A stretch of DNA of 64,000 bases from a virus: IMG/VR virus record IMGVR_UViG_3300021139_000005, positions 8,415 through 72,414 of that record. The stretch is one strand, 5' to 3'. Positions 1 to 64,000 of this stretch are shown piece by piece. Made by a program: the position numbers and the translations under genes. The notes below the pieces were generated by a model. The model was not told the DNA's origin, did not search any database, and worked only from the letters and a program-made list of their open reading frames with translations. Positions within the stretch are counted from its first letter, which is position 1, and the number at the start of each line of letters is the position of its first letter.

Positions 1-1
1 T

Positions 2-739
2 TTAGCGGCTCAATGGATGGGGTGGGAAAATGTTTTTCACTGCGAATGGAATGAATTTGGACAAAAGATTTTAAAACACTATTGGCCGAAGGCCGTAAGC
101 TATGGAGATATTACAAAAACAGACTTCACTATTTGGAGAGATAGAATTGACATTCTATCAGGGGGATTCCCATGCCAACCGTATTCAGTTGCCGGTAAAA
201 GGAAAGGCAAAGAGGACGAACGCCATTTATGGCCCGAAATGCTTAGAGCAATATGCGAGATTCAACCGCGCTACATCGTGGGGGAAAATGTTGGCGGAAT
301 CGTTAGTTGGAACCGAGGAATGGTTTTCGAGGAAGTGCAAACTGACTTGGAGGGTGCGGGGTACGAGGTTTGGCCGTATATTCTTCCAGCTTGTGGTAAA
401 GACGCACTCCACGAGCGCGAAAGGATTTGGTTTATTGCCCACTCCGGCAAAAACTTTGGGAGATTTTCCGTTCAGTCCGAAAACCCTGGAACTTCAACAA
501 AACGGGAATGGACTTCGTCCTTCGGGTGCGAAAATTGGGAGCAGTTTGAATTGGCACCCGATAGCGTTACCACACTTACGAGATGGGCTAATAGACCCGC
601 TACTGTTGAATTTTATGATGGGGTTTCCCCCAGATTGGACATTGAAGCCTTTTTTAGAGGCTCAAACAACGGATACGGAAATGCAATAGTGCCACAAGTG
701 GCATTGGGAATTTTTAAAGCAATAGAAAAAACCTTTTAA
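2..739 (+). CDS. C5-cytosine DNA methyltransferase, large (alpha) subunit, 5'-truncated by the window
   Basis: GGFPCQPYS (motif IV), ENV (VI), RER (VIII) and GNAIVPQV (X). The frame is open back to base 2, so motif I lies upstream. Motif IX is absent from this frame. Confidence 0.9.
   Translation, partial: LAAQWMGWENVFHCEWNEFGQKILKHYWPKAVSYGDITKTDFTIWRDRIDILSGGFPCQPYSVAGKRKGKEDERHLWPEMLRAICEIQPRYIVGENVGGIVSWNRGMVFEEVQTDLEGAGYEVWPYILPACGKDALHERERIWFIAHSGKNFGRFSVQSENPGTSTKREWTSSFGCENWEQFELAPDSVTTLTRWANRPATVEFYDGVSPRLDIEAFFRGSNNGYGNAIVPQVALGIFKAIEKTF
102..689 (+). CDS. Nested out-of-frame methyltransferase small (beta) subunit carrying motif IX
   Basis: 195-aa ORF entirely inside the MTase gene, with LLPTP and DPLLLNFMMGFPPDWT (motif IX-like); same arrangement as M.EcoHK31I. 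Confidence 0.7.
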   Translation: MEILQKQTSLFGEIELTFYQGDSHANRIQLPVKGKAKRTNAIYGPKCLEQYARFNRATSWGKMLAESLVGTEEWFSRKCKLTWRVRGTRFGRIFFQLVVKTHSTSAKGFGLLPTPAKTLGDFPFSPKTLELQQNGNGLRPSGAKIGSSLNWHPIALPHLRDGLIDPLLLNFMMGFPPDWTLKPFLEAQTTDTEMQ

Positions 740-875
740 AAAAATGCAACTAGGGTTGAATAAGTATATAGTTACCAACGAATAATTCAGGGTGGTATAG
801 AAGTTGGTAATACGGTTCATGCATCTGATAAAGTAACCATTATAGCAGAGATAGAAGCAGTAAATAGAAAACACG

Positions 876-1472
876 ATGAAATCAAGTGACTTCGAACAAA
901 TGAACTGGCGTATTGACCTCATACCTGACCGTATTGTCATTGAGGAGTATGAGGAGATAAACCAACGTTTCCGCAAGTTCGCCCTTGACTCTGTGAAGAT
1001 ATTCAAGGAAATAACCAACGACCAACTGGTCCGTTTTATCATTTACTCTTACCACAAAAATTCTCCCTTTGTCAGAAAAATCACTGAACCAAAGCATCGT
1101 AAGAATCAAGCCTTATTAGAGGCCGGTGTAGACCTCAAACTCGATGAGGTAAAAGAGATAGTAGCCTGCGAAAACGAAAAGGTTGCTGAGTTGATATATG
1201 CCTTCCTGATTGGCGAAAATAATATCAAGTTCAGCACCCTCATGATGCAGACGGATGCCTACTATAAGATGAACTTCAAACTCGCATATGGCGAGACCAA
1301 CATCACAAAAAGCACTATAGAGTCCATCAAACTTCTTGAACAGAACCTGGAGTCCCTCGCACATGACGTTTTCTTTGGGGAACGGGAAATGGCTAACTTC
1401 GCCATGGGGATAGCGAACCGAGGACTGATCCTGTCTCCCGAAATGAATGCCGCCCAAAACAAAAAAGTTTAG
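876..1472 (+). CDS. Hypothetical protein, possible terminase small subunit
   Basis: Helical 198-aa ORF overlapping the start of terL; positional inference only. Confidence 0.45.
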   Translation: MKSSDFEQMNWRIDLIPDRIVIEEYEEINQRFRKFALDSVKIFKEITNDQLVRFIIYSYHKNSPFVRKITEPKHRKNQALLEAGVDLKLDEVKEIVACENEKVAELIYAFLIGENNIKFSTLMMQTDAYYKMNFKLAYGETNITKSTIESIKLLEQNLESLAHDVFFGEREMANFAMGIANRGLILSPEMNAAQNKKV

Positions 1473-3687
1473 CTACGAAGAATGGCAAGCTACAAGGAAG
1501 ATTAAATCCGGCATCGCGGACCTTGAGCCATATACCATCCAATTTCCAACTCCTCCGGCTCCGGAACTATTTATCAATTATGGACTCCCTGCAAAAGAAC
1601 AATTCTTTGTAAGAGAGGAAAAACCTGAGTGGTTAGACCGGCTCAATAGAATGAAGCGAAGTGAGGCCATGTCAGTGGTCAAAGCCAACCAGTATATGGC
1701 CGAGTGGATAGACAGCCAGTGGAGGAAGCGGAATGAGGGGGTATTCATGTATATCAAAGGCATCCCACTGTATATACCCGGTAAGTATTGGTTCTACATG
1801 AACTATTACTATCAGAACACAGCAAACGGGGTGGCGCTGGCGGACTTCCGGATGCCAGACTTAGAGTGGTTCTGGATATGGTGCCTGTTCGTATTACCCA
1901 ACCCAAACATCTACGGAATAATTGAGTGCACCCTTCGTCGGGATGGGAAATCAGCGCGTAGCTTCGGTGAAGACCTTGAGGAGATAAGCAAGGAGGCCAA
2001 CGTAAAGGCCGGCGCTCAGAGTAAGACCGACAAGGATGCCAAGGATACTTTTCAGGAGTTTATTGTTGAGCCTTGGCGAAGGCTACCCTTCTTCTTCAAC
2101 CCCATATTCGACAACAAAACATATCCGTCAAAGGAAATAAACTTCAGGTCACCATCGACATCAGGTGAGAGCCTGGATGCATCTATACTCGCGGAAGCGG
2201 TAATGGATGAGCTGGGCAGTTCAATTGAGGTAAGGGCCACCGTTGACAATGCATTTGACGGTAGAAAACTTCGTCGGTACACCTTGGACGAGGCAGGTAA
2301 GATTGAAGAAATGGATGTGTATGAGGCATGGCGTATCCACAAACAGTGCCTCAGAGTAGGTCAGAAGATGGTAGGTAAGGCCAAGATCACAACTACTGTT
2401 GAGGAGATGGTTAAGCTGGGCATGGAGCCATTCTGGAGGATATGGGACGAATCAGACCGCAAGCCGGAGAAGATGACCAAGCTGAATCAAACCGTCAGCG
2501 GACTTGTACCGATATTCAAGCCAGCGCATGAGGCATACATCTACGATCAATACGGGTTCCCAATAGCTGACGAACCAACACCAGAGCAGGCAGAGTATAG
2601 GAAATCTGTTCTTATTGCCGAGAATCGTTTGGAGGAGGTAAAGCAGGGACAGCACTTCCTCGGAGCCAAGGAGTTATTAAAGATGGAGGAGGAGTCTCTT
2701 TCGGGGAAAGCAAGGCAATCATTCCTCCGAATGTATCCACCATCTATATCAGTGGCCAGGAGGTCAAACAGCACAGAGTGTGCGTTCCCCGAGCATCAGG
2801 AAATAATTGAAAACAGGTTGGATGAACTTCGGTTTGGTCAGGACGATGTGTATGTCGGGAACCTTGAGTGGAAGGATAACATCCAGGATAGTGAGATAGT
2901 GTGGGTACCATGCAATCACAGGGATAGGCAGGGTAAGGTTTATGGGGATGAGTGCCCTCGGTGCCGGTTCAGATTCTTTACAATGGATCACCTGAGATAT
3001 GTCAACAACAACTCCAGGGACTCGATGGGGTATCTGATGCCAGGAAATAAGGGGAAGGGCATGGTATCAGCGGATACGTTCAAGTACGCTAACACTTCAG
3101 GGAACCGAAAGTCTCAGGCCGCATCTCATGGCTATTGGGAGTTCGATTTAGAGGTTGATCAGGGCAGGGACCACGTTGACCAGGTATCCGATGACTTCAT
3201 CTTTGAATACTTATTCAGGCCCAAAACACCGGCAGACTTCTGTGAGGACATGGTAAAGGTCTGTTTCTGGCTGGGCTGGGAGATGTTCCCCGAAATAAAC
3301 CTTGCTACTGTGTGGGACTACTTCCTTGCCCGGGGATATGAAAACTTCCTGAAGTTCAAGAAAATGTTCAAAATCGTTGACGGAAAGTATAAGATAGAGG
3401 AGAGCAAAACACCGGGGATGGTTACGCTCGGGGATCAATCAAAACTTCCGACGTTCGCAGCGGTAGAGACCTACCTGGACAAAAACGGATACAAATGCAA
3501 GGCTCGTAAATTCCTTCAGGACTGCAAGGACGTAGAGTTCTCAAAACTGACCAAATATGATGCCTTTGTGTCTGGCTCTCAGTGCCTTTATGCAAGGTCT
3601 CCGGTCCAAAGATTTAAGCCAAAAGTGGAGGTAAAGACGCGAACAGGACTCGACGGAGCATTTATGCTCAAGCAGGCAGGTACTTAA
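1447..3687 (+). CDS. terL: Terminase large subunit
   Basis: Walker A RRDGKS, Walker B YTLDEAGK, C-terminal acidic nuclease motifs (SADTF, YD); directly upstream of the portal gene. Confidence 0.92.
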   Translation: MPPKTKKFSYEEWQATRKIKSGIADLEPYTIQFPTPPAPELFINYGLPAKEQFFVREEKPEWLDRLNRMKRSEAMSVVKANQYMAEWIDSQWRKRNEGVFMYIKGIPLYIPGKYWFYMNYYYQNTANGVALADFRMPDLEWFWIWCLFVLPNPNIYGIIECTLRRDGKSARSFGEDLEEISKEANVKAGAQSKTDKDAKDTFQEFIVEPWRRLPFFFNPIFDNKTYPSKEINFRSPSTSGESLDASILAEAVMDELGSSIEVRATVDNAFDGRKLRRYTLDEAGKIEEMDVYEAWRIHKQCLRVGQKMVGKAKITTTVEEMVKLGMEPFWRIWDESDRKPEKMTKLNQTVSGLVPIFKPAHEAYIYDQYGFPIADEPTPEQAEYRKSVLIAENRLEEVKQGQHFLGAKELLKMEEESLSGKARQSFLRMYPPSISVARRSNSTECAFPEHQEIIENRLDELRFGQDDVYVGNLEWKDNIQDSEIVWVPCNHRDRQGKVYGDECPRCRFRFFTMDHLRYVNNNSRDSMGYLMPGNKGKGMVSADTFKYANTSGNRKSQAASHGYWEFDLEVDQGRDHVDQVSDDFIFEYLFRPKTPADFCEDMVKVCFWLGWEMFPEINLATVWDYFLARGYENFLKFKKMFKIVDGKYKIEESKTPGMVTLGDQSKLPTFAAVETYLDKNGYKCKARKFLQDCKDVEFSKLTKYDAFVSGSQCLYARSPVQRFKPKVEVKTRTGLDGAFMLKQAGT

Positions 3688-3694
3688 TTTTCGA

Positions 3695-3702
3695 TACTTT
3701 TG
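3695..3702 (+). promoter_or_regulatory. Bacteroidota-type -7 promoter element (TACTTTTG)
   Basis: Matches TAnnTTTG in the intergenic gap before the portal gene. Confidence 0.6.
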
Positions 3703-3717
3703 TCGTAAACAAGCAGC

Positions 3718-6075
3718 ATGCAGTTCACTCCTGAAACCCTACCAGATTGCCCACCAGAATTTGACGGATCATTTCCATCGCATTTGGTGGACCCGGGTAG
3801 AAAAGACAAGGCATGGCACCTGGCATATGTCCGTGGGATGTATTATCAGTGCAAGAATAACCTCGGATATTTCAGCAATGATCGAAAGTATGATTGGGTG
3901 GATGCAAGACTATATGCTGATGGTAATCAACCAGTTGAGAAGTATCACAAGTGGTCATCAAGGCTAACAGATGGAGCCGGAAATGTGGTAAGTTACATGG
4001 ACTTAAACTGGAAGATTGTATCCCCTCTTCCAAAGTTCTGCGCGGTATTAAAGGGTTACTTCTCGAAGCTCCAATACAAGATTCAGGCAACCTCGATCAA
4101 CCCGGAGGCATCAGATGACAAAAACAAAATCAAGGAAAGCATATGGGCCAGCAAAACCCTTAAACCATTCTTCGCTGAACTTGAACAGATTGCTCAACAG
4201 AGCTTTGGGGAAAATCCCATCCTTCCATTTGTACCGGACACCAAAGAAGAGCTTGAAATGTTCTTCAAAATGAGTTACCGTGACCAGGCTGAGATGGCTA
4301 TGGAAATGGGACTTCGTCAGGTATTTTACGAGAACGATTGGGATACCATGTCGGATGAGCTGTGGGATGACGTTATCCGTTTGGGAGCGCTGGGCACATG
4401 CACGTATGTTGACCGCATCAGCAAGAAGATAAAGATGCGCTACTGTGATCCGGTAAACATGATATTGGATACGTTCAGGGGTCATGATGGTGAGTCTATG
4501 GAGAGAATCGGTGAGTTCAGATTGATGACCATACAGCAATTGAAGCTGGCTGCGGGGGATCAGTTTACTGAGGCTGAATATTACGACATGGCCTATCGCC
4601 ATCGCGGACAGTATGGAAACCAGAACAACCTGGTGCCCTATGCTGACTATGTGAACACGGACTCGCTGTATACTTACAACCAGTGGGATAATTACCAGAT
4701 ACTTGTGCTTGAATTCTACACCGATAGCTGTGATAGAATAATGCGCGAAAGGAAGCCGGTAAAGGGGGTAAACTACTACTTCAAAAAACCTTTTGACACT
4801 CCTCTTGGAAAGAAGCAGGTGACCGACGAGTCCGGCAAGATGTTGTATGAGAAAGAGGTTTTCGCTACCGATACCAAGACCGTCTACGGAGGTGTTTGGA
4901 TTGTGGGGACCGACTATATCTACGATTGGGGAAAGACCACCGATATATCCAGGCCAAAGGATAACAGGAAGGAAGTAATGAAGCCAATGCGCTTCTACCG
5001 CTGTGAGAACCAATCAAGGATAGAACTTGCTATCCCTTTCGCGGACTCATACATGCTGTCATGGCTCAAGATTCAGAACCTGAAGGCTCGGGCAATTCCA
5101 AAGGGAATCATGATCGAGATTGGGGCATTCGAAAACGTTGCTCTGGATGGTAAGATTCAAAGCGCCAGGGAGTTGCTGGAGCTGGCCATTCAATCAGGTA
5201 TAATTGTCTACCGGAAGAATTCAACAATCGATGATGAAAACTACGACACTTCGCATCCAATAACGGAGACCAAGGGTGGTATGGGAGCCGAGTTCAAGGA
5301 GCTTATCGAGTCCATGGCAAATGACCTTATGAGCATTCGTGAGGTAATGGGGATATCTCAGATGTTTGATGCATCACAGCAGAATCCAAAACAACTTGTC
5401 GGTACCGCAGAGATGGCATACGAGGGAACAGAAAATGCCTTGGCACCATTAGTCAAGGGCTATCAGTGGATGCACAAAAAATGTGCTCTCGATGTGTGTT
5501 TGAAGTTCCAAATATTGGCCAGGTATATGGACCTAGAAGTGTATGAGCCAAGCATCGGAAGGGGACCGGTTCAGCGTTTGAAGATGGGCAAGGATATATC
5601 CTCTGTTACATACGGAATCGAACTTGAGGCACTGCCTACACAGGAGCAGAAACAGCGGATACTTGAGGCTGCAAAAGGAGCGCTTCAAAGCACGAACGAT
5701 CCTACTAAGGGAGGTATTGATTGGTCCGACTATCTCAAGATTGAGAAGTGGGTCATCAATGGGGATTGGAAGCTGGCCGATGCTTACTTCGTTTACCGGG
5801 TTAAACAGTCCAAACAGGAACTCGCTAAACAGGCTCAGGATAACATCAAGGCCCAGGGAGAGCAGAACCAGAAACTGCAACAGGAAAAACTGCAGGCAGA
5901 TGCTCAAAATATGCAGATGGAAATCAAGGGCAAAAAGGAGCTCAGCGACAACCAGGCACAGAACGATATGAAGGTCATTGGGTTCGAATATGACAAGAAG
6001 AAAGAGCTTCTTGGAATGGACCATGGGCATGACCTGGCGGTTGCCAGAGGGGAACGCGCAAATGCCAAAAAATAA
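3718..6075 (+). CDS. Portal protein
   Basis: 785 aa after TerL, crAss-like portal features (YMDLNWKIVSPLPKF), C-terminal Q/K coiled coil. Confidence 0.88.
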   Translation: MQFTPETLPDCPPEFDGSFPSHLVDPGRKDKAWHLAYVRGMYYQCKNNLGYFSNDRKYDWVDARLYADGNQPVEKYHKWSSRLTDGAGNVVSYMDLNWKIVSPLPKFCAVLKGYFSKLQYKIQATSINPEASDDKNKIKESIWASKTLKPFFAELEQIAQQSFGENPILPFVPDTKEELEMFFKMSYRDQAEMAMEMGLRQVFYENDWDTMSDELWDDVIRLGALGTCTYVDRISKKIKMRYCDPVNMILDTFRGHDGESMERIGEFRLMTIQQLKLAAGDQFTEAEYYDMAYRHRGQYGNQNNLVPYADYVNTDSLYTYNQWDNYQILVLEFYTDSCDRIMRERKPVKGVNYYFKKPFDTPLGKKQVTDESGKMLYEKEVFATDTKTVYGGVWIVGTDYIYDWGKTTDISRPKDNRKEVMKPMRFYRCENQSRIELAIPFADSYMLSWLKIQNLKARAIPKGIMIEIGAFENVALDGKIQSARELLELAIQSGIIVYRKNSTIDDENYDTSHPITETKGGMGAEFKELIESMANDLMSIREVMGISQMFDASQQNPKQLVGTAEMAYEGTENALAPLVKGYQWMHKKCALDVCLKFQILARYMDLEVYEPSIGRGPVQRLKMGKDISSVTYGIELEALPTQEQKQRILEAAKGALQSTNDPTKGGIDWSDYLKIEKWVINGDWKLADAYFVYRVKQSKQELAKQAQDNIKAQGEQNQKLQQEKLQADAQNMQMEIKGKKELSDNQAQNDMKVIGFEYDKKKELLGMDHGHDLAVARGERANAKK

Positions 6076-6109
6076 AAATCTTAGTTTTGTAACCAATTAA
6101 ACCAAGTAT

Positions 6110-7327
6110 ATGACACCAACAGTAGGGTCAAAAGGAAAAGAAGCGGGTATTGTCGCTGCAGAAATGGGCATTGTCGTAAAATCGGGACCCGAAATGGGAA
6201 CTGGCGGCAATGGTCAGAATCAGGACAATAACTCAACAGCCAACGAAAAACCTGCCGGCAACGGACAAGGATCAACGGAGCAGAAGACGGTCGTTCAGCC
6301 CAAAGTGATAAACATTGGGAAGAAACCGGTGGAAACGCCGGCAAAAACAGTAGTTCCCGAGAAAGGAACCGAAACAGCACCCGCAGTAGTTGCGGACGAT
6401 TTTGATACCAGATTTGAGTCTCGTTTGAGCGAAATGTTCGGGCATGATTCGAAGAAGTTATCAGAAGTGTTGGGCCGGGTACCAGTTCTTGAAGAACAAC
6501 TAAACGCAGACCCTTACAAAAATCCTTTTACTAAACAGTTGGATGACTTGCTTGGAAAGGGAATACCGGTAGAAACAGCGGTTAAGTATTTGACCACTGA
6601 CTCAACCAAACTGTCGCACAAGGAGCTTATGGCTTTCAAAATGCAACAGGAATATCCGGAAATGGCAATCGAGAAGATCGTTCGCCAGATAGACCGGAAG
6701 TATAAATTGGGTGACTTCGCGCCCACCAAGAAAGTTGATGGCGAAGACGTACCTGACGAATCAGATGGACTTGAACAATTGGAATTCGATGCCCAGCCTA
6801 TCAAAAAAGAGTTCGACGCTCTGAAGGGCCAGATGTTGGAGACCGGTAAATCAAGGGCAGATGTAGTAAATCAGCAACGAGAAGTAGAAAGAGTAAAGTC
6901 ATGGGCACCGGTAGCTCAGAAGGTCGTAAATGATTTCGATGCAATCGAAGCAACAATGCCTAATGGCAACGTTCTGAAGTTCGCGGTTGAAATGACCCCT
7001 GAAGAAAAAACGGCCTATGAGGGACAGATTGCTCAGTTAATCAAGAGCACTCCTGGCCTGGGAACAGATGAGGCTGGCATTAAAACCGCAAGAGCCGTAG
7101 TTGAAACTCTTTACGTAGCAAAGAACTGGCAAAAGATGGCAATCGCATTTGCTGAACAAGGTCGGACGATGTCTGACGAGGAGTGGATTGCCGAAATACA
7201 TAACCCTAGCCTTGGGAATACGGCTGCTAAACCTTATACCGGTACCAAGCCAAAAGCTGACCGGGATGACCAGATAGTAGGCCATATCGAAAAAGTAGAA
7301 GGCAGGGCAAGAACGAGAACCAAGTAA
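6110..7327 (+). CDS. Putative capsid scaffolding/assembly protein
   Basis: Disordered N-terminus and acidic helical body, located between portal and MCP. Confidence 0.6.
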   Translation: MTPTVGSKGKEAGIVAAEMGIVVKSGPEMGTGGNGQNQDNNSTANEKPAGNGQGSTEQKTVVQPKVINIGKKPVETPAKTVVPEKGTETAPAVVADDFDTRFESRLSEMFGHDSKKLSEVLGRVPVLEEQLNADPYKNPFTKQLDDLLGKGIPVETAVKYLTTDSTKLSHKELMAFKMQQEYPEMAIEKIVRQIDRKYKLGDFAPTKKVDGEDVPDESDGLEQLEFDAQPIKKEFDALKGQMLETGKSRADVVNQQREVERVKSWAPVAQKVVNDFDAIEATMPNGNVLKFAVEMTPEEKTAYEGQIAQLIKSTPGLGTDEAGIKTARAVVETLYVAKNWQKMAIAFAEQGRTMSDEEWIAEIHNPSLGNTAAKPYTGTKPKADRDDQIVGHIEKVEGRARTRTK

Positions 7328-7349
7328 ACCTCTTTATTTCTAACCGAAA

Positions 7350-8711
7350 ATGATACCACAAACCAATGTGCCGTCCGCAGTTGTCGCGAATGCAACGGAC
7401 GCGTATATCTCCACATTCGACATACACATGCCGAGCAAGCGTAACAAACTGTTCAAACGCTTCGGTAAGCAGGGTGTAGGCTTCTTCAATACTCTCGAAA
7501 CCCTGGGATTTGTTGATGCCGTTAACCAAACCAACTGGAGCCATTATGAAGAAGACTACTGGCATGAAACATTTACCGTTCAGACATCAGTTGCCGATCC
7601 CGGTGCTGGTAACCCGGTAAATATTCGTCTTGCCGCTTCGAACGTAAACAGCTCTGGCTATTTCTACGTAAGACTTTATGATGACGTTTTATTCCCTAAC
7701 CAGGTAACCGGTAAGGTAGTTGCAATCGATACCACATCGTTCGCTACTCCACAGATAACTGTTCAACCTCACGTTGCAGCTTCTGATATTGGTGCGCTTG
7801 CTGCCGGTCAGGAACTTTCTATTTACTCTAACGGCTTCCAGGAAGATACTGATCAACCTGATGGACGTATCGCTGGGGTATCTGAGTTCTCTTTCGGTGC
7901 TAAGATCATCAAGGAAACCTTTACTGTATCAGGAACGGAAATGACGAACAAGGCATGGTTTGATACCGATAGCGATGGAAACTACATCGGCGCTTACTAC
8001 CTTGACGGACAGCTTCAGGCCGATTACCGTATTGCCCTTCAAATTGATGGTGCCTCTCTTTGGGACTCTCCTATCACTAATACTGTGTTGTCGAATGCCG
8101 GCCACAGGAACATGACAGGTCTGATTCCATGGATGACTACCAATAGCCCTACAGCAGTTTATACTGGCGGTCTGTTCTCAATGTCTAACGTTGATTACAT
8201 GATCAAGAGATTCACCAAGCTGTTCGCTACTGACACCTATATGTGGATGAACGGTATTGACCTGAGCATCGAAGTAGAAAACGTATTGACTGACTTCTTC
8301 GATCCGAACCCTAAGATTTTCGCGGGTTCTGTTGAGGGAAGTACTTCTCAGGAACTGAACATCGGTTTCTCGGGTATTAAAAAGTCTGACTTTACCTTCT
8401 ACCTGAAGAACATGGGTGTGTTCTCTAACCCTAAGACCTATAACATCGCTGGCTATAACGTAACCGGCCTGGGCTTAGTAACTCCGCTTGGTACCGCAAA
8501 AGACCCTAAAAAGGCTGTGAATATTCCTTTCATGGGAATGCGTTACAAAGAAATGGATGGATACTCTCGTAAGATGGAGGTTTGGCCTTTATCCGGTGCC
8601 GGTAACGGGCCGAAGAATATCAGCCGTGACCGTCACACCATCAACATGCGTTGTGAAATGGGAACAGAGTTCTTTGGATCAAACAACTTCTTCCTCTGGC
8701 AGAAGGCGTAA
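7350..8711 (+). CDS. Major capsid protein
   Basis: 453 aa, canonical position, high-expression codon bias, strong downstream terminator, crAss-type segments (KIIKETFTVSGTEM). Confidence 0.88.
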   Translation: MIPQTNVPSAVVANATDAYISTFDIHMPSKRNKLFKRFGKQGVGFFNTLETLGFVDAVNQTNWSHYEEDYWHETFTVQTSVADPGAGNPVNIRLAASNVNSSGYFYVRLYDDVLFPNQVTGKVVAIDTTSFATPQITVQPHVAASDIGALAAGQELSIYSNGFQEDTDQPDGRIAGVSEFSFGAKIIKETFTVSGTEMTNKAWFDTDSDGNYIGAYYLDGQLQADYRIALQIDGASLWDSPITNTVLSNAGHRNMTGLIPWMTTNSPTAVYTGGLFSMSNVDYMIKRFTKLFATDTYMWMNGIDLSIEVENVLTDFFDPNPKIFAGSVEGSTSQELNIGFSGIKKSDFTFYLKNMGVFSNPKTYNIAGYNVTGLGLVTPLGTAKDPKKAVNIPFMGMRYKEMDGYSRKMEVWPLSGAGNGPKNISRDRHTINMRCEMGTEFFGSNNFFLWQKA

Positions 8712-8725
8712 TTGCAAACAAATAA

Positions 8726-8759
8726 AAGGTAGGCCGGCTTGTCCGGCCACCTTCTTTTT
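8726..8759 (+). terminator. Intrinsic terminator after MCP
   Basis: aaggt-ggccgg/ccggcc-acctt stem followed by a T-run. Confidence 0.8.
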
Positions 8760-8783
8760 CAAGAATAACTAAATTTAAAAACT

Positions 8784-9734
8784 ATGTTGTACCTCAACGA
8801 AAAACAGTGGGACAAAAAGGAATGGATGGTCGAACTATCGAAACACTTCGATGTTAAGGCCAACAAGAAGAAAGAATTTGCTTTTCATTTAACCGATCAC
8901 TACCGGGGAGTAAAGTATGTAGATAACAAGGCTGTTCCTACGTATCCCGAATCGCTCAATTACCCAATGCGTTATGCAATGAGGATGAATGGCGAAGATG
9001 TGCAGTTGAGATATGCGGTTAACCCGAGCCTGGTAAAGCCGGCAAAGGGGGGTGGAACGACCACCGTTGATGATGCAGACCGTATCATCTTCAACAACGG
9101 AGTATTTAGAGTAAAGGCTGACCAACTGGATTTGTATCTGTTCATGCTGTTAGCACCGAACAATTACACCAACCCTTATTACTTCAATTACGAGAAGAGA
9201 AAGGGACAGCCTGATTTGATGGTAAGGAACGATGAGGCGGTGCCTACAGGCGTTCAGATGATGTTCAAAGAGAAAAATGCAGAACTGGAACAGGCCGATG
9301 CCTTTGATCAGGCGAGAGCGAAATATACTGCGGAGAATCACATCTTCTCAGTGTTGACCGAGGGCGAGTGCAGGGAACTTTATAAAAACTACGGGGAGCA
9401 TGACTACGCTGAGTCAACCCTGAAGAGGATCAAAAACTTCCTGTTAGGGAAGGCTTCTGAGAATCCAACGTTGTTCATGGAGAACGTTAACAGCGATGTG
9501 AGGACCATCAAGACCAAGGTGGTAGAGGCCATCAATGCAGAATTGATAGTCTTTGATTCGAAGTCAAGCTGGTGGAAGTGGACAGGTCCGAAGGGTGAGA
9601 GGATCATCCAGGTGGCAAGAGGCCAGGATAATATCTTAGCTTTGGTTCGCTATATCAACGAAAAAGATGACGGTTCTTTACTGGCCGCATTGGAGGAAAA
9701 GGTAATAGCTGCTGAAAAAGAAATGGCAGAGTAA
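8784..9734 (+). CDS. Conserved post-MCP protein (crAss-like virion/assembly gene)
   Basis: 316-aa ORF in the syntenic position after MCP. Confidence 0.55.
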   Translation: MLYLNEKQWDKKEWMVELSKHFDVKANKKKEFAFHLTDHYRGVKYVDNKAVPTYPESLNYPMRYAMRMNGEDVQLRYAVNPSLVKPAKGGGTTTVDDADRIIFNNGVFRVKADQLDLYLFMLLAPNNYTNPYYFNYEKRKGQPDLMVRNDEAVPTGVQMMFKEKNAELEQADAFDQARAKYTAENHIFSVLTEGECRELYKNYGEHDYAESTLKRIKNFLLGKASENPTLFMENVNSDVRTIKTKVVEAINAELIVFDSKSSWWKWTGPKGERIIQVARGQDNILALVRYINEKDDGSLLAALEEKVIAAEKEMAE

Positions 9735-9739
9735 CAATT

Positions 9740-9755
9740 GGGCTTCGGCCCTTTT
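9740..9755 (+). terminator. Short UUCG hairpin terminator
   Basis: gggc-ttcg-gccc-tttt. Confidence 0.6.
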
Positions 9756-9767
9756 AAAATTTATATC

Positions 9768-11522
9768 ATGTTGGTACCGTCGCAAATATTAGCTGCCCTT
9801 AAACTAAGCAGCGCTGTTGTTTTAAACAATGCAACGGCTCCGTTCAACACGATTCAGACCAGCGATATTACAAACTGGTCTGGTGCTTTGGGTTTAAATC
9901 CTGCAACGGATTCCGCGAAGCTCATATTCAACATAATTAATCCGCTGGGTATTCCGGTCTACACAAACGTAGGCTGGAATACTTCCAGTTTTGCTGCTCC
10001 GGATACAGTGTTCAGCAATACACCTAACCTTACTGGTCCATTGGAGACATTGCCGGTATTGACAGGGAGTCCAACAAATGAGGTTCTTTCAGGAGCCTAT
10101 AGCGTGTATGTAATGTTCTCAGTAGTTCAGGGAGGCAATCCTGCGGTTACCGGGGAGGGGGTGTTCACTACAACCATTAACGCTGACCTGCTGCTGCCTA
10201 ATCCTACGATTACTGGCACCTATGCATGCAACACATCTCCTACAACGTTTACCGCTACAGATACCACGGTTCTTGCAACCACTCTTTATTTATTCTCTTC
10301 AGCGGTTCAGAGCATCACAGTAACTCCACCGGTAGTATCGGGTCAAACTCCTACAACTGCGTCAGGAAACACTGTTACAATCAATAATTTGTGGGCACCG
10401 GCTCCTTATCAGTATAACTCATCAGGAACGATAAACTATACCTTGGGGCTTGATACCTTCGCTGTAAACTATACTCAAAGTGGATATACTGATGTTATAT
10501 GCAACACTGTCCTCTGCGCGATGTACTGCTGGCTTACGCAGATATCTAAGGATTTTGCATGCGAACGTAACGCAACTACTAAGGCGCTTTTAGAGCAGAG
10601 ATTGATATTGGGGGATGTATACTATGCTCAGGCACTAAGGGCGCAGGTTTGCGGTGATTCTGGCGGTTTCCAGAGCGCTATTGCAATGTTCAACAAGGTT
10701 ACCTGGTTTGATGGTAACTGCACTTGCTGTGATAACCTCCCTCCAATGCCGGTTATACCTTCAGGTCAGGTTGGTCCAGCGGGTCAGAATGGTTTGACTC
10801 CTATCTTCCAGTTCGCTGGCGGGTGGTTACAATACAAGTATACTACGGGAACACAGCCATGGACGAATCTTTATCAGCCACCGGCAGGTGTTCCGGGGCC
10901 AGCGGGAGCGAACGGATCGAATGGCGCTGCTATTCTTTGGAATGACTTCACTAATTCGGTTAATACCTTAACCACTCCACAACCTGTTAAAACATATCAG
11001 CTTGCCGGGAATACTGTAGTAGGGATTGGGTCGCAGATTCTCATTTTTACGAGAGCAGAGATTATTCAGGCAAACATAATGACCGCGACAGTAACTTTTG
11101 GCGGTTTAACGCTGGCCACAGCTACATTGAATTTGAATACTGGCCAAAATCCTGAAGTATATTTTGAAATTTCTGTTGCAAATACGGGAGTAGGATTGGG
11201 AGAGGTGGTGTTCAAGATTTATACGCTCGATGCGGGAGGAGGAGTGATGCATCAGGTAATATCAGAACCTACCGGAATTGCACCTGATTGGACGGTAAAC
11301 AACAATATACAATTGGTAATTACTGCCGATTCTACAACAGCACCAGGCGGGGCAGTATGCAAGCAATTAACCGTTAAGTTGGAGCAGATAGGTGTTCCGG
11401 GAGCAGGCTTGGCGCCAGCGGGGATATATGCAAACGATGCTGACGCTGCGGCAAATGGTGTTCCTTTAAACGGATGGTATACAACAGCAGGTAACGGATA
11501 TTTAACTCAAAGACTCACCTAA
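9768..11522 (+). CDS. Virion structural protein (fibre hub/fibre) with a Cys-rich cluster and short collagen-like segments
   Basis: T/N-rich beta sequence, [10 protein letters not shown]...CTCCD, GPAGQNG/GPAGANG; start placed at ATG 9768 after the terminator. Confidence 0.6.
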
Positions 11523-13048
11523 TGAAAAAGCTAATTTTCATCTCTTTACTCTTGATGGTAAGAGTATTTGTCAGTGCTCAATATCCTAATGCAATACCTG
11601 GGAAGGGAATCATTGTAAGCCGGTATGATACTTTAAGACAGTCAACTATTGCAGATAGCTTTCATACGGTTGGGCAGGTAATGACCTGTATCGATAAGTA
11701 TGGAGACTTGGTGCTTAAACCGGCTAGTGGTGGTGGCGTAACTGGTCCAACAGGAGCAACAGGAACAGGAGCAACAGGTCCAACAGGACCAGCAGGAGGG
11801 CCAACGGGACCAAGTGGTGGAACCGGAGCAACGGGTCCAAGTGGCGGTCCGGTAGGGCCAACAGGATTAGCAGGCCCAACAGGCGCGGTAGGTGCAACGG
11901 GCATTGCGGGTGCAACCGGTCCAACAGGAAGTATATCAGGAGCATGGTCATTAACAGGAAACGCAGGCACAACACCGGGAACAAACTTTATTGGAACGAC
12001 CGATGGACAAGATTTAGAATTTAAGGTTCATAGTAACTTTGCGGGAATCATAGACCAAGCGAGTTCTAATACATCTATCGGGTATTCATCTAATAGCAAC
12101 AACGGGTCAACTTCTACTGCCATTGGGTATGCCGCTATGCTATATCAAAACTTAACGGCATCAAATAATGTGGGCATTGGTAATCTTGCGCTAGAATCGG
12201 CAGCGGGTTCATCATATAATGTGGCTATTGGTTCTAGGGCAATGGTAAATACTAGCAACGGACAAAGAAACGTTGCAATAGGGTATCAAGCAGGACAGCA
12301 AATATCCACCGGGCAAAGCAACGTAGCGATTGGGTATGGGGTAATGCAACAGTCATTTGCGGGTTCTTATAACGTGGCGATAGGTGCAAACAACCTACCG
12401 TATTGCAATGGATGTAATCAGAATACATCATTAGGTCTAGGCGCATTAAATAGTGTTGCAAATGGCACTCTTAATACCGGTGTAGGATATGGTGCAGATA
12501 TTGTAGGTAATGGGCAAACAGAATCTACTGCGATAGGAGCAGAGGCTGTTGTTGGTGAAAGTTACGCAATCTCATTAGGCGATACAACAAACTCTTTGCA
12601 GGTAGGTATAGGAACAGCTTATCCACAAGCGTTACTTGACCTGGAAGTTGGTTCGGCTCAATCAGGAGAGGTAGGGTTTAGGTTACACGATGGGACACAG
12701 GGAACGGGCAAGGTGCTCACTTCAGATGCAAATGGTAATGCCTCATGGGTATCATCCCCATCCTTAAATGCCCAAATCGATACCGTCACTAATCTTACCG
12801 GCTCAACTCTAACCCTAACCAAAAACGTATTCAATATCGTTACGAGCGCATCACAGATTTTATCTATAACGCTTGCTTTGCCGGCAGGAGTAACGGGGGA
12901 TGCTATAGGTGTTCAGCTTATTTACGCGACAGCTAACCTGATAGCAATAAGTGGCGCAAATACGGGAACGATTTCAACGATACAGCACACAAACGTAAAA
13001 AACGGGTATCAAATTATTTTACATAACATCAACGGAAACTGGTATTGA
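11522..13048 (+). CDS. Collagen-like/YadA-head-like fibre protein with Sec signal peptide
   Basis: [19 protein letters not shown]|Q, G-X-T repeats, [15 protein letters not shown], NxAIG repeats. Confidence 0.75.
11729..11932 (+). repeat. Collagen-like G-X-T coding repeats
   Basis: GPTGATG... triplets. Confidence 0.85.
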
Positions 13049-13049
13049 C

Positions 13050-14504
13050 ATGCGAACACTAACTTTTATCATCGCCCTTCTATTTGACCTTGCCGTTTAC
13101 GCGCAGGGCACTGTTTTTATGGTACCTGCCATACCGAGTGGAGGTCAGGTGTATCCAATGGATAGCACAGCGTCTCCATCAGCGGTATACGTTGGAACCG
13201 GTAATGCAGCGGTGAACCTGGGAAGCAACAGTTATTCGTTGCAGTTCAATGGAACACCACCGTCAGGGACACAGTTTATTTGCCGTTTCGATGCGACACA
13301 GTTAACGGCGGTGGCAGCGAATGTTTCGATATTCGGTTTAACTCCATTGGTAGACTATCCTAATCAGGGTGTTTACTACATCAGATATTTGGTATCAGGA
13401 ACAAGACCCAACAATAAGACGGTGTATGTAAGTTATACAAGCAGCATGGTACAGTTGCAGAATGTCAATGGAACGGTAACTTTTAATGGTGGCGTTTATA
13501 GCAACGATAGCCTTGTGGCAAAACGGTTCAGGTTGAGTCCACAGACATCATTAACACCTGGCAATGCAATAATCAACGGAGATAGTTCAGGAAATACAAA
13601 GTGGGGGTGTCCGGCATGCTCATGGGGCGTTCTTGGAAACACAGGGTTAAATGGCTCAATTAATTTTTGGGGAACCACAGATACGTCCAGCTTGAGTATC
13701 AGACTGAATAATCTACCGGCAGGAATTCTCAGCTACAATAACCTTAATAGTGCTATTGGGATAGCTTCTCTTTATCAAAATACATCTGGTACTAACAATA
13801 CGGCATTTGGTGCAGACGCGCTAAAGTCTGTGACATCTGGATCGAATAACACTGGATTAGGTTATAATACCTTGGCACTTACATCAACTGGTGGGAATAA
13901 TACTGGAGTAGGAGCGACATCTTTAAGTGGGCTAACTACAGGCAGTTACAATATTGGAATTGGAGCAACATCAACACAGGCCAGCAATACGCAATATAGT
14001 GTTGCAATTGGTCAGGGAACAACTGCAGCAAGCTATAGCATGGCTTTAGGTCCAAATGCGATTGCACAGAGTCAGAATCAGCTTGCTTTAAGCCCGAACT
14101 ATCAGAATATATTATGGCAAGGCCACCCATCGGCAATAAACTATTTCCTTGGTGATTCAACAGGAAGTGGTAACCTTGTTCTAATGGCATTACCAGGTAG
14201 TGGGGAAACATACTTTACCCCCGTTACCGGCGATAGCATTCTACCTCTGACTCAGGATATCGGAGTTAATCCCGCTGGAACATTGGCCAATCTTACCATC
14301 ATTATGCCGGCGCTGTCATCTGGTATTACCAAGATTGCAATCAGCACCAGCCAGGTAATTACGAGCCTTCACTACAGCGTAATACTTGAGGCGGGAAGCA
14401 CAGTAAGTCCTAACGCTCCTGCATCTATTTTAACTGTTACCGGAGGTCAGGGTGTAGTGCATCTAAAGTATCAGCCGAACACCTCAAGCTGGCAACCGTA
14501 TTAA
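13050..14504 (+). CDS. Fibre/adhesin-like protein with Sec signal peptide
   Basis: MRTLTFIIALLFDLAVYA|Q, WGVLGNTG..NFWGTTD, NTAFG/NTGLG repeats. Confidence 0.7.
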   Translation: MRTLTFIIALLFDLAVYAQGTVFMVPAIPSGGQVYPMDSTASPSAVYVGTGNAAVNLGSNSYSLQFNGTPPSGTQFICRFDATQLTAVAANVSIFGLTPLVDYPNQGVYYIRYLVSGTRPNNKTVYVSYTSSMVQLQNVNGTVTFNGGVYSNDSLVAKRFRLSPQTSLTPGNAIINGDSSGNTKWGCPACSWGVLGNTGLNGSINFWGTTDTSSLSIRLNNLPAGILSYNNLNSAIGIASLYQNTSGTNNTAFGADALKSVTSGSNNTGLGYNTLALTSTGGNNTGVGATSLSGLTTGSYNIGIGATSTQASNTQYSVAIGQGTTAASYSMALGPNAIAQSQNQLALSPNYQNILWQGHPSAINYFLGDSTGSGNLVLMALPGSGETYFTPVTGDSILPLTQDIGVNPAGTLANLTIIMPALSSGITKIAISTSQVITSLHYSVILEAGSTVSPNAPASILTVTGGQGVVHLKYQPNTSSWQPY

Positions 14505-14510
14505 TTTTGA

Positions 14511-14518
14511 TACCTTTG
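14511..14518 (+). promoter_or_regulatory. -7 promoter element TACCTTTG, 4 nt before ATG
   Basis: TAnnTTTG consensus. Confidence 0.65.
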
Positions 14519-14522
14519 AACC

Positions 14523-15236
14523 ATGGACGTAAATCAGCTTTGGTTATGGATGCAATTTTTAACCAAAAAATTACTTTCTGGTGAGATTCAGCCTGATGCA
14601 TTCAATCTCGCGCTGAATGCGGTTAACATCGACTTCTTCAATTTAAAGTGTGGTCTTCCACAGGAGTATCAGCCTAATCATCCAATGCCAAGGCAAGCGT
14701 ATGAGGTTAGCACCAGGATAACTGATGATATTCAGCACCTTCGTAAGAGAGCAACCATTGCAAATAATGGGTTCAACATTTATACCATCCCAACAGATTA
14801 CGGAGCCTTTTCTTCTATGAGATACCCAAGGTATATTCAGAAGAGAGGTGTACAGAGCATTGATTGGAGAACGATTGATATCCTGACCGATGAGGATTAC
14901 AACGAACGGTTGGAGTCAAATTTATTGCCTATTACCGCAAAGAGTCCTTTTGGATGCTACGTTCAGACGGTTAGTGGAACTGGTTGGGAGGTTCCGTTGT
15001 CAGACATTACCACTATTCAATTAACCTATCTGAGATTACCGAATACACCGGTATTTGGGTATAACATGGTTAACGATGAGCCGGTTTATGTTCCTGCAGC
15101 GTCAACACAACTTGATTGGCCGGTAACCTGTCATCAGGACTTCGTGATTGCACTGTGCAGGTATGTCGGTATCTACCTCAATGCTCCTGAGATATTGCAG
15201 ATGCTTGGAGCCAGGGCACAGTCAGGACAGGCCTAA
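14523..15236 (+). CDS. Head-tail ring/adaptor protein
   Basis: Adaptor-like features (LTYLRLPNTP, QLDWP...HQDFV); position before the muzzle gene. Confidence 0.6.
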   Translation: MDVNQLWLWMQFLTKKLLSGEIQPDAFNLALNAVNIDFFNLKCGLPQEYQPNHPMPRQAYEVSTRITDDIQHLRKRATIANNGFNIYTIPTDYGAFSSMRYPRYIQKRGVQSIDWRTIDILTDEDYNERLESNLLPITAKSPFGCYVQTVSGTGWEVPLSDITTIQLTYLRLPNTPVFGYNMVNDEPVYVPAASTQLDWPVTCHQDFVIALCRYVGIYLNAPEILQMLGARAQSGQA

Positions 15237-15260
15237 TAAACTTAGCCTTATATTTGAGCC

Positions 15261-15866
15261 ATGGAAATAGAGAAATACGCAGAACTCGCTACCAGGGCAC
15301 TCGGTTTCAACAATAATGAGCGTATTGAGGAGAGGGATGTGCTGGGTATCGCGGAGGTGGTTCTCGGAGAACTGATCAAGGAGATGCTGAGCAATGGAGG
15401 CGGTTTGACTGCTGAGTATTACCACCGGTTCACATCAACATTGGAGTTCGATACTCAAATGAAGCTCCCTTTCATCTACAAGCCATGCGACATTTTAAAC
15501 CTTCCAAAGCATCAGTCTTATCGTTACGTTGGTACAGGTGATATTGAGAACTCGTTCATCCCGATGACATGGGGTGAGATAGCAACCTACAGCCGGTTAG
15601 AGGCTGGTCAGGCAGGCGGCAGAACAGTATTTGCTCCGCTGGGTGACAAGATTTACTTCCGCTACATGCAGGAGCCAAAGCCTTGTGAGATTGTTACTAT
15701 GATAGTTCCTTCATTGCTGTGGCTGTATGATAACCGCGATAACGTAAACTTCGTTGGAACCACTGATGTGGAGGGTGTTCTGTTTGACCAGGTGTTGCAG
15801 AAGCTGCAGTTACGCAAACAGATGCCGGTAGACAATTACAATAACAATAGCCCCGATAACAAATGA
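15261..15866 (+). CDS. Putative tail ring protein
   Basis: Synteny and size; own TATATTTG element at 15249-15256. Confidence 0.5.
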   Translation: MEIEKYAELATRALGFNNNERIEERDVLGIAEVVLGELIKEMLSNGGGLTAEYYHRFTSTLEFDTQMKLPFIYKPCDILNLPKHQSYRYVGTGDIENSFIPMTWGEIATYSRLEAGQAGGRTVFAPLGDKIYFRYMQEPKPCEIVTMIVPSLLWLYDNRDNVNFVGTTDVEGVLFDQVLQKLQLRKQMPVDNYNNNSPDNK

Positions 15867-16810
15867 GACACGAAGAAGAAAAAGCCGGTGTTTGGTTAAA
15901 GGACCTGTGGTATGTTGTAGAGTCTGTAAAGGCGAACTTCGGCATAGACTCAACCTCTTTTGACATCAAGTTCTTCAAGTGGGCCATGGATGTTTACCGG
16001 GATATGAGTCTTGCTAACGTGATGAAGTCTGCATCCAGGACGATCCACATCCCTATTCCAAAGTACTATTTCGAAGATGAGAATCAGCAGGAGCCGGCAG
16101 TTTGGCCGCCAGTAGGGCCACCACAGGGTTACCATGTAAAGAGGCAGCATAAAAAGATCAGGATTCAATTACCGGTAGACTTTATCGATTACCAGCAGGT
16201 TGGTATCGATTGCCATGGCTATATCCAGCCCTTAGATTACAATGAAAGGATAATAACCACAGAGATGCCCGTAAGCAACTGCTGTGGGGACGAACTGGAG
16301 CAACAACTGGAAAGAGACCGGCTGTGCAACTGCGGGGGAGAAAGTCCTCACGGTGGTTTCATAGGTGACGGATATTACGATTGGGGTTTCAGTCCTTTCT
16401 GGAAGAACGGTCAATTTGTTGGAGGGGCCTATGGCCGGTCAGCGTATCGTTACAAGGGAGCCTTCACAATCGATTGGGATACCAGGGAGATTGTTCTGGA
16501 TAGGTGCACACATCCTCGCCACGGCATCGTCCTGACGTATTTAAGCAACGGAATAGGCGAAGGCAATGTCAACATACAGAACGGAACAGAAGATGCGCTA
16601 ATTGCAGGCGTAGAGGCTAAGAAGGCATATTACGAGTTCCAGGCAAAGCCTGCAAGGGAGCAGGGAAAGGTAGGGATGGCTTTTGTTTCCTTGGCTGATA
16701 AGAAATATCACAAACACGTTAAGAGGGTAAATGCCAGAAAAATGGCCATGACCACGGATGAAATCCGAAATGCATGGAATCGTTCCATCAAGCAGTCTCC
16801 TAAACGATAG
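15863..16810 (+). CDS. Putative tail ring/tubular protein
   Basis: LPVDFIDY..VG and IVLTYLSNG segments typical of crAss-like ring proteins; synteny. Confidence 0.55.
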   Translation: MRHEEEKAGVWLKDLWYVVESVKANFGIDSTSFDIKFFKWAMDVYRDMSLANVMKSASRTIHIPIPKYYFEDENQQEPAVWPPVGPPQGYHVKRQHKKIRIQLPVDFIDYQQVGIDCHGYIQPLDYNERIITTEMPVSNCCGDELEQQLERDRLCNCGGESPHGGFIGDGYYDWGFSPFWKNGQFVGGAYGRSAYRYKGAFTIDWDTREIVLDRCTHPRHGIVLTYLSNGIGEGNVNIQNGTEDALIAGVEAKKAYYEFQAKPAREQGKVGMAFVSLADKKYHKHVKRVNARKMAMTTDEIRNAWNRSIKQSPKR

Positions 16811-16838
16811 TAGTATATTTGGGGCATAAAATCCCAAT

Positions 16839-19800
16839 ATGGCTGACAATCCTTCGATTAAGTTAATCTCCATAGGAGGCTTGGACCTAGATTCTGATCC
16901 ATCTAAAATAGCCAACACCGACTACCTCATCGCGTATAACATGCGTAACAGCATCAGTTATGGCAATCAACAGGAGGTTCCGTGTAACATGAACGGGAAC
17001 GAACTGGTCGCTTATACACTTGGGAACGCCACCTATCAGTGCCTTGGTAGCCTGGAGGACAAACAGAACAGCATCTTTTACTTCGTATGGGCATCTGACG
17101 GTAAGCACAGGGTCCTCAGATATTACCCTGGTAATGTGAGTGTGAACCCGCTGGGTGAGATACAACTGGTCTATGAATACAACTTTGGATGGTCTCAATA
17201 TGAGAGAATCACCGGCATTGATTTTGTAAACGAGCAGTTGCTGTATTGGGTGGATAGCGTAAAGCCTCGCAAAATAGATGTGGTTAAGGGTAATACCACT
17301 AACAAATTCAAGACATGGGACATCACCATGCCGGTTAACGCATCAGGAGCCTATGGGTTCGTTATAGATGCGGTAAACCTCAACACCGGAGCGATTACAT
17401 CTCAGATAGTAAATATCAGCGGAACCAACAGGGAGGCGATACTTCAGGCGCTGGCCACGGCCATCAATACCCAGGGACTTCAGAATATATTCAACGCTGA
17501 GGCCTGCAGTTGCAGTGTAACCCTTACGGAGAAGGTGGCAAATACCTACAACGTTATCTTCTCGCTGCCTGATTTTAAGGTAGTACCACTGAATTGGTAT
17601 GGGGTAAACCTGATTGACCGGTTCAGCGATGCATGCAAGTATCCCAACCAATATCCACCGCTGGTAACATACATACAGGATGCAACGAAAAACTTCAACT
17701 TCGTAAAGGGGCACGTATTTCAATTCAGGACTGAGTATATCTTCGACAACTACGAGCAGAGCGTTCTGAGCCCTATTTCGAATATCGCGGTGAATAATCT
17801 GAACTGCGATGGAACAAACAATATCCTGTACAATGCCATCGAGGTAAACTTCAACGATTCGCTTCTTCTTGATCCAAACACATGGGTATTGGTAAAGAAG
17901 GTCAATGTGATGGTCCGGGAATTAAACACCGGTAATTGGCTCCAAATTAACCAACTTGACTACTGTGACTTCATCTACCAGGTAGGCCTGAATACAGTTT
18001 GTAAGTGCGACTTCTACAACAATGAGCTGCCGCTATCTGTACCACAGGTGCTGGCTGGTCAAAATTTCGATAACCTTCCAATAAAGGCAAATGCTCAGAA
18101 GTTTGCCAGTAACCAGCTTGCTTATGGTGGGATTACGGAGAACTATACAGGACCGGACTGCGTGGAGGCTGACTATCGCATCACAATAGGGCCAACTCCA
18201 GACAAAAAACTGTATAAAGTTACTTTCAAAATACGGGTATTATCAATTCCACTATTTCCCGGCCCAACAGGAAACACAGAAAACCTACCTAGTCTTTATC
18301 CATTTTTCAACACATCTCCATTTTGGAACCCATCTGACAATAACCTAAATTATACTATCCAAAGGGGGATTATAGGGCATGACACCAGTAGAAATACACC
18401 ATTTCAACAGTTTTATGGTGGGGGTGGGTTTAGTGGTAATAATGCGAACGATTTTGGGATAAGATCCGGAATGGAAACAACATGGGATCAGAGAATACCA
18501 ATGGGAGGGTGGCCAATCTACCTAGCAGGAACTCCTTTTTACGGAATATCTAGGCAAGTGAATATAAATCTTCCAATTGATGGCACCGGGGCATTAGACA
18601 CCTCTACGGCAGCTTTTCGGCAGGCAATAGGCGCATATCTATTGTCTGGTGGTGATGTGTTCAGTGAGGTGACCATGCTTGTTCCCGAGGGGGAATACAT
18701 AGCAAGAGCAGCAAGCCACTGGTGTGGGATAAATGACCCATTAGGTAAGGGGTTTCTTTATGATTTGAATGGTACAGCATGGCAGAAGACTTCGGCAAAC
18801 GTATGGGGGGTATATGCCCCTGGGAGTGGAACTCAGCCAATGTTTACACCCAATTCTTGGCAGTTTACCAAAGAAATAAAAATTGTAGTTACTGGGGATA
18901 TGCCAGATGCGGGAACATTCTTAATAGCGGACCTTGCGCCACCATTTTTTGTAGACCCCACACCGGGAACAGGTACAACTACTTGGATGCCAATCAACGC
19001 ATATCTGTATGATTCTAATAATAATGGTGCAGTTGATACCGATGTAAATGATATTCAGTTTAATGGAATTCCGGTAGAGAAGACCATCATTGAGTATGTT
19101 GGAACCAATGCACCTGACGGAACATTTGATCCAGCAGACGCAATATTTAATTCATGCACTACTGACGCTAATGGCTACTGGTTCGGGATAAGTCCTAAGC
19201 AACCAATCAATAATGCGGTACCGCCATTTGACAGCCATAATGCTGTTGGATTAGCAGGTCAGTTTTCTTTCAGGGCCCTGCAGATAAACAGCAATATTAT
19301 ATCCAATACAACTTTATTTTGGAATGGTTCTTTGTCGGCCATGATTACCAAAACTATGTCTCCGATAGACTTTAACTTGGCGGTATCAAACTCATTGGTT
19401 TTTGGGGTTCTAACTACAACAAACGGAACAGGAAGAACATCCTGCGCTGCAACTATAAAGGGCAGTGTATTTAATTTGCTAAACCAACCTCTTCCTGGGA
19501 TTGCAGTTATTTACCAAAACGGGGCCACAGGATATACCAACACAAACGGGGCATTTGAACTATTATCCTGGGGAGATCAGGTAACTCCAAACATAAATAT
19601 ATTCAAGTTCCTAAATCGTGCCTTTGCAAGCGGCACAGGAAGGACCGTTGATGTACTTCTATATCAGGCAAACCCTCTTTGTATAACGGCCTATCCGAAC
19701 GGCCATGAGTCTGTTGCCCTGAATGTTAATCCCATTAATACGAACCCATCATTACTTCAGGGACCTCCTTACTCAGAGACAGCGTTTTTCCTTGCGCTTG

Positions 19801-22040
19801 ACTTTACAATTGATGAGTCTGCGCTTGGGACAATAATTGCCCGGAAAAGAGGTGGGAAGTATATCGACGGAGTTGCCTACTATGACGCTGCAGGTAGAGA
19901 GACTGCTGTTAGTAAAATGTACGAAATATACATTCCGTTCGAAACAGAAGACCTGAGCTTATTTCCTAAAGTAGTTCAGGGAAATGGGTTACCCTACCCA
20001 CCGGGAAGTTATGTGGGCGGTATCCCAACTATCGAATGGTTTATCACATCAGCACCACCAGAATTTGCTGTAACATACCAAATATTAAGAACACTTAACA
20101 GTGCACAAGGGAGATACCTTCAATGGGCAGTGAACTCTGTTCAATATTTAAGCAAGACCTCTTACATATCCGGATCCATTAATGAGCCTCAGATTAATAC
20201 ATCATATGGAAATGATGATGCTGTGGCCATTGATTTGAGCCTTGAAAATATCTCTGAGTATAATAGAGTCTATCCTCAAAGCGATATAGCATATTCACCA
20301 ATGAAGGGAGATCGGCTGAGGTTGATATACGACAGTAATGTAAAACTTATTGATGGGCTGTATGACTTTGAGGTGTTGGGAGCAAATCAAGCGGGAACAG
20401 GGATAATCATTGCATCGCAACTAATCCCATTTGAAATAAAGCCTGGTTTTTTGGTAGAGATTTATAATGCAAAAAGTCTACTAACGACAACTCAGCAAAT
20501 ATTTTATGAAACAGGAAATGTGTTCCCATGTACAAACCCAGGACAACCAAATAATCAGCATAGTCAAACGAGTGGATTTTTTGCTGACGGAGATACATAC
20601 TGGAGGGGTAGACTGATTGTGGTGGACGATCCAATTTCTGGATTCGCTGCGGCACTACCATTGGTTGTAGAAGATGCCAGCGTAAGTGATTTTTACTTAT
20701 CGTTAGCCGAGGACATAGGTAGATTAAACAAAATAGACCCCTTCCTCATTCAGATATACAAATACACGGCCATCAGGGTGTCGAACAGCTTTGTTCCTGA
20801 TAGCCAGATCAACGGGCTCAGTGCCTTTCAGAACGTTGACGATATTCAGCTTGACATGGCGTTTGGGCCTATCATGAGACTGATAGCAACAGGATTTGTG
20901 CTTGGTGCCGTATGCCAGAATAAGTTCGTATCAAATTACCTGGGGGCAACACAGGGTGCCAAGCCTGACGGAACCCTGCAAATAGCATCACAACAAGGTT
21001 TTGTAGGAGACTCAAGGCCACTGTTGGGGGACTATGGCACTCAGCATCCGGCCACAATAATTGAGAAGGATGGCCACGGATGGGGAGCAGACTTTCAGAG
21101 GGGTATTGTGTGGGAATACTCAGACAATGGGTTAGAGGAACTGCAGAAATTGAAGGTTCGTAACTTCTTCCGTCAGTTCATGATATCGGGGGTATGGGAT
21201 GCTCATGCCGGGTATGATGCATTCTACGGCGAGTATATCCTGACTGCATGGGTAAACGACAATGACTCAGCAACTTTCTTTTCAAAGAATGCAAGCATTT
21301 ATGGTTTCCACGTTACAGACCCTGCGGGATATAGTGTGGGAGAATTGGTTCAAATAACTTTTGTCAATCAGGCTACGCAACAGACCGTAACTCTGAGCCT
21401 ACCAATACTGATCCTCAGCCAATCTGATATCTACTTCAACTTTGGCACAGATAATTACACCTTTAGCGCAGGAGAAGCGGTATCGTTTGTATCAAAGGGA
21501 CAAGGGTATACTATCGCATTCCAAAAGGACAAGCGCCGGTGGACAACGTTCTACAACTTCTGGCAGGACTCGATGTGTGGTGTAGGTATGAACTTCGTTA
21601 CATGGAAATCGGGTCAGTTGTACCTGCATGACAGGGGACCGATAAACACATTCAACGGGGTATACTATCCTTGGTTACTAAATGTTGTAGCAACCCAATT
21701 CCAACTTCAGAGCCAGCCAATTAAGGTTTGGACCGCTATGTATATCCAGCAGCTTGAGGGAGCAACAGACACGTTGTTTAACTGGTCTATACCGGTAATA
21801 ACAAACGAGAAGGGGCAGCTATCCAGGTTGATTAAAACCTTGTTCCAAAGGCTTGAGCAGTGGTGGCATACCGCGATGAAGAAGGACCTGAATACTACCT
21901 CGGTTACCAATCCTATCGTCAATGGCCGGGAAATGCGTTCACAGACACTTACACTCAACATGATCAACGACTCAACCAACCGCGTAGAACTGCGGGAAGT
22001 GAACGTTGTATACCAAGACTCAGTGGGAAATACGAAATAG
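16839..22040 (+). CDS. Muzzle/tail stabilization protein (P22 gp10-like beta-propeller) with a large insertion
   Basis: 1733 aa, N-terminal GGLDLDSDP..DY..AYNMR, C-terminal RRWTTFYNF and VNGREMRSQ. Confidence 0.75.
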   Translation: MADNPSIKLISIGGLDLDSDPSKIANTDYLIAYNMRNSISYGNQQEVPCNMNGNELVAYTLGNATYQCLGSLEDKQNSIFYFVWASDGKHRVLRYYPGNVSVNPLGEIQLVYEYNFGWSQYERITGIDFVNEQLLYWVDSVKPRKIDVVKGNTTNKFKTWDITMPVNASGAYGFVIDAVNLNTGAITSQIVNISGTNREAILQALATAINTQGLQNIFNAEACSCSVTLTEKVANTYNVIFSLPDFKVVPLNWYGVNLIDRFSDACKYPNQYPPLVTYIQDATKNFNFVKGHVFQFRTEYIFDNYEQSVLSPISNIAVNNLNCDGTNNILYNAIEVNFNDSLLLDPNTWVLVKKVNVMVRELNTGNWLQINQLDYCDFIYQVGLNTVCKCDFYNNELPLSVPQVLAGQNFDNLPIKANAQKFASNQLAYGGITENYTGPDCVEADYRITIGPTPDKKLYKVTFKIRVLSIPLFPGPTGNTENLPSLYPFFNTSPFWNPSDNNLNYTIQRGIIGHDTSRNTPFQQFYGGGGFSGNNANDFGIRSGMETTWDQRIPMGGWPIYLAGTPFYGISRQVNINLPIDGTGALDTSTAAFRQAIGAYLLSGGDVFSEVTMLVPEGEYIARAASHWCGINDPLGKGFLYDLNGTAWQKTSANVWGVYAPGSGTQPMFTPNSWQFTKEIKIVVTGDMPDAGTFLIADLAPPFFVDPTPGTGTTTWMPINAYLYDSNNNGAVDTDVNDIQFNGIPVEKTIIEYVGTNAPDGTFDPADAIFNSCTTDANGYWFGISPKQPINNAVPPFDSHNAVGLAGQFSFRALQINSNIISNTTLFWNGSLSAMITKTMSPIDFNLAVSNSLVFGVLTTTNGTGRTSCAATIKGSVFNLLNQPLPGIAVIYQNGATGYTNTNGAFELLSWGDQVTPNINIFKFLNRAFASGTGRTVDVLLYQANPLCITAYPNGHESVALNVNPINTNPSLLQGPPYSETAFFLALDFTIDESALGTIIARKRGGKYIDGVAYYDAAGRETAVSKMYEIYIPFETEDLSLFPKVVQGNGLPYPPGSYVGGIPTIEWFITSAPPEFAVTYQILRTLNSAQGRYLQWAVNSVQYLSKTSYISGSINEPQINTSYGNDDAVAIDLSLENISEYNRVYPQSDIAYSPMKGDRLRLIYDSNVKLIDGLYDFEVLGANQAGTGIIIASQLIPFEIKPGFLVEIYNAKSLLTTTQQIFYETGNVFPCTNPGQPNNQHSQTSGFFADGDTYWRGRLIVVDDPISGFAAALPLVVEDASVSDFYLSLAEDIGRLNKIDPFLIQIYKYTAIRVSNSFVPDSQINGLSAFQNVDDIQLDMAFGPIMRLIATGFVLGAVCQNKFVSNYLGATQGAKPDGTLQIASQQGFVGDSRPLLGDYGTQHPATIIEKDGHGWGADFQRGIVWEYSDNGLEELQKLKVRNFFRQFMISGVWDAHAGYDAFYGEYILTAWVNDNDSATFFSKNASIYGFHVTDPAGYSVGELVQITFVNQATQQTVTLSLPILILSQSDIYFNFGTDNYTFSAGEAVSFVSKGQGYTIAFQKDKRRWTTFYNFWQDSMCGVGMNFVTWKSGQLYLHDRGPINTFNGVYYPWLLNVVATQFQLQSQPIKVWTAMYIQQLEGATDTLFNWSIPVITNEKGQLSRLIKTLFQRLEQWWHTAMKKDLNTTSVTNPIVNGREMRSQTLTLNMINDSTNRVELREVNVVYQDSVGNTK

Positions 22041-22053
22041 TTAACTTTGGGCC

Positions 22054-22398
22054 ATGTTCGAATGTTCACAGTGCGGCTTATGCTGCAGAAACACCGGAAA
22101 AGTAGTAGCTGACGCAAAGAAGGCACTATCCGAAGGAAGCAAATCAGTTCTAACCAGGATAACATCTGAGTTCCCATTTGGAGCAAAGGAAAATGGTTCC
22201 TGTGAAAAACTTGGAGAAGATGGCCGATGCACTGTTTATGAGAACCGGCCAGACATCTGTAATGTTGAGAAGAGCTTCGAAACTGTGGGCGCAGGAATGA
22301 CGAAGGAGCAGTATTACTCATTGCAGGGAACTTGTTGCAATGTGATGATAAAAGAGGCCGGAATGGACGAAAAGTATTTAGTCAAACAAAACTACTAA
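22054..22398 (+). CDS. YkgJ-family (CxxCxxCC) Fe-S/Zn cluster protein
   Basis: CSQCGLCC ... CEKL..DGRCTVYENRPDIC. Confidence 0.85.
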   Translation: MFECSQCGLCCRNTGKVVADAKKALSEGSKSVLTRITSEFPFGAKENGSCEKLGEDGRCTVYENRPDICNVEKSFETVGAGMTKEQYYSLQGTCCNVMIKEAGMDEKYLVKQNY

Positions 22399-22399
22399 C

Positions 22400-23110
22400 A
22401 TGGCAGGTATTGGAGCAGGATTAGGGGGATTTGCAAGCCTCATTACTAACCTGATTAGCGCAGGTGAAAAAAACGCTCAAGCCAAGAAACAACAGGGTAA
22501 GGCTGCTGAGCTTGAGGCACAGGCCAATGCTGTAACACCAGAGAACCCCCTCAATGACCCAGCGTATAAGATGAAGGCATTCCTCGCTGCTGCTGGTCTT
22601 CCAGGGTATGAACAATACAAGGAGGGTTACAATCAGGATGAGGCCAATGCTGTCGCGCATGCGGAAAAGGATACTAACAGCAGTGGTGCTTTACTTAACT
22701 TTTTGGCTGCAAGCGAAGGCCAAAAGAACAAAGCTGTTACCAGTTTAAATACTCAAAATGCAGCTTATATTGAAGGTAAAAAGGTAGCTCTAGCTGATCA
22801 GTATGAAACCGAGAAGATGAACTTTGACCAAATAGCAAGGGAGCCGAAGGCGAAGCTGAACTATGCGGCCACATCATACGAGAATGCTGCTCTTCAGGAA
22901 AAACAAGATGGTCAAGACCAAACTTTAGGAGCCATCGGTAAGGCCGGTTCGGATATCGGTTCATTACTTGGAACAATAAAGAAGCCGGTTCCTTCGCCAA
23001 CATTCGATGCGACAAGCCAAACAGGAGGAGTGAGTAATGCGGTAATTCAACAGGTAATAAATGCGATTCTGAAAAAGGGCAATGATGCCGCTGTTCCGTC
23101 AGACTTTTAA
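22400..23110 (+). CDS. Internal virion/ejection protein (small)
   Basis: Gly/Ala amphipathic N-terminus and A/Q coiled coil; first cargo-type gene after the muzzle gene. Confidence 0.55.
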   Translation: MAGIGAGLGGFASLITNLISAGEKNAQAKKQQGKAAELEAQANAVTPENPLNDPAYKMKAFLAAAGLPGYEQYKEGYNQDEANAVAHAEKDTNSSGALLNFLAASEGQKNKAVTSLNTQNAAYIEGKKVALADQYETEKMNFDQIAREPKAKLNYAATSYENAALQEKQDGQDQTLGAIGKAGSDIGSLLGTIKKPVPSPTFDATSQTGGVSNAVIQQVINAILKKGNDAAVPSDF

Positions 23111-23119
23111 TTTCAAACT

Positions 23120-25234
23120 ATGCCAGATCCAGGTTTAACATACGTCAGCGGTAATTACACAGCAGGGCCAGGTATCAGCGCTCCATCTAAAGTATTTGGA
23201 CCTGAGCAGGTAGCGGAGTTAACCAACAACCGGCTAGACCAGTATGTGCAGGACAAAAAGCAGGAACAGGCCAAGAACCAGGCCAAGCTCGGGAAGATGC
23301 TTTCTGACCTCGATGTAAAACCAACGGGCATGTTCGAAAAGGATTTGCCCGAGTTTGTTAAGGCCAAGCAAGCACTGGAAGACTTCTATACTCAAGCCCA
23401 GGTAGCCGGTGTTGATCCTAATAACCCAAGATTTTTGGAGCAGTATACCAAGGCTAAGAAGTATAAAGATGGTCTTCAGGCTATGGTACAGCAGAGCGTT
23501 AATAACAACAAGGAGTTTATAGAGGCAGTAAAAAAGCTGGATAGCAATAAGAATGATCAATTTGATTTTGACAGTAGCCAGAAGAATCTGGAAGCCTTTA
23601 AAAATGGAACGTTTGAGGAAAGGAATAAGTTAATAGGTAATCTATTAGTCCCAAACAACACAGATTATGAGCATAAATTCATGCTTGACCTGTATAAGAA
23701 TGGATTGTTAAAGCCAGACACAACAAAGGTGGCTCTTGATGCAAAGAACCCTGTAAAATATGATAAGGCAAGACTGAAGGAACTAGAAGCCCTTGACTCA
23801 TCAGGTAACTTAAAAGGGGATGAGCAGAATGAGTTAAAGGACCTTCGAATCAGCAGAGATGAGAATCAAAAACTTGTCGAAGGATATGATGTATCAGAGA
23901 CGAATGTGAAGTATGGGGACGATATTACCTTTAAAGCCAAAGATGCTAACGGAAACGTAGTTGACCAGATGAAGTTACCCTCTCAAACATTGGGGGCGGC
24001 AAGAGAAATGATGGCACCCGGAAATAAGGCAGGGGATAAGAGTAGGAGAGAGCTGATAAATTTAAGTAATGGGAAGGATGCCTCTGGTCAAATACCGCAA
24101 GTACAAGACCCAAACTATCCTAATGACCCCACAAAAACAATTGATGACCCCATTGCACAGGAAACCTACCGAAATCTGTATTACAACCTGCAAAAGATGG
24201 CGGCAGGGTATGGCATGTTTGGTGGACAACCTATAACCGGAGATGAGCTTTACGCGGCTCAAAAGATATCAGCTCACGCTAATGGTATCAAGAGGGCGTT
24301 TGAGGCAAAAGAAACACCCGCACAGGCAGCCAATGCGAGATACTGGAACTCTGGTGCCGGAAGGAAAGAGAAGGAGCAAACGTCATTTGCTGATGACATT
24401 GTTAACCAGGCATACTCTTGGCTTACAGGAGATCCTAAGCACGTTCATATGGACTCAGATGGCAGGAATGTAGCCGACCTTGTTGGCTATAATAGTTACC
24501 TTGGGGCAGAGTATAAAAAAGGATTTGGAAACCGAGTTGAAGACGCTCAATTCATTAAAAGACCTGATGGAACAACGGTCCTCCGGGTGAAATCATCTGC
24601 AAGCAAAGCAAAGGCAGCGCAGAATCCTACAATAACGGCACAGTACGAAGCAACAACGGCTCAGGTTGAGGCGATTGAAAACAATCCGAAGGTTTACGAC
24701 AAAAATAATCCTATAAATCCGTGGAAAGATATCAGCCAGAAGGCCGATTATGAGAAGTTACAGAACCACCTTACCGAACTAGAAAAGGCTGGCGGTAGCG
24801 GATATACAACTTATACCGTTGATCAACTTGGAACGCTGGCACAGGAACGAGTTATGGGTATCATGCATGGACATGGTGATCTCGCTACAGTACTTGGCGA
24901 GGTTAAAGATGCGGTGGACAGAAAGCTAAAATCTGTTGCTGGAAAGAACCCCAGTTACGGGGCAATAAAATCATCAGATAAGGCTGCATTACAGCAGCAA
25001 CTTGAGGACAACTTGGATAAGATGAATTATATGTCTGAAGGACCAGATAAGGCAGACTTTGTAGCAGAAAATACTCGCCTTCGGGAAAAAATCAAGGCTA
25101 TTGAGGATAAAGAGGTCGGCACCAAAACATCAACCAAAAAGACACCTCCTCCAAAGACGGGTGATGTTGTATCCGGACATAAGTTTAAAGGAGGAGACCC
25201 AAACAAACCAGAAAATTGGGAGGTTGTAAAATAA
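23120..25234 (+). CDS. Internal virion/ejection protein
   Basis: 704-aa K/D/Q-rich helical protein ending in GHKFKGGDPNKPENW, a tail reminiscent of podophage ejection proteins. Confidence 0.55.
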   Translation: MPDPGLTYVSGNYTAGPGISAPSKVFGPEQVAELTNNRLDQYVQDKKQEQAKNQAKLGKMLSDLDVKPTGMFEKDLPEFVKAKQALEDFYTQAQVAGVDPNNPRFLEQYTKAKKYKDGLQAMVQQSVNNNKEFIEAVKKLDSNKNDQFDFDSSQKNLEAFKNGTFEERNKLIGNLLVPNNTDYEHKFMLDLYKNGLLKPDTTKVALDAKNPVKYDKARLKELEALDSSGNLKGDEQNELKDLRISRDENQKLVEGYDVSETNVKYGDDITFKAKDANGNVVDQMKLPSQTLGAAREMMAPGNKAGDKSRRELINLSNGKDASGQIPQVQDPNYPNDPTKTIDDPIAQETYRNLYYNLQKMAAGYGMFGGQPITGDELYAAQKISAHANGIKRAFEAKETPAQAANARYWNSGAGRKEKEQTSFADDIVNQAYSWLTGDPKHVHMDSDGRNVADLVGYNSYLGAEYKKGFGNRVEDAQFIKRPDGTTVLRVKSSASKAKAAQNPTITAQYEATTAQVEAIENNPKVYDKNNPINPWKDISQKADYEKLQNHLTELEKAGGSGYTTYTVDQLGTLAQERVMGIMHGHGDLATVLGEVKDAVDRKLKSVAGKNPSYGAIKSSDKAALQQQLEDNLDKMNYMSEGPDKADFVAENTRLREKIKAIEDKEVGTKTSTKKTPPPKTGDVVSGHKFKGGDPNKPENWEVVK

Positions 25235-25257
25235 GTAAAAGTTTATACCTTTGAAGC

Positions 25258-25500
25258 ATGAGAATGCCCAGAAAAGTAAAAAAAAGACTACAAAAACGAG
25301 TTGCTAATGGGGCTACGTTTGATGAATTTATGTTTGAATTCATGCACAAAAAAAGAAATATTTTGTTTAAGAGGTTTGGTAAACAATCACCCATGTCTGC
25401 TGGAAAATTTATAGTTGCTAATTATATGTCTCCCGATCTAACTAAAATAGAGGGTAATGCATTTGATGATGTATTATTACCTTTGAACAATGGCCGATGA
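25258..25500 (+). CDS. Small inserted protein containing a copy of the MCP N-terminal motif
   Basis: KRNILFKRFGKQ versus MCP KRNKLFKRFGKQ; own TACCTTTG 4 nt before ATG. Confidence 0.7.
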   Translation: MRMPRKVKKRLQKRVANGATFDEFMFEFMHKKRNILFKRFGKQSPMSAGKFIVANYMSPDLTKIEGNAFDDVLLPLNNGR

Positions 25501-28171
25501 CAAAAAACCATGGGAAGTAGAGTATGACAAGGGTAGCTCAGATAGCAAACAAGCTACCACAGAGGCAAAGCCTTGGGAAATAGATTATGACAAACCGGCT
25601 TCCAAGAAAGAAGATGCACCCGTAAACTCTAATGAAGAGGCCCAAAAGAAACTACAAGATGGTGGTAAATTACCTGGACTACAGGATAACAAAACACCTG
25701 GGAAAGAGTCTAATGAGGCGGTTCCTGTTCACCCACAGAACGAACGCCTTCCTGATCCAATAAAGAAAAAGGTAGGCGATAAAAGCGTTGAAACCTACGT
25801 CGCTGAAAAGAATCATGAGCAGTTCAAGAAGCAGGGAGAGATGTCGGATATTGCCGGCAAGCTGAATCAGTTTCAATATTCTGATAACTGGAAACAGTTT
25901 TTAGCCCTCAGCGAATCATTCGCAAGCCCCAACTTGAAGAAAGGGACTCCAGAGTACGATGCGGCAGTTAAGAAGCATGATGAACTTATGGATAAGCCGT
26001 TCGACTATAACTCCGTTCAGTATGAGTGGGGGTCTAATCCTACACCGGCATCCACCTCTGAAAAAAACTACGTTAAGCCAGCGACAGAAACTACCTTCAA
26101 TAACAAGGTTCCAAAAGAATTTGCCAGTGTAAAAACAGTTGGTGATGCTGTAAAAGTTTGGAATAAACTGAGTGCTGATGGGAAGAAGCTACAGGAAGAG
26201 CATAAGCAGGTAACTGCTGATAAGGATGAAACAGTCAAGGCCGCGAGAGATATTGCCGGCATCAAGATAAACCAAGCCGGAGAGCATCAGATAAACCAGT
26301 ACGAGTCCTTCGTTGATGGGCTTGTTGGTTCGTTCAGTTCAATAAAGAAAACGACTGACCTGCTTACTTCATCTCCAGAGGAACGTGCACAGATAGGTTT
26401 GCAGGGCGAAGGAGAGCAGCTTATTGATCCAAAGGTCCCTACAGGATTTGGGGCAGGAGCTTTTCAGGCGGCAGGTAGCCTTATCCCGTTGGCCATGCCT
26501 GGGATTGGGGCAGAGGCTGCGTTTGGCAAGGGAATGTTAGCTGCCGGTGGTGCAATGTTCGGACAGGGCCTTATCATGCATATGACAGGATATGCACCTG
26601 CATGGCAGGAGATGTTCAGCAAAACATTTAACGAAACGGGGGATAAGATGTTGGCTGTAGACAAAGCCGACAAGACTGCAGCAGTACATGGAACGGTGGA
26701 CTTCATAGTAGGTGCTGCCATGCTTCCAATAGCTACTAAATTAGGAGGAATAGCAGGCAGGGCTATACTTGGGGAAGAGGCTGCGAATTACCTCACCAAA
26801 ACAGGAGAACTTAACGCAAGCAGGATGCCGTTAGGCCGGTGGGTAGAATACCAGTTGGCTCATCACAGTATTGCATCGAGTCCGTTTTACGCGGGTAAGG
26901 TAGTTACAAATGCCTTTGATATTGCCAGCGGGGAAAAGAAGGGATACCTGGATGGAGCCGCCGATCAATACATGGGTGCTATGTTGTTGGGGTTCGGAAT
27001 GGATGGATTCATGTATGGCAAAGGGAAGGTAAGGGATATGTGGGGTAAAACCCTATCAAAATATGCTCCGGATGCTGCTGTTCAGTTCATCAACAAAATG
27101 ATTGGCGAAGGCAAGATGGGCCAGAAGGAAGGCACTGACATGGTAGGAACCATAGAAAATCAGGCCCGGGCATACAAGATGATGCCAGATGGAATTACCA
27201 TCGACCACGAAGGCGAGATTCTTCCTATCCTGATGGAGAATGATCAGCTAATGCGCCAAAAGAATGAAGGAGACCTTTATCCTGACGTTGTTACCATGGA
27301 TAAAATCCGGAAGAACAACCAGAAGATATTGGAGATTACTCAGTCTCCACTATCGTACGAAGAGTTAAAGGATAGGGCTAAATTGAAGGAACAGGAGAAG
27401 GCAAATGGTGGAAGACTTCCACAGCATGACCGGGATATGTTATCGCACTACGACCGCAGGCTGGATGCTATTGAGGCTACCAAGGCTGAAATGGCTAACC
27501 GGAAACAGAAGGCTATCGATGACATGATTGATAAGCTGTCTACCGGTGATAAGGTAGAGGCTACTCCAGAAGAACAGAAATTCTATGAGGAGAATAAAAC
27601 AGCAATCGATAAAGGTCTGGAAGATAAACAGACCGCTATTGACACGGAGAAAAAGGCATCCATTCAGAACAAGATAAATGCTGGGGAAGAAATTACCGGC
27701 GATGAGCTTGCTGACAAGAAGAAGTTCGAAGAGGAAGGATACGAGTTCAGGCCCAAACCTGCTGCTCCACCGGCACCTGTTCCCGCACCTGAAGAGGTTC
27801 AACAGCACATAGCCAACAACTATAAAGCTGATTTGAATGCCATCGACGCAAAGATGGAGTCAGGAGAACTTACCCATGAGCAAGGGGAGGCAGAGATTCA
27901 AAAGTTGAAGGATAAGGCAGTAAAAGACCTGGCCGATAAGAAGGCTGCGGAGAATAAAGCTACGCGGGAATCGCTTGAACCAGACATGAATGCCTTCAGC
28001 GAATACGAAGCACTTCAAAAGAAAAAGGGTATCAAAAAGACCAACGGCATGGCCGACTTCCTTGAAAAGATGGGAAGGAAGGGTGCAGCTATAAAGGCTA
28101 TCTCAGACAATTGGAGTGAGCTCAGCAAAGAACTTGAGAAATCAGGCATCTTGGAAGTTGACTGCCCATAG
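25490..28171 (+). CDS. Internal virion/ejection protein with hydrophobic membrane-like segments
   Basis: N-terminal KPWEVEY/KPWEIDY repeat, central G/A-rich hydrophobic helices, C-terminal DCP. Confidence 0.55.
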   Translation: MADDKKPWEVEYDKGSSDSKQATTEAKPWEIDYDKPASKKEDAPVNSNEEAQKKLQDGGKLPGLQDNKTPGKESNEAVPVHPQNERLPDPIKKKVGDKSVETYVAEKNHEQFKKQGEMSDIAGKLNQFQYSDNWKQFLALSESFASPNLKKGTPEYDAAVKKHDELMDKPFDYNSVQYEWGSNPTPASTSEKNYVKPATETTFNNKVPKEFASVKTVGDAVKVWNKLSADGKKLQEEHKQVTADKDETVKAARDIAGIKINQAGEHQINQYESFVDGLVGSFSSIKKTTDLLTSSPEERAQIGLQGEGEQLIDPKVPTGFGAGAFQAAGSLIPLAMPGIGAEAAFGKGMLAAGGAMFGQGLIMHMTGYAPAWQEMFSKTFNETGDKMLAVDKADKTAAVHGTVDFIVGAAMLPIATKLGGIAGRAILGEEAANYLTKTGELNASRMPLGRWVEYQLAHHSIASSPFYAGKVVTNAFDIASGEKKGYLDGAADQYMGAMLLGFGMDGFMYGKGKVRDMWGKTLSKYAPDAAVQFINKMIGEGKMGQKEGTDMVGTIENQARAYKMMPDGITIDHEGEILPILMENDQLMRQKNEGDLYPDVVTMDKIRKNNQKILEITQSPLSYEELKDRAKLKEQEKANGGRLPQHDRDMLSHYDRRLDAIEATKAEMANRKQKAIDDMIDKLSTGDKVEATPEEQKFYEENKTAIDKGLEDKQTAIDTEKKASIQNKINAGEEITGDELADKKKFEEEGYEFRPKPAAPPAPVPAPEEVQQHIANNYKADLNAIDAKMESGELTHEQGEAEIQKLKDKAVKDLADKKAAENKATRESLEPDMNAFSEYEALQKKKGIKKTNGMADFLEKMGRKGAAIKAISDNWSELSKELEKSGILEVDCP

Positions 28172-28185
28172 TATATATTTGCTAC

Positions 28186-28809
28186 ATGGTAGCAGTAGAA
28201 TTCATCATCGACGTAATCCTGGACGCACCATTTGAATCGATATATCCTGAAGAGATGAGAATCCCTTCCGAGATCAAGCATCAGATGCTGCATAAGACCC
28301 AGGCAACCTTCATCACAATGATCAACAAGGAAACCAGGGAGCCAATTGGCGAGACGTATTACCTCCCGTTGGACTTGCTTGAACAACACATGACCGAGTT
28401 ACAGGCCGGGGCATGGATGGGAAAACAAGCAGCATACATCTACAAGAACACAATTCTTCCTGAATATCAGGGTAAAGGGTATGGAAAGATGCTCACCGAT
28501 TTCAGGCTCTCTCATCTCAAAAAACAAGGGTATAAATACTCCATCGGTCACGCGAGACACAACAGGTCAATTAAGCAGGCGCGTATGTTCGGAGCCACGG
28601 TCATTTCAGAGATTGATAACTGGTCAGGCGGTAGCGAAACGGTATCTCTTTGTGTGCTTGATTTAACCAAGTTCAGTGATCATGAGATTGACCGGGCAGC
28701 AGTAAAGGCCGGTATCGAATCAGGATACAAATACACAGAAAAGATAGCTTATCAGGACGGTTACCGGGCAGGTATTATCTTTGCTCAACAAAATGGCTAT
28801 AACTCCTGA
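28186..28809 (+). CDS. GNAT-family N-acetyltransferase
   Basis: Acetyl-CoA motif ILPEYQGKGYGKML. Confidence 0.85.
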   Translation: MVAVEFIIDVILDAPFESIYPEEMRIPSEIKHQMLHKTQATFITMINKETREPIGETYYLPLDLLEQHMTELQAGAWMGKQAAYIYKNTILPEYQGKGYGKMLTDFRLSHLKKQGYKYSIGHARHNRSIKQARMFGATVISEIDNWSGGSETVSLCVLDLTKFSDHEIDRAAVKAGIESGYKYTEKIAYQDGYRAGIIFAQQNGYNS

Positions 28810-28918
28810 CGATAACATGGATGGCATCGATGAAGATGCAGACTTCGTAGAGACGGAAGAAACAGGCTATGAGGATATCGAAAGTGATTCTGAGGACGAT
28901 TCAAACGAAGATTGGTAA
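28793..28918 (+). CDS. 41-aa highly acidic peptide (not in the ORF track)
   Basis: MAITPDDNMDGIDEDADFVETEETGYEDIESDSEDDSNEDW; its TAA overlaps the next ATG (TAATG). Confidence 0.65.
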   Translation: MAITPDDNMDGIDEDADFVETEETGYEDIESDSEDDSNEDW

Positions 28919-30198
28919 TGGACAAAGAACTGCTCAAAAAGAACGTCATCATAGTTGACAATGGCTCCCACATCGGATTTGCCCAAAGACTTTCGCGTGA
29001 ATTCGGGAAGGTATACTACCACAACCCATCAGGGAAATCATCTTATCCGGCAGAGCATGACGCAGCCGTAGGGGAGGGCATGAAAGGAATTACAGTAAGC
29101 TATGATTTCTACGATGACCTGAAGGATAGCGATGCAGTATTCTTCCTTGACCTGTACCATGATGATTGGCAACAGCACCTTGTGGACATCGGATATCCGG
29201 TATGGGGCGCAAGGGAGGGCGAGGAGATAGAGACTGAGCGAATAGAAGCAAAGAAACTGATGAAGAGGCTTGGCCTACCGGTAAACAAATACGATATCGT
29301 TAAGGGACTTGACAACCTCCGCGAGTATTTGAAAAAGAATGATGATGTCTTCGTTAAGGTATCCAGATGGCGGGGTGATGGCGAAAGTTTTCACTCAGAG
29401 AATTACCAGGCTATTGAGAATAAGCTGAACCACATGCAGGTATTTTACGGCGCAATGGCAGACACGAAGGAATTTGTAGTTGAGCAGCCCATTGAGGCAG
29501 TTTGTGAGGTTGGTTTAGACCTTTACTGTATTGATGGTGTTTTTCCAGATATAGTGCCGTTCGGGTTCGAGGCCAAGGACTGCGGATATGTATGTACTGT
29601 GATGCCATTTAAAGAGATATCCCCATTGCTCACTGACCTTCCAATGAAGATGGCCGATACTCTGAGAGAGTTACAATACCGGTCAGACTTCTCCACAGAG
29701 CACAGAATAACCAAGAAAAAGGTGTCTTACTGCATAGATATTGTAGCGGGTAGAAAGCCTTCTCCTCCATCAGAACTGTTACAGGAGCTCATCCTTAATT
29801 GGGGGGAGATAATGTTCTACGGAGCCCAAGGAAAGATGATTCAGCCAGAGTATGCAGCAAAATTTGGAGCCGAGATAATCATTCACTGTGCCGATGCTGA
29901 AAAGGAATGGGTAACAATTCAAATACCAGAAGAGATTCGCCAGTGGGTAAAACTAAAAAACGTGTGTTATTACAACGATGCGTTTCAGTACATACCACAA
30001 GCGTTTGATATGGAAGAAATAGGGGCGGTTGTAGCTATTGGCGATAGTATTGAGGAATGCATTGAGAAGGTAGGGGAATACTGTTCTATGATTACAGCAC
30101 ATGGCTTAGAGATGAATGTAGAACCCATTATGGCTAAATTACAAAAGGCCATTGCCGATGGGGAGTCCGTGGGTATTAAATTTGGTCAGGAAATATAG
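28918..30198 (+). CDS. ATP-grasp amide ligase (PurD/GARS-like fold)
   Basis: GYPVWGA..EEIETERIEAKKLMKRLGLP, VFVK, FVVEQPIE..EVG; start reassigned to the coupled ATG at 28918. Confidence 0.8.
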   Translation: MDKELLKKNVIIVDNGSHIGFAQRLSREFGKVYYHNPSGKSSYPAEHDAAVGEGMKGITVSYDFYDDLKDSDAVFFLDLYHDDWQQHLVDIGYPVWGAREGEEIETERIEAKKLMKRLGLPVNKYDIVKGLDNLREYLKKNDDVFVKVSRWRGDGESFHSENYQAIENKLNHMQVFYGAMADTKEFVVEQPIEAVCEVGLDLYCIDGVFPDIVPFGFEAKDCGYVCTVMPFKEISPLLTDLPMKMADTLRELQYRSDFSTEHRITKKKVSYCIDIVAGRKPSPPSELLQELILNWGEIMFYGAQGKMIQPEYAAKFGAEIIIHCADAEKEWVTIQIPEEIRQWVKLKNVCYYNDAFQYIPQAFDMEEIGAVVAIGDSIEECIEKVGEYCSMITAHGLEMNVEPIMAKLQKAIADGESVGIKFGQEI

Positions 30199-30215
30199 CC
30201 TAAATTTGCCTTCAT

Positions 30216-33200
30216 ATGGCAAAATCACCTTCACCGTGTATCCACATTGACCTACGTACCGGAAAAGTTTATTCCGAACAGCAGTTTAAGGCAATGCTGG
30301 CAAACGATCTTCCTGAATTACTTGAAAAACTACCAGAGTTTAAGCCGAAGTATGAGGCTGTAGCAGCAAAGGTAGATGAGCTGGGCGGGACCAGTGTAAT
30401 CATAGCGCCATTTTACGATAAGCGAGCGGCCACCAGAGAAGAGGCCGATATGCTTAACAACTCCCCTGCGGTTCAGCAGCATCTTCAGAACATGCGTGAC
30501 TTGGCGAAGGCCATGGGGATCGGGGTCAAGAGTATTAAATCTAACCTGGGAAAGTTTGTAAACAAGGAGAAAAAAGAGGTTTACGAATTAAGCCATACGG
30601 TTCAGTTGGATACAAAGGATTTAGACAAGGCAACGACATTTGCTGCACTTATGGGCGTAATGGGGCCAGAGGTTCAGCAGTCTACTATTGCGGGAAGGGT
30701 GCTTTCAGAAAATGAAATCGGCTCAGACTCCCATACGGCAAATAGATTCGATGTTAACTTTTCTTCTGAAAAAGATTTTGATAGGGCAGTGGAACTCGCA
30801 ATTGCTTCAGGATTAGAGTATTCTGCCAATATTGAGAACCGAACGATATCTTTTTTGGATTTTTCTAATGGGAAAGATACCAAATGGTTGTCAAACTTTA
30901 ATACCTTTGATTCTCAAATCGTAGACAATGGAATCGACGGAGAATACGCAGTCACCCCAATTGAATCAAGACTCATCGAAGCAACCCCAAAGCCAATCTA
31001 TGAAGGAGGCCCGCTCTCGAGTGGAAGAGATGCCATTCTTCAAGAGGGGCAAAGGCAAGTGGAACTTCAAGGGGGCGGGGGATTGCTTCGTCATGCCTTG
31101 GACGAGGCAGTCACAAGAAACAACGACTTCCTCAAACAACAAGAGCTAGAACCGGTCCGCAAGGAATACGCCGATCTACGACAAAAAGAAATCGATTTAG
31201 GGGAGAAGGGAGAGCGCTTAACTGATGAAGAGGTTAAGAAGAAGGATGAGCTGTACAAAAAACTCTTGCCTGAAGTAAAGACCACAGTAGCCAAGGCCGC
31301 AGATGCATACAGTGAGGCTAAGGAGGAGATACAGAGCGTAGGGAAGAAGGTTGTAGGGAAGAAAGGCTTTGTCGTTCCGTTCAACATAAAAAGGGCTGAG
31401 AGGGCAGCGGTTAAGATACTTCGCTGGTATCAGGGTAAGGCACAGTGGCTCGGGGATGGTGCCAGGACAACAATAGTGGTACACGATGCCGCTGACATCC
31501 ATGATGTTGTTGAAGACCTGAAAAAACAATACGGTGGCGGGATTGAACGCGATGAGACTACCGGTGAAACAGACCTTGGATATCCAAAACAATTACTTGA
31601 GGTAAGGACTAAAAACGGTCGCATAGCTGAGTTCCAGGTAATGACTCCAGAGGGTTACTTAGCTAAAGATGGCATAACCAATTTCCAACCAGAGAAACAA
31701 GGTTACGCTAAACAGGTTCTGAATGCTATTCGTGATCGACTTGGCTTTGATATTCCGGATGGTGCCGGCCATTATTTGTATGAAATCAGCAGAGACTTTA
31801 ACGTTCCAGGTGAACTACGCGAGGAGGCAAACCGGTTAAGCAGGCAGTATTACGATGCCATGACTAACGAGAACAGCACACTCGATGGTAAGCAGTTTGA
31901 GAAGGACATGAAAGCATTCGTTGATAAGGTTGACGGTGCCGATAAATCTGGATGGGATGAGGGTAATAAGGGAGTTGCTCCTGAGCCGGTAAGAGAGTTT
32001 ATCGGTGCAGAGGAAGCGGACAAAAACCTTCCTACATACACAGCAAAAAATGTTGGTTCGATAGATACTAAGGATAGGGAAGGCGCACAGAAAAAGGTTC
32101 TGGAAGATGCAAAGAGGGTGATTAAGGCGGTCTCTGGCATCGTTAAGAAGGGTACAGGACTTGATCTGAAGGTCGTTGTTCATGATGATCCGGAATCGTT
32201 CGCTAGGGCAGTAAGGAGAGCAGGGGGAAAGAGTCAGAACGCAGGTGCCCGGGGATTCTATATGGGGCCAGATGGAGCGATACATCTCAACATGGACAAG
32301 GTTACTACCGACACAATGCTCCATGAAGGATTTCACCCTCTCCTTGATTATATAGCAGCACAGAAGCCGGAAGAGCTCGACAATCTTTATAAGCAACTCA
32401 AAAGCGTTCCGGGCGCAGAGGACATTGTGGACCAGGCCGATATAGACTACACCGGAGATGTCACTCGTAAGAAGGAGGCCATCACTGATTTCATCGCCAA
32501 GGTAGCTAACGGAGATATCAAAATCGAGCCAACTACTATCGATAAAATCAAGGACTTCATCAATAAAGCGCTTAACGTTGTAGGCTTAGGAAAGGCTCCT
32601 GTTGACATGGGACTGGACATGAGTAATGCTGAAGACTTGAAGGCATTGGCAAAGGGGATAAGCCAAAGTTTCGCAACCGGAAAGGAAATAAAGCCATCGG
32701 ACATAGTTCCAGATTGGTTGCAAGGGAAGGGAACAGAGGGGAACGCTGACCAACCTATACAGCTACAGGCTGACTTCACTCACAAAGAAAGTGGATTAGA
32801 ATGGCAGTACTTTAAAAACTCAAATAAGTTCAAAGACTTGGTTGATCGGGGATATGTAACCTTTGATAAAACCATCCACGACTTTAAAGGGGCGGTAGTA
32901 TTCCACATGCCCGATGCGGGGTTTTCGGGTAGAATATTAAAGGATGGGGTATTGGTTTCTGAGGGAAAGGGGGGCGTATACTATCCATTAGTTTTCCATG
33001 ACAATGGAGACTTTTGGGCAGCTACATCACGCGGGGCAGCGTCATTGGCAAAGAGGTTAAATCAGGCTAGGGCCGCATCGCCGGACGGAAAAATAAGGAT
33101 GGTATTGGTCTCTTCACCAATAGACAAACTGATGTCTTCCTCGCTAAATGGAATAGGACTTGTAGATATGCTAACATCAAAAGCATTTAGCGATAAGTCT

Positions 33201-36200
33201 GGGGTTACCCCCACTCAACTAAGGAAAGCAATCATATCCGCTGTTGAGAAGACCGAGGAGTCAAGGAAGCAAAAAAAGGATGGAATGAAGCCATCACAAA
33301 AGCCATTATTTAAAGTTAAGGCTGGGGATACGATGGCTGATCTACACATTAAATTAAGGGAATACTACCCACCAGAAAACAGCGATTTTGCAGTAAGAAA
33401 AGCTCTAAATAAGAACATACTTGGAGAGCTTGCGGGTTCTATATCCGGGAAGACAGCAAAGCAACTAAACGACTTCTTAGGTGCCGGTACATTTAATAGG
33501 GCGTTAAAGTCTAAAGGAGAGTCAGTGTCAAAAGCTAGTTTATCGGAAGGGTTTTCTAATATCCTTGCAGAGCCAATGCTTAGGGGGGAGGAGTCAGGGA
33601 AAATGTATGCAGTTATTGAGTTAGGTGCAGATGTAGAGCCAGTAAAAACATCGGACCACGAATCTTATCCTTACACCTTAAGGTCGACGGACCCCAACGA
33701 AAAGCCAACAGTACATATTTTAAAAGAAAGAGATCACTGGTACAATCACGCAACAGATGAGGGGGGGGATATTATAGGTGATGACAAAGATAAGCAGGCA
33801 TCAACGTTGCCGACAAATGCAGGGATATCTAATGTTGTTGATTTGAAGCCACAGGGCGAACCAAAGAAAAGCAAAGAGGCTCCTCAATTCCAAAAAGACA
33901 CATCGAAAGAAGAGGATGAAAAGAATCTCCCATCTCGGGCAGAGATGATCCTTCAGGGCAAAACAAAGGCTGAAATTGATGCTGAGATTCAGAGAAGAAA
34001 AGACCTCGGATTAACAGCGGCCAGGTTCCCTCAAAGAGTGATAGGAGCAAGGAAAGCGGATATCGAAAAAGACCTTGAGGAATTAGGACTTTCACCACTT
34101 GAAAAAGCCGAGGTGAAGGCCAACCAAATGGTGTGGGACAAGGCAGTAAAAGAGGTGAACAGCGGGAAGGTTCAGCCACTTGATATTGCAGACAGGATCA
34201 ACTCTTCATCAGACGCTACAATCACTACAGAGGAAAAGGCTGCGCTACTATATGAACGAGGGAAACTACTCAATGCCCATGATGAGGCGGTAAGCAATAT
34301 GAACAAGGCAATTGACTCTGGAGATGACTCCGGAGTTTTGAGTTCATTGGAGGACATGGCCCGAATCACTGATCAATACAACCAGGTTGCAACCGCAGCA
34401 GTAAAGGGAACGAGCGAAGCAGCCAGGGTGTTGCAGTTGGGTACCAGAGATACTGATGCTAACTATCATCTTTTGGAGGTAAAGCGCCGGCTGAATGAAT
34501 TCGTTCCTGCCGATGCAAAGACTCAGAAAAAGGTAGAGGGATTAGTTGCTAAATTGAAAGAGGCAACAGACCGGTTGGAGCACAGCCGTCAAAAGGAGGC
34601 AGACCTTCAACGTGGTCAGGCCATCCAGGATGAGATCAACAAGCAACTCAAAGAACAGGTAAAGCTGGGCGGTGGTAGGCTGCGCGGGGATGCTCTGATA
34701 GCAGATGCCACAGAAGACTTTGCGAAACTGTTTGGCCTGATTGATACCAAGCCACAGTTCCAGAAGGCTGAGGACGAGAAGAACGTAAGTTTCTCTAACG
34801 CGGTAGCTAAATTGGCGAAAGGCTTTGCTGATAAAGGATTCAATGGAGATGCTATTTGGGATAAGGTTAAAGAGCATGTCAAGGAAAAGACCGGCAGAGA
34901 CATACCTGAAATATACAAGGACGATGCCCTGGTAGAAGCCAAAGATACCGGTGAGGCAATCAAGGAAAAAGTAGCTGAGAAGGTTCAATCCGGAGATACA
35001 GACCTGAAGGATATGAAGGGAGAACTGAAGAAGCGCCAGCGCGAACTGGTAGCTGATGGCATGAAGAAACATGAGGAGGTGACAGCGGCCATAACCAAGG
35101 AACTGAACGATGCTGCCGGTGAAGACAAGTTCGATGAGCGCGATGTGAGGGATGTATTATCTGGATACGGTGATGTGAAAAAGCCATCTGCTGACGAGCT
35201 GGATAAAGAAATCCGTGAGCAGAATGTGAAGATGAGACTTGCCTCTTCGAAAGAAGATGTGATCATCGGTAATGCTCCTTTAAAAAGTGGATTCCAGCGT
35301 GATGCACCAACTCAGGAGATCAGGGAGTTACAGCGTGAAGTGCAGAGGATAATGAAGGATAAAGGCATTCAGGATGGCCGTAGTCCAGAGCAAAGATGGA
35401 AGACCTCATTAGAGGCTATAAAAACAGGGCTGAAGCGCCAGATAGAGGATTTGACCAAGCAGTTAAATACAGGGGTAAAAGAAACCAAGAACAAGGCCAA
35501 GACACCTTACGATGATGAAGCGAAGAATTTACTTGCTCTACGCGATCAATTACAATCAGAGGCAGACAGAATCTTTGGTAAAACTGAGTTGAGTGATGAG
35601 CAGAAGGTTAAAATGGCCATGGACTCTGCAGAGAAGAGCTACCGTGAATATCAGCGCCGGCTAAGAGAATCTGACTTTACTCCTCAGCAGAATAGCACAA
35701 CACCTGAAACACCTGCCCTGAAGCAATTACGTGATGCCAGGGACAACATGCGTAAGGCATATGAGAAGGCTAAAAAAGCGGCCCAGGGTAAGGCTCCGAA
35801 GTCACCTGAACAGAAGGCGCTTGACCGGGTAGAAAAGGAACTTGATGACCTGATTCAAAAGGTTCAGGATGGGGAAACTGCTGAACGATTAAAGAGCACT
35901 ACTCCGGAAACTCCGGAACTGAAGCAAGCAATAGAACTTCGTGATAAGCTGAAGCAGCATATGGAAAACATGCGTAACGCTGCTGATCCATTCAGAGAGG
36001 AACGTATGGCTCTGGACACATGGAGGAAGCGCAAACAGGCTGAAATTGAGAAGAAGAAGGAAAGGCTGGACCTGATAAATAAAGGCATTGAACCTAATCC
36101 TCCTAAACCTAAAATTGAACCAAGGAGCGCTGCGGATATTGCATTACAGGCCGAGGCAGAAAGGCTCAAGATTCAGATAGACCGGGCGATTGAGAAACAA

Positions 36201-37850
36201 CGGTTGGAGGCAAGATCGGAGCTAGAGAAAAAACTGGCCATCGCTTTCAGAATAAAAAGGGCAACAATTTTAGCCAGGGCATCAGTGTTCGTTAAGTTAT
36301 CGTGCGCTGCAATGTGGCAGGCGGGTATTATTACTCCTACAACTAAAATGGTTCAAACAGGGATTGGAAAGATTCCAGGTCTTAGGGACGTATCATCTAA
36401 CTCACCAACGCAGGGAAATTATTCTTTGGATGCTGCCGCTGCAAACTATAAGCAGTTTTGGGGTAAAGAAGTATTAGCTGACATCAACAAAACATGGAAG
36501 ACCGGCATCATGGATATTGATGCTATTGATGGGAAACAGCCTCAGATAGAGGAGCATTGGGAAGACATCATAGGCAACTCTCACGCAGCAGTCAAGGTAA
36601 TACCGGCAAGGGCAGAATACTTTTCTTCAGCACAGTCAGTAGCGGAGTGGGCAGTGCGTAACAAACTTCGTTTGGATAGTCCGCACACTCAGGAGATAAT
36701 CCATGAGCTTTCTTATGATAATGCACAGAGGAATATCTTCAAGAATCCAAACGCGATATCTAAGGCATACAAGGAGTTTATCAACCAGGTAGCTGATAGA
36801 GGTGGTCCGATAGGTAAGATAGCCAAGACCATGCTGTTTGATGAGAATCTGCCGATCATTACCGTACCAACCAACATCGCCATTGATGGAGCAACGTATG
36901 CCTTCGGTGCTGCCAGGGCCTTGGCTGATGCATATGAGTTAAAGGCGCTGGGCGGTCCGAAAGGAGTAGAGGGCGAGAGCAAGGAGAATACGATCAAGAG
37001 GTTGAAACTGAATGATGATATCATGAGAAGCCTTGGTAAGCAAACTGTTGGTCTCCTTGGTTTGGCTATGGGGTATTCACTTTATCACTCTCTTGGCGGG
37101 TTATACAACAAGGGGGAAAAGAAGAAGATTGATGACTTAAAGCCAGGTGAAATTCAGGCAGGAAACTGGAAGATATCTCCACTGTTTACCCACCATCCAG
37201 GGTTCTATTCATTACAGATTTCGGCAAACTTCCAGAGACTTTTGGAGGCACATAAAGCAGATAAAACCAAGGCAGGTAAGGAGCCGTTTAACTGGTCAGA
37301 TGCTTTGGCAAAATCTGTTCTTGCTACAGCGAAAGAGATTCCTTTTGTAGAATCGATGGATGCTCCGGAGAAGGTTCTTGCCAGTGGCCAGGGTGTGGTT
37401 ATGGCGGCAGGACAAACTTACCTTGCAGATAACATACCAGGATTTTTGGAGGAAATCGCAAAGGCTACCGATCCGGAGGCAAACAGATACCCTCAAAGCG
37501 TATGGCAGGAAATAGAGAAAAAAATACCGGTGTTACGCGAGAATGTACCATCCGAGAAACCTGGCGCACAGAGAGGTGATCCGTTGAACAAAGCGATCAA
37601 ACAGGAGAAGGAACTTGTTAAGGATAAGGAAGACAGGGGCAAGGGCACATCCAAGGAAGAAAAGGAACTGCAGGGCTTACAGGGTAAAAAGGAGAAGCAG
37701 GTTCAGGACCAGGCCAAGGAGGTAGCAAAAAGATTCAAAACCATGGAAAAGGGTAAGGCCAAGGCATCACTGAATAAAATGGTGAAGGACAAAGACATAC
37801 CCGGTGCCGTTCGTGATGAGGTGTTCAGAGAACTGGAGATTGATAAGTAA
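30216..37850 (+). CDS. Giant polyvalent virion cargo protein with RelA/SpoT-like nucleotidyltransferase and zincin (HExxH) domains
   Basis: KRAERAAVK..DGARTTI..GY..AEFQVMT; MLHEGFH..E; long coiled-coil C-terminal half. Confidence 0.75.
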   Translation: MAKSPSPCIHIDLRTGKVYSEQQFKAMLANDLPELLEKLPEFKPKYEAVAAKVDELGGTSVIIAPFYDKRAATREEADMLNNSPAVQQHLQNMRDLAKAMGIGVKSIKSNLGKFVNKEKKEVYELSHTVQLDTKDLDKATTFAALMGVMGPEVQQSTIAGRVLSENEIGSDSHTANRFDVNFSSEKDFDRAVELAIASGLEYSANIENRTISFLDFSNGKDTKWLSNFNTFDSQIVDNGIDGEYAVTPIESRLIEATPKPIYEGGPLSSGRDAILQEGQRQVELQGGGGLLRHALDEAVTRNNDFLKQQELEPVRKEYADLRQKEIDLGEKGERLTDEEVKKKDELYKKLLPEVKTTVAKAADAYSEAKEEIQSVGKKVVGKKGFVVPFNIKRAERAAVKILRWYQGKAQWLGDGARTTIVVHDAADIHDVVEDLKKQYGGGIERDETTGETDLGYPKQLLEVRTKNGRIAEFQVMTPEGYLAKDGITNFQPEKQGYAKQVLNAIRDRLGFDIPDGAGHYLYEISRDFNVPGELREEANRLSRQYYDAMTNENSTLDGKQFEKDMKAFVDKVDGADKSGWDEGNKGVAPEPVREFIGAEEADKNLPTYTAKNVGSIDTKDREGAQKKVLEDAKRVIKAVSGIVKKGTGLDLKVVVHDDPESFARAVRRAGGKSQNAGARGFYMGPDGAIHLNMDKVTTDTMLHEGFHPLLDYIAAQKPEELDNLYKQLKSVPGAEDIVDQADIDYTGDVTRKKEAITDFIAKVANGDIKIEPTTIDKIKDFINKALNVVGLGKAPVDMGLDMSNAEDLKALAKGISQSFATGKEIKPSDIVPDWLQGKGTEGNADQPIQLQADFTHKESGLEWQYFKNSNKFKDLVDRGYVTFDKTIHDFKGAVVFHMPDAGFSGRILKDGVLVSEGKGGVYYPLVFHDNGDFWAATSRGAASLAKRLNQARAASPDGKIRMVLVSSPIDKLMSSSLNGIGLVDMLTSKAFSDKSGVTPTQLRKAIISAVEKTEESRKQKKDGMKPSQKPLFKVKAGDTMADLHIKLREYYPPENSDFAVRKALNKNILGELAGSISGKTAKQLNDFLGAGTFNRALKSKGESVSKASLSEGFSNILAEPMLRGEESGKMYAVIELGADVEPVKTSDHESYPYTLRSTDPNEKPTVHILKERDHWYNHATDEGGDIIGDDKDKQASTLPTNAGISNVVDLKPQGEPKKSKEAPQFQKDTSKEEDEKNLPSRAEMILQGKTKAEIDAEIQRRKDLGLTAARFPQRVIGARKADIEKDLEELGLSPLEKAEVKANQMVWDKAVKEVNSGKVQPLDIADRINSSSDATITTEEKAALLYERGKLLNAHDEAVSNMNKAIDSGDDSGVLSSLEDMARITDQYNQVATAAVKGTSEAARVLQLGTRDTDANYHLLEVKRRLNEFVPADAKTQKKVEGLVAKLKEATDRLEHSRQKEADLQRGQAIQDEINKQLKEQVKLGGGRLRGDALIADATEDFAKLFGLIDTKPQFQKAEDEKNVSFSNAVAKLAKGFADKGFNGDAIWDKVKEHVKEKTGRDIPEIYKDDALVEAKDTGEAIKEKVAEKVQSGDTDLKDMKGELKKRQRELVADGMKKHEEVTAAITKELNDAAGEDKFDERDVRDVLSGYGDVKKPSADELDKEIREQNVKMRLASSKEDVIIGNAPLKSGFQRDAPTQEIRELQREVQRIMKDKGIQDGRSPEQRWKTSLEAIKTGLKRQIEDLTKQLNTGVKETKNKAKTPYDDEAKNLLALRDQLQSEADRIFGKTELSDEQKVKMAMDSAEKSYREYQRRLRESDFTPQQNSTTPETPALKQLRDARDNMRKAYEKAKKAAQGKAPKSPEQKALDRVEKELDDLIQKVQDGETAERLKSTTPETPELKQAIELRDKLKQHMENMRNAADPFREERMALDTWRKRKQAEIEKKKERLDLINKGIEPNPPKPKIEPRSAADIALQAEAERLKIQIDRAIEKQRLEARSELEKKLAIAFRIKRATILARASVFVKLSCAAMWQAGIITPTTKMVQTGIGKIPGLRDVSSNSPTQGNYSLDAAAANYKQFWGKEVLADINKTWKTGIMDIDAIDGKQPQIEEHWEDIIGNSHAAVKVIPARAEYFSSAQSVAEWAVRNKLRLDSPHTQEIIHELSYDNAQRNIFKNPNAISKAYKEFINQVADRGGPIGKIAKTMLFDENLPIITVPTNIAIDGATYAFGAARALADAYELKALGGPKGVEGESKENTIKRLKLNDDIMRSLGKQTVGLLGLAMGYSLYHSLGGLYNKGEKKKIDDLKPGEIQAGNWKISPLFTHHPGFYSLQISANFQRLLEAHKADKTKAGKEPFNWSDALAKSVLATAKEIPFVESMDAPEKVLASGQGVVMAAGQTYLADNIPGFLEEIAKATDPEANRYPQSVWQEIEKKIPVLRENVPSEKPGAQRGDPLNKAIKQEKELVKDKEDRGKGTSKEEKELQGLQGKKEKQVQDQAKEVAKRFKTMEKGKAKASLNKMVKDKDIPGAVRDEVFRELEIDK

Positions 37851-37888
37851 GAAGTTTCTATTTTTACACAGTAAATTAAACCAACGAT

Positions 37889-38434
37889 ATGCAATTCATC
37901 AGTCCCAACTCGGTAACGGTAACGAATGGTGTAGGAAGCTACCCTGCAAGTTTTAATTACGTTTGGGGCGATACTACGAGCCCTGCATTTACAGTTGACT
38001 CTGCGGTTAATACCGTGATTCACGTAACCAACTGGCAGGGAACGGAGCAGCAGTTTGAGTTATTGGTCGGCGGTTATTTCGTTGACTACACCAATAAGGC
38101 AATTTATCGCATCGTTGCAAACAAATATCATGCTCCTGACGGATCAGGAAAGGCGATAGACCTGTATGTGAACAAGCCAGTGGTTTTGAGTTCACCAACT
38201 ACAGTTTTCCAGGTAGTTCCATTTAATTTGGTAGCGGGTATCTTCTCTGTTATGGTTCGCCTTGAATCAGGTGTCGCTACAATCAGAAATGCGAATGATA
38301 ACACTACCTCAAGTTTGGCAGCGGTCAATCAGCGTATCACTATTTCTCCGGCCAGCAACATCAGAGGCTATGTGGAAGCGATCCTTATCGACACAACCGC
38401 AACAGGCGTAGCCGAAGCCAGTAACTCTAAATAA
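37889..38434 (+). CDS. Hypothetical beta-rich virion protein
   Basis: 181-aa T/V/N-rich ORF in the late region. Confidence 0.5.
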   Translation: MQFISPNSVTVTNGVGSYPASFNYVWGDTTSPAFTVDSAVNTVIHVTNWQGTEQQFELLVGGYFVDYTNKAIYRIVANKYHAPDGSGKAIDLYVNKPVVLSSPTTVFQVVPFNLVAGIFSVMVRLESGVATIRNANDNTTSSLAAVNQRITISPASNIRGYVEAILIDTTATGVAEASNSK

Positions 38435-38437
38435 TCA

Positions 38438-38692
38438 ATGATGAACTGGCTGAAAACATTCTTTGAGGAAAATCCGAATTTTGCCAGCGCAATGCGCCTC
38501 ATCTACATTTTTGGTAGTGCTTGGCTCATGGCTTTCGTTACGGTATCTGTGTTCACAGGGAAATGCACCTTCGTTGAAGGGTGCCAGTATTTCGTTATTA
38601 TTTTCGGCCTTCTACAAGGAGGTAAGACTTTGTCAAAACATCTTGAGAATAATTCGCCACAGGAAGCTCCCCCGGCTCCTAAAACAGAATAA
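38438..38692 (+). CDS. Putative holin (two TM segments)
   Basis: Two hydrophobic helices, located in the lysis cluster. Confidence 0.55.
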   Translation: MMNWLKTFFEENPNFASAMRLIYIFGSAWLMAFVTVSVFTGKCTFVEGCQYFVIIFGLLQGGKTLSKHLENNSPQEAPPAPKTE

Positions 38693-38694
38693 AT

Positions 38695-38937
38695 ATGCCT
38701 ACAACAATGATTGACGCTTTGATCCATTTAGGATTGCCTGGGTGCATGCTTGCTTTCTTTATTTGGTACCTTGTGAAGAAAGATAATGACCATGCAGAGG
38801 AGAGAAAAGAGCTGAGTGCTCAGAACCAATCAAATACACAGAGGTTCATTGCTGTGGTAGAAAAGAACACAGATGCCCTGATAAAAATGGAGGTCCGTGT
38901 AGAGAATGCGGAGTGCAAGTTTGGAGCAGGCCGTTAA
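38695..38937 (+). CDS. Putative holin/lysis membrane protein (one TM plus coiled coil)
   Basis: LGLPGCMLAFFIWYLV followed by a coiled coil, just upstream of the lysozyme-like gene. Confidence 0.55.
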   Translation: MPTTMIDALIHLGLPGCMLAFFIWYLVKKDNDHAEERKELSAQNQSNTQRFIAVVEKNTDALIKMEVRVENAECKFGAGR

Positions 38938-39451
38938 GATCATAACTCATTTCGGGAAAGGCCTACAGCAGACTCCGTCCGGCCATTGGGCATATAACGG
39001 CCATGTGCTGTATAACTTCATTGCCTTACGTGGAATCAAGGGTCTTGAAATGCGCGGGGAGGCCGAAAGGTTTGCTTCTCAGTATTCAGAGGAACTCACA
39101 AACAAGCTCGTTGACATGGAGACGGCCATCTACAAGAGGGAGGTGGCAGAGTGTATTAAGCCGGGTATCCATCTTGAGCATTACCAGGTAGCTGCCCTTA
39201 TCAGCTTTGCCCACAGTATTGGTATCTCAAACTTCGCACATTGTGCTACGGTTAAGTGCATCAACGAGGGTAAATCCTTAGAGGTCGCAGCGGATTTTAT
39301 GCTACAGTGGGTGAAGGTCAATACACTCGGATTATCCCATAAAATGCTACTCAACAACAAAGAAACTTTAAAACTATCACCGGAACTCATCGGTAGAAGA
39401 AAGGCAGAGAAAAACCTGTTTTTGACAGGAATACTATCTTTGCCTTCGTGA
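38906..39451 (+). CDS. GH24 lysozyme-like protein, catalytic residues apparently lost
   Basis: [21 protein letters not shown] and [12 protein letters not shown] match the GH24 C-lobe; the N-terminal E-D-T triad region is degenerate. Confidence 0.75.
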
Positions 39452-41340
39452 AGCAGATAACATTCATCCTATTACTTATTACGGCTGCAATACAGGCGCA
39501 AAACATATCTGGAACGGTAACTGTGGTCAACGGTACCGCAACGCAGCAAACAAGCCCCAATCCAAGCCCTCTTTTAATTGTCAGAGGTACTAACCAGGTT
39601 CCACCTCCACAGGGTCAGTTTTCGAACGGTGCATGGTTCTATGATGCTAAGTTGAAATATTGGTATCAATTGTCAGGGGGAACAGGTGCTACTGGAGCAA
39701 CAGGGGCAGGTGCCACTGGAGCAACGGGATCAACCGGAGCTACAGGTGTTACGGGTCCAAGTGGTCAGGATGGCGCAACAGGCGCAACAGGCGCAGGCGG
39801 TGGAACAGGCACATCAGGACCAACTGGTAGTAGTGGACCTACCGGAGCATCAGGCCCGACAGGTAGCAGTGGCGCAACGGGAGCAAGCGGTAGCGGTGGA
39901 CCGTCAGGTGCAACGGGTGCAACAGGCCCCACCGGATTACAGGGTATTACCGGACCAACAGGAGTTACCGGCATTACAGGTACCACAGGCGCAACCGGCA
40001 TCACCGGCGCAACCGGATTACAAGGAGTTACGGGTGTTACCGGCCCAACCGGAGCAAATGGCAGCAATGGAACAAATGGGGCGACGGGCAGCACAGGCGC
40101 GACAGGAGCCACAGGAGCCACAGGAAGTAGCGCAAATAACTGGTTGCTTACAGGTAATACAGGCAATGTGTTTGGCACAAATTTTATTGGCAATAAAGAT
40201 TCAATAACCTTTCAAGCCATTGATAGCGGGATACCGGTTATTACCACGCAAGTTACCGGCAACCAATTTATAGGCATCGGCAAAAGGGCGGGGCAGAACA
40301 ATACAGGCGCAAATAATTTAGCTATTGGTAATTATGCAATGCGTTATAATCCCGGTGGAACAAACCTGATAGCCATAGGTAACAATGCGCTTGCTCAAAC
40401 AGCGTATAATACTCAAAACAACAACTACGATATTGCTATTGGTAATTACAACATGATTTTGTCGAACAATGAAAATTATGTTGTTAGTATCGGTTATGGA
40501 GCATTTAGCGGAACAAATCAGAATGCAAGTTTCAGCACCATCATAGGTGCGGGTGCTTTTAATGGTAACTTTGGTAATAATAACAACACACAAAATTGCG
40601 CTATTGGTTATGCAGCTTTACAAAATGGTGGCTATAATAATGTTGCTATTGGTTATTACTCCTTATGGAATGCCAGTGGCACATCTAGTAATATAGCCAT
40701 TGGTTCGGGCGCACTTGCGAACTCTGGTGGCTCTAATATCTGTATTGGCAATGCGGCAAACACAAGCACACAATTTCTTAATGGACAATATAATGTTATC
40801 ATAGGCAATTTAAGCAATGTAAGCAATTCATCGGGTAACAACTCTGTATCGGTCGGGTATAACTTATCTGTTCCTCCATCGGCAGTGGCTTTTGGTATGA
40901 CAAACGGCTTTAACGGCATGGGTGATACGCTGATATATATTAATACTCCAACGCATACCCTTTTATTCACGGATACGTTTGCTTACAAGTTGGCAGAATC
41001 AGCAGCAGATACCAATGTTGTAAACTATTTAAATCAAGTAAGGAGAGATGTAGCATTAACTGGGTCATTAGTATTAACAACAGCCTCTGGTGTAAATACT
41101 CTTTCAGTAAACTATTCATATTATGATAGAACTGGAGCATATAAAACAGGAACATTTAAATTAACAAATACATCAGGAATTACAACAACAGTAACTTCAG
41201 TTGCAGATACATATTCTTTTGGAATAGATGATATAGTTACTAATCCATTACCTATTGTAATAAGAGTATCATCGACAGGCGGCTCACCTACATATGATAT
41301 TTTTGCACGAATCACGAACATTACAACTACCAACAAATAG
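39448..41340 (+). CDS. Collagen-like fibre protein with Sec signal peptide
   Basis: [17 protein letters not shown]|Q, long GATGPTG repeat, [12 protein letters not shown], NxAIG repeats. Confidence 0.75.
39676..40130 (+). repeat. Collagen-like G-X-T coding repeats
   Basis: Roughly 150 codons of G-X-(T/S) triplets. Confidence 0.85.
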
Positions 41341-41342
41341 CC

Positions 41343-41720
41343 ATGAAAAAACTACTTTCAATATTACTGATATTTATAACAGCCACTTGTTACTCACAGG
41401 GACTAAAGATAACGGGTAAAACATTTACCAATAATAGCGACAGTTTAACCATTACGGCTATTTATGTGTATCCACTGCTTACCAACTATAACACATTTGA
41501 CAGCTCCTTTTCTATCTGTTTCCCTGCATTTTACAGAAGTGCATACGCGGCAAAAAATCAGTTACTGCCAACCGTTTCGTCCTTAGACATAAGGGCATGG
41601 GGCATTTCAATTAATAATTATCAGGGTAAAAGTTCTATTGGTATTCCAACCCCGGCTTATCTCAATTCAACAGTTACTACTTATTTGAATAGCTATGGTT
41701 TCACGGTAACGACTTTTTAA
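41343..41720 (+). CDS. Small secreted protein
   Basis: Signal peptide MKKLLSILLIFITATCYS|Q. Confidence 0.65.
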   Translation: MKKLLSILLIFITATCYSQGLKITGKTFTNNSDSLTITAIYVYPLLTNYNTFDSSFSICFPAFYRSAYAAKNQLLPTVSSLDIRAWGISINNYQGKSSIGIPTPAYLNSTVTTYLNSYGFTVTTF

Positions 41721-41731
41721 AATTAACGAGC

Positions 41732-42223
41732 ATGGCAACACAGATATCAAAGTATTTCTCGCTGGAAGAATTACTTGCAAGCAATACAGCAACTGCAAAA
41801 GGCATTACAGCCAATTTTAACCCGCCTGCATCGGTTGTGGCTAACCTTACAGCACTAGCAGTAAACGTCCTTGATGCTGTTCGTGAATTGATTGACATGC
41901 CACTGATGGATAGCAGTGGTTATCGTTGTCCTGAACTGAATTCTTATGAGGGAGGTATGCCTAATTCACAGCATCTTTTTGGAGAGGCTGCTGATATTTT
42001 CTGTGCGCTTACTCCTGATGAATTGTACGCTAAAATCAAGGCATCGGACATCGTTTTTGATGAACTCATCATTGAGCATGATAAAGAGGGTCATCGCTGG
42101 GTGCATATAAGCTACGATCCTAACAAGGTTTCTCAGCGCGGACTGTGCATGAAAGGTGAGCTACAACCTGGCGGTGGAACTGTTTGTGTAGCAGATGGCT
42201 ACGGAGCCTTTAAAAACGCATAA
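41732..42223 (+). CDS. Peptidase M15A-family endolysin (Zn D,D-peptidase fold)
   Basis: SGYRCPELN, SQHLFGEAAD, WVHIS. Confidence 0.9.
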   Translation: MATQISKYFSLEELLASNTATAKGITANFNPPASVVANLTALAVNVLDAVRELIDMPLMDSSGYRCPELNSYEGGMPNSQHLFGEAADIFCALTPDELYAKIKASDIVFDELIIEHDKEGHRWVHISYDPNKVSQRGLCMKGELQPGGGTVCVADGYGAFKNA

Positions 42224-42275
42224 CCATGCCTATAAACACCGATATAGAATTCATTGACTCAGTAAGCTAATAGCT

Positions 42276-42602
42276 ATGGAACTTGCGCCTTACGATAATG
42301 CGATAACAGAACTATTCACCTTCCTTCAGCCACTATCAGCGTCCTTTGTGGCGATGATAACGGATAGGTTGGCGGTTAATAAAGCGAGAAGAGAGCAACG
42401 TGCTCTTGACCGGCGTATTCGTAAGGTTCAGAAACAGGTTAAGTCCGAACTATTGCCGGGGTTGAGTATTGGCGATAATTCTCTGATGATTGCCAACAAG
42501 GTGAACATCGAGTTTGGCCAGCAGGGAGACACGAAAGAGATGCGCGTTGAAATCACGAACCAGTTCAATTGGGAGTTACTTCACCTTCCGATACCAGAAT
42601 AG
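42276..42602 (+). CDS. Hypothetical protein
   Basis: 108-aa ORF in operon context. Confidence 0.5.
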   Translation: MELAPYDNAITELFTFLQPLSASFVAMITDRLAVNKARREQRALDRRIRKVQKQVKSELLPGLSIGDNSLMIANKVNIEFGQQGDTKEMRVEITNQFNWELLHLPIPE

Positions 42603-42644
42603 TATTACTTTTGGCCATTCTTCAAAAACAAAAAATCATATACC

Positions 42645-43400
42645 ATGAACACAAGTTTGGATATCCAGAAAATTACCGATGCAGGCACCAAGATTTCCAT
42701 CTTCGGAGCACAGAAATTAGCGAAAGCATCTAAACAACCTGACCTGGTTGGAACGTTAACCAAGATAAAGGCGGCCATATCTCAGTTGAACGGAGAAGGA
42801 ACCGTAACCAAGGACCAACTGGTTACTGCTATCTTCCAGATACTATCTGCCGGCGCTGATCTGAGCAAGAGTCTTTATGTTCAGGACCTTGAGAGTCTGG
42901 CAAATCAATTGTATTTGATCGTTACTGGTGGAGGAGGAAACTTCGGCACCGTGTGGGCTGATATTCAGTTGCTGTATAACGGCAAGCTGAAAGGCCTTCC
43001 TTCTGCGGAACCAAACATTGAGGCTGATGCCCAGGCATTGGAAACCGGCTTGATCACTGTTTTGGGATACTTGCTGCAGAACCTGAAATTATCTGGCGCT
43101 GTTGAGGCTGATATTGCTTCTGTTGTTGCAGGCATTACTTCAGGAATAGACGCATTTGATGCTACGGTTGAGATTACTACTGATGTAGCGGTTGCTGCTC
43201 TGTATGAGGTATTAGAAGCTATCGCTGACCTTACCGGTAGCCATACCCCACTGGCAATTGAGCAATTGCTTCAGAAGATATATCAGATCATTGAGGGCAA
43301 CCAGAGCAACTTCGTGAAGTTCTTCCAGAGCATTGGAGTACAGATACAGGCAGCTATACTGGCCAAGAAAGCAGCAAAGGAGGCAAAGGCTGCACAATAA
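42645..43400 (+). CDS. Hypothetical amphipathic helical protein with a two-fold internal repeat
   Basis: Own promoter and terminator; repeated halves. Confidence 0.6.
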   Translation: MNTSLDIQKITDAGTKISIFGAQKLAKASKQPDLVGTLTKIKAAISQLNGEGTVTKDQLVTAIFQILSAGADLSKSLYVQDLESLANQLYLIVTGGGGNFGTVWADIQLLYNGKLKGLPSAEPNIEADAQALETGLITVLGYLLQNLKLSGAVEADIASVVAGITSGIDAFDATVEITTDVAVAALYEVLEAIADLTGSHTPLAIEQLLQKIYQIIEGNQSNFVKFFQSIGVQIQAAILAKKAAKEAKAAQ

Positions 43401-43420
43401 GTTTTTAGTGTGATTTAATG

Positions 43421-43456
43421 GTCCCGCGTAGTTTGGTGTGCTGCGCGGGATTTTTA
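43421..43456 (+). terminator. Intrinsic terminator
   Basis: tcccgcgtag/ctgcgcggga followed by a T-run. Confidence 0.75.
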
Positions 43457-43555
43457 TTTGTAAAAAAGGATTATTTTTGTTCTACAAGGGGATGAATACT
43501 ACGGTATATTCCAAGCACTAACGAGAGCCTCGGCCTCAACTAAAACAATAAACAC

Positions 43556-44128
43556 ATGCTACCAGCACAAGCATTTTTCAGCGGCCTTCAGGCTATAAGC
43601 TGTAACTCAGATTTTTATAACACCGCTGCACCTTGCTTGCAGGATTTCAATACCTGGCAGGTAGCGTCTATCGTTGCTGCGTATGGCAATGATATCAATG
43701 GCAACAAGGTAGGGGTGTTCCACTACGTTTACTCAGAACTCAAGAAGAAAGTAAACAGTGTATTGCAATTCCCGCGTCCTGACTTCAACAGCGATATCAC
43801 AGTTGCTGCGCTGAAGACATGGTTCGATGCTAACGTTCCAAACAACCAGTTAAGGCTGTATAAGAACCTGATATGCATCGACAAGAATCAGGCACAGTTA
43901 GCCAACATCAACGGGGCGAACTATTCGGACGTTCTGTTGAATGATCTGAAAGTTATGCGCCGGGAATATGATCCTACATGGGTTCAGCCAAGCACATCTC
44001 CAAATAATCCTACTGTTACACCGGCTACGCACATTTATGTGTATCAGGGTAATGAAACGGATTATAAGATTTTTACTTGCCTTGGCGACCAAACTTTTGC
44101 CGGAAACGGTTACTATGGTAACTATTAA
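43556..44128 (+). CDS. Hypothetical protein (possibly virion-associated)
   Basis: 190-aa ORF with late-gene-like composition. Confidence 0.55.
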   Translation: MLPAQAFFSGLQAISCNSDFYNTAAPCLQDFNTWQVASIVAAYGNDINGNKVGVFHYVYSELKKKVNSVLQFPRPDFNSDITVAALKTWFDANVPNNQLRLYKNLICIDKNQAQLANINGANYSDVLLNDLKVMRREYDPTWVQPSTSPNNPTVTPATHIYVYQGNETDYKIFTCLGDQTFAGNGYYGNY

Positions 44129-44147
44129 TTGATTATATTTGTCTTAT

Positions 44148-44237
44148 GATGTCCGCTAGCATCAGAAAGATATTTAACTTTTAAATTCCCTTATCGAAAG
44201 GTGTCTAGCGGCATCCGGAGGTAGGGGAATTTCTTTT
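44148..44237 (+). ncRNA. Candidate pseudoknotted leader RNA upstream of the HNH gene
   Basis: Two interleaved stems downstream of TATATTTG (44134-44141). Confidence 0.45.
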
Positions 44238-44238
44238 T

Positions 44239-44781
44239 ATGAAAACAATAACAGTTCATAGTAAAACTCATGGCATTTATCAAATTTTAGTAGACGATGA
44301 AGATTATAAAATAGTCTCTAAATACAAATGGTCAGTAATAAAACGAGAGCACACCCTTTATGCATTTACTAGTAAAAACATTGGGAACAAGAAAACACTG
44401 GGGATTACTATGCACCGTATGCTTATGGGAGATAGCGCAAAAAATATGCAGATAGACCATAAAGATGGAAATGGTCTTAATAATCAAAGAGGAAATATTA
44501 GATTGGCTACAATTAGCCAAAACGCTATGAATCGTAGAAAGCATAGATTAACTTCATCAAAGCACTATGGAGTAAGCAAAAAGACTCAAATAAAACACTT
44601 TAAAAGAGTTGACGGAGGTGTTACTACTGTAAAATATGAATGGTGGAGAGCTTCTATTACGATTGAAGGGAAGGTTGTTTCTAAAATGGGATTCAAATCC
44701 GAAGAAGATGCTGCTAAATGGAGAGATGAATTAGCAAAAAAGCATCACGGAGAATTTGCTAACTTAAACTTTAAAGATTAG
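44239..44781 (+). CDS. HNH-AP2 homing endonuclease
   Basis: MHRML..IDHKDGNGLNNQRGNIR, C-terminal AP2 domain (YGVS, WRASI, EEDAAKWRD..HGEFA); AT-rich. Confidence 0.9.
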   Translation: MKTITVHSKTHGIYQILVDDEDYKIVSKYKWSVIKREHTLYAFTSKNIGNKKTLGITMHRMLMGDSAKNMQIDHKDGNGLNNQRGNIRLATISQNAMNRRKHRLTSSKHYGVSKKTQIKHFKRVDGGVTTVKYEWWRASITIEGKVVSKMGFKSEEDAAKWRDELAKKHHGEFANLNFKD

Positions 44782-44804
44782 AATTTGGGGAATCTAAATG
44801 AAGC

Positions 44805-44834
44805 GGCCGTTCAAATGCGAACGGCCTTTTTTAT
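44805..44834. terminator. Terminator at the convergence of plus- and minus-strand blocks
   Basis: ggccgttc/gaacggcc followed by a T-run. Confidence 0.7.
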
Positions 44835-45107
44835 TTTATCTACCCTGGCAGATAGATTTGTGTCAACGGAGATAGCCTCCTTTATAACCTTCCTGTAATA
44901 GATGGCCATGTTCTTTCCTTTCCGGTTGAGGCATTCCCTTATTTCATCATTGGTCATGTCGGTAAACTCGCACAGTAATAGGGTCAGTACCTGTCTGGCC
45001 AGCATGAGGTCATCGTTCCTCCTTGGGCTGCGGAGTTCGTGCATGGTCAGGTTGAACTCCTTGCAGGTCTCGGCAACAACTCTTCGGTATACAGCGGACT
45101 CGGTCAT
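44811..45107 (-). CDS. DnaA C-terminal (domain IV)-like HTH protein
   Basis: EFNLTMHELRSPRRN..LMLARQV...EI...LNR. Confidence 0.8.
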   Translation of the reverse strand: MTESAVYRRVVAETCKEFNLTMHELRSPRRNDDLMLARQVLTLLLCEFTDMTNDEIRECLNRKGKNMAIYYRKVIKEAISVDTNLSARVDKIKKAVRI

Positions 45108-47278
45108 CAGTTGTGTATTAACAGGGTGCCGTTAACCTTTACCCATCTGTTCTTGCCGTATTCGTCGATCAGGCTGGAGAAGTACGTCCAATCGCTGCTG
45201 TGGCTCATATCGTGCCATCCTACCTTGCATGCAGCCTCTTTCCTTACCATTACCCCAGCACAGTCAATGTGGCCCAATTCGAGCTTTGTATCGATTGTTC
45301 CGTATGGGTGAACGATGTCGGTGCCATCAGGCTTTACCTGGTGAGTCTTGTAGTGGGTAACGAACTTGTCACAGTATACGGCAATGGTATCGTCCTTGAA
45401 TCCGCGTAGCATGGTATCGATGTAGGTAGGGACATGGTAGTTGTCTGCATTTGTAATTACGACGAAGTCAGCCTTAAATGTCCCTTGGTCGATTGCATCC
45501 AATGCCCACCTACGGAGAGGGTGTCCCCATTGCTCCTGCCGTTCATCAGTCTCAATAAACCGTATTCTGGGATCGTTGACGTGTGAGATAAAAGCAAACA
45601 GGTTTGTATCATTTGGCCCATCATGAATCAGCAACAACTGCCAGTTTTTATGAGTCTGGCACAACAGGGAAGAAACTATCTCAGGAAAGGTATTGTATAC
45701 CGGGCAAATGAAAGTGACCAGCTTGTCTTCATTGGGTTTGAATACGTCGTAGTGCTCATCGATGCGATGTTTTGTAGCCGGGTAATCTATATCGCACAGG
45801 TAGGACTCCTGTAGCTTGGATGGAATGATAGCGGTGAGTCCCATGGCCTCTATCTGCTGAAGAAGGTTATTCTTCTCCCCATGTTCAAATTCATAGCAGT
45901 CTTCCTTGGTAACTATTGGCGATGCCGGGAATGTTAGCCTCTTCGCTACGTCCATAGTGATGGCAAATCCTGTGGTACGGATGTGTGGTCGAACCTCGTT
46001 TGAGATATGCATGCATGAGATACCGACACCGGGTTTAAGTAGCTTGGCGCAGTAGTGCTCAACAAAGTCTTTGTGCATGGGCAGGCAGTCATCAGTACAC
46101 CACAGAATCATATCAAATCTTTCCGGCGTAATTTTACCATCACATAGGTCTTGGAAGGCCCCTATATCATAGCCTACATTGCCTCTTGTAACTACTTTCA
46201 CAGAGGGGTATTCCATGAATGGGAAGGCCTCCTTTATGTGGCTTGCAGAGTTTGAATTTACTAATACCATCAGGGCCGCAGTCAGGTTGTTGCTCTTGTC
46301 CCATGCCTTCAACCATAGCCTAACGTTTTCTACTCTGTCATAGACCATTACCACAACGAGGATTTTCTTCGCGTAAAGGACATCTCGCTGCGCTTGGGTT
46401 ACCGGACTCAGGTCATAATACCGGTCAGCCAGCGTAGCTTTCTTGGTAGCATCGAAGTGAAACTTCTGATTAATGCCGTATTGCGCTCTGTAATAGTCTG
46501 AGAGCTTGTTATAGAGCGATACTACCTCTGGAGCATGGTTTATATCTCCGGCCATAGAAAAGCCATTAAAACGATGCTGGATGTATGATTCGTCGATGGT
46601 CTCTGAAAATACCTGTAGGTAGATGGGGCGGTATGGCACTTTAAGAAGAGGATAGTTGTAATACATTAGAGCAGTATTGAAGCAGAACTCCTCGTTTACA
46701 AAACCTCTGAACAGGGTAACCATGTCTTTGTGTCCAAAGTATATCATTGCTCTTTGAAATATTCCACAGGCGGTATCGCTTCGTCTGAAGTATATCCATG
46801 AGGCATTGATGGCCGGCATCTTATCTGGTGAGATATTTCCTACAACCTTGGCTACTGCGATAGGATCACACCAGAACTGAACCTTATCCCTGTCGGCCTC
46901 CCCCTTTTCGTAATCAAAGGCAGCATGATAATAAGCCATAAAATCCTGTTCCTGTTCGAACCACGAGGTAAGGTCTTTTCCGGGTAGAATCAAGGTATCA
47001 GCATCTAGCATGATGCATTCATCGAACACATTCATGGATATGTCATATGCCTGTAGTTTTAGGAGGGATGCAAACTCCATAGGTGCCATATTACTGGTTA
47101 CAGATACATGGTAATCGAATATCCGTTCTACCCTGCTTTCTATTCCCTCAATAGCCGAGGGTGTGTGTACGAGCATTACCGGCCAGTTGCCGTTGCTCTT
47201 AATTGATAGGGCGCAGTTCAGCGCCATGTTGCCATAGGTAGGTGTGCCAGTGGCGATGATGATAAATCCTCTTTTCAT
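45107..47278 (-). CDS. Three-domain glycosyltransferase (GT-A folds)
   Basis: MLDADT (GT8-like); GNVGYDIGAF/CTDD; GT2 LVTFICPVYN..QTHKNWQLLLIHDG..TNADNY. Confidence 0.85.
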   Translation of the reverse strand: MKRGFIIIATGTPTYGNMALNCALSIKSNGNWPVMLVHTPSAIEGIESRVERIFDYHVSVTSNMAPMEFASLLKLQAYDISMNVFDECIMLDADTLILPGKDLTSWFEQEQDFMAYYHAAFDYEKGEADRDKVQFWCDPIAVAKVVGNISPDKMPAINASWIYFRRSDTACGIFQRAMIYFGHKDMVTLFRGFVNEEFCFNTALMYYNYPLLKVPYRPIYLQVFSETIDESYIQHRFNGFSMAGDINHAPEVVSLYNKLSDYYRAQYGINQKFHFDATKKATLADRYYDLSPVTQAQRDVLYAKKILVVVMVYDRVENVRLWLKAWDKSNNLTAALMVLVNSNSASHIKEAFPFMEYPSVKVVTRGNVGYDIGAFQDLCDGKITPERFDMILWCTDDCLPMHKDFVEHYCAKLLKPGVGISCMHISNEVRPHIRTTGFAITMDVAKRLTFPASPIVTKEDCYEFEHGEKNNLLQQIEAMGLTAIIPSKLQESYLCDIDYPATKHRIDEHYDVFKPNEDKLVTFICPVYNTFPEIVSSLLCQTHKNWQLLLIHDGPNDTNLFAFISHVNDPRIRFIETDERQEQWGHPLRRWALDAIDQGTFKADFVVITNADNYHVPTYIDTMLRGFKDDTIAVYCDKFVTHYKTHQVKPDGTDIVHPYGTIDTKLELGHIDCAGVMVRKEAACKVGWHDMSHSSDWTYFSSLIDEYGKNRWVKVNGTLLIHN

Positions 47279-47556
47279 AGTTTAATTATTGAGTTGTCGT
47301 TAAGGAATCTTTTTACTCCTGCGCCTTCTACAAATGGGATAGCATTGGCCTCTACATGATTTGCTATACCATCAGATAATTCATCTCTCATAAAATCAGG
47401 TGGACGAGTGCCATCTGAGGACATCTCGGCAATATCATCTATCGAAACATGAACAATAGGCCAGTATCTTGGTACTGACCAATACCGGTATTCTGCGGCA
47501 CACATCTGGATTTCTGTTTGCCTCCATTTTTCTAAAGTTTCTGATGAAATTCTCAT
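47275..47556 (-). CDS. Hypothetical protein with a terminase-N-terminus-like segment
   Basis: KWRQTEIQMCAAEYRYW; overlaps both neighbours. Confidence 0.5.
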   Translation of the reverse strand: MRISSETLEKWRQTEIQMCAAEYRYWSVPRYWPIVHVSIDDIAEMSSDGTRPPDFMRDELSDGIANHVEANAIPFVEGAGVKRFLNDNSIIKL

Positions 47557-47981
47557 GATATTATTTTTTGAATCAGGTTCTTCTTCTCAACTCCTTGCCT
47601 CTCATACGATGGTACAGGGAAAGGGAATCCGGGTTTATTCCACAGGGTAACGATTTGCGCGTTATCATCCTTGAAACTATCGTTCGGATACAGGGTGAAG
47701 ACATTGTCTCCTTCTCCATGCCAGAACATATTTCTTAAGGCCTTGAGCTCATCATGTGTTGGATAACGAGGTGGCCCAGGTCGTTGAACGGTAACTGCTA
47801 CCTGTTCAAAGAAGTCATGGTCTGAGACAACACAGATGAACATGACAGGGGATTTTACTGGTTTTTCATCCACATAAAGTATTTCTTGGCCGGCTATTCC
47901 AAAGACTCCGTTGTTGCCAAATGATGCGGTAGTTTTCAGGCCACCTTTTCTGATTCTTCTGTTTTCTGGTACTCTTAACAT
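47553..47981 (-). CDS. Conserved phage hypothetical protein
   Basis: GNNGVF...EQVAV...RYPTHDELKALRNMFW pattern recalled from small phage proteins. Confidence 0.55.
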   Translation of the reverse strand: MLRVPENRRIRKGGLKTTASFGNNGVFGIAGQEILYVDEKPVKSPVMFICVVSDHDFFEQVAVTVQRPGPPRYPTHDELKALRNMFWHGEGDNVFTLYPNDSFKDDNAQIVTLWNKPGFPFPVPSYERQGVEKKNLIQKIIS

Positions 47982-47992
47982 TGTTATGGTGT

Positions 47993-49096
47993 TTATTCTG
48001 GCTGTAATTGCTTGCCTGAGTTACGAAATTTTGTTCCTATTCCTTCTATCATATTTTGCATAGAGTAAATTGTAATGCTCTTTCTATCAGGATCAATTCC
48101 GAGAATTGCAAATGCAGTGTTGTTTTCGTCAAATATCACATCACCGTAATGATGGTATTTGTCAATAGGATCATTAAAACTAAGGCTATAAATTCCTTCT
48201 GAGTATGATAATATATCGCATGGCTCAAGTGCTTCTGGTATACTTATACTATCTAAGTTTCGGTCAATTTTCCACCAATCATCTTTTCCTATGGAGCCAT
48301 CTGAGTAAAATGGAGTACCCAATTTATTGAACCTTTTAAAAATGTTTTTAACATTATCTGACATCTGTGGGAACTGACCAATTTCATCTGCCACCAATTT
48401 GTTTTGCTTGCCACCTACGTAGGAGTCTGTAGTAGTCTCAGCAAACAGCAACTTGCTTGATGATTGTATTATCTGCTCCCGTTCTCTTTCGGAAGCCTCT
48501 TTTCTCGCATCAGCAAACATATCCAGTTGCTCCATTTCGATTTCTGGTTTAATGCCTATATCTAAAGGCATGATCCATACACCGGGTGAGTCTTTGTCTA
48601 CGCTGTATAAAGGAAGGCCACCTAATATATTTGCCATAACCGGGATAAAAACCACATTGGCAATGTCATCAACATCTATCCATTGTGTAGCTACCATTGG
48701 TATTTTTGGGTGTTTCTTCCAGTAACTACCGGAAATACAATCAGCAATAGCTTCTACAGCATTACCAAAATCGAACATAGCCTTTGTTTTTCGCACAAAA
48801 TGTAGCTGAATGATATAAGGCTTCGGCATCCCCTTTACAAGCTCCTTAAACCGCTTCTTATTGTCAATTATCTGCTGAACAATATCCTTGATGTATTCCT
48901 CTGTTTGGTCGGAACTACGTAATGAGGGCGTAATGGCTTTAAATTCTCCATTCTTTTTAAAATACCAAGAACTTTCTTCACCTGATTTTTTGTAGTAGAA
49001 CCCAATCATTTTGGAATTCTTTGCGGAAGGTACGGCACCCGATAGAAATATGGATTTTTCGGGGTTAATGTGGGGAGGCGGTGTTGGTGTTTTCAT
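47993..49096 (-). CDS. RusA-like Holliday junction resolvase with a mosaic C-terminal extension
   Basis: GAVPSAKNSK, FVRKTKAMFDFGN, DVDD, YSVDKDSPGVWI, then about 180 extra residues. Confidence 0.65.
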   Translation of the reverse strand: MKTPTPPPHINPEKSIFLSGAVPSAKNSKMIGFYYKKSGEESSWYFKKNGEFKAITPSLRSSDQTEEYIKDIVQQIIDNKKRFKELVKGMPKPYIIQLHFVRKTKAMFDFGNAVEAIADCISGSYWKKHPKIPMVATQWIDVDDIANVVFIPVMANILGGLPLYSVDKDSPGVWIMPLDIGIKPEIEMEQLDMFADARKEASEREREQIIQSSSKLLFAETTTDSYVGGKQNKLVADEIGQFPQMSDNVKNIFKRFNKLGTPFYSDGSIGKDDWWKIDRNLDSISIPEALEPCDILSYSEGIYSLSFNDPIDKYHHYGDVIFDENNTAFAILGIDPDRKSITIYSMQNMIEGIGTKFRNSGKQLQPE

Positions 49097-49776
49097 GTAA
49101 ATAGTGTTTGTTGAACTGATTTAATATTTGTCCATTGTTCTGCCATTGCTCGTGCTATGCCTGGAAAAGTTTTACTTCTTATTTCGCCCCTTAATCCGTC
49201 TTTCTGTGATGCCTTTGCGTACCACGTTGGTTGACTTTTCTTTTTACCTGTTTTGCTATCAATCCAAAAATATCTTTCTTCGGGTGTTACCTTAACTTCC
49301 CTTGAACTTCTTAGCAGGGGTAGATTCTTTAGCCAAAGGCAGGTAGCTTTATGATATGGGTCACCAAACATATACGGATGAATAATTTGGTCTGCTGGCC
49401 TCCAAATACTTGACATGCAGCCAACAGGATTTTCAATACATACTTGGTAAATATCACATTTTGCAATCTGCATAAAAAAATCAACCGCCTCTCTCCTAGC
49501 CTCTCTCCTAGCCTTACCAACCAAAGCCCCTGATTTTAATTCAGGCTGGTCTTTCAGCCATTTATTTGCAGTAACAGTAAGGTAAGTACATGGAGGATGC
49601 ATAATTCCTAATTGTGGTTTAACCAGCTTTATAGCCTCAAACAAATCCATTTGTAAGTGCCATTCAGGGTGTCCACCACTACAAGGCTTTAAGTCACACG
49701 AATATGCTTCATGCCCTAATTTTCTGAACTCTATGCAAACTGCCTGCGATTCTTCGCAGCCTACCAATACTACCAT
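49093..49776 (-). CDS. Phage DNA cytosine methyltransferase-like protein
   Basis: VLVGCEESQAV, HPPCTYL (catalytic PC), IENPVG, RSKTFPGIARAMAEQW. Confidence 0.75.
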   Translation of the reverse strand: MVVLVGCEESQAVCIEFRKLGHEAYSCDLKPCSGGHPEWHLQMDLFEAIKLVKPQLGIMHPPCTYLTVTANKWLKDQPELKSGALVGKARREARREAVDFFMQIAKCDIYQVCIENPVGCMSSIWRPADQIIHPYMFGDPYHKATCLWLKNLPLLRSSREVKVTPEERYFWIDSKTGKKKSQPTWYAKASQKDGLRGEIRSKTFPGIARAMAEQWTNIKSVQQTLFT

Positions 49777-49789
49777 TTCTTTTGTTTAA

Positions 49790-50195
49790 GTGTCAATAAA
49801 AAGCGCCTTCTTGAGAAGAGTTTGAGTGCTTTGGAGGTAAAAGTAAAGAGCAACTCCCCCTGCCCCCTGAACAGAAGAAGTTGCTACTTTACCAAACATT
49901 CCGTCGATGAGAATCGGCCCCGTATGGCTGTAAGCGGGAAGAGCGTTGCACAGCCCAGACCTTACATTTAAAAAGAGATAATTTTTCGTAATTAAAAACG
50001 CACCCAATGTTTTCACAATCGGAGTGCCTTGCTTATCGTTTTACCGCAGCGCAAGGATAGGGAGGAAACGCACCGAACAAGTATCAGGTTTTAATCCAAT
50101 ACAGGGTAAGACACGGCTACGTTTCCAGAAGATTCTTTGTGGTTTGATAGTATATGAGGCCGTGTCTTACTTCGGTTTGTTCACTTCTATCTTGA
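49790..50195 (-). ncRNA. Candidate structured non-coding RNA/leader
   Basis: About 400-nt gap with strong inverted repeats downstream of TACATTTG (minus strand, 50198-50205). Confidence 0.35.
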
Positions 50196-50214
50196 CACAA
50201 ATGTAACCAATATT

Positions 50215-50487
50215 TTAAAGAACGTTTCTCTTAGCTACCAACTCCTTCAACTTGTCATTAAACTGCCTGATACCCGGGCCTTGATGTGAAATAGTATGGC
50301 AATGATGGCAAAGTGCAATAAGGTTACTCCAATGGTCTTGTTCATGTTTTCTCTTGCTTCCAAACTTTGACCTAGGTATTACATGATGAATATCAACGGC
50401 TACCGCATTACAAACCTCACAGAGAATGACATCTCCCTGCGTATAGTTAAATTTGGTGTAGTAGTTGAATGTGTGGCGCTGCATCAA
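50215..50487 (-). CDS. Small HNH endonuclease
   Basis: CEVC..DIHHVIPRS...NLIALCHHCH. Confidence 0.85.
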   Translation of the reverse strand: MMQRHTFNYYTKFNYTQGDVILCEVCNAVAVDIHHVIPRSKFGSKRKHEQDHWSNLIALCHHCHTISHQGPGIRQFNDKLKELVAKRNVL

Positions 50488-50714
50488 ACAAGTTTTTTAC
50501 AGGTTGAATCATTGGTTCTAAGAATGTGACCACACAGGATACATTCCATTTGAGGCATGTCCACACCATTCATTGCTTCTGAGATATTACGATGGAATAA
50601 GGTGCCTCCACAGACCTCTGTTCCCTTTTGCTGATCAGGTTCCAAATACCCAAGGTCTTGCATCAACTTTGTCATTCCCTTTTGCCTGCTTCCTAAAACT
50701 AATATATTACTCAT
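50484..50714 (-). CDS. Small protein with a degenerate terminase Walker A-like N-terminus and a Zn-ribbon-like C-terminus
   Basis: ILVLGSRQKGMTK; CGG...CILCG. Confidence 0.55.
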   Translation of the reverse strand: MSNILVLGSRQKGMTKLMQDLGYLEPDQQKGTEVCGGTLFHRNISEAMNGVDMPQMECILCGHILRTNDSTCKKLV

Positions 50715-51358
50715 AGCAGTATAAATTTTTGTTTGTCAAACTCATCCTTACTCAATATTTCAGCCTTACCTTTAGATGGCTTAAGCACAATAGTACCGCT
50801 GGTGGGGTATTTCTGCAATACCTGATACCTGGTAACGATGTCTTGAAACTTACCCGGCTTCCATGTGACTACCGTATCATTCAGGTTCACCTTGATGTAG
50901 GACACTACCTGCTGCTCTTTAAACGCATTGGCGGTCTTTCCTGCAATAGCGTCAGCAAACCTGTTCAGTTGATCTGTTGAGTGCCCCTTTACCCATGTTA
51001 ACGGCTTCCTGTTGTGCCGGTATAGTTCAAATATTTCCTTCCACAGACCGATGTTTTTGATGTCACCGTTCCATTTCTTTTTTGCCCAGCTATGCTGCCA
51101 GATGTTGCTTCCATCAACGACATACTTTGAGTCACAGAATATCTCTATACCAGTAAGACCTTCCTCCTTTATCCACCTCAATGCCTCCAGAACACCGTTC
51201 AGTTCAGCCTGATTGTTGGTAGCTACGGGGAATCCTCCTGTGAAGAACCTGGTCTTCTCTGTTACGGTTATCTCATCAATGGGGGAGATAATTACTGCCC
51301 ATCCAGAAGGTCCCGGGTTAGTGAGAGAACTGCCATCGGTATATATTTTAACGCTCAT
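50711..51358 (-). CDS. rnhA: Ribonuclease HI
   Basis: YTDGS, TNNQAEL, CDSKYV, WVKGHS, NRFADAIA; all catalytic acidic residues present. Confidence 0.93.
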   Translation of the reverse strand: MSVKIYTDGSSLTNPGPSGWAVIISPIDEITVTEKTRFFTGGFPVATNNQAELNGVLEALRWIKEEGLTGIEIFCDSKYVVDGSNIWQHSWAKKKWNGDIKNIGLWKEIFELYRHNRKPLTWVKGHSTDQLNRFADAIAGKTANAFKEQQVVSYIKVNLNDTVVTWKPGKFQDIVTRYQVLQKYPTSGTIVLKPSKGKAEILSKDEFDKQKFILL

Positions 51359-51948
51359 GACCTGTAGATTCTTTTACTGCGTTCGAAAACTGCTCTGAAC
51401 TTATCAGCACCTACCTCAGCGAGAAGTTCGTTAATCAGGATGGTATCCAGTGCTGACTTGTAGAGAACCGATAACTCCTTTTCCTTTTCATCAAGACCTA
51501 ACTGCTCAGCCATTAAGTTCTGCATCACAACAATTTTGCTTGCTCTATCAGATGCCTCAACAGACTTTACTATCACCTCCATCCGGCTAAATACCTTCTG
51601 GCATGTGTTAAGGCTCTTTTTAGTAAGACCTTCAACAACCAGTTCTTTAATGAGGTAAAGCGCTTCCTGGATTTTAATCTCGCGCATGGGCCGGCTAATC
51701 TCAATCTGGATAGACTTTATCCTCGGCGCTAACACAGCTTTACGGGATTTTATCATCACCAGGCTCTTGCTCAGTTCGTCAGATGTAAAGAACCCTGTTT
51801 CAAACGCATAGGCTGGCGATTTGAGGGCACTTGTGTGTATCTCTGATGTCATGGCCTTGGAGGTGCATAGGAAACACTTATCGAGCTTCTGAATGCTTGG
51901 TAGGGTAATACCTCTGATGGAGGCGCATGTGGAACATATTGTGATCAT
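51355..51948 (-). CDS. Hypothetical protein with N-terminal CxxC..CxxC
   Basis: CSTC...CFLC, then a coiled coil. Confidence 0.55.
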   Translation of the reverse strand: MITICSTCASIRGITLPSIQKLDKCFLCTSKAMTSEIHTSALKSPAYAFETGFFTSDELSKSLVMIKSRKAVLAPRIKSIQIEISRPMREIKIQEALYLIKELVVEGLTKKSLNTCQKVFSRMEVIVKSVEASDRASKIVVMQNLMAEQLGLDEKEKELSVLYKSALDTILINELLAEVGADKFRAVFERSKRIYRS

Positions 51949-52160
51949 CCTTTCTTCTTTTTATCCAAAATGATACTGTTGTGCTCTTTGATATAGTCCT
52001 CTAACACTTTCTTAATTGCCGGGTGCTCACATATTTGCCTGATTCTACGGTCATAAGCCTCGTGGTAGTCTTCACTACTCTGTCGCACCATTTCCTCAAA
52101 CTCTTTTTTGGTCATCAAAGCCATTTTGCTGCGGTTTTTTTGCTCGTTACAAAATACCAT
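51945..52160 (-). CDS. Hypothetical protein
   Basis: Overlapping stop/start with its neighbour. Confidence 0.45.
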   Translation of the reverse strand: MVFCNEQKNRSKMALMTKKEFEEMVRQSSEDYHEAYDRRIRQICEHPAIKKVLEDYIKEHNSIILDKKKKG

Positions 52161-52248
52161 CCTTTACGATAAAGCCATGCTACTTCAAAGCCACGGAGTG
52201 ACCACTGAGCGTAATACCAATAGAACGTAAGGAGGTTACGGGTTGAAA

Positions 52249-52551
52249 TCATAGTTTTTTTTGACCTAACATTTTAGACATCTGATTATAGATATTAGAT
52301 AGAATTTTTAATTTTTTCTTTTTATCTCCCCTTGATGTTTTTATCAGGTCTTTTAAGATAATCTCCCCTGTTTTAATCATTATCAAATCCTCCCGAGTTG
52401 CCTTAAACTGCTTAACATATAGCTCTGCTGCTTTGTCATACATATCAGTAATGTGAACCCCACTTTTTCCAGTATCCAATGGAACCTCATCAAAAGTTTT
52501 GTAGTAATATTTCCTAGCTATAATGTTCTTGCAATCATTGTATGTATTCAT
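52249..52551 (-). CDS. Hypothetical protein
   Basis: 100-aa AT-rich ORF. Confidence 0.55.
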   Translation of the reverse strand: MNTYNDCKNIIARKYYYKTFDEVPLDTGKSGVHITDMYDKAAELYVKQFKATREDLIMIKTGEIILKDLIKTSRGDKKKKLKILSNIYNQMSKMLGQKKL

Positions 52552-52563
52552 GGTATTTGTGTT

Positions 52564-52770
52564 TTAAAAGTTAACATTACAAGGAGGCAACGGATTAATC
52601 TCTGGTAACGGCCTCATGACCAGTTTATGACCCTTACCTATGCCTACGGTATAGCCAAGCTGTTTTAGCTGTTCCCGTAGCTCCTGTGCCGGTTTTATGT
52701 TACCTGCATGATACGGGATACACTTTGCGTCCATTGCCTTAATCTGTGCGAATATTTCTTCTGCTTTCAT
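52564..52770 (-). CDS. Hypothetical protein
   Basis: 68-aa ORF, ATGA-coupled. Confidence 0.5.
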   Translation of the reverse strand: MKAEEIFAQIKAMDAKCIPYHAGNIKPAQELREQLKQLGYTVGIGKGHKLVMRPLPEINPLPPCNVNF

Positions 52771-52934
52771 TTTACCTCCCTGAAATACTCAGGCATTTGT
52801 CTGAATGTTTTCTTAATATCTTCAATCAATTCTATACACACATTTGGATGAAGCCACATTAATTCCCATACTTCAGGAAAATTGCAAGTTTTCATCTCAA
52901 ATCTGAATCCTCGTTTAAAATCTTGTTCGGTCAT
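52767..52934 (-). CDS. 55-aa hypothetical protein (not in the ORF track)
   Basis: MTEQDFKRG...IEDIKKTFRQMPEYFREVK; its TGA overlaps the next ATG. Confidence 0.5.
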   Translation of the reverse strand: MTEQDFKRGFRFEMKTCNFPEVWELMWLHPNVCIELIEDIKKTFRQMPEYFREVK

Positions 52935-52947
52935 AACCTAAATTTTG

Positions 52948-53037
52948 TGGAGAGTATTGGGCTCGAACCAACTTCCTTCTTGGTGAAACAAAGCCATTTG
53001 AAAAACCAAGATGCTCTACCTAATGAGCTAACTCCCC
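52948..53037 (-). tRNA. tRNA-like gene with an enlarged (24-nt) anticodon loop; identity uncertain
   Basis: Acceptor GGGGAGT/ACTCTCC, D-arm GCTC-ATTAGGTA-GAGC, T-arm GTTGG-TTCGAGC-CCAAT, anticodon stem TCTTG/CAAGA. Confidence 0.7.
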
Positions 53038-53057
53038 TGCCATTGCTTACACTATTT

Positions 53058-53087
53058 AAAAACAGGGGAGTTTCTGCCTCTCCCCCG
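53058..53087 (-). terminator. Intrinsic terminator (minus strand)
   Basis: ggggag/ctcccc stem followed by a T-run on the minus strand. Confidence 0.6.
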
Positions 53088-53100
53088 AAAGAACGATCTA

Positions 53101-54237
53101 CTACAGTTTCTCAATTTCTGCCTTCCAACTGTCAATCTGCATGTTTAGCATGTTATCTATCGCCTCATGGATACTTTTTGCCTCTGCTGACTTTAATTGA
53201 ATTGGAGCATTAACAGGTATTGTTTTCAGATAGGCTAACAGTTTGACCTTATCAGGCTGTCTTGCTGCCTTCTTTGCCGCCTTTTCTTCCTCTGCGATCC
53301 GTTTGGCCTCTTTCTCCTGCGCCTCCCGTTCAATGCGCTGGCGCTCCTGCTCTTTGGCAAGTTCTTTAGCTTGTTCCAGTTCGGCCTCACGCTTCTTTTC
53401 TTCTGCTATTCTCCTTGCCTCTGCTTCCTTTTTGTCCTGCTCGGCTTTGATCGCTGCTTCGAGTTGTTGTTCCTCACGTTTCAGCCTTTCTTCGCGCTCA
53501 GCTATTTCGCGTTTTTTGGCCTCAATTTCTGCCTGACATTTACGCTGCTCTTCTTCCTTCTGCGCTTGCTCCTGGCGTTGTTGCTCTAACTTCTCAGCCT
53601 CTTCACGCTTCCGGTTCTCTTCTGCTAATCTTTCAGCTTCTACCTGTTCAAGTCTGGCCTGTTCCTTATCGTAGGCTGCTTTTACCTCACCTTCAATAAG
53701 TTTGGTCCATCCTTCATCTGTAAGGTTCCTGATTTCCATTATCTGAACATTGCAACCTTGCAGGCTATACCCGGCAGCCGTGAGGACAAACCCGAAACTT
53801 ATCAGCTCCATTAAACGGTCGTTGGCCTTTGCCTCTTCTTCTTCAGCTTTGATTTTAGCTAGCCTGGCCTGTTCTGCCTCCACCTGGGCCTCGTAACCTA
53901 AAAACCTGTCTTCTTCGGGCTGTATTAAGGCCACAATCTCCTTTTCCTTTGAGATAACGTTCTTGGAGAAGGCATTTGCTCCGTCACGGACGTTTTTCAT
54001 GAACTTCTCAATACCTACTCTGGTATTCTTGAACTCAATACGGGCAGCTTTAATCATTTTTAGCTGCTCTTTGTCGTTCAGGTCGGTTAATACAAGTCCC
54101 TCGTGTTTCTTTTTGAGGGCTTCGATTTCTGCAAGGTATTTTGGTACCATTACAGGGAGCTCATTCTTGAACTCTACTACTTCTGTTGCTGTGCTCATTT
54201 TGGTGTGGTTTATGTGATTAAAGTTTACGTCTTTCAA
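53101..54237 (-). CDS. Long coiled-coil phage protein (DUF1351-like N-terminus)
   Basis: ARIEFKNTRVGIEK..K...IQPEE, E/K/A/R-rich coil; true start may be the Met near 54198. Confidence 0.65.
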   Translation of the reverse strand: MKDVNFNHINHTKMSTATEVVEFKNELPVMVPKYLAEIEALKKKHEGLVLTDLNDKEQLKMIKAARIEFKNTRVGIEKFMKNVRDGANAFSKNVISKEKEIVALIQPEEDRFLGYEAQVEAEQARLAKIKAEEEEAKANDRLMELISFGFVLTAAGYSLQGCNVQIMEIRNLTDEGWTKLIEGEVKAAYDKEQARLEQVEAERLAEENRKREEAEKLEQQRQEQAQKEEEQRKCQAEIEAKKREIAEREERLKREEQQLEAAIKAEQDKKEAEARRIAEEKKREAELEQAKELAKEQERQRIEREAQEKEAKRIAEEEKAAKKAARQPDKVKLLAYLKTIPVNAPIQLKSAEAKSIHEAIDNMLNMQIDSWKAEIEKL

Positions 54238-54463
54238 TTACAACTAAAGAATCCGAAGCAGAAATTATCCGGTCCAGTTCATTCTCCGATTTCTTATAAA
54301 GTTCTATGGCCTCCTCATACTGTGCTTTCTGTACCAACAAAGCATCAACATAATCCTGTTGCGCTCTTATCATCTGCTCCTGGGCCGCGTTCTTTTCACG
54401 CAGAAACAGACAATAGCAAAAAGCGACTAAAAAAGCGATAACGAAAATGGTTTCTGCGTTCAT
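54218..54463 (-). CDS. Small membrane-anchored coiled-coil protein
   Basis: N-terminal TM IFVIAFLVAFCYCLFL. Confidence 0.55.
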   Translation of the reverse strand: MNAETIFVIAFLVAFCYCLFLREKNAAQEQMIRAQQDYVDALLVQKAQYEEAIELYKKSENELDRIISASDSLVVIERRKL

Positions 54464-54509
54464 ATTAATGCAAAGTTGTCAACTATATGTTGCATTTCCA
54501 AATGAATGG

Positions 54510-54773
54510 CTATTTTTTTTTTACAACCTCCAGTTTTCTTATTTCGGCTGCAATTCGGTAATACTCATCCATGTTGGCCTGAACTTTGGCATCGTAGGCT
54601 CTTATACAAACTGCTTCTGCCTCTATTTTCTTCCGGTAGGATGTGATGTTTCGAACTGACCTGCCCCGCTGATGGCTGAAGTCCTCGTTCTCCTTGGTGA
54701 TGCGATCCAGTTTATCCTTGTAATCCTTCAGCATCTCTTCCCTGAATTTTTCCATGTGTTCCATAGGGTTCAA
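54510..54773 (-). CDS. Hypothetical coiled-coil protein
   Basis: 87-aa charged helical ORF. Confidence 0.5.
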   Translation of the reverse strand: MNPMEHMEKFREEMLKDYKDKLDRITKENEDFSHQRGRSVRNITSYRKKIEAEAVCIRAYDAKVQANMDEYYRIAAEIRKLEVVKKK

Positions 54774-54969
54774 ATTTTAGGTTTTCGTTGGTTAGCTTCC
54801 TGTACCGTTCAAGGTCTTTATCAGTTGGCCTGTTCCACTTTTCAGCATTGGATGGAGAAGCTGTAAAGAGGAGGTCAGGTTTTAGATAGACTGGCCGGCA
54901 GTAGTCGTGGGTTACAAGTACATAGTGCAATGTTTCAGATTTTGTGGATTAGAAAATGTGCGTTTCCCG

Positions 54970-55830
54970 TTAGGCTACCTGGCGCTTTATCTCAAAGCTA
55001 TACTGCTCTGAGAATCCCTGTGTGAGTATCTGCTCCAGCTTCTCAGCCTCGGAAGCGCTCAGAGGTGTTCTCCATCCGAAGGAAAACTTATCCGTGTGGC
55101 TGTAGTATATCACGTTGTTGAAATCAACATTGTGCTCTATCAGCCATGTGAACGCTGCCTTCTCCTTGATGGCATTCTGGATGTCCTTATCCAGTTGCTC
55201 CAGTTTACGCTTCTGAGACTCTTCCAGCCTCTTTTTACGGGCGATTACCTGCTCGGATCGGTATAGGCCAAGGATGCCCTCCGGAACAGCGCCATTGGTC
55301 TTGTATTTGCCCAATATCGGCTTCAGTTCAAGCATATACAGCCTGTCCTCGGTCAGGTGCTCACCACCGATGCATTTAATGCAAAATGCAGCCGTAGGGT
55401 TATGGTATTGAGCGCCACAATACTGGCATGCCCATGTCTCCTTACGGATGGCATTCATTTCCTCCGTTATCTCTAACCAGTACCCCCTCTTGATCTTCCG
55501 GTTGGGATAGATAGACTCTGCCCATTCATGCAGGCGCAGGCCATCTGTAAAGCCCTTTACGCCAGCAGTGTTCCACTGGTCATCAAACAGGAAGTCTGTG
55601 TCAAGGGTTACCTCCTGACCATCCAGAGGGATGATGGCGGTCCGGTACCAATCGCTATCCTGCTGGCCTGCTGTCGTATCAAATAGCTTGTGTCCTGTTT
55701 TCTTCAGGTCAAAGCACATGGCATGGTAGGCTGCGTTGGCATCCTGATTAGAGATATCGAACGAATAATAATGCAATACTGTCTTCATGGCTAAAAATTT
55801 AAACGTGGTTAAGAAATTATAAGTGATCAT
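54970..55830 (-). CDS. Hypothetical early protein with a Zn finger
   Basis: CQYCG...CIKC; likely start at MKTVLH near 55788. Confidence 0.6.
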   Translation of the reverse strand: MITYNFLTTFKFLAMKTVLHYYSFDISNQDANAAYHAMCFDLKKTGHKLFDTTAGQQDSDWYRTAIIPLDGQEVTLDTDFLFDDQWNTAGVKGFTDGLRLHEWAESIYPNRKIKRGYWLEITEEMNAIRKETWACQYCGAQYHNPTAAFCIKCIGGEHLTEDRLYMLELKPILGKYKTNGAVPEGILGLYRSEQVIARKKRLEESQKRKLEQLDKDIQNAIKEKAAFTWLIEHNVDFNNVIYYSHTDKFSFGWRTPLSASEAEKLEQILTQGFSEQYSFEIKRQVA

Positions 55831-56080
55831 TAGTTTGGCTGATAACAGCGAGATTGTAGCCTACGATATTTTCAAGCTCTGCCTTGAGGTCTGCATACAT
55901 CTCCGGCAAAGCCAGTTTGCATGAATCGGCATATTCCTTAGAGCATCCAGAATGCTGTCCGATGTGGGCATAGCAGGTTCTTGAATTGTGCCCCCACTTT
56001 AGGTCTGGGAACTATGCAAAAACGGTGTCTGTATCGATATCGTATAGAAACTTTACCCTTGTCTTATGGATGTCTTTCAT
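55817..56080 (-). pseudogene. Small phage gene interrupted by an in-frame TAG
   Basis: MKDIH...VFA*FPD...CYAHIGQHS...ELENIVGYNL; TAG at 56014-56012; ATGA-coupled to the upstream gene. Confidence 0.7.
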
Positions 56081-56445
56081 GCTACTACCTCCTCCTCTTT
56101 ACCGGCAACATAAGTCAGCCTTGTGTAATGGTTAGCAATGTATTCCTTGGCTATCTGTCTCGCTGCCTGGGCATCCTTGGGCATGCATATGATGTAGCGA
56201 TGGATGCAGAAAACGTTACTGCTCTGGCATACCCTCTGGCGAAACTTAATGCCGTTCTTCCTGAGTAGCTGTCCTATTGCCCGGAGCTCAGCCTTGCACA
56301 CATCGGTGGGGCAAGGAGAGTCAGAGAAGGTTCCTGTGTCGTTAGCTCCGGCTACGGCATAGATTGGTTCGGAATAGCCTCTCCATCCGTCTTGGCGTAC
56401 GTAGTAGGTCTTGGTGGTGAATTTGTCCTGAGAAATTGTCTTCAT
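56077..56445 (-). CDS. Hypothetical early protein
   Basis: 122-aa ORF (DGWRGY..., SSNVFC). Confidence 0.6.
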   Translation of the reverse strand: MKTISQDKFTTKTYYVRQDGWRGYSEPIYAVAGANDTGTFSDSPCPTDVCKAELRAIGQLLRKNGIKFRQRVCQSSNVFCIHRYIICMPKDAQAARQIAKEYIANHYTRLTYVAGKEEEVVA

Positions 56446-56508
56446 GATTGGTGTGATTTAAGTTTTAAGAAAAATGATTTTGTGCGTCTCCCGTTGTGAA
56501 AAGTCAGG

Positions 56509-56718
56509 TTATTCTGTGATGATACCCTGCTGGATCAAAGATTGTGCAGTTCTGCCGAACCATCCCTGTAGCTGGTAGGCCAATCGCGTATTGTGCAGGT
56601 ATTGCCATGCTGCGATGACCTGTTCTTCAGAAGTAGACTCAATGAATCCCTCTGCAATGCCTGTTGCTTCATAGGGAGTAAATTTGAATTTCTTGCCTCT
56701 TGTTGTTGGTGCTTTCAT
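56509..56718 (-). CDS. Conserved small phage protein
   Basis: AWQYLHNTRLAYQLQGWFGRTAQSLIQQG motif. Confidence 0.65.
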   Translation of the reverse strand: MKAPTTRGKKFKFTPYEATGIAEGFIESTSEEQVIAAWQYLHNTRLAYQLQGWFGRTAQSLIQQGIITE

Positions 56719-56719
56719 G

Positions 56720-57019
56720 TTACTGTATGTTTATACGGTTTAAAAATGTTTTAAAGCCAGCTAAGTATTGTTTCCGGTAGCTGTCACCGATGTGGCCAAA
56801 GATGTCAGGATGTGCCATAAGTTGAGAGGTAATGGATACATAGCTCCTCTCAATGCTATCGTGAAGGTCTTCAACAGTCTCCCCCTGCATTAGCACCTCA
56901 TATGTAGCCTTTAGGTCATTTCCATGCCCACTACCCTTCAGGTGTGTAAACGTGCCATTTTTCGCTGCCTGAAGGTGCGCCATGGCTATCTCCTTTTGTT
57001 TCTTCGTTATTCGTTTCAT
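56720..57019 (-). CDS. Hypothetical protein
   Basis: 99-aa ORF in the tight early array. Confidence 0.55.
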   Translation of the reverse strand: MKRITKKQKEIAMAHLQAAKNGTFTHLKGSGHGNDLKATYEVLMQGETVEDLHDSIERSYVSITSQLMAHPDIFGHIGDSYRKQYLAGFKTFLNRINIQ

Positions 57020-57022
57020 GTT

Positions 57023-57700
57023 CTATGCGTTTAAGAAGGTGATTCCATAGTTGGTAACAGGTTTGCAAAGGGAGAAGTAAGCATAGCAGCATCCAAGGTC
57101 ATCGTCCCCATTTTGGAAGGTATTATGCTTGATGAATATCTTCAATGGCTGCATCAGAAGGTTATCACAAAACTTCACGAAGATTTCCATCTCTTCCTTG
57201 GTGAATAGCTTGTCGGATACCTCTTCGCCATCACCTACAAACATCTCCCATGATGCATTGATTTCACTCATGATATCCTGTGCCAGATTATGTGTTGTCA
57301 TGCCGTTATAAACTGGCACCTGTAGCACAGGCATATGGTATCCGGTAAAGTAATCAGGGTAACAGATGTCTAGCTGGGCTACCTCTGTGAATCTTCCCTC
57401 CACAGGAAGCATTTTTTGAATCCTGTTGATAGCCTTGGCGAATGATTCATCGTCCCTGTATAGCTTGCTGTAGCCATTTCCCTTCGCCCATCCATCCTTA
57501 ATTGCATCCCTGCGGATAAGGTGATAAACTGGTGTTATCGGGTCACTTGGTCTCAGGCTACGGGTAATGGTGTAGGAGATTGTCTCCCCATCCTTTTTGA
57601 TGGTAGCAATCACTGAGGTATAGTGGTAGTGCTTTACCCCGTTGATTTCGCTGTAGCAATTGTCCATCTTTTCGAGTGACTTCTCAAGTAGTGTTTTCAT
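57023..57700 (-). CDS. Hypothetical protein
   Basis: 225-aa ORF in the early array. Confidence 0.6.
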   Translation of the reverse strand: MKTLLEKSLEKMDNCYSEINGVKHYHYTSVIATIKKDGETISYTITRSLRPSDPITPVYHLIRRDAIKDGWAKGNGYSKLYRDDESFAKAINRIQKMLPVEGRFTEVAQLDICYPDYFTGYHMPVLQVPVYNGMTTHNLAQDIMSEINASWEMFVGDGEEVSDKLFTKEEMEIFVKFCDNLLMQPLKIFIKHNTFQNGDDDLGCCYAYFSLCKPVTNYGITFLNA

Positions 57701-57929
57701 GATGTATAATTTTTAGCGCCATGCATTGCTTCGATGCGTACCCTATAGGTGCATGGCAGATATTTACTCCCCGTATAGCGCTCTAACTGCGTCCCTGACT
57801 CCCTGAACATTTGCTCCGGCCATCATCAGGCCCAATCCTACAGTCTTTGCGTAGTTTACATCCTTATCCTTGCAGACTACGCTCAACAGCGCCATATAGT
57901 CCCCGTATCGATTCTGAGTAGTTGCTATC

Positions 57930-58202
57930 TTAGTTTAAACTCTCAAAATACTTTTCTACTATCCAGTCTTCAAAATATGTGTTTTCATCTTCAAAAAGTT
58001 CATCTAGTGGGATGTTGTGGTAAAAATCTATTTCGGCTTCCATATTTTCGCTGCTATTGTCATAAATAACGCGTCCCCAGCCTTCAAAACCATTATAAAC
58101 AAATGTAAAAGCGGCGTATTCATTTATTTTTTCCGTGTCTGGTTCTGATAATTCCAAAGTGATTGTTTCACCGGTTTTAAATGTGTATGTAAAGTTTTTC
58201 AT
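57930..58202 (-). CDS. Acidic hypothetical protein
   Basis: 90 aa, E/D/F/Y-rich, AT-rich. Confidence 0.55.
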   Translation of the reverse strand: MKNFTYTFKTGETITLELSEPDTEKINEYAAFTFVYNGFEGWGRVIYDNSSENMEAEIDFYHNIPLDELFEDENTYFEDWIVEKYFESLN

Positions 58203-58399
58203 AATCAGTTTTTTTAGTTATCTGCTAAATGGATCATTAATTTTGCGCCTTTATTAAGTTCATTTTTAAAAGTAGCTTCATCGCATGGCAAAATATCAAT
58301 AGTGCATAAATTATAATGCAAATAATGATTCCCATTTTTTGATGGCAACTATATATTTATCTCACCCAATATTATTTAGATGCTATTTTGGTTAATGAA

Positions 58400-58621
58400 T
58401 TACTTTCCTGTGAGTCTCTTGCCTGTCTCAGCATACGCTGTTAATAGCTTGCCCAGCTCAGCAAGTTCATCATGGTTGTCGAAGTGAAGGTAGATGTCAC
58501 CTAAACTGATAACCGGATTCTTGAATTGCTTGATGTGGTTGAATTCGATGTCTCGCTTAAGGTCATCTATTCTACCCAATTCGTTGTTAAGCAGGTCTTT
58601 TACTTCGATTGATACTTTCAT
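58400..58621 (-). CDS. Hypothetical protein, first gene of the leftward early array
   Basis: 73-aa ORF. Confidence 0.55.
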   Translation of the reverse strand: MKVSIEVKDLLNNELGRIDDLKRDIEFNHIKQFKNPVISLGDIYLHFDNHDELAELGKLLTAYAETGKRLTGK

Positions 58622-59023
58622 GGTATTTGGTTTTAGTGAGGAGGTAGGATGATGAATCCCTCAGCCTGTAGCTTGCCTCCCCTGTCGTTGTTATTGATTT
58701 TGTTTTCATTTCGCTTCTCCAGATATGCTTTAGCTAACTGTATAAGTTAACCGCTCCTCGTCGCATCTGGCGCGTTATCAGGAAGGCTGTTCACCTTGCT
58801 GTGCTGGATTGTGGTTCCCTGATATCTGGTCCGACGTTGTTATCAACTCATCTCGGCCTTTCAATTCAGCCCTCAGATTCTTTCGATTATCCGAGGAAGC
58901 TACCTCTACTCTGTGTTTAGGCACCTGAAGCAGTGCATGTGTTTTGTTTCGCATCCGAATTCAAACAGGTAAAGAACGTCGTCCCGAAAGACAATGCAAT
59001 GATACGGACTATTCTTCGATATT

Positions 59024-59126
59024 TGCAACACCTAGTTGCACTTTATTTGGATATTGCTCATAACGTATTGAAAATCAAGGAGATTATTTTCTTACTTTCT
59101 TTTGACAAATACAACTATTAGTTGCA
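59024..59126. promoter_or_regulatory. Two palindromic operator-like sites, TRCAAC-N5-GTTGCA
   Basis: 59024-59040 and 59110-59126. Confidence 0.5.
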
Positions 59127-59279
59127 AATGGCTAAATTGACCATCATCACCAATAGTCAAACAATGACTGTAAATATTCTATTTGTATATTCACCACATC
59201 ACATGCCAAACCCAACACCAAAACCGTTGGTATCACTACATCTCAGCATGTTTATTGGTATCTACAGCATCGCACCTGG

Positions 59280-59690
59280 TCAGCGATAGTGCTCCTCGTA
59301 ATAGCCATCAATTGCATTACGCCCAGCCCTAGTAAGATGGTATGTGTAGTAAGAGCCCTGTCCCAATGGCATCCTCTCTCCCCTGATAACAAACCCTACC
59401 CCTATAAGCCTCTTAATACTTAACACCACCACACTCCGGCATTCATTAAGATGTAAGCACAGGGACGGAACATTAGCACAGATAGACGGCTGTTCGGCTG
59501 TTGGCTGTTTGCTCAACTTCATCACTCCTATCAAAACGTTAAAGTCATTCAGATACAATCCATGGCGCTTCGCAAACGATTTAACCCCCATCAGATGTTC
59601 GCACAGGTCAACTATATCGAACAACTTATTATCTACCCTCATTGGCCTTATTCGCCTATTTCCTGAATCTTCCTGTCTCCCCTTATTCAT
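59280..59690 (-). CDS. Winged-helix (MarR-like) DNA-binding protein
   Basis: RSVVVLSIKRLIGVGFVIRG...YHLTRAGR. Confidence 0.65.
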   Translation of the reverse strand: MNKGRQEDSGNRRIRPMRVDNKLFDIVDLCEHLMGVKSFAKRHGLYLNDFNVLIGVMKLSKQPTAEQPSICANVPSLCLHLNECRSVVVLSIKRLIGVGFVIRGERMPLGQGSYYTYHLTRAGRNAIDGYYEEHYR

Positions 59691-60685
59691 GAAACGAATT
59701 TAATGCGAATTTTACTCAGGGAACGAGTGAATAATTCGCTACAGTTACTCACGCAAAGGTTTTCACGCATGTAATAAGATGGGAAAGCCTGGCAAAAGCA
59801 GGGGAAAAGCAGGGAAAACACAGTTTGTTGGTAATCAAGCATTTGATTTGTCTAAACTCGGCATTTGATGATACAAAACAGGGGTAAAAAGGTGCTTATT
59901 TGGGGTATAGTTTAGGCTAAAAACCCGTAATCTACCGTTGTTCGATAAGATAGAAACAGGCATTTGTAAGGTCTGCCCTGCTTGTTTTTGCCATGATGTC
60001 AGGTGAAAAATGGGCGAAAACAGGTGCAAATATTATGTGACGAACGGACATCTTTTGCAATTGGTTGATAATCAGTTTAGTTTAGGCTGCCATTATTGCT
60101 AGTTTACATAATAGCAACTATGTAATAGCAGTTTTGATGAAAATACAATAAGATGGAAACAGCCACAACAGCCTGATGAAATGATGTATACTCCTTAGCA
60201 ATTTTAATTAGAGATGTCAATTAGGAACCTGAATTAAATACCTTATTTAAGGTGCTGTAGTTTTGTTTTATCTATTGCTTACCTTTTGTAGATGTTCACC
60301 TGACTCAGCCTATACACACAGCGCATTCATACGATGGCCTGATTGAGTGCCTGATGGTGGTGTAGTAGTGTATGATGCCATACGATACTAAACGCTCTGT
60401 ATTGAGCCCCTATTGCGTCCTGAAGCATTGCAGGTTGATTGATGCACTGTGACCATGGCTATGTGAGATGTGACCATGGTTCGGTTTGTGCCTTCCGGCC
60501 GGATTGCCTTGTTGCCCTGTTTGCTTTCGTTTGGCGCTGTCGTTCAATCATTTGTGAGGTGGGGTGGGGTGGCCTAAATGGGTTTTCCCTTGGCGATGGC
60601 CGGCCCCCTGGAACGTGCGATTACTCATTTGCTCTATCGCCGCAGAAATTTTTTTTGATTCTGAAGTGATTTATACCTTTGTGAT

Positions 60686-60949
60686 ATGTTTATATACTTG
60701 GAGCACTTGAATAATGTAGAGGCTTATAGCAGACAGGTTGGTGGGTCTTCGCTGCTGTTTCGTAAGGTGGATAGGGAGTTGCAGTTTAAGGGATTTAAGA
60801 CTGAGCTTCGGTTAGATGATGGGTATCATGTGTATTGGGTGTGGCGAAGTGGTGGGGATCGTGAATTGACAGGTATTAGTGTGTGTTTTTTGTATTTCGA
60901 TAGGTGTATTGCAGACTATGTTTTAACGAGGAGTAAAACGCTAGTGTAG
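60686..60949 (+). CDS. Hypothetical protein
   Basis: TACCTTTG 4 nt before ATG. Confidence 0.5.
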   Translation: MFIYLEHLNNVEAYSRQVGGSSLLFRKVDRELQFKGFKTELRLDDGYHVYWVWRSGGDRELTGISVCFLYFDRCIADYVLTRSKTLV

Positions 60950-60975
60950 GATATGTTTAATATATCGATGTTTCT

Positions 60976-61197
60976 TTGTTGTTGTGGAATGATCTTGATA
61001 GTATGGGTGATAGGGGAGGGGGAGTGAATTTGCGGAAATTGTATCCTGAGTCGTTGCTTGAGAGGCATTGGGCGTATGTTGATGTGGATGGGGTGTGGGA
61101 GTATGAGGTAAGGCATTGGCGGGAGTTTTTGGTGATAGGATGTTGTGTAGAGGGAGATAGGCCGGAGAATTGGTTTTATTTTATGGAGTTGAGTTAG
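60976..61197 (+). CDS. Hypothetical protein
   Basis: W-rich ORF; start uncertain. Confidence 0.4.
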   Translation: MLLWNDLDSMGDRGGGVNLRKLYPESLLERHWAYVDVDGVWEYEVRHWREFLVIGCCVEGDRPENWFYFMELS

Positions 61198-61210
61198 TAT
61201 ATTTGTAGAG

Positions 61211-61292
61211 CCCAGGTTGCGATGGGATAAAACATTTTGGAGCCTTTCGCCTTAGTACTGTCGCAACCGGGAAGAGGTGGGAGGCTCTTTTT
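61211..61292 (+). ncRNA. Candidate pseudoknotted small RNA
   Basis: Two interleaved stems and a U-run downstream of TATATTTG (61198-61205). Confidence 0.45.
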
Positions 61293-61307
61293 ATTAAACT
61301 TGTATTT

Positions 61308-61703
61308 ATGAAGAAGAATTTCTTTGTTACGGATGCTAAGAATTTGAAGAGGGAAGGGTTGTTGAGTGGGGAGACAGCGGACCAGGTGATGGCTCGGAAG
61401 GGATTGGAGGGTGTTGTGGAGAGAGATGTTCGTGTGGATGTGAGGTGCAAGCCGTTAGGGGATAGGTTGTTGGTGAGGAGGTTGAAGGAGGAGCAGAAGG
61501 GGTTGATCATAGTTCCCGGTGCTCGGAGGGAGAGTAGTGAGAAGGGTGAGGTGGTGGCAGTTGGACCTGGGAGGTTTGGGGAGTTGATGACTACGGTAGT
61601 TGGGGATCAGGTGATGTTTACGAAGCATGGTGTGATGGAGTTGGAGATAGATGGCGAGGTGTTTGTGCTGATGCGGGAGAGTGATATATTGTGTACGTTT
61701 TAA
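61308..61703 (+). CDS. groES: Co-chaperonin GroES with an N-terminal extension
   Basis: KPLGDRLLV, GEVVAVGPG, VGDQVMF, MRESDIL. Confidence 0.9.
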   Translation: MKKNFFVTDAKNLKREGLLSGETADQVMARKGLEGVVERDVRVDVRCKPLGDRLLVRRLKEEQKGLIIVPGARRESSEKGEVVAVGPGRFGELMTTVVGDQVMFTKHGVMELEIDGEVFVLMRESDILCTF

Positions 61704-61712
61704 TCTTTGGAC

Positions 61713-61931
61713 ATGGCAAGGGATTACTTCACGGCAGAGTCTAACTTCATTGAGAGCGCCGGCTACGATGACCAGACATCAATCCTGGGGATCAAGTTCA
61801 AGGATGGTGATGTGTGGAACTATTCCCCGGTGCCTGTGGGTGTGTGGGAGGGGTTTAAGGGAGCCGGGAGTAAGGGGGTGTTCTTCCACACATACATCAA
61901 GGGCCGGTATAGTGAGAAACAGGTTGAATAA
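61713..61931 (+). CDS. KTSC domain protein
   Basis: SNFIESAGYD...LGIKFKDG.VWNY..VP..VW..F..A.SKG.FF...IKGRY. Confidence 0.88.
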   Translation: MARDYFTAESNFIESAGYDDQTSILGIKFKDGDVWNYSPVPVGVWEGFKGAGSKGVFFHTYIKGRYSEKQVE

Positions 61932-61966
61932 TTTCGGTTATTTTTGTCTCACTAAAACAAACTACT

Positions 61967-62338
61967 ATGTCGGCAAGCGCAAACATTCTGAACTTATTGA
62001 ATACCCGTAATGGCATCCAGCACAGAGATTACCAGTCTGGTTTGAAGGCGATATTTGTTCAGGGAGCTGCGGGGTTAACCGGTGCCGGTAGTGCATATGG
62101 GGCAACGATACTGGCGCAGTCAAATGCACTGAGCAATGATGAGATAGCCTACCAGGATCAACTGAAGTCTATCTGGTTTAACTTTGGAACTGCGTTGAAT
62201 GCGCTGGGCCAGACCACACCTGGAGCGACGCTGATCACTTATACTCAGACTAACCCGATATCCAATGAGGTTTACTTCGATCAGTTGAAGCCATTGGTTC
62301 TGGCGATCTATAATGGCCTGGTGGCGCTGGGCCAGTAA
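61967..62338 (+). CDS. Hypothetical protein (possibly virion-associated)
   Basis: Own TATTTTTG promoter; internal repeat SNDEIAYQDQLK / SNEVYFDQLK. Confidence 0.6.
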   Translation: MSASANILNLLNTRNGIQHRDYQSGLKAIFVQGAAGLTGAGSAYGATILAQSNALSNDEIAYQDQLKSIWFNFGTALNALGQTTPGATLITYTQTNPISNEVYFDQLKPLVLAIYNGLVALGQ

Positions 62339-62355
62339 TGCTGAATACTTTTGGG

Positions 62356-62392
62356 GAATTGCCTGGGTTTAATTACTCGGGCAATTTCTATT
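62356..62392. terminator. Hairpin terminator between convergent genes
   Basis: aattgcctggg/ctcgggcaatt. Confidence 0.6.
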
Positions 62393-62469
62393 TGTGGTCT
62401 ACCCATTCGCACCCGTTTTGTTGATACCTGACATGGTAAAAACGAACAGGTCGGAGTCTTTTTCTTGGT

Positions 62470-62694
62470 TCATGTGTTAATGTTGTGTTTTGCTTTATAG
62501 CGGTCGATAAAATCCTTATCGAAGTCAGATGTCCATCCGCATCCTAGACATCTAAATTGAGATAAAACAGGGTCCCAAATGGTTCTTGGGTTACTGCAAC
62601 CACGAAAAGTATTGCGCTGCACATCATTGCCACAATACGGACGGTAGCCAATATCGTCCATCAGGTTTTGCCTTACGATTGATGCTTCTTTCAT
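62470..62694 (-). CDS. Small Zn-ribbon-like protein
   Basis: PYCG..GCSNP..FRCLGCGW. Confidence 0.6.
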   Translation of the reverse strand: MKEASIVRQNLMDDIGYRPYCGNDVQRNTFRGCSNPRTIWDPVLSQFRCLGCGWTSDFDKDFIDRYKAKHNINT

Positions 62695-63581
62695 ATCCCC
62701 TCCTTTTTAGTTGGCGCGGCGGGGAGTGTTTCTGTAAAAATAATCCTGTCAATTTCAGCAGCTATAAGAGCGCCCGCAATTATTAATTTTTCCTTACGCG
62801 AGTTATTGTCAATTCTATTACAAATAGATTTATCCCAATCGTCAGGCCAAGGCAAACCGCCAACAGTCCCGATACATTTAGTCGCGCCAATTAAGAGGGG
62901 CAATATTTTAAATGGCCCTGTTGGTTGTGAGTTTTGTAGAACATCTTTCTTAACCGACCTACCGTGTTTTTCGATTTGCTCATGTCGTTCTTTTGCTATC
63001 AGTGTTACTCCGTTATCCACCTCAATCCACCCATCCCCCTTTGCGGAATACGCTTCATGGCAAAGTTCATCATGGAATTTAAGCATCCGCCCTAGCGCCC
63101 ATTTAAAGCCTCCGTTGATAGTTCCTGTTTGAAGGAAATATTTGATACTCTCTTTTGAAAGTTCGTCCATGCTACCTATAAATTTCTGTATTAGGTCATC
63201 ATATAGTTCGCCTTCTGCTTTGGCGGCCATCTTGTTCACCAACGCAATCATTTCTGGGTTTAGTGGCTTGGTTGACGTTACGTGAGAAATGGACGGGCTT
63301 ATGTTCTCCTTTGCGACACGATTCATTGCGGAGAGGATGGCTTTCTCTACCGACCCACTCCCTAAGTAATCTAATACAGCCTTATATGGTGCGCCAAACT
63401 CTTTCTTCAATTCCTCAAACAACACCTGCTCATGCTCGGTGGTCGGGGTTGGTTGTGAGCGATATTCCTCCATCGCATCAATGATAGCCTTTTTAAGTTC
63501 GGGACGGTCTTTAATAAGGTCAGAAGTAAAGTCGTTGACTTCTTTGGCTTTTGACAGTAATATTTCAAGTGCTGTTTTCAT
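62691..63581 (-). CDS. Mosaic hypothetical phage protein
   Basis: MKTALEIL..AMEEY module plus LIAKERHEQIEKHG...AGALIAAEIDR module. Confidence 0.65.
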   Translation of the reverse strand: MKTALEILLSKAKEVNDFTSDLIKDRPELKKAIIDAMEEYRSQPTPTTEHEQVLFEELKKEFGAPYKAVLDYLGSGSVEKAILSAMNRVAKENISPSISHVTSTKPLNPEMIALVNKMAAKAEGELYDDLIQKFIGSMDELSKESIKYFLQTGTINGGFKWALGRMLKFHDELCHEAYSAKGDGWIEVDNGVTLIAKERHEQIEKHGRSVKKDVLQNSQPTGPFKILPLLIGATKCIGTVGGLPWPDDWDKSICNRIDNNSRKEKLIIAGALIAAEIDRIIFTETLPAAPTKKEGI

Positions 63582-63601
63582 TTCTGTGTTTTTATGGTTA
63601 A

Positions 63602-63787
63602 TTAATATATGTTATGTGCCTTTATGACTTCATCTACCCTTGTTAATTCCTCCCTCAACTTGGCGTTTTCGGATAGGGTGGTGCGGTAGCGGGTGATTAA
63701 TTCGTCAACATGTTTCTGCATATCTATGTCGTGAACTATCACATACTGGCACATCTCAATCAGTTCTTCGTTGCTCAATTCTTTCAT
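63602..63787 (-). CDS. Hypothetical protein
   Basis: 61-aa helical ORF. Confidence 0.5.
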   Translation of the reverse strand: MKELSNEELIEMCQYVIVHDIDMQKHVDELITRYRTTLSENAKLREELTRVDEVIKAHNIY

Positions 63788-64000
63788 GTGGGTTATTTTT
63801 TAGGTTTAAATAATGAGAATATCACTCCTACCATAATAATTACAAAAGCGCAATAGGCTAGGGCAAATGCTAAATATCCGGGAGAAGTTTCGAGTATCTG
63901 TTTCATTTGGTTGGGTTAAGGGTTAATAATTGGTTCTACTCTATTCCATTCTGATTCCATGATGATATACCCGCAGTTTACACAGGTATGAACGTATGAG

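Follow-up and report, generated by a model that had tools for sequence, protein, structure and literature searches.

The window, a stretch of 64,000 nt, belongs to the 72.4 kb genome of a freshwater phage of Bacteroidota. It contains, as the initial annotation stated, an 80-codon open reading frame at 25258..25500 on the plus strand (hereafter ORF80), which lies in the plus-strand virion block and is flanked by large proteins of no known family. The features of the locus and of the capsid genes to which it is compared are the following.

6110..7327, plus strand: scaffold-like protein of 405 aa between portal and major capsid protein (gene order terminase, portal, scaffold-like, capsid)
7350..8711, plus strand: major capsid protein (MCP), HK97 fold, SU10-like/crAss-like family (phrog_13704, E 2e-24)
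7428..7472, plus strand: codons of MPSKRNKLFKRFGKQ (MCP residues 27–41), within the predicted N-arm helix 28–42
23120..25234, plus strand: upstream neighbour, 704 aa, no known family; residues 34–200 are 38% identical to the relative G001
25235..25489, plus strand: AT-rich stretch of 255 bp between the 704-aa and 893-aa genes, an insertion relative to G001
25246..25253, plus strand: −7 box TACCTTTG of the Bacteroidota sigma-A type, 4 nt before the ORF80 ATG
25258..25500, plus strand: ORF80, 80 aa, 9.4 kDa, pI 10.6
25315..25323, plus strand: TFD, ORF80 residues 20–22, matching MCP residues 22–24
25342..25386, plus strand: codons of MHKKRNILFKRFGKQ (ORF80 residues 29–43), putative copy of the MCP N-arm helix
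25478..25485, plus strand: second −7 box TACCTTTG, within the last ORF80 codons; the 893-aa gene begins 4 nt further on, with its ATG at 25490
25490..28171, plus strand: downstream gene, 893 aa, without a known family; its first 11 nt lie within the end of ORF80

ORF80 as a gene and its site

Several properties indicate that ORF80 is probably a genuine gene. The probability that 80 codons stay open at its composition (32.5% GC) is about 8e-4, the codon-position signal follows the frame (GC1>GC2>GC3), and purines occupy codon position 1 at a frequency of 0.654 in frame versus 0.494 and 0.543 out of frame. Were ORF80 not a gene, the structural block (876 to 38000) would have its largest gap here, 255 nt versus at most 108 nt elsewhere. 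To these is added the spacing of the promoter described below. Gene callers of public sources also predicted ORF80 (P0001 and P0081). The protein has a split charge, with a basic N-terminal half (pI 11.7) and an acidic C-terminal half (pI 4.7), and its single-sequence AlphaFold2 model contains helices at residues 5–16 and 21–40 with a mean pLDDT of 57.

The initial annotation gave ORF80 its own promoter, a claim borne out as a sequence signal by a TAnnTTTG box with the same geometry as at six other gene starts. TAnnTTTG-N4-ATG occurs at eight sites in the genome, seven of them accepted gene starts (ORF80 and the six others), while at other spacings from an ATG (0–3 and 5–12) the box was found at 0–4 sites each, with one gene start in total. 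In Flavobacterium, the −7 box spans −12 to −5, according to a passage in PMC9723704. Since the box ends 4 nt before the ATG, transcription is predicted to begin at the A of the ATG, and the host sigma-A RNA polymerase would probably transcribe ORF80 as a leaderless mRNA.

The GC content of ORF80 is 0.325 versus 0.445 for the window, in agreement with the AT-richness first reported for it. The site was compared in one relative, G001, the nearest one compared, whose MCP is 70% identical to that of the ORF80 phage. No small ORF lies between the flanking genes of G001; instead, they overlap by 4 nt, the last nucleotides of the 701-aa homologue (5391..3286) covering the ATG (3289) with which the next large ORF begins. 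The 893-aa neighbour had no relative in IMG/VR or in G001–G005, and no family was matched by the 704-aa, 893-aa and 2544-aa proteins.

Morons are extra genes with their own promoter and terminator located between conserved genes of tailed phages. ORF80, which had been described as sitting like a moron between cargo genes, resembles them in its own promoter, its deviant base composition and its absence at the same site in G001, so that the part of the description concerning an inserted extra gene stands. Unlike morons, ORF80 had no detectable terminator (no terminator-like site in 24900–25800), and its end overlaps the promoter and start of the next gene. It is therefore not a full textbook moron, and the role of its neighbours as cargo is unproven, as they match no family. 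Contigs from four runs covering 24400–26400 were at least 99% identical in every piece. One of them (run X6) spans ORF80 and is identical to it, and all four variant sites fall in the flanking genes. The lineage is nearly clonal. We propose, with low confidence, that ORF80 would be expressed as a late small gene specific to this one phage lineage.

ORF80 is an orphan gene. A tblastn search against 50,697 phage records gave no match at E 1 or better, and a word-based search of 5.8 billion proteins retrieved only ORF80 itself; the second member of its protein cluster is the same protein with an earlier start. HMMER searches of 1.84 billion representatives retrieved ORF80 and P0080 (E 6.9e-4, 28% identity), a repetitive protein of 784 aa that was taken as a spurious match. 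No families were found in Pfam, PHROGs, NCBIfam or PADLOC, the latter being a library of defence proteins, not of anti-defence proteins. In the ESM Atlas, all matches were below 0.9, the level of shuffled proteins, and the single Rfam match was far under the gathering score (20 versus 47 bits, E 0.32).

The capsid protein and its match in ORF80

The MCP retrieved nothing as a single sequence from IMG/VR or among PDB sequences, and matches were obtained with its alignment. PF17236 was present in 20 of the 78 MCP homologues. The AlphaFold2 model (mean pLDDT 80.1) aligned in Foldseek with 9in6_M (E 4.7e-20) and 7qof_B (E 7.1e-19). Across 41 family members, Q41 is invariant, and L34 and G39 are conserved in at least 90%. 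The closer relatives are P0003 (78% identical, KRTELFKRFGKQC), P0004 (75%, KRTQLFKRFGTQG) and P0005–P0008 (about 70%), of which P0003, P0004 and P0005 are known as proteins only. In this closest group (P0003–P0008) the N-arm motif reads LFKRFGKQ, versus LFRRYGDQG in the more distant members.

Directly upstream of the MCP gene, a homologue of the scaffold-like protein was encoded in 39 of 39 related loci. In its alignment (A2), which comprises 23 of these loci, N365 is invariant and P366 is conserved in at least 90% of the sequences. By its gene position, the protein encoded at 6110..7327 is a candidate scaffold.

The initial annotation had reported that 11 of 12 residues are identical between ORF80 and the N-terminal region of the MCP, and this was recovered exactly (KRNILFKRFGKQ, ORF80 residues 32–43, versus KRNKLFKRFGKQ, MCP residues 30–41, nt 7437–7472). 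The match extends to 12 identities in 15 residues between MHKKRNILFKRFGKQ and MPSKRNKLFKRFGKQ (BLASTP 28.1 bits, E 2e-5 for the single pair). It begins at a similar distance from the N-terminus, at residue 29 in ORF80 and residue 27 in the MCP, and AlphaFold2 predicts the motif as helical in both proteins. Six N-arm positions are conserved in the family (S21, D24, P28, L34, G39 and Q41), and ORF80 keeps the D, L, G and Q among them; P28 is lost, as is G42, another residue conserved in the MCP family.

The similarity is one of protein and not of DNA, as had been claimed. Over the 45 nt compared, 27 are identical and third positions agree in 3 of 15. Different codons are used for 10 of the 12 identical residues, so that the helix is not a recent copy. 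ORF80 thus shares the N-arm helix motif with the SU10-like/crAss-like HK97-fold MCPs (PF17236; 9in6, 7qof) and, unlike them, has none of the fold in its 80 aa. It lacks the significant match over the P and A domains expected of a PF17236 paralogue, the full-length MCP-family profile (76 relatives) giving 3.6 bits (E 1.1) in an alignment of 15 residues.

Further patches of resemblance were set aside. TFD does precede the motif in both proteins, as first noted, and belongs to the ISTFDI block conserved among the MCPs. Including it brings no net gain in score, since a 4-residue gap is needed (BLOSUM62 arithmetic; BLAST did not extend the alignment); likewise, the gaps required to include TFD and VAN cancel the gain. 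A second collinear patch, FDDVLLP (ORF80 69–75) versus YDDVLFP (MCP 110–116), was rejected as evidence, the chain of both hits being at least as frequent by chance as the single hit (p 9e-5 versus 3.5e-5). This resemblance is partly promoter sequence, because the second TACCTTTG dictates the ORF80 C-terminus ...LLPLNNGR.

The match relative to chance

With a Gumbel fit to 3000 shuffles, the pairwise p-value of the match was 3.5e-5, which scales to about 0.24 for the 85-ORF proteome; overall, the proteome-wide chance of such a match is in the range of about 0.04–0.24. Two of 15 shuffled proteomes equalled the bit score by reaching 30.1 bits, whereas none of the 15 contained 12 or more identities in a span of up to 15 residues. 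When terminase, portal and MCP were the sole targets, ORF80 gave the top match, and it was reached in none of 25 shuffles (maximum 29.2 bits).

A further comparison used an N-arm profile of the MCP family built without the MCP of the ORF80 phage itself. In a search of 1082 six-frame ORFs, this profile matched ORF80 with 13.0 bits and an E-value of 0.0034, and neither 5000 residue shuffles nor 5000 AT-rich Markov sequences contained a single sequence reaching 10 bits. Only the MCP and ORF80 matched in the window, the next score being 7.4 bits (E 0.18). No non-MCP match above 7.8 bits was found in five related whole genomes, so that none of the five had a comparable match, and a second copy of the N-arm was absent from 50 related loci (about 10 kb on each side of the capsid gene, contig permitting) and from G001.

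Other small ORFs carrying fragments of capsid, portal or terminase proteins were near the shuffle level, and ORF80 alone stood out. Patches at or above 20, 22, 24 and 26 bits numbered 28, 9, 4 and 3 versus shuffle means of 25.6, 8.3, 2.3 and 0.6 (25 shuffles). The NIFKRFNKLG patch of the 367-aa protein, which aligns with the same MCP helix, was at chance level (22.1 bits, E 0.15; −0.8 bits with the family profile).

It is somewhat unlikely that ORF80 is a real orphan gene whose 15-residue likeness to the MCP has neither common origin nor function. Such a coincidence would be consistent with the proteome-wide expectation of about 0.24, the shuffled proteomes that equal the bit score, the E-value of the full-length profile and the failure of TFD and FDDVLLP to add score. 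The motif is also rich in residues (K, N, I, F and L) readily encoded by AT-rich DNA, yet the AT-rich null did not reproduce it. Back-translated LFKRFGKQ was matched 14 times in IMG/VR, 13 of them outside capsid genes (12 frames of 10–22 aa and one of 114 aa) and one in a capsid gene. However, the motif coincides with the part of the MCP N-terminal region that is best conserved across the family, and an offset as close as residue 29 versus 27 is expected for about 1 in 90 position pairs (estimate, 330/28974). Twelve identities in 15 residues were absent from the shuffled proteomes, and the match to the hallmark targets from their shuffles. The similar N-terminal distance and the lack of a comparable match in the five related genomes favour a real relationship. 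Considering all of these comparisons, the repeat shared by ORF80 and the MCP appears to be real, borderline beyond chance.

Possible roles of the ORF80 helix

As the best explanation, we tentatively suggest that ORF80, a small, basic and presumably late protein, may dock on the capsid assembly machinery through its N-arm-like helix. ORF80 residues from about 20 to 43 would derive from a copy of the N-arm helix in the MCP of the same phage that has since diverged. Docking is suggested because, in other HK97-fold phages, the N-arm helix is the place where the C-terminal helix of the scaffolding protein docks; in 80alpha, a passage in PMC5644958 describes the C-terminal helix of the scaffold in contact with the N-arm helix alpha1 of the capsid protein. 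The ORF80 helix would accordingly bind the partner of the MCP, either the scaffold-like protein (6110–7327) or the inner wall of the procapsid. Once docked, ORF80 might either be carried into the procapsid, as the internal proteins of T4 are, or tune assembly. The initial annotation had offered a modulator of capsid assembly as its second possibility, which comes nearer to this suggestion and is just as hypothetical.

Two known systems bear a likeness to this arrangement. CpmB of SaPI1 is a small protein with a copy of a short docking helix between scaffold and capsid, which competes with that of the 80alpha scaffolding protein for the capsid N-arm (PMC5644958). CpmB reproduces the scaffold side and comes from a satellite that redirects capsid size; ORF80, the product of a phage gene, would reproduce the capsid side, and its binding is proposed. 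In T4, passages in PMC3012670 describe a capsid-targeting sequence, a short peptide found on diverse small packaged proteins, and the internal proteins IPI–III, which are small, diverse and fast-evolving and share a short N-terminal peptide leading into the scaffolding core. The T4 peptide is common to several internal proteins, whereas the motif described here occurs only in the MCP and ORF80. The T4 targeting peptide is also removed by the prohead protease; in the ORF80 phage, no protease-named PHROGs family was found among the 26 proteins scanned, many of which lacked any family.

Several observations count against docking. Unlike the T4 targeting sequence, the motif is carried by no other protein of the virion block. 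ORF80 has no homologues, and the contig from another sample that covers it is identical. ORF80 is also dispensable for assembly, as it is absent from the closest relative compared. A complex prediction with the MCP, residues 290–405 of the scaffold-like protein and ORF80 gave 0.00 versus a mark of 0.32, a run without controls that speaks neither for nor against binding.

Viewed more broadly, a free-standing and separately expressed N-arm helix of the phage's own MCP on a small basic protein could act as a mimic, either an address label that loads a strain-specific effector into the head by replacing the MCP on the scaffold or a decoy for a host protein that reads the nascent MCP; we consider this doubtful. 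Should the copied helix have a function, ORF80 would show that a phage is able to use its own capsid docking helix a second time, as a portable tag or mimic. This would be a simple route to load new small proteins into heads or to disturb readers of the capsid N-arm, and comparing other phage genomes with themselves could reveal further copies. The value of the finding is mainly as a lead, given that a single orphan gene of a nearly clonal lineage is concerned and that its match of 15 residues is borderline.

It is distinctly unlikely that ORF80 is the remnant of a 5′ fragment copied from a capsid gene, that of this phage or of an AT-richer relative, which recombined at a shared promoter core and still has an open frame with an idle motif. 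A 5′ gene fragment would give an equal N-terminal offset, a copy of the TTAT(T)ACCTTTGAA promoter core lies on each side of the insertion, and the stretch is absent in G001. If the donor were the capsid gene of another phage, the synonymous differences would reflect divergence between capsid genes and not selection on ORF80. Nevertheless, LFKRFGKQ is the version found in the phage's own closest group (P0003–P0008), and the KP before the core and the QG-GFF after it, which are nearly invariant in capsid proteins, are lost in ORF80. An unselected frame of 80 codons would also rarely stay open at 32.5% GC.

In place of docking, a free N-arm peptide could, as the initial annotation proposed, bind a capsid-recognising host sensor and titrate or block it, which we regard as improbable. 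It is typical of host-conflict genes to be small, AT-rich and strain-specific and to have a promoter of their own, and host sensors of capsid peptides exist, such as Lit with the T4 Gol peptide and CapRel SJ46. What such sensors read is a short stretch of a structural protein or its fold. Competition by a phage protein for a sensor of this kind has been published for DSAD1 versus DSR2 (PMC11087589). DSAD1 does not copy the sequence of the tail tube protein. A faithful mimic of an activating peptide would be expected to trigger the sensor, not to silence it. The type and position of the promoter match virion-block genes and not obviously early genes, and ORF80 lacks homologues. No phage capsid mimic or decoy was described among the literature matches listed, and the crAss001 paper had no passage on the N-arm, scaffold or proteolysis.

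Finally, it is very improbable that the 255 bp are a promoter-bearing spacer with an incidental ORF: although the stretch is AT-rich, as many regulatory spacers are, and holds two promoters, and ORF80 has a poor AlphaFold2 model and no homologue in either protein collection, 80 open codons are themselves improbable, the purine and GC position signals follow the ORF80 frame, the first promoter is spaced exactly for an mRNA starting at its ATG, and public gene callers predicted it.

As a by-product, the seven genes with a sigma-A −7 box exactly 4 nt before the ATG predict leaderless mRNAs in a Bacteroidota phage, an observation that may be more solid than that of the capsid helix.

Virion genes, capsid fold and host

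The virus record is 72,414 bp long with direct terminal repeats, and the window corresponds to its bases 8415-72414. The virion genes form one block:

Virion block of the phage
1447-3687, + strand, large terminase (phrog_6681, E 1.2e-51)
3718-6075, + strand, portal (phrog_6547, E 8.2e-63)
6110-7327, + strand, 405-aa scaffold-like protein (position between portal and MCP)
7350-8711, + strand, major capsid protein, MCP (phrog_13704, E 2e-24)
3' of MCP, + strand, fibre-like and other virion proteins, then large proteins without a known family

The MCP is an HK97-fold protein. Its AlphaFold2 model, built with 41 relatives, has a mean pLDDT of 80.1, and the closest solved chains are those of Vibrio phage VP1 (9in6_M, E 4.7e-20) and crAss001 (7qof_B, E 7.1e-19). 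Of the 78 homologues found in databases, 20 carry PF17236 (SU10_MCP). Among 77 records of cultured phages whose MCP is related (21-25.5% identity), the hosts are Flavobacterium (68), Cellulophaga (7) and Maribacter (1), and the host of this phage is therefore very likely, judging from sequence relationships, a member of Bacteroidota. Eight MCP relatives (P0012, P0014 and P0016-P0021) were called with 30-45 additional N-terminal residues, among them a hydrophobic segment like a signal peptide; the start may have been miscalled, or the extension may be real.

G001 (72,393 bp), the nearest relative whose DNA was compared, has a collinear virion block, with identities of 70% for MCP, 63% for terminase and 59% for portal. 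Its region 60279-72086 (C1, - strand) is one ORF of 3935 aa, the largest ORF of the phage studied here having 2544 aa (30216-37850). Against the 3935-aa ORF, tblastn with ORFs of at least 100 aa from the phage studied here gave no match at E 1e-5. Three fibre-like paralogues (11522-13048, 13050-14504 and 40339-41340) have common NxAIG-type repeats (54.9 and 53.1 bits ungapped), the third being AT-rich (GC 0.368).

Likeness of ORF80 to the capsid N-arm

The MCP model begins with a disordered stretch (residues 1-20), followed by a helix at 28-42 (pLDDT in the 50s-60s), a second at 45-52 and the first strands; the region of the two helices is modelled as the N-arm of the HK97 fold. The stretch resembling it lies in a small ORF:

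25258-25500, + strand, ORF80, 80 aa

Residues 29-43 of ORF80 (MHKKRNILFKRFGKQ) and 27-41 of MCP (MPSKRNKLFKRFGKQ) have 12 identical residues out of 15 (28.1 bits; E 2e-5 for the pair), and TFD occurs a few residues N-terminal of the motif in both. The motif falls on the conserved N-arm block of the MCP family. Of its positions, Q41 is invariant, and conservation at L34 and G39 is 90% or more; ORF80 retains these three, but not P28 and G42. Codons differ at 10 of the 12 identical residues, ending in A/T in ORF80 and in G/C in MCP, and the GC content of ORF80 is 0.325 versus 0.445 for the window. In DNA, the two stretches agree at 27 of 45 bases and at 3 of the 15 third positions. The initial annotation had described the protein match, TFD, codon differences, AT-richness and an upstream TACCTTTG, all of them correctly. 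Modelled alone, ORF80 gave a weak model (mean pLDDT 57), with helices at 5-16 and 21-40 (pLDDT ~70) and a disordered C-terminal half.

The outcome of a chance test depends on its framing, and every framing is reported here. When the N-terminal 53 columns of an alignment of 76 MCP relatives, this phage's MCP excluded, were used as a profile, 1082 six-frame ORFs yielded ORF80 as the sole non-MCP match (E 0.0034 at 13.0 bits; next 7.4 bits). At least 10 bits was reached by none of 5000 residue shuffles of ORF80 and none of 5000 AT-rich Markov sequences. When targets were limited to terminase, portal and MCP, the ORF80-MCP pair was the best match (30.1 bits ungapped), a score attained in 0 of 25 shuffles (maximum 29.2). 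Pairs with 12 identities within a span of at most 15 residues were absent from all 15 shuffled proteomes. Across five whole related genomes, the best non-MCP match to the profile scored 5.7-7.8 bits, and the best self-match of each genome's own MCP N-terminus 18-22.7 bits.

Other framings count against the likeness. In an all-against-all comparison of 85 ORFs, 30.1 bits was attained in 2 of 15 shuffled proteomes, and a Gumbel fit gave a pairwise p of 3.5e-5 that rises to ~0.24 when scaled to all pairs. The full-length MCP family profile scored only 3.6 bits on ORF80 (E 1.1), 13 IMG/VR matches to back-translated LFKRFGKQ lie outside MCP genes, and neither TFD nor a second ORF80-MCP patch added score. 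Besides these statistics, the motif starts at a near-equal offset in the two proteins (residue 29 in ORF80, 27 in MCP), a closeness that we estimate for ~1 in 90 random placements. Taken together, the similarity is probably not accidental, although this falls short of proof, and a chance resemblance appears somewhat unlikely.

Apart from ORF80, other ORFs showed no excess of capsid, portal or terminase patches over shuffles. Residues 245-265 (QMSDNVKNIFKRFNKLGTPFY) of a 367-aa protein (47993-49096, - strand) match the MCP helix at 8 of 21 positions (22.1 bits, E 0.15). As a further copy of the helix this protein was rejected, its match being at chance level (pairwise E 0.15; family profile -0.8 bits).

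Possible role in capsid assembly

Our best guess, a tentative one, is that ORF80 docks on the capsid assembly machinery. It would be a small late protein whose N-arm-like helix takes the docking site of the MCP N-arm, either on the scaffold-like protein or on the inside wall of the procapsid. After docking, the protein would either be taken into the head or modulate assembly. Its N-terminal half is basic (pI 11.7) and its C-terminal half acidic (pI 4.7). In phage 80alpha, helix alpha1 of the capsid N-arm is described as a contact of the C-terminal helix of the scaffold, and CpmB, a satellite protein, as competing with that scaffold via a similar helix (PMC5644958); scaffold-capsid contacts are also described for P22, phi29 and SPP1. 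The closest working analogy is provided by the T4 internal proteins, reported to be small, diverse and fast-evolving, with only a short capsid-targeting sequence common to all that directs them to the scaffolding core (PMC3012670). If functional, ORF80 would be a new variation on the known mimicry of assembly docking helices.

A homologue of the 405-aa gene lies immediately 5' of MCP in all 39 related loci examined, and this gene position suggests a scaffold-like protein. In an alignment of 24 of these loci, N365 is invariant and conservation of P366 reaches at least 90%; both lie some 40 residues before the end of the protein. In this phage the pair is part of HNPS (residues 364-367). Within the family (6110-7327; the gene upstream of MCP in L003-L051), the Asn and Pro stand ahead of a variable C-terminal tail ending in a short amphipathic stretch, and may be a processing or docking site.

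Docking has three weak points: the motif is common to MCP and ORF80 only, no protease-named family was found among 26 proteins scanned with PHROGs, and ORF80 cannot be essential, since it is absent from the close relative G001.

It is unlikely that the stretch is a fossil of a 5' capsid-gene fragment. The initial annotation proposed an immune decoy against a host capsid sensor, which we regard as quite improbable. One conceptual difficulty is that a peptide closely copying the activating one would be expected to set the sensor off, not to silence it. None of the open-access papers listed describes a phage capsid decoy or a free-standing copy of the N-arm. On present evidence ORF80 is a curious single case.

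Coding status, promoters and lineage

ORF80 probably represents a genuine orphan gene, with a predicted leaderless promoter, as indicated by its open frame, codon-position signal, promoter geometry, the small gaps between genes of its block and the presence of other AT-rich genes; that it is not a gene is highly unlikely. With the base composition of ORF80, stops should occur about every 12 codons, and a run of 80 open codons has a chance of ~8e-4. GC falls from codon position 1 to 3 (0.395, 0.333, 0.247), and purines occupy position 1 at 0.654 in frame, against 0.494 and 0.543 in the other frames and a mean of 0.658 in the long genes of this phage. As far as 38 kb, genes of the structural block are separated by no more than 108 nt, so that 255 nt without a gene would exceed every other gap. 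Low GC is no argument against coding, since the genome carries other AT-rich genes, such as 44239-44781 (GC 0.333) and 52249-52551 (GC 0.307). A capsid-protein paralogue is ruled out, as ORF80 lacks the fold and fails the full-length profile.

TACCTTTG lies 4 nt upstream of the ORF80 ATG. The Flavobacterium sigma-A -7 box, TAnnTTTG, is reported to span -12 to -5 (PMC9723704); with N4 spacing, the transcript is thus predicted to begin at the A of the ATG. Seven of the eight TAnnTTTG-N4-ATG sites in the genome are starts of accepted ORFs, which would be transcribed as leaderless mRNAs by the host sigma-A polymerase; as a caveat, ORF80 itself is counted among the seven. All remaining spacings within 0-12 nt have 0-4 sites each and one gene start altogether.

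TAnnTTTG-N4-ATG sites and the accepted ORFs starting at them
14511-14525, gene start 14523
15249-15263, gene start 15261
22042-22056, gene start 22054
25246-25260, gene start 25258 (ORF80)
25478-25492, gene start 25490 (893-aa gene)
28174-28188, gene start 28186
60674-60688, gene start 60686
44134-44148, no gene start

The second TACCTTTG (25478-25485) precedes the ATG of the 893-aa gene by 4 nt and lies within the last codons of ORF80, whose C-terminal LLPLNNGR it dictates. The moron-like character proposed earlier was borne out in three of four features, the exception being the terminator: no terminator-like site was found near ORF80.

No homologue other than ORF80 itself was found in phage records or among 5.8 billion proteins. 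HMMER against 1.84 billion representatives returned as sole other match a repetitive 784-aa protein (E 6.9e-4), regarded as a spurious match, and no family was matched in Pfam, PHROGs, NCBIfam or PADLOC. At the G001 junction, the homologue of the upstream gene (701 aa) runs 4 nt into the start of the large ORF that follows, and neither a small ORF nor a -7 box is present there; the 255 bp including both promoters are thus specific to this lineage. Over window 24400-26400, contigs from four freshwater, lake-water or plain metagenome runs (records dated 2016, 2020, 2020 and 2022) show 99% identity or more to this phage, the differences amounting to 4 single bases in 2 kb, and the lineage looks nearly clonal over years. 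The one contig that covers ORF80 is identical in sequence and so offers no variation to gauge selection.

G001 has three TAnnTTTG-N4-ATG sites, only one at a gene start, where the counterpart of this phage's 114-aa gene (22054) begins. The N-terminus of the 893-aa protein (window 25490-25600) carries a short motif twice, KPWEVEYDK and KPWEIDYDK, and the G001 protein at this site begins with PSLEELE and PSLDELD.
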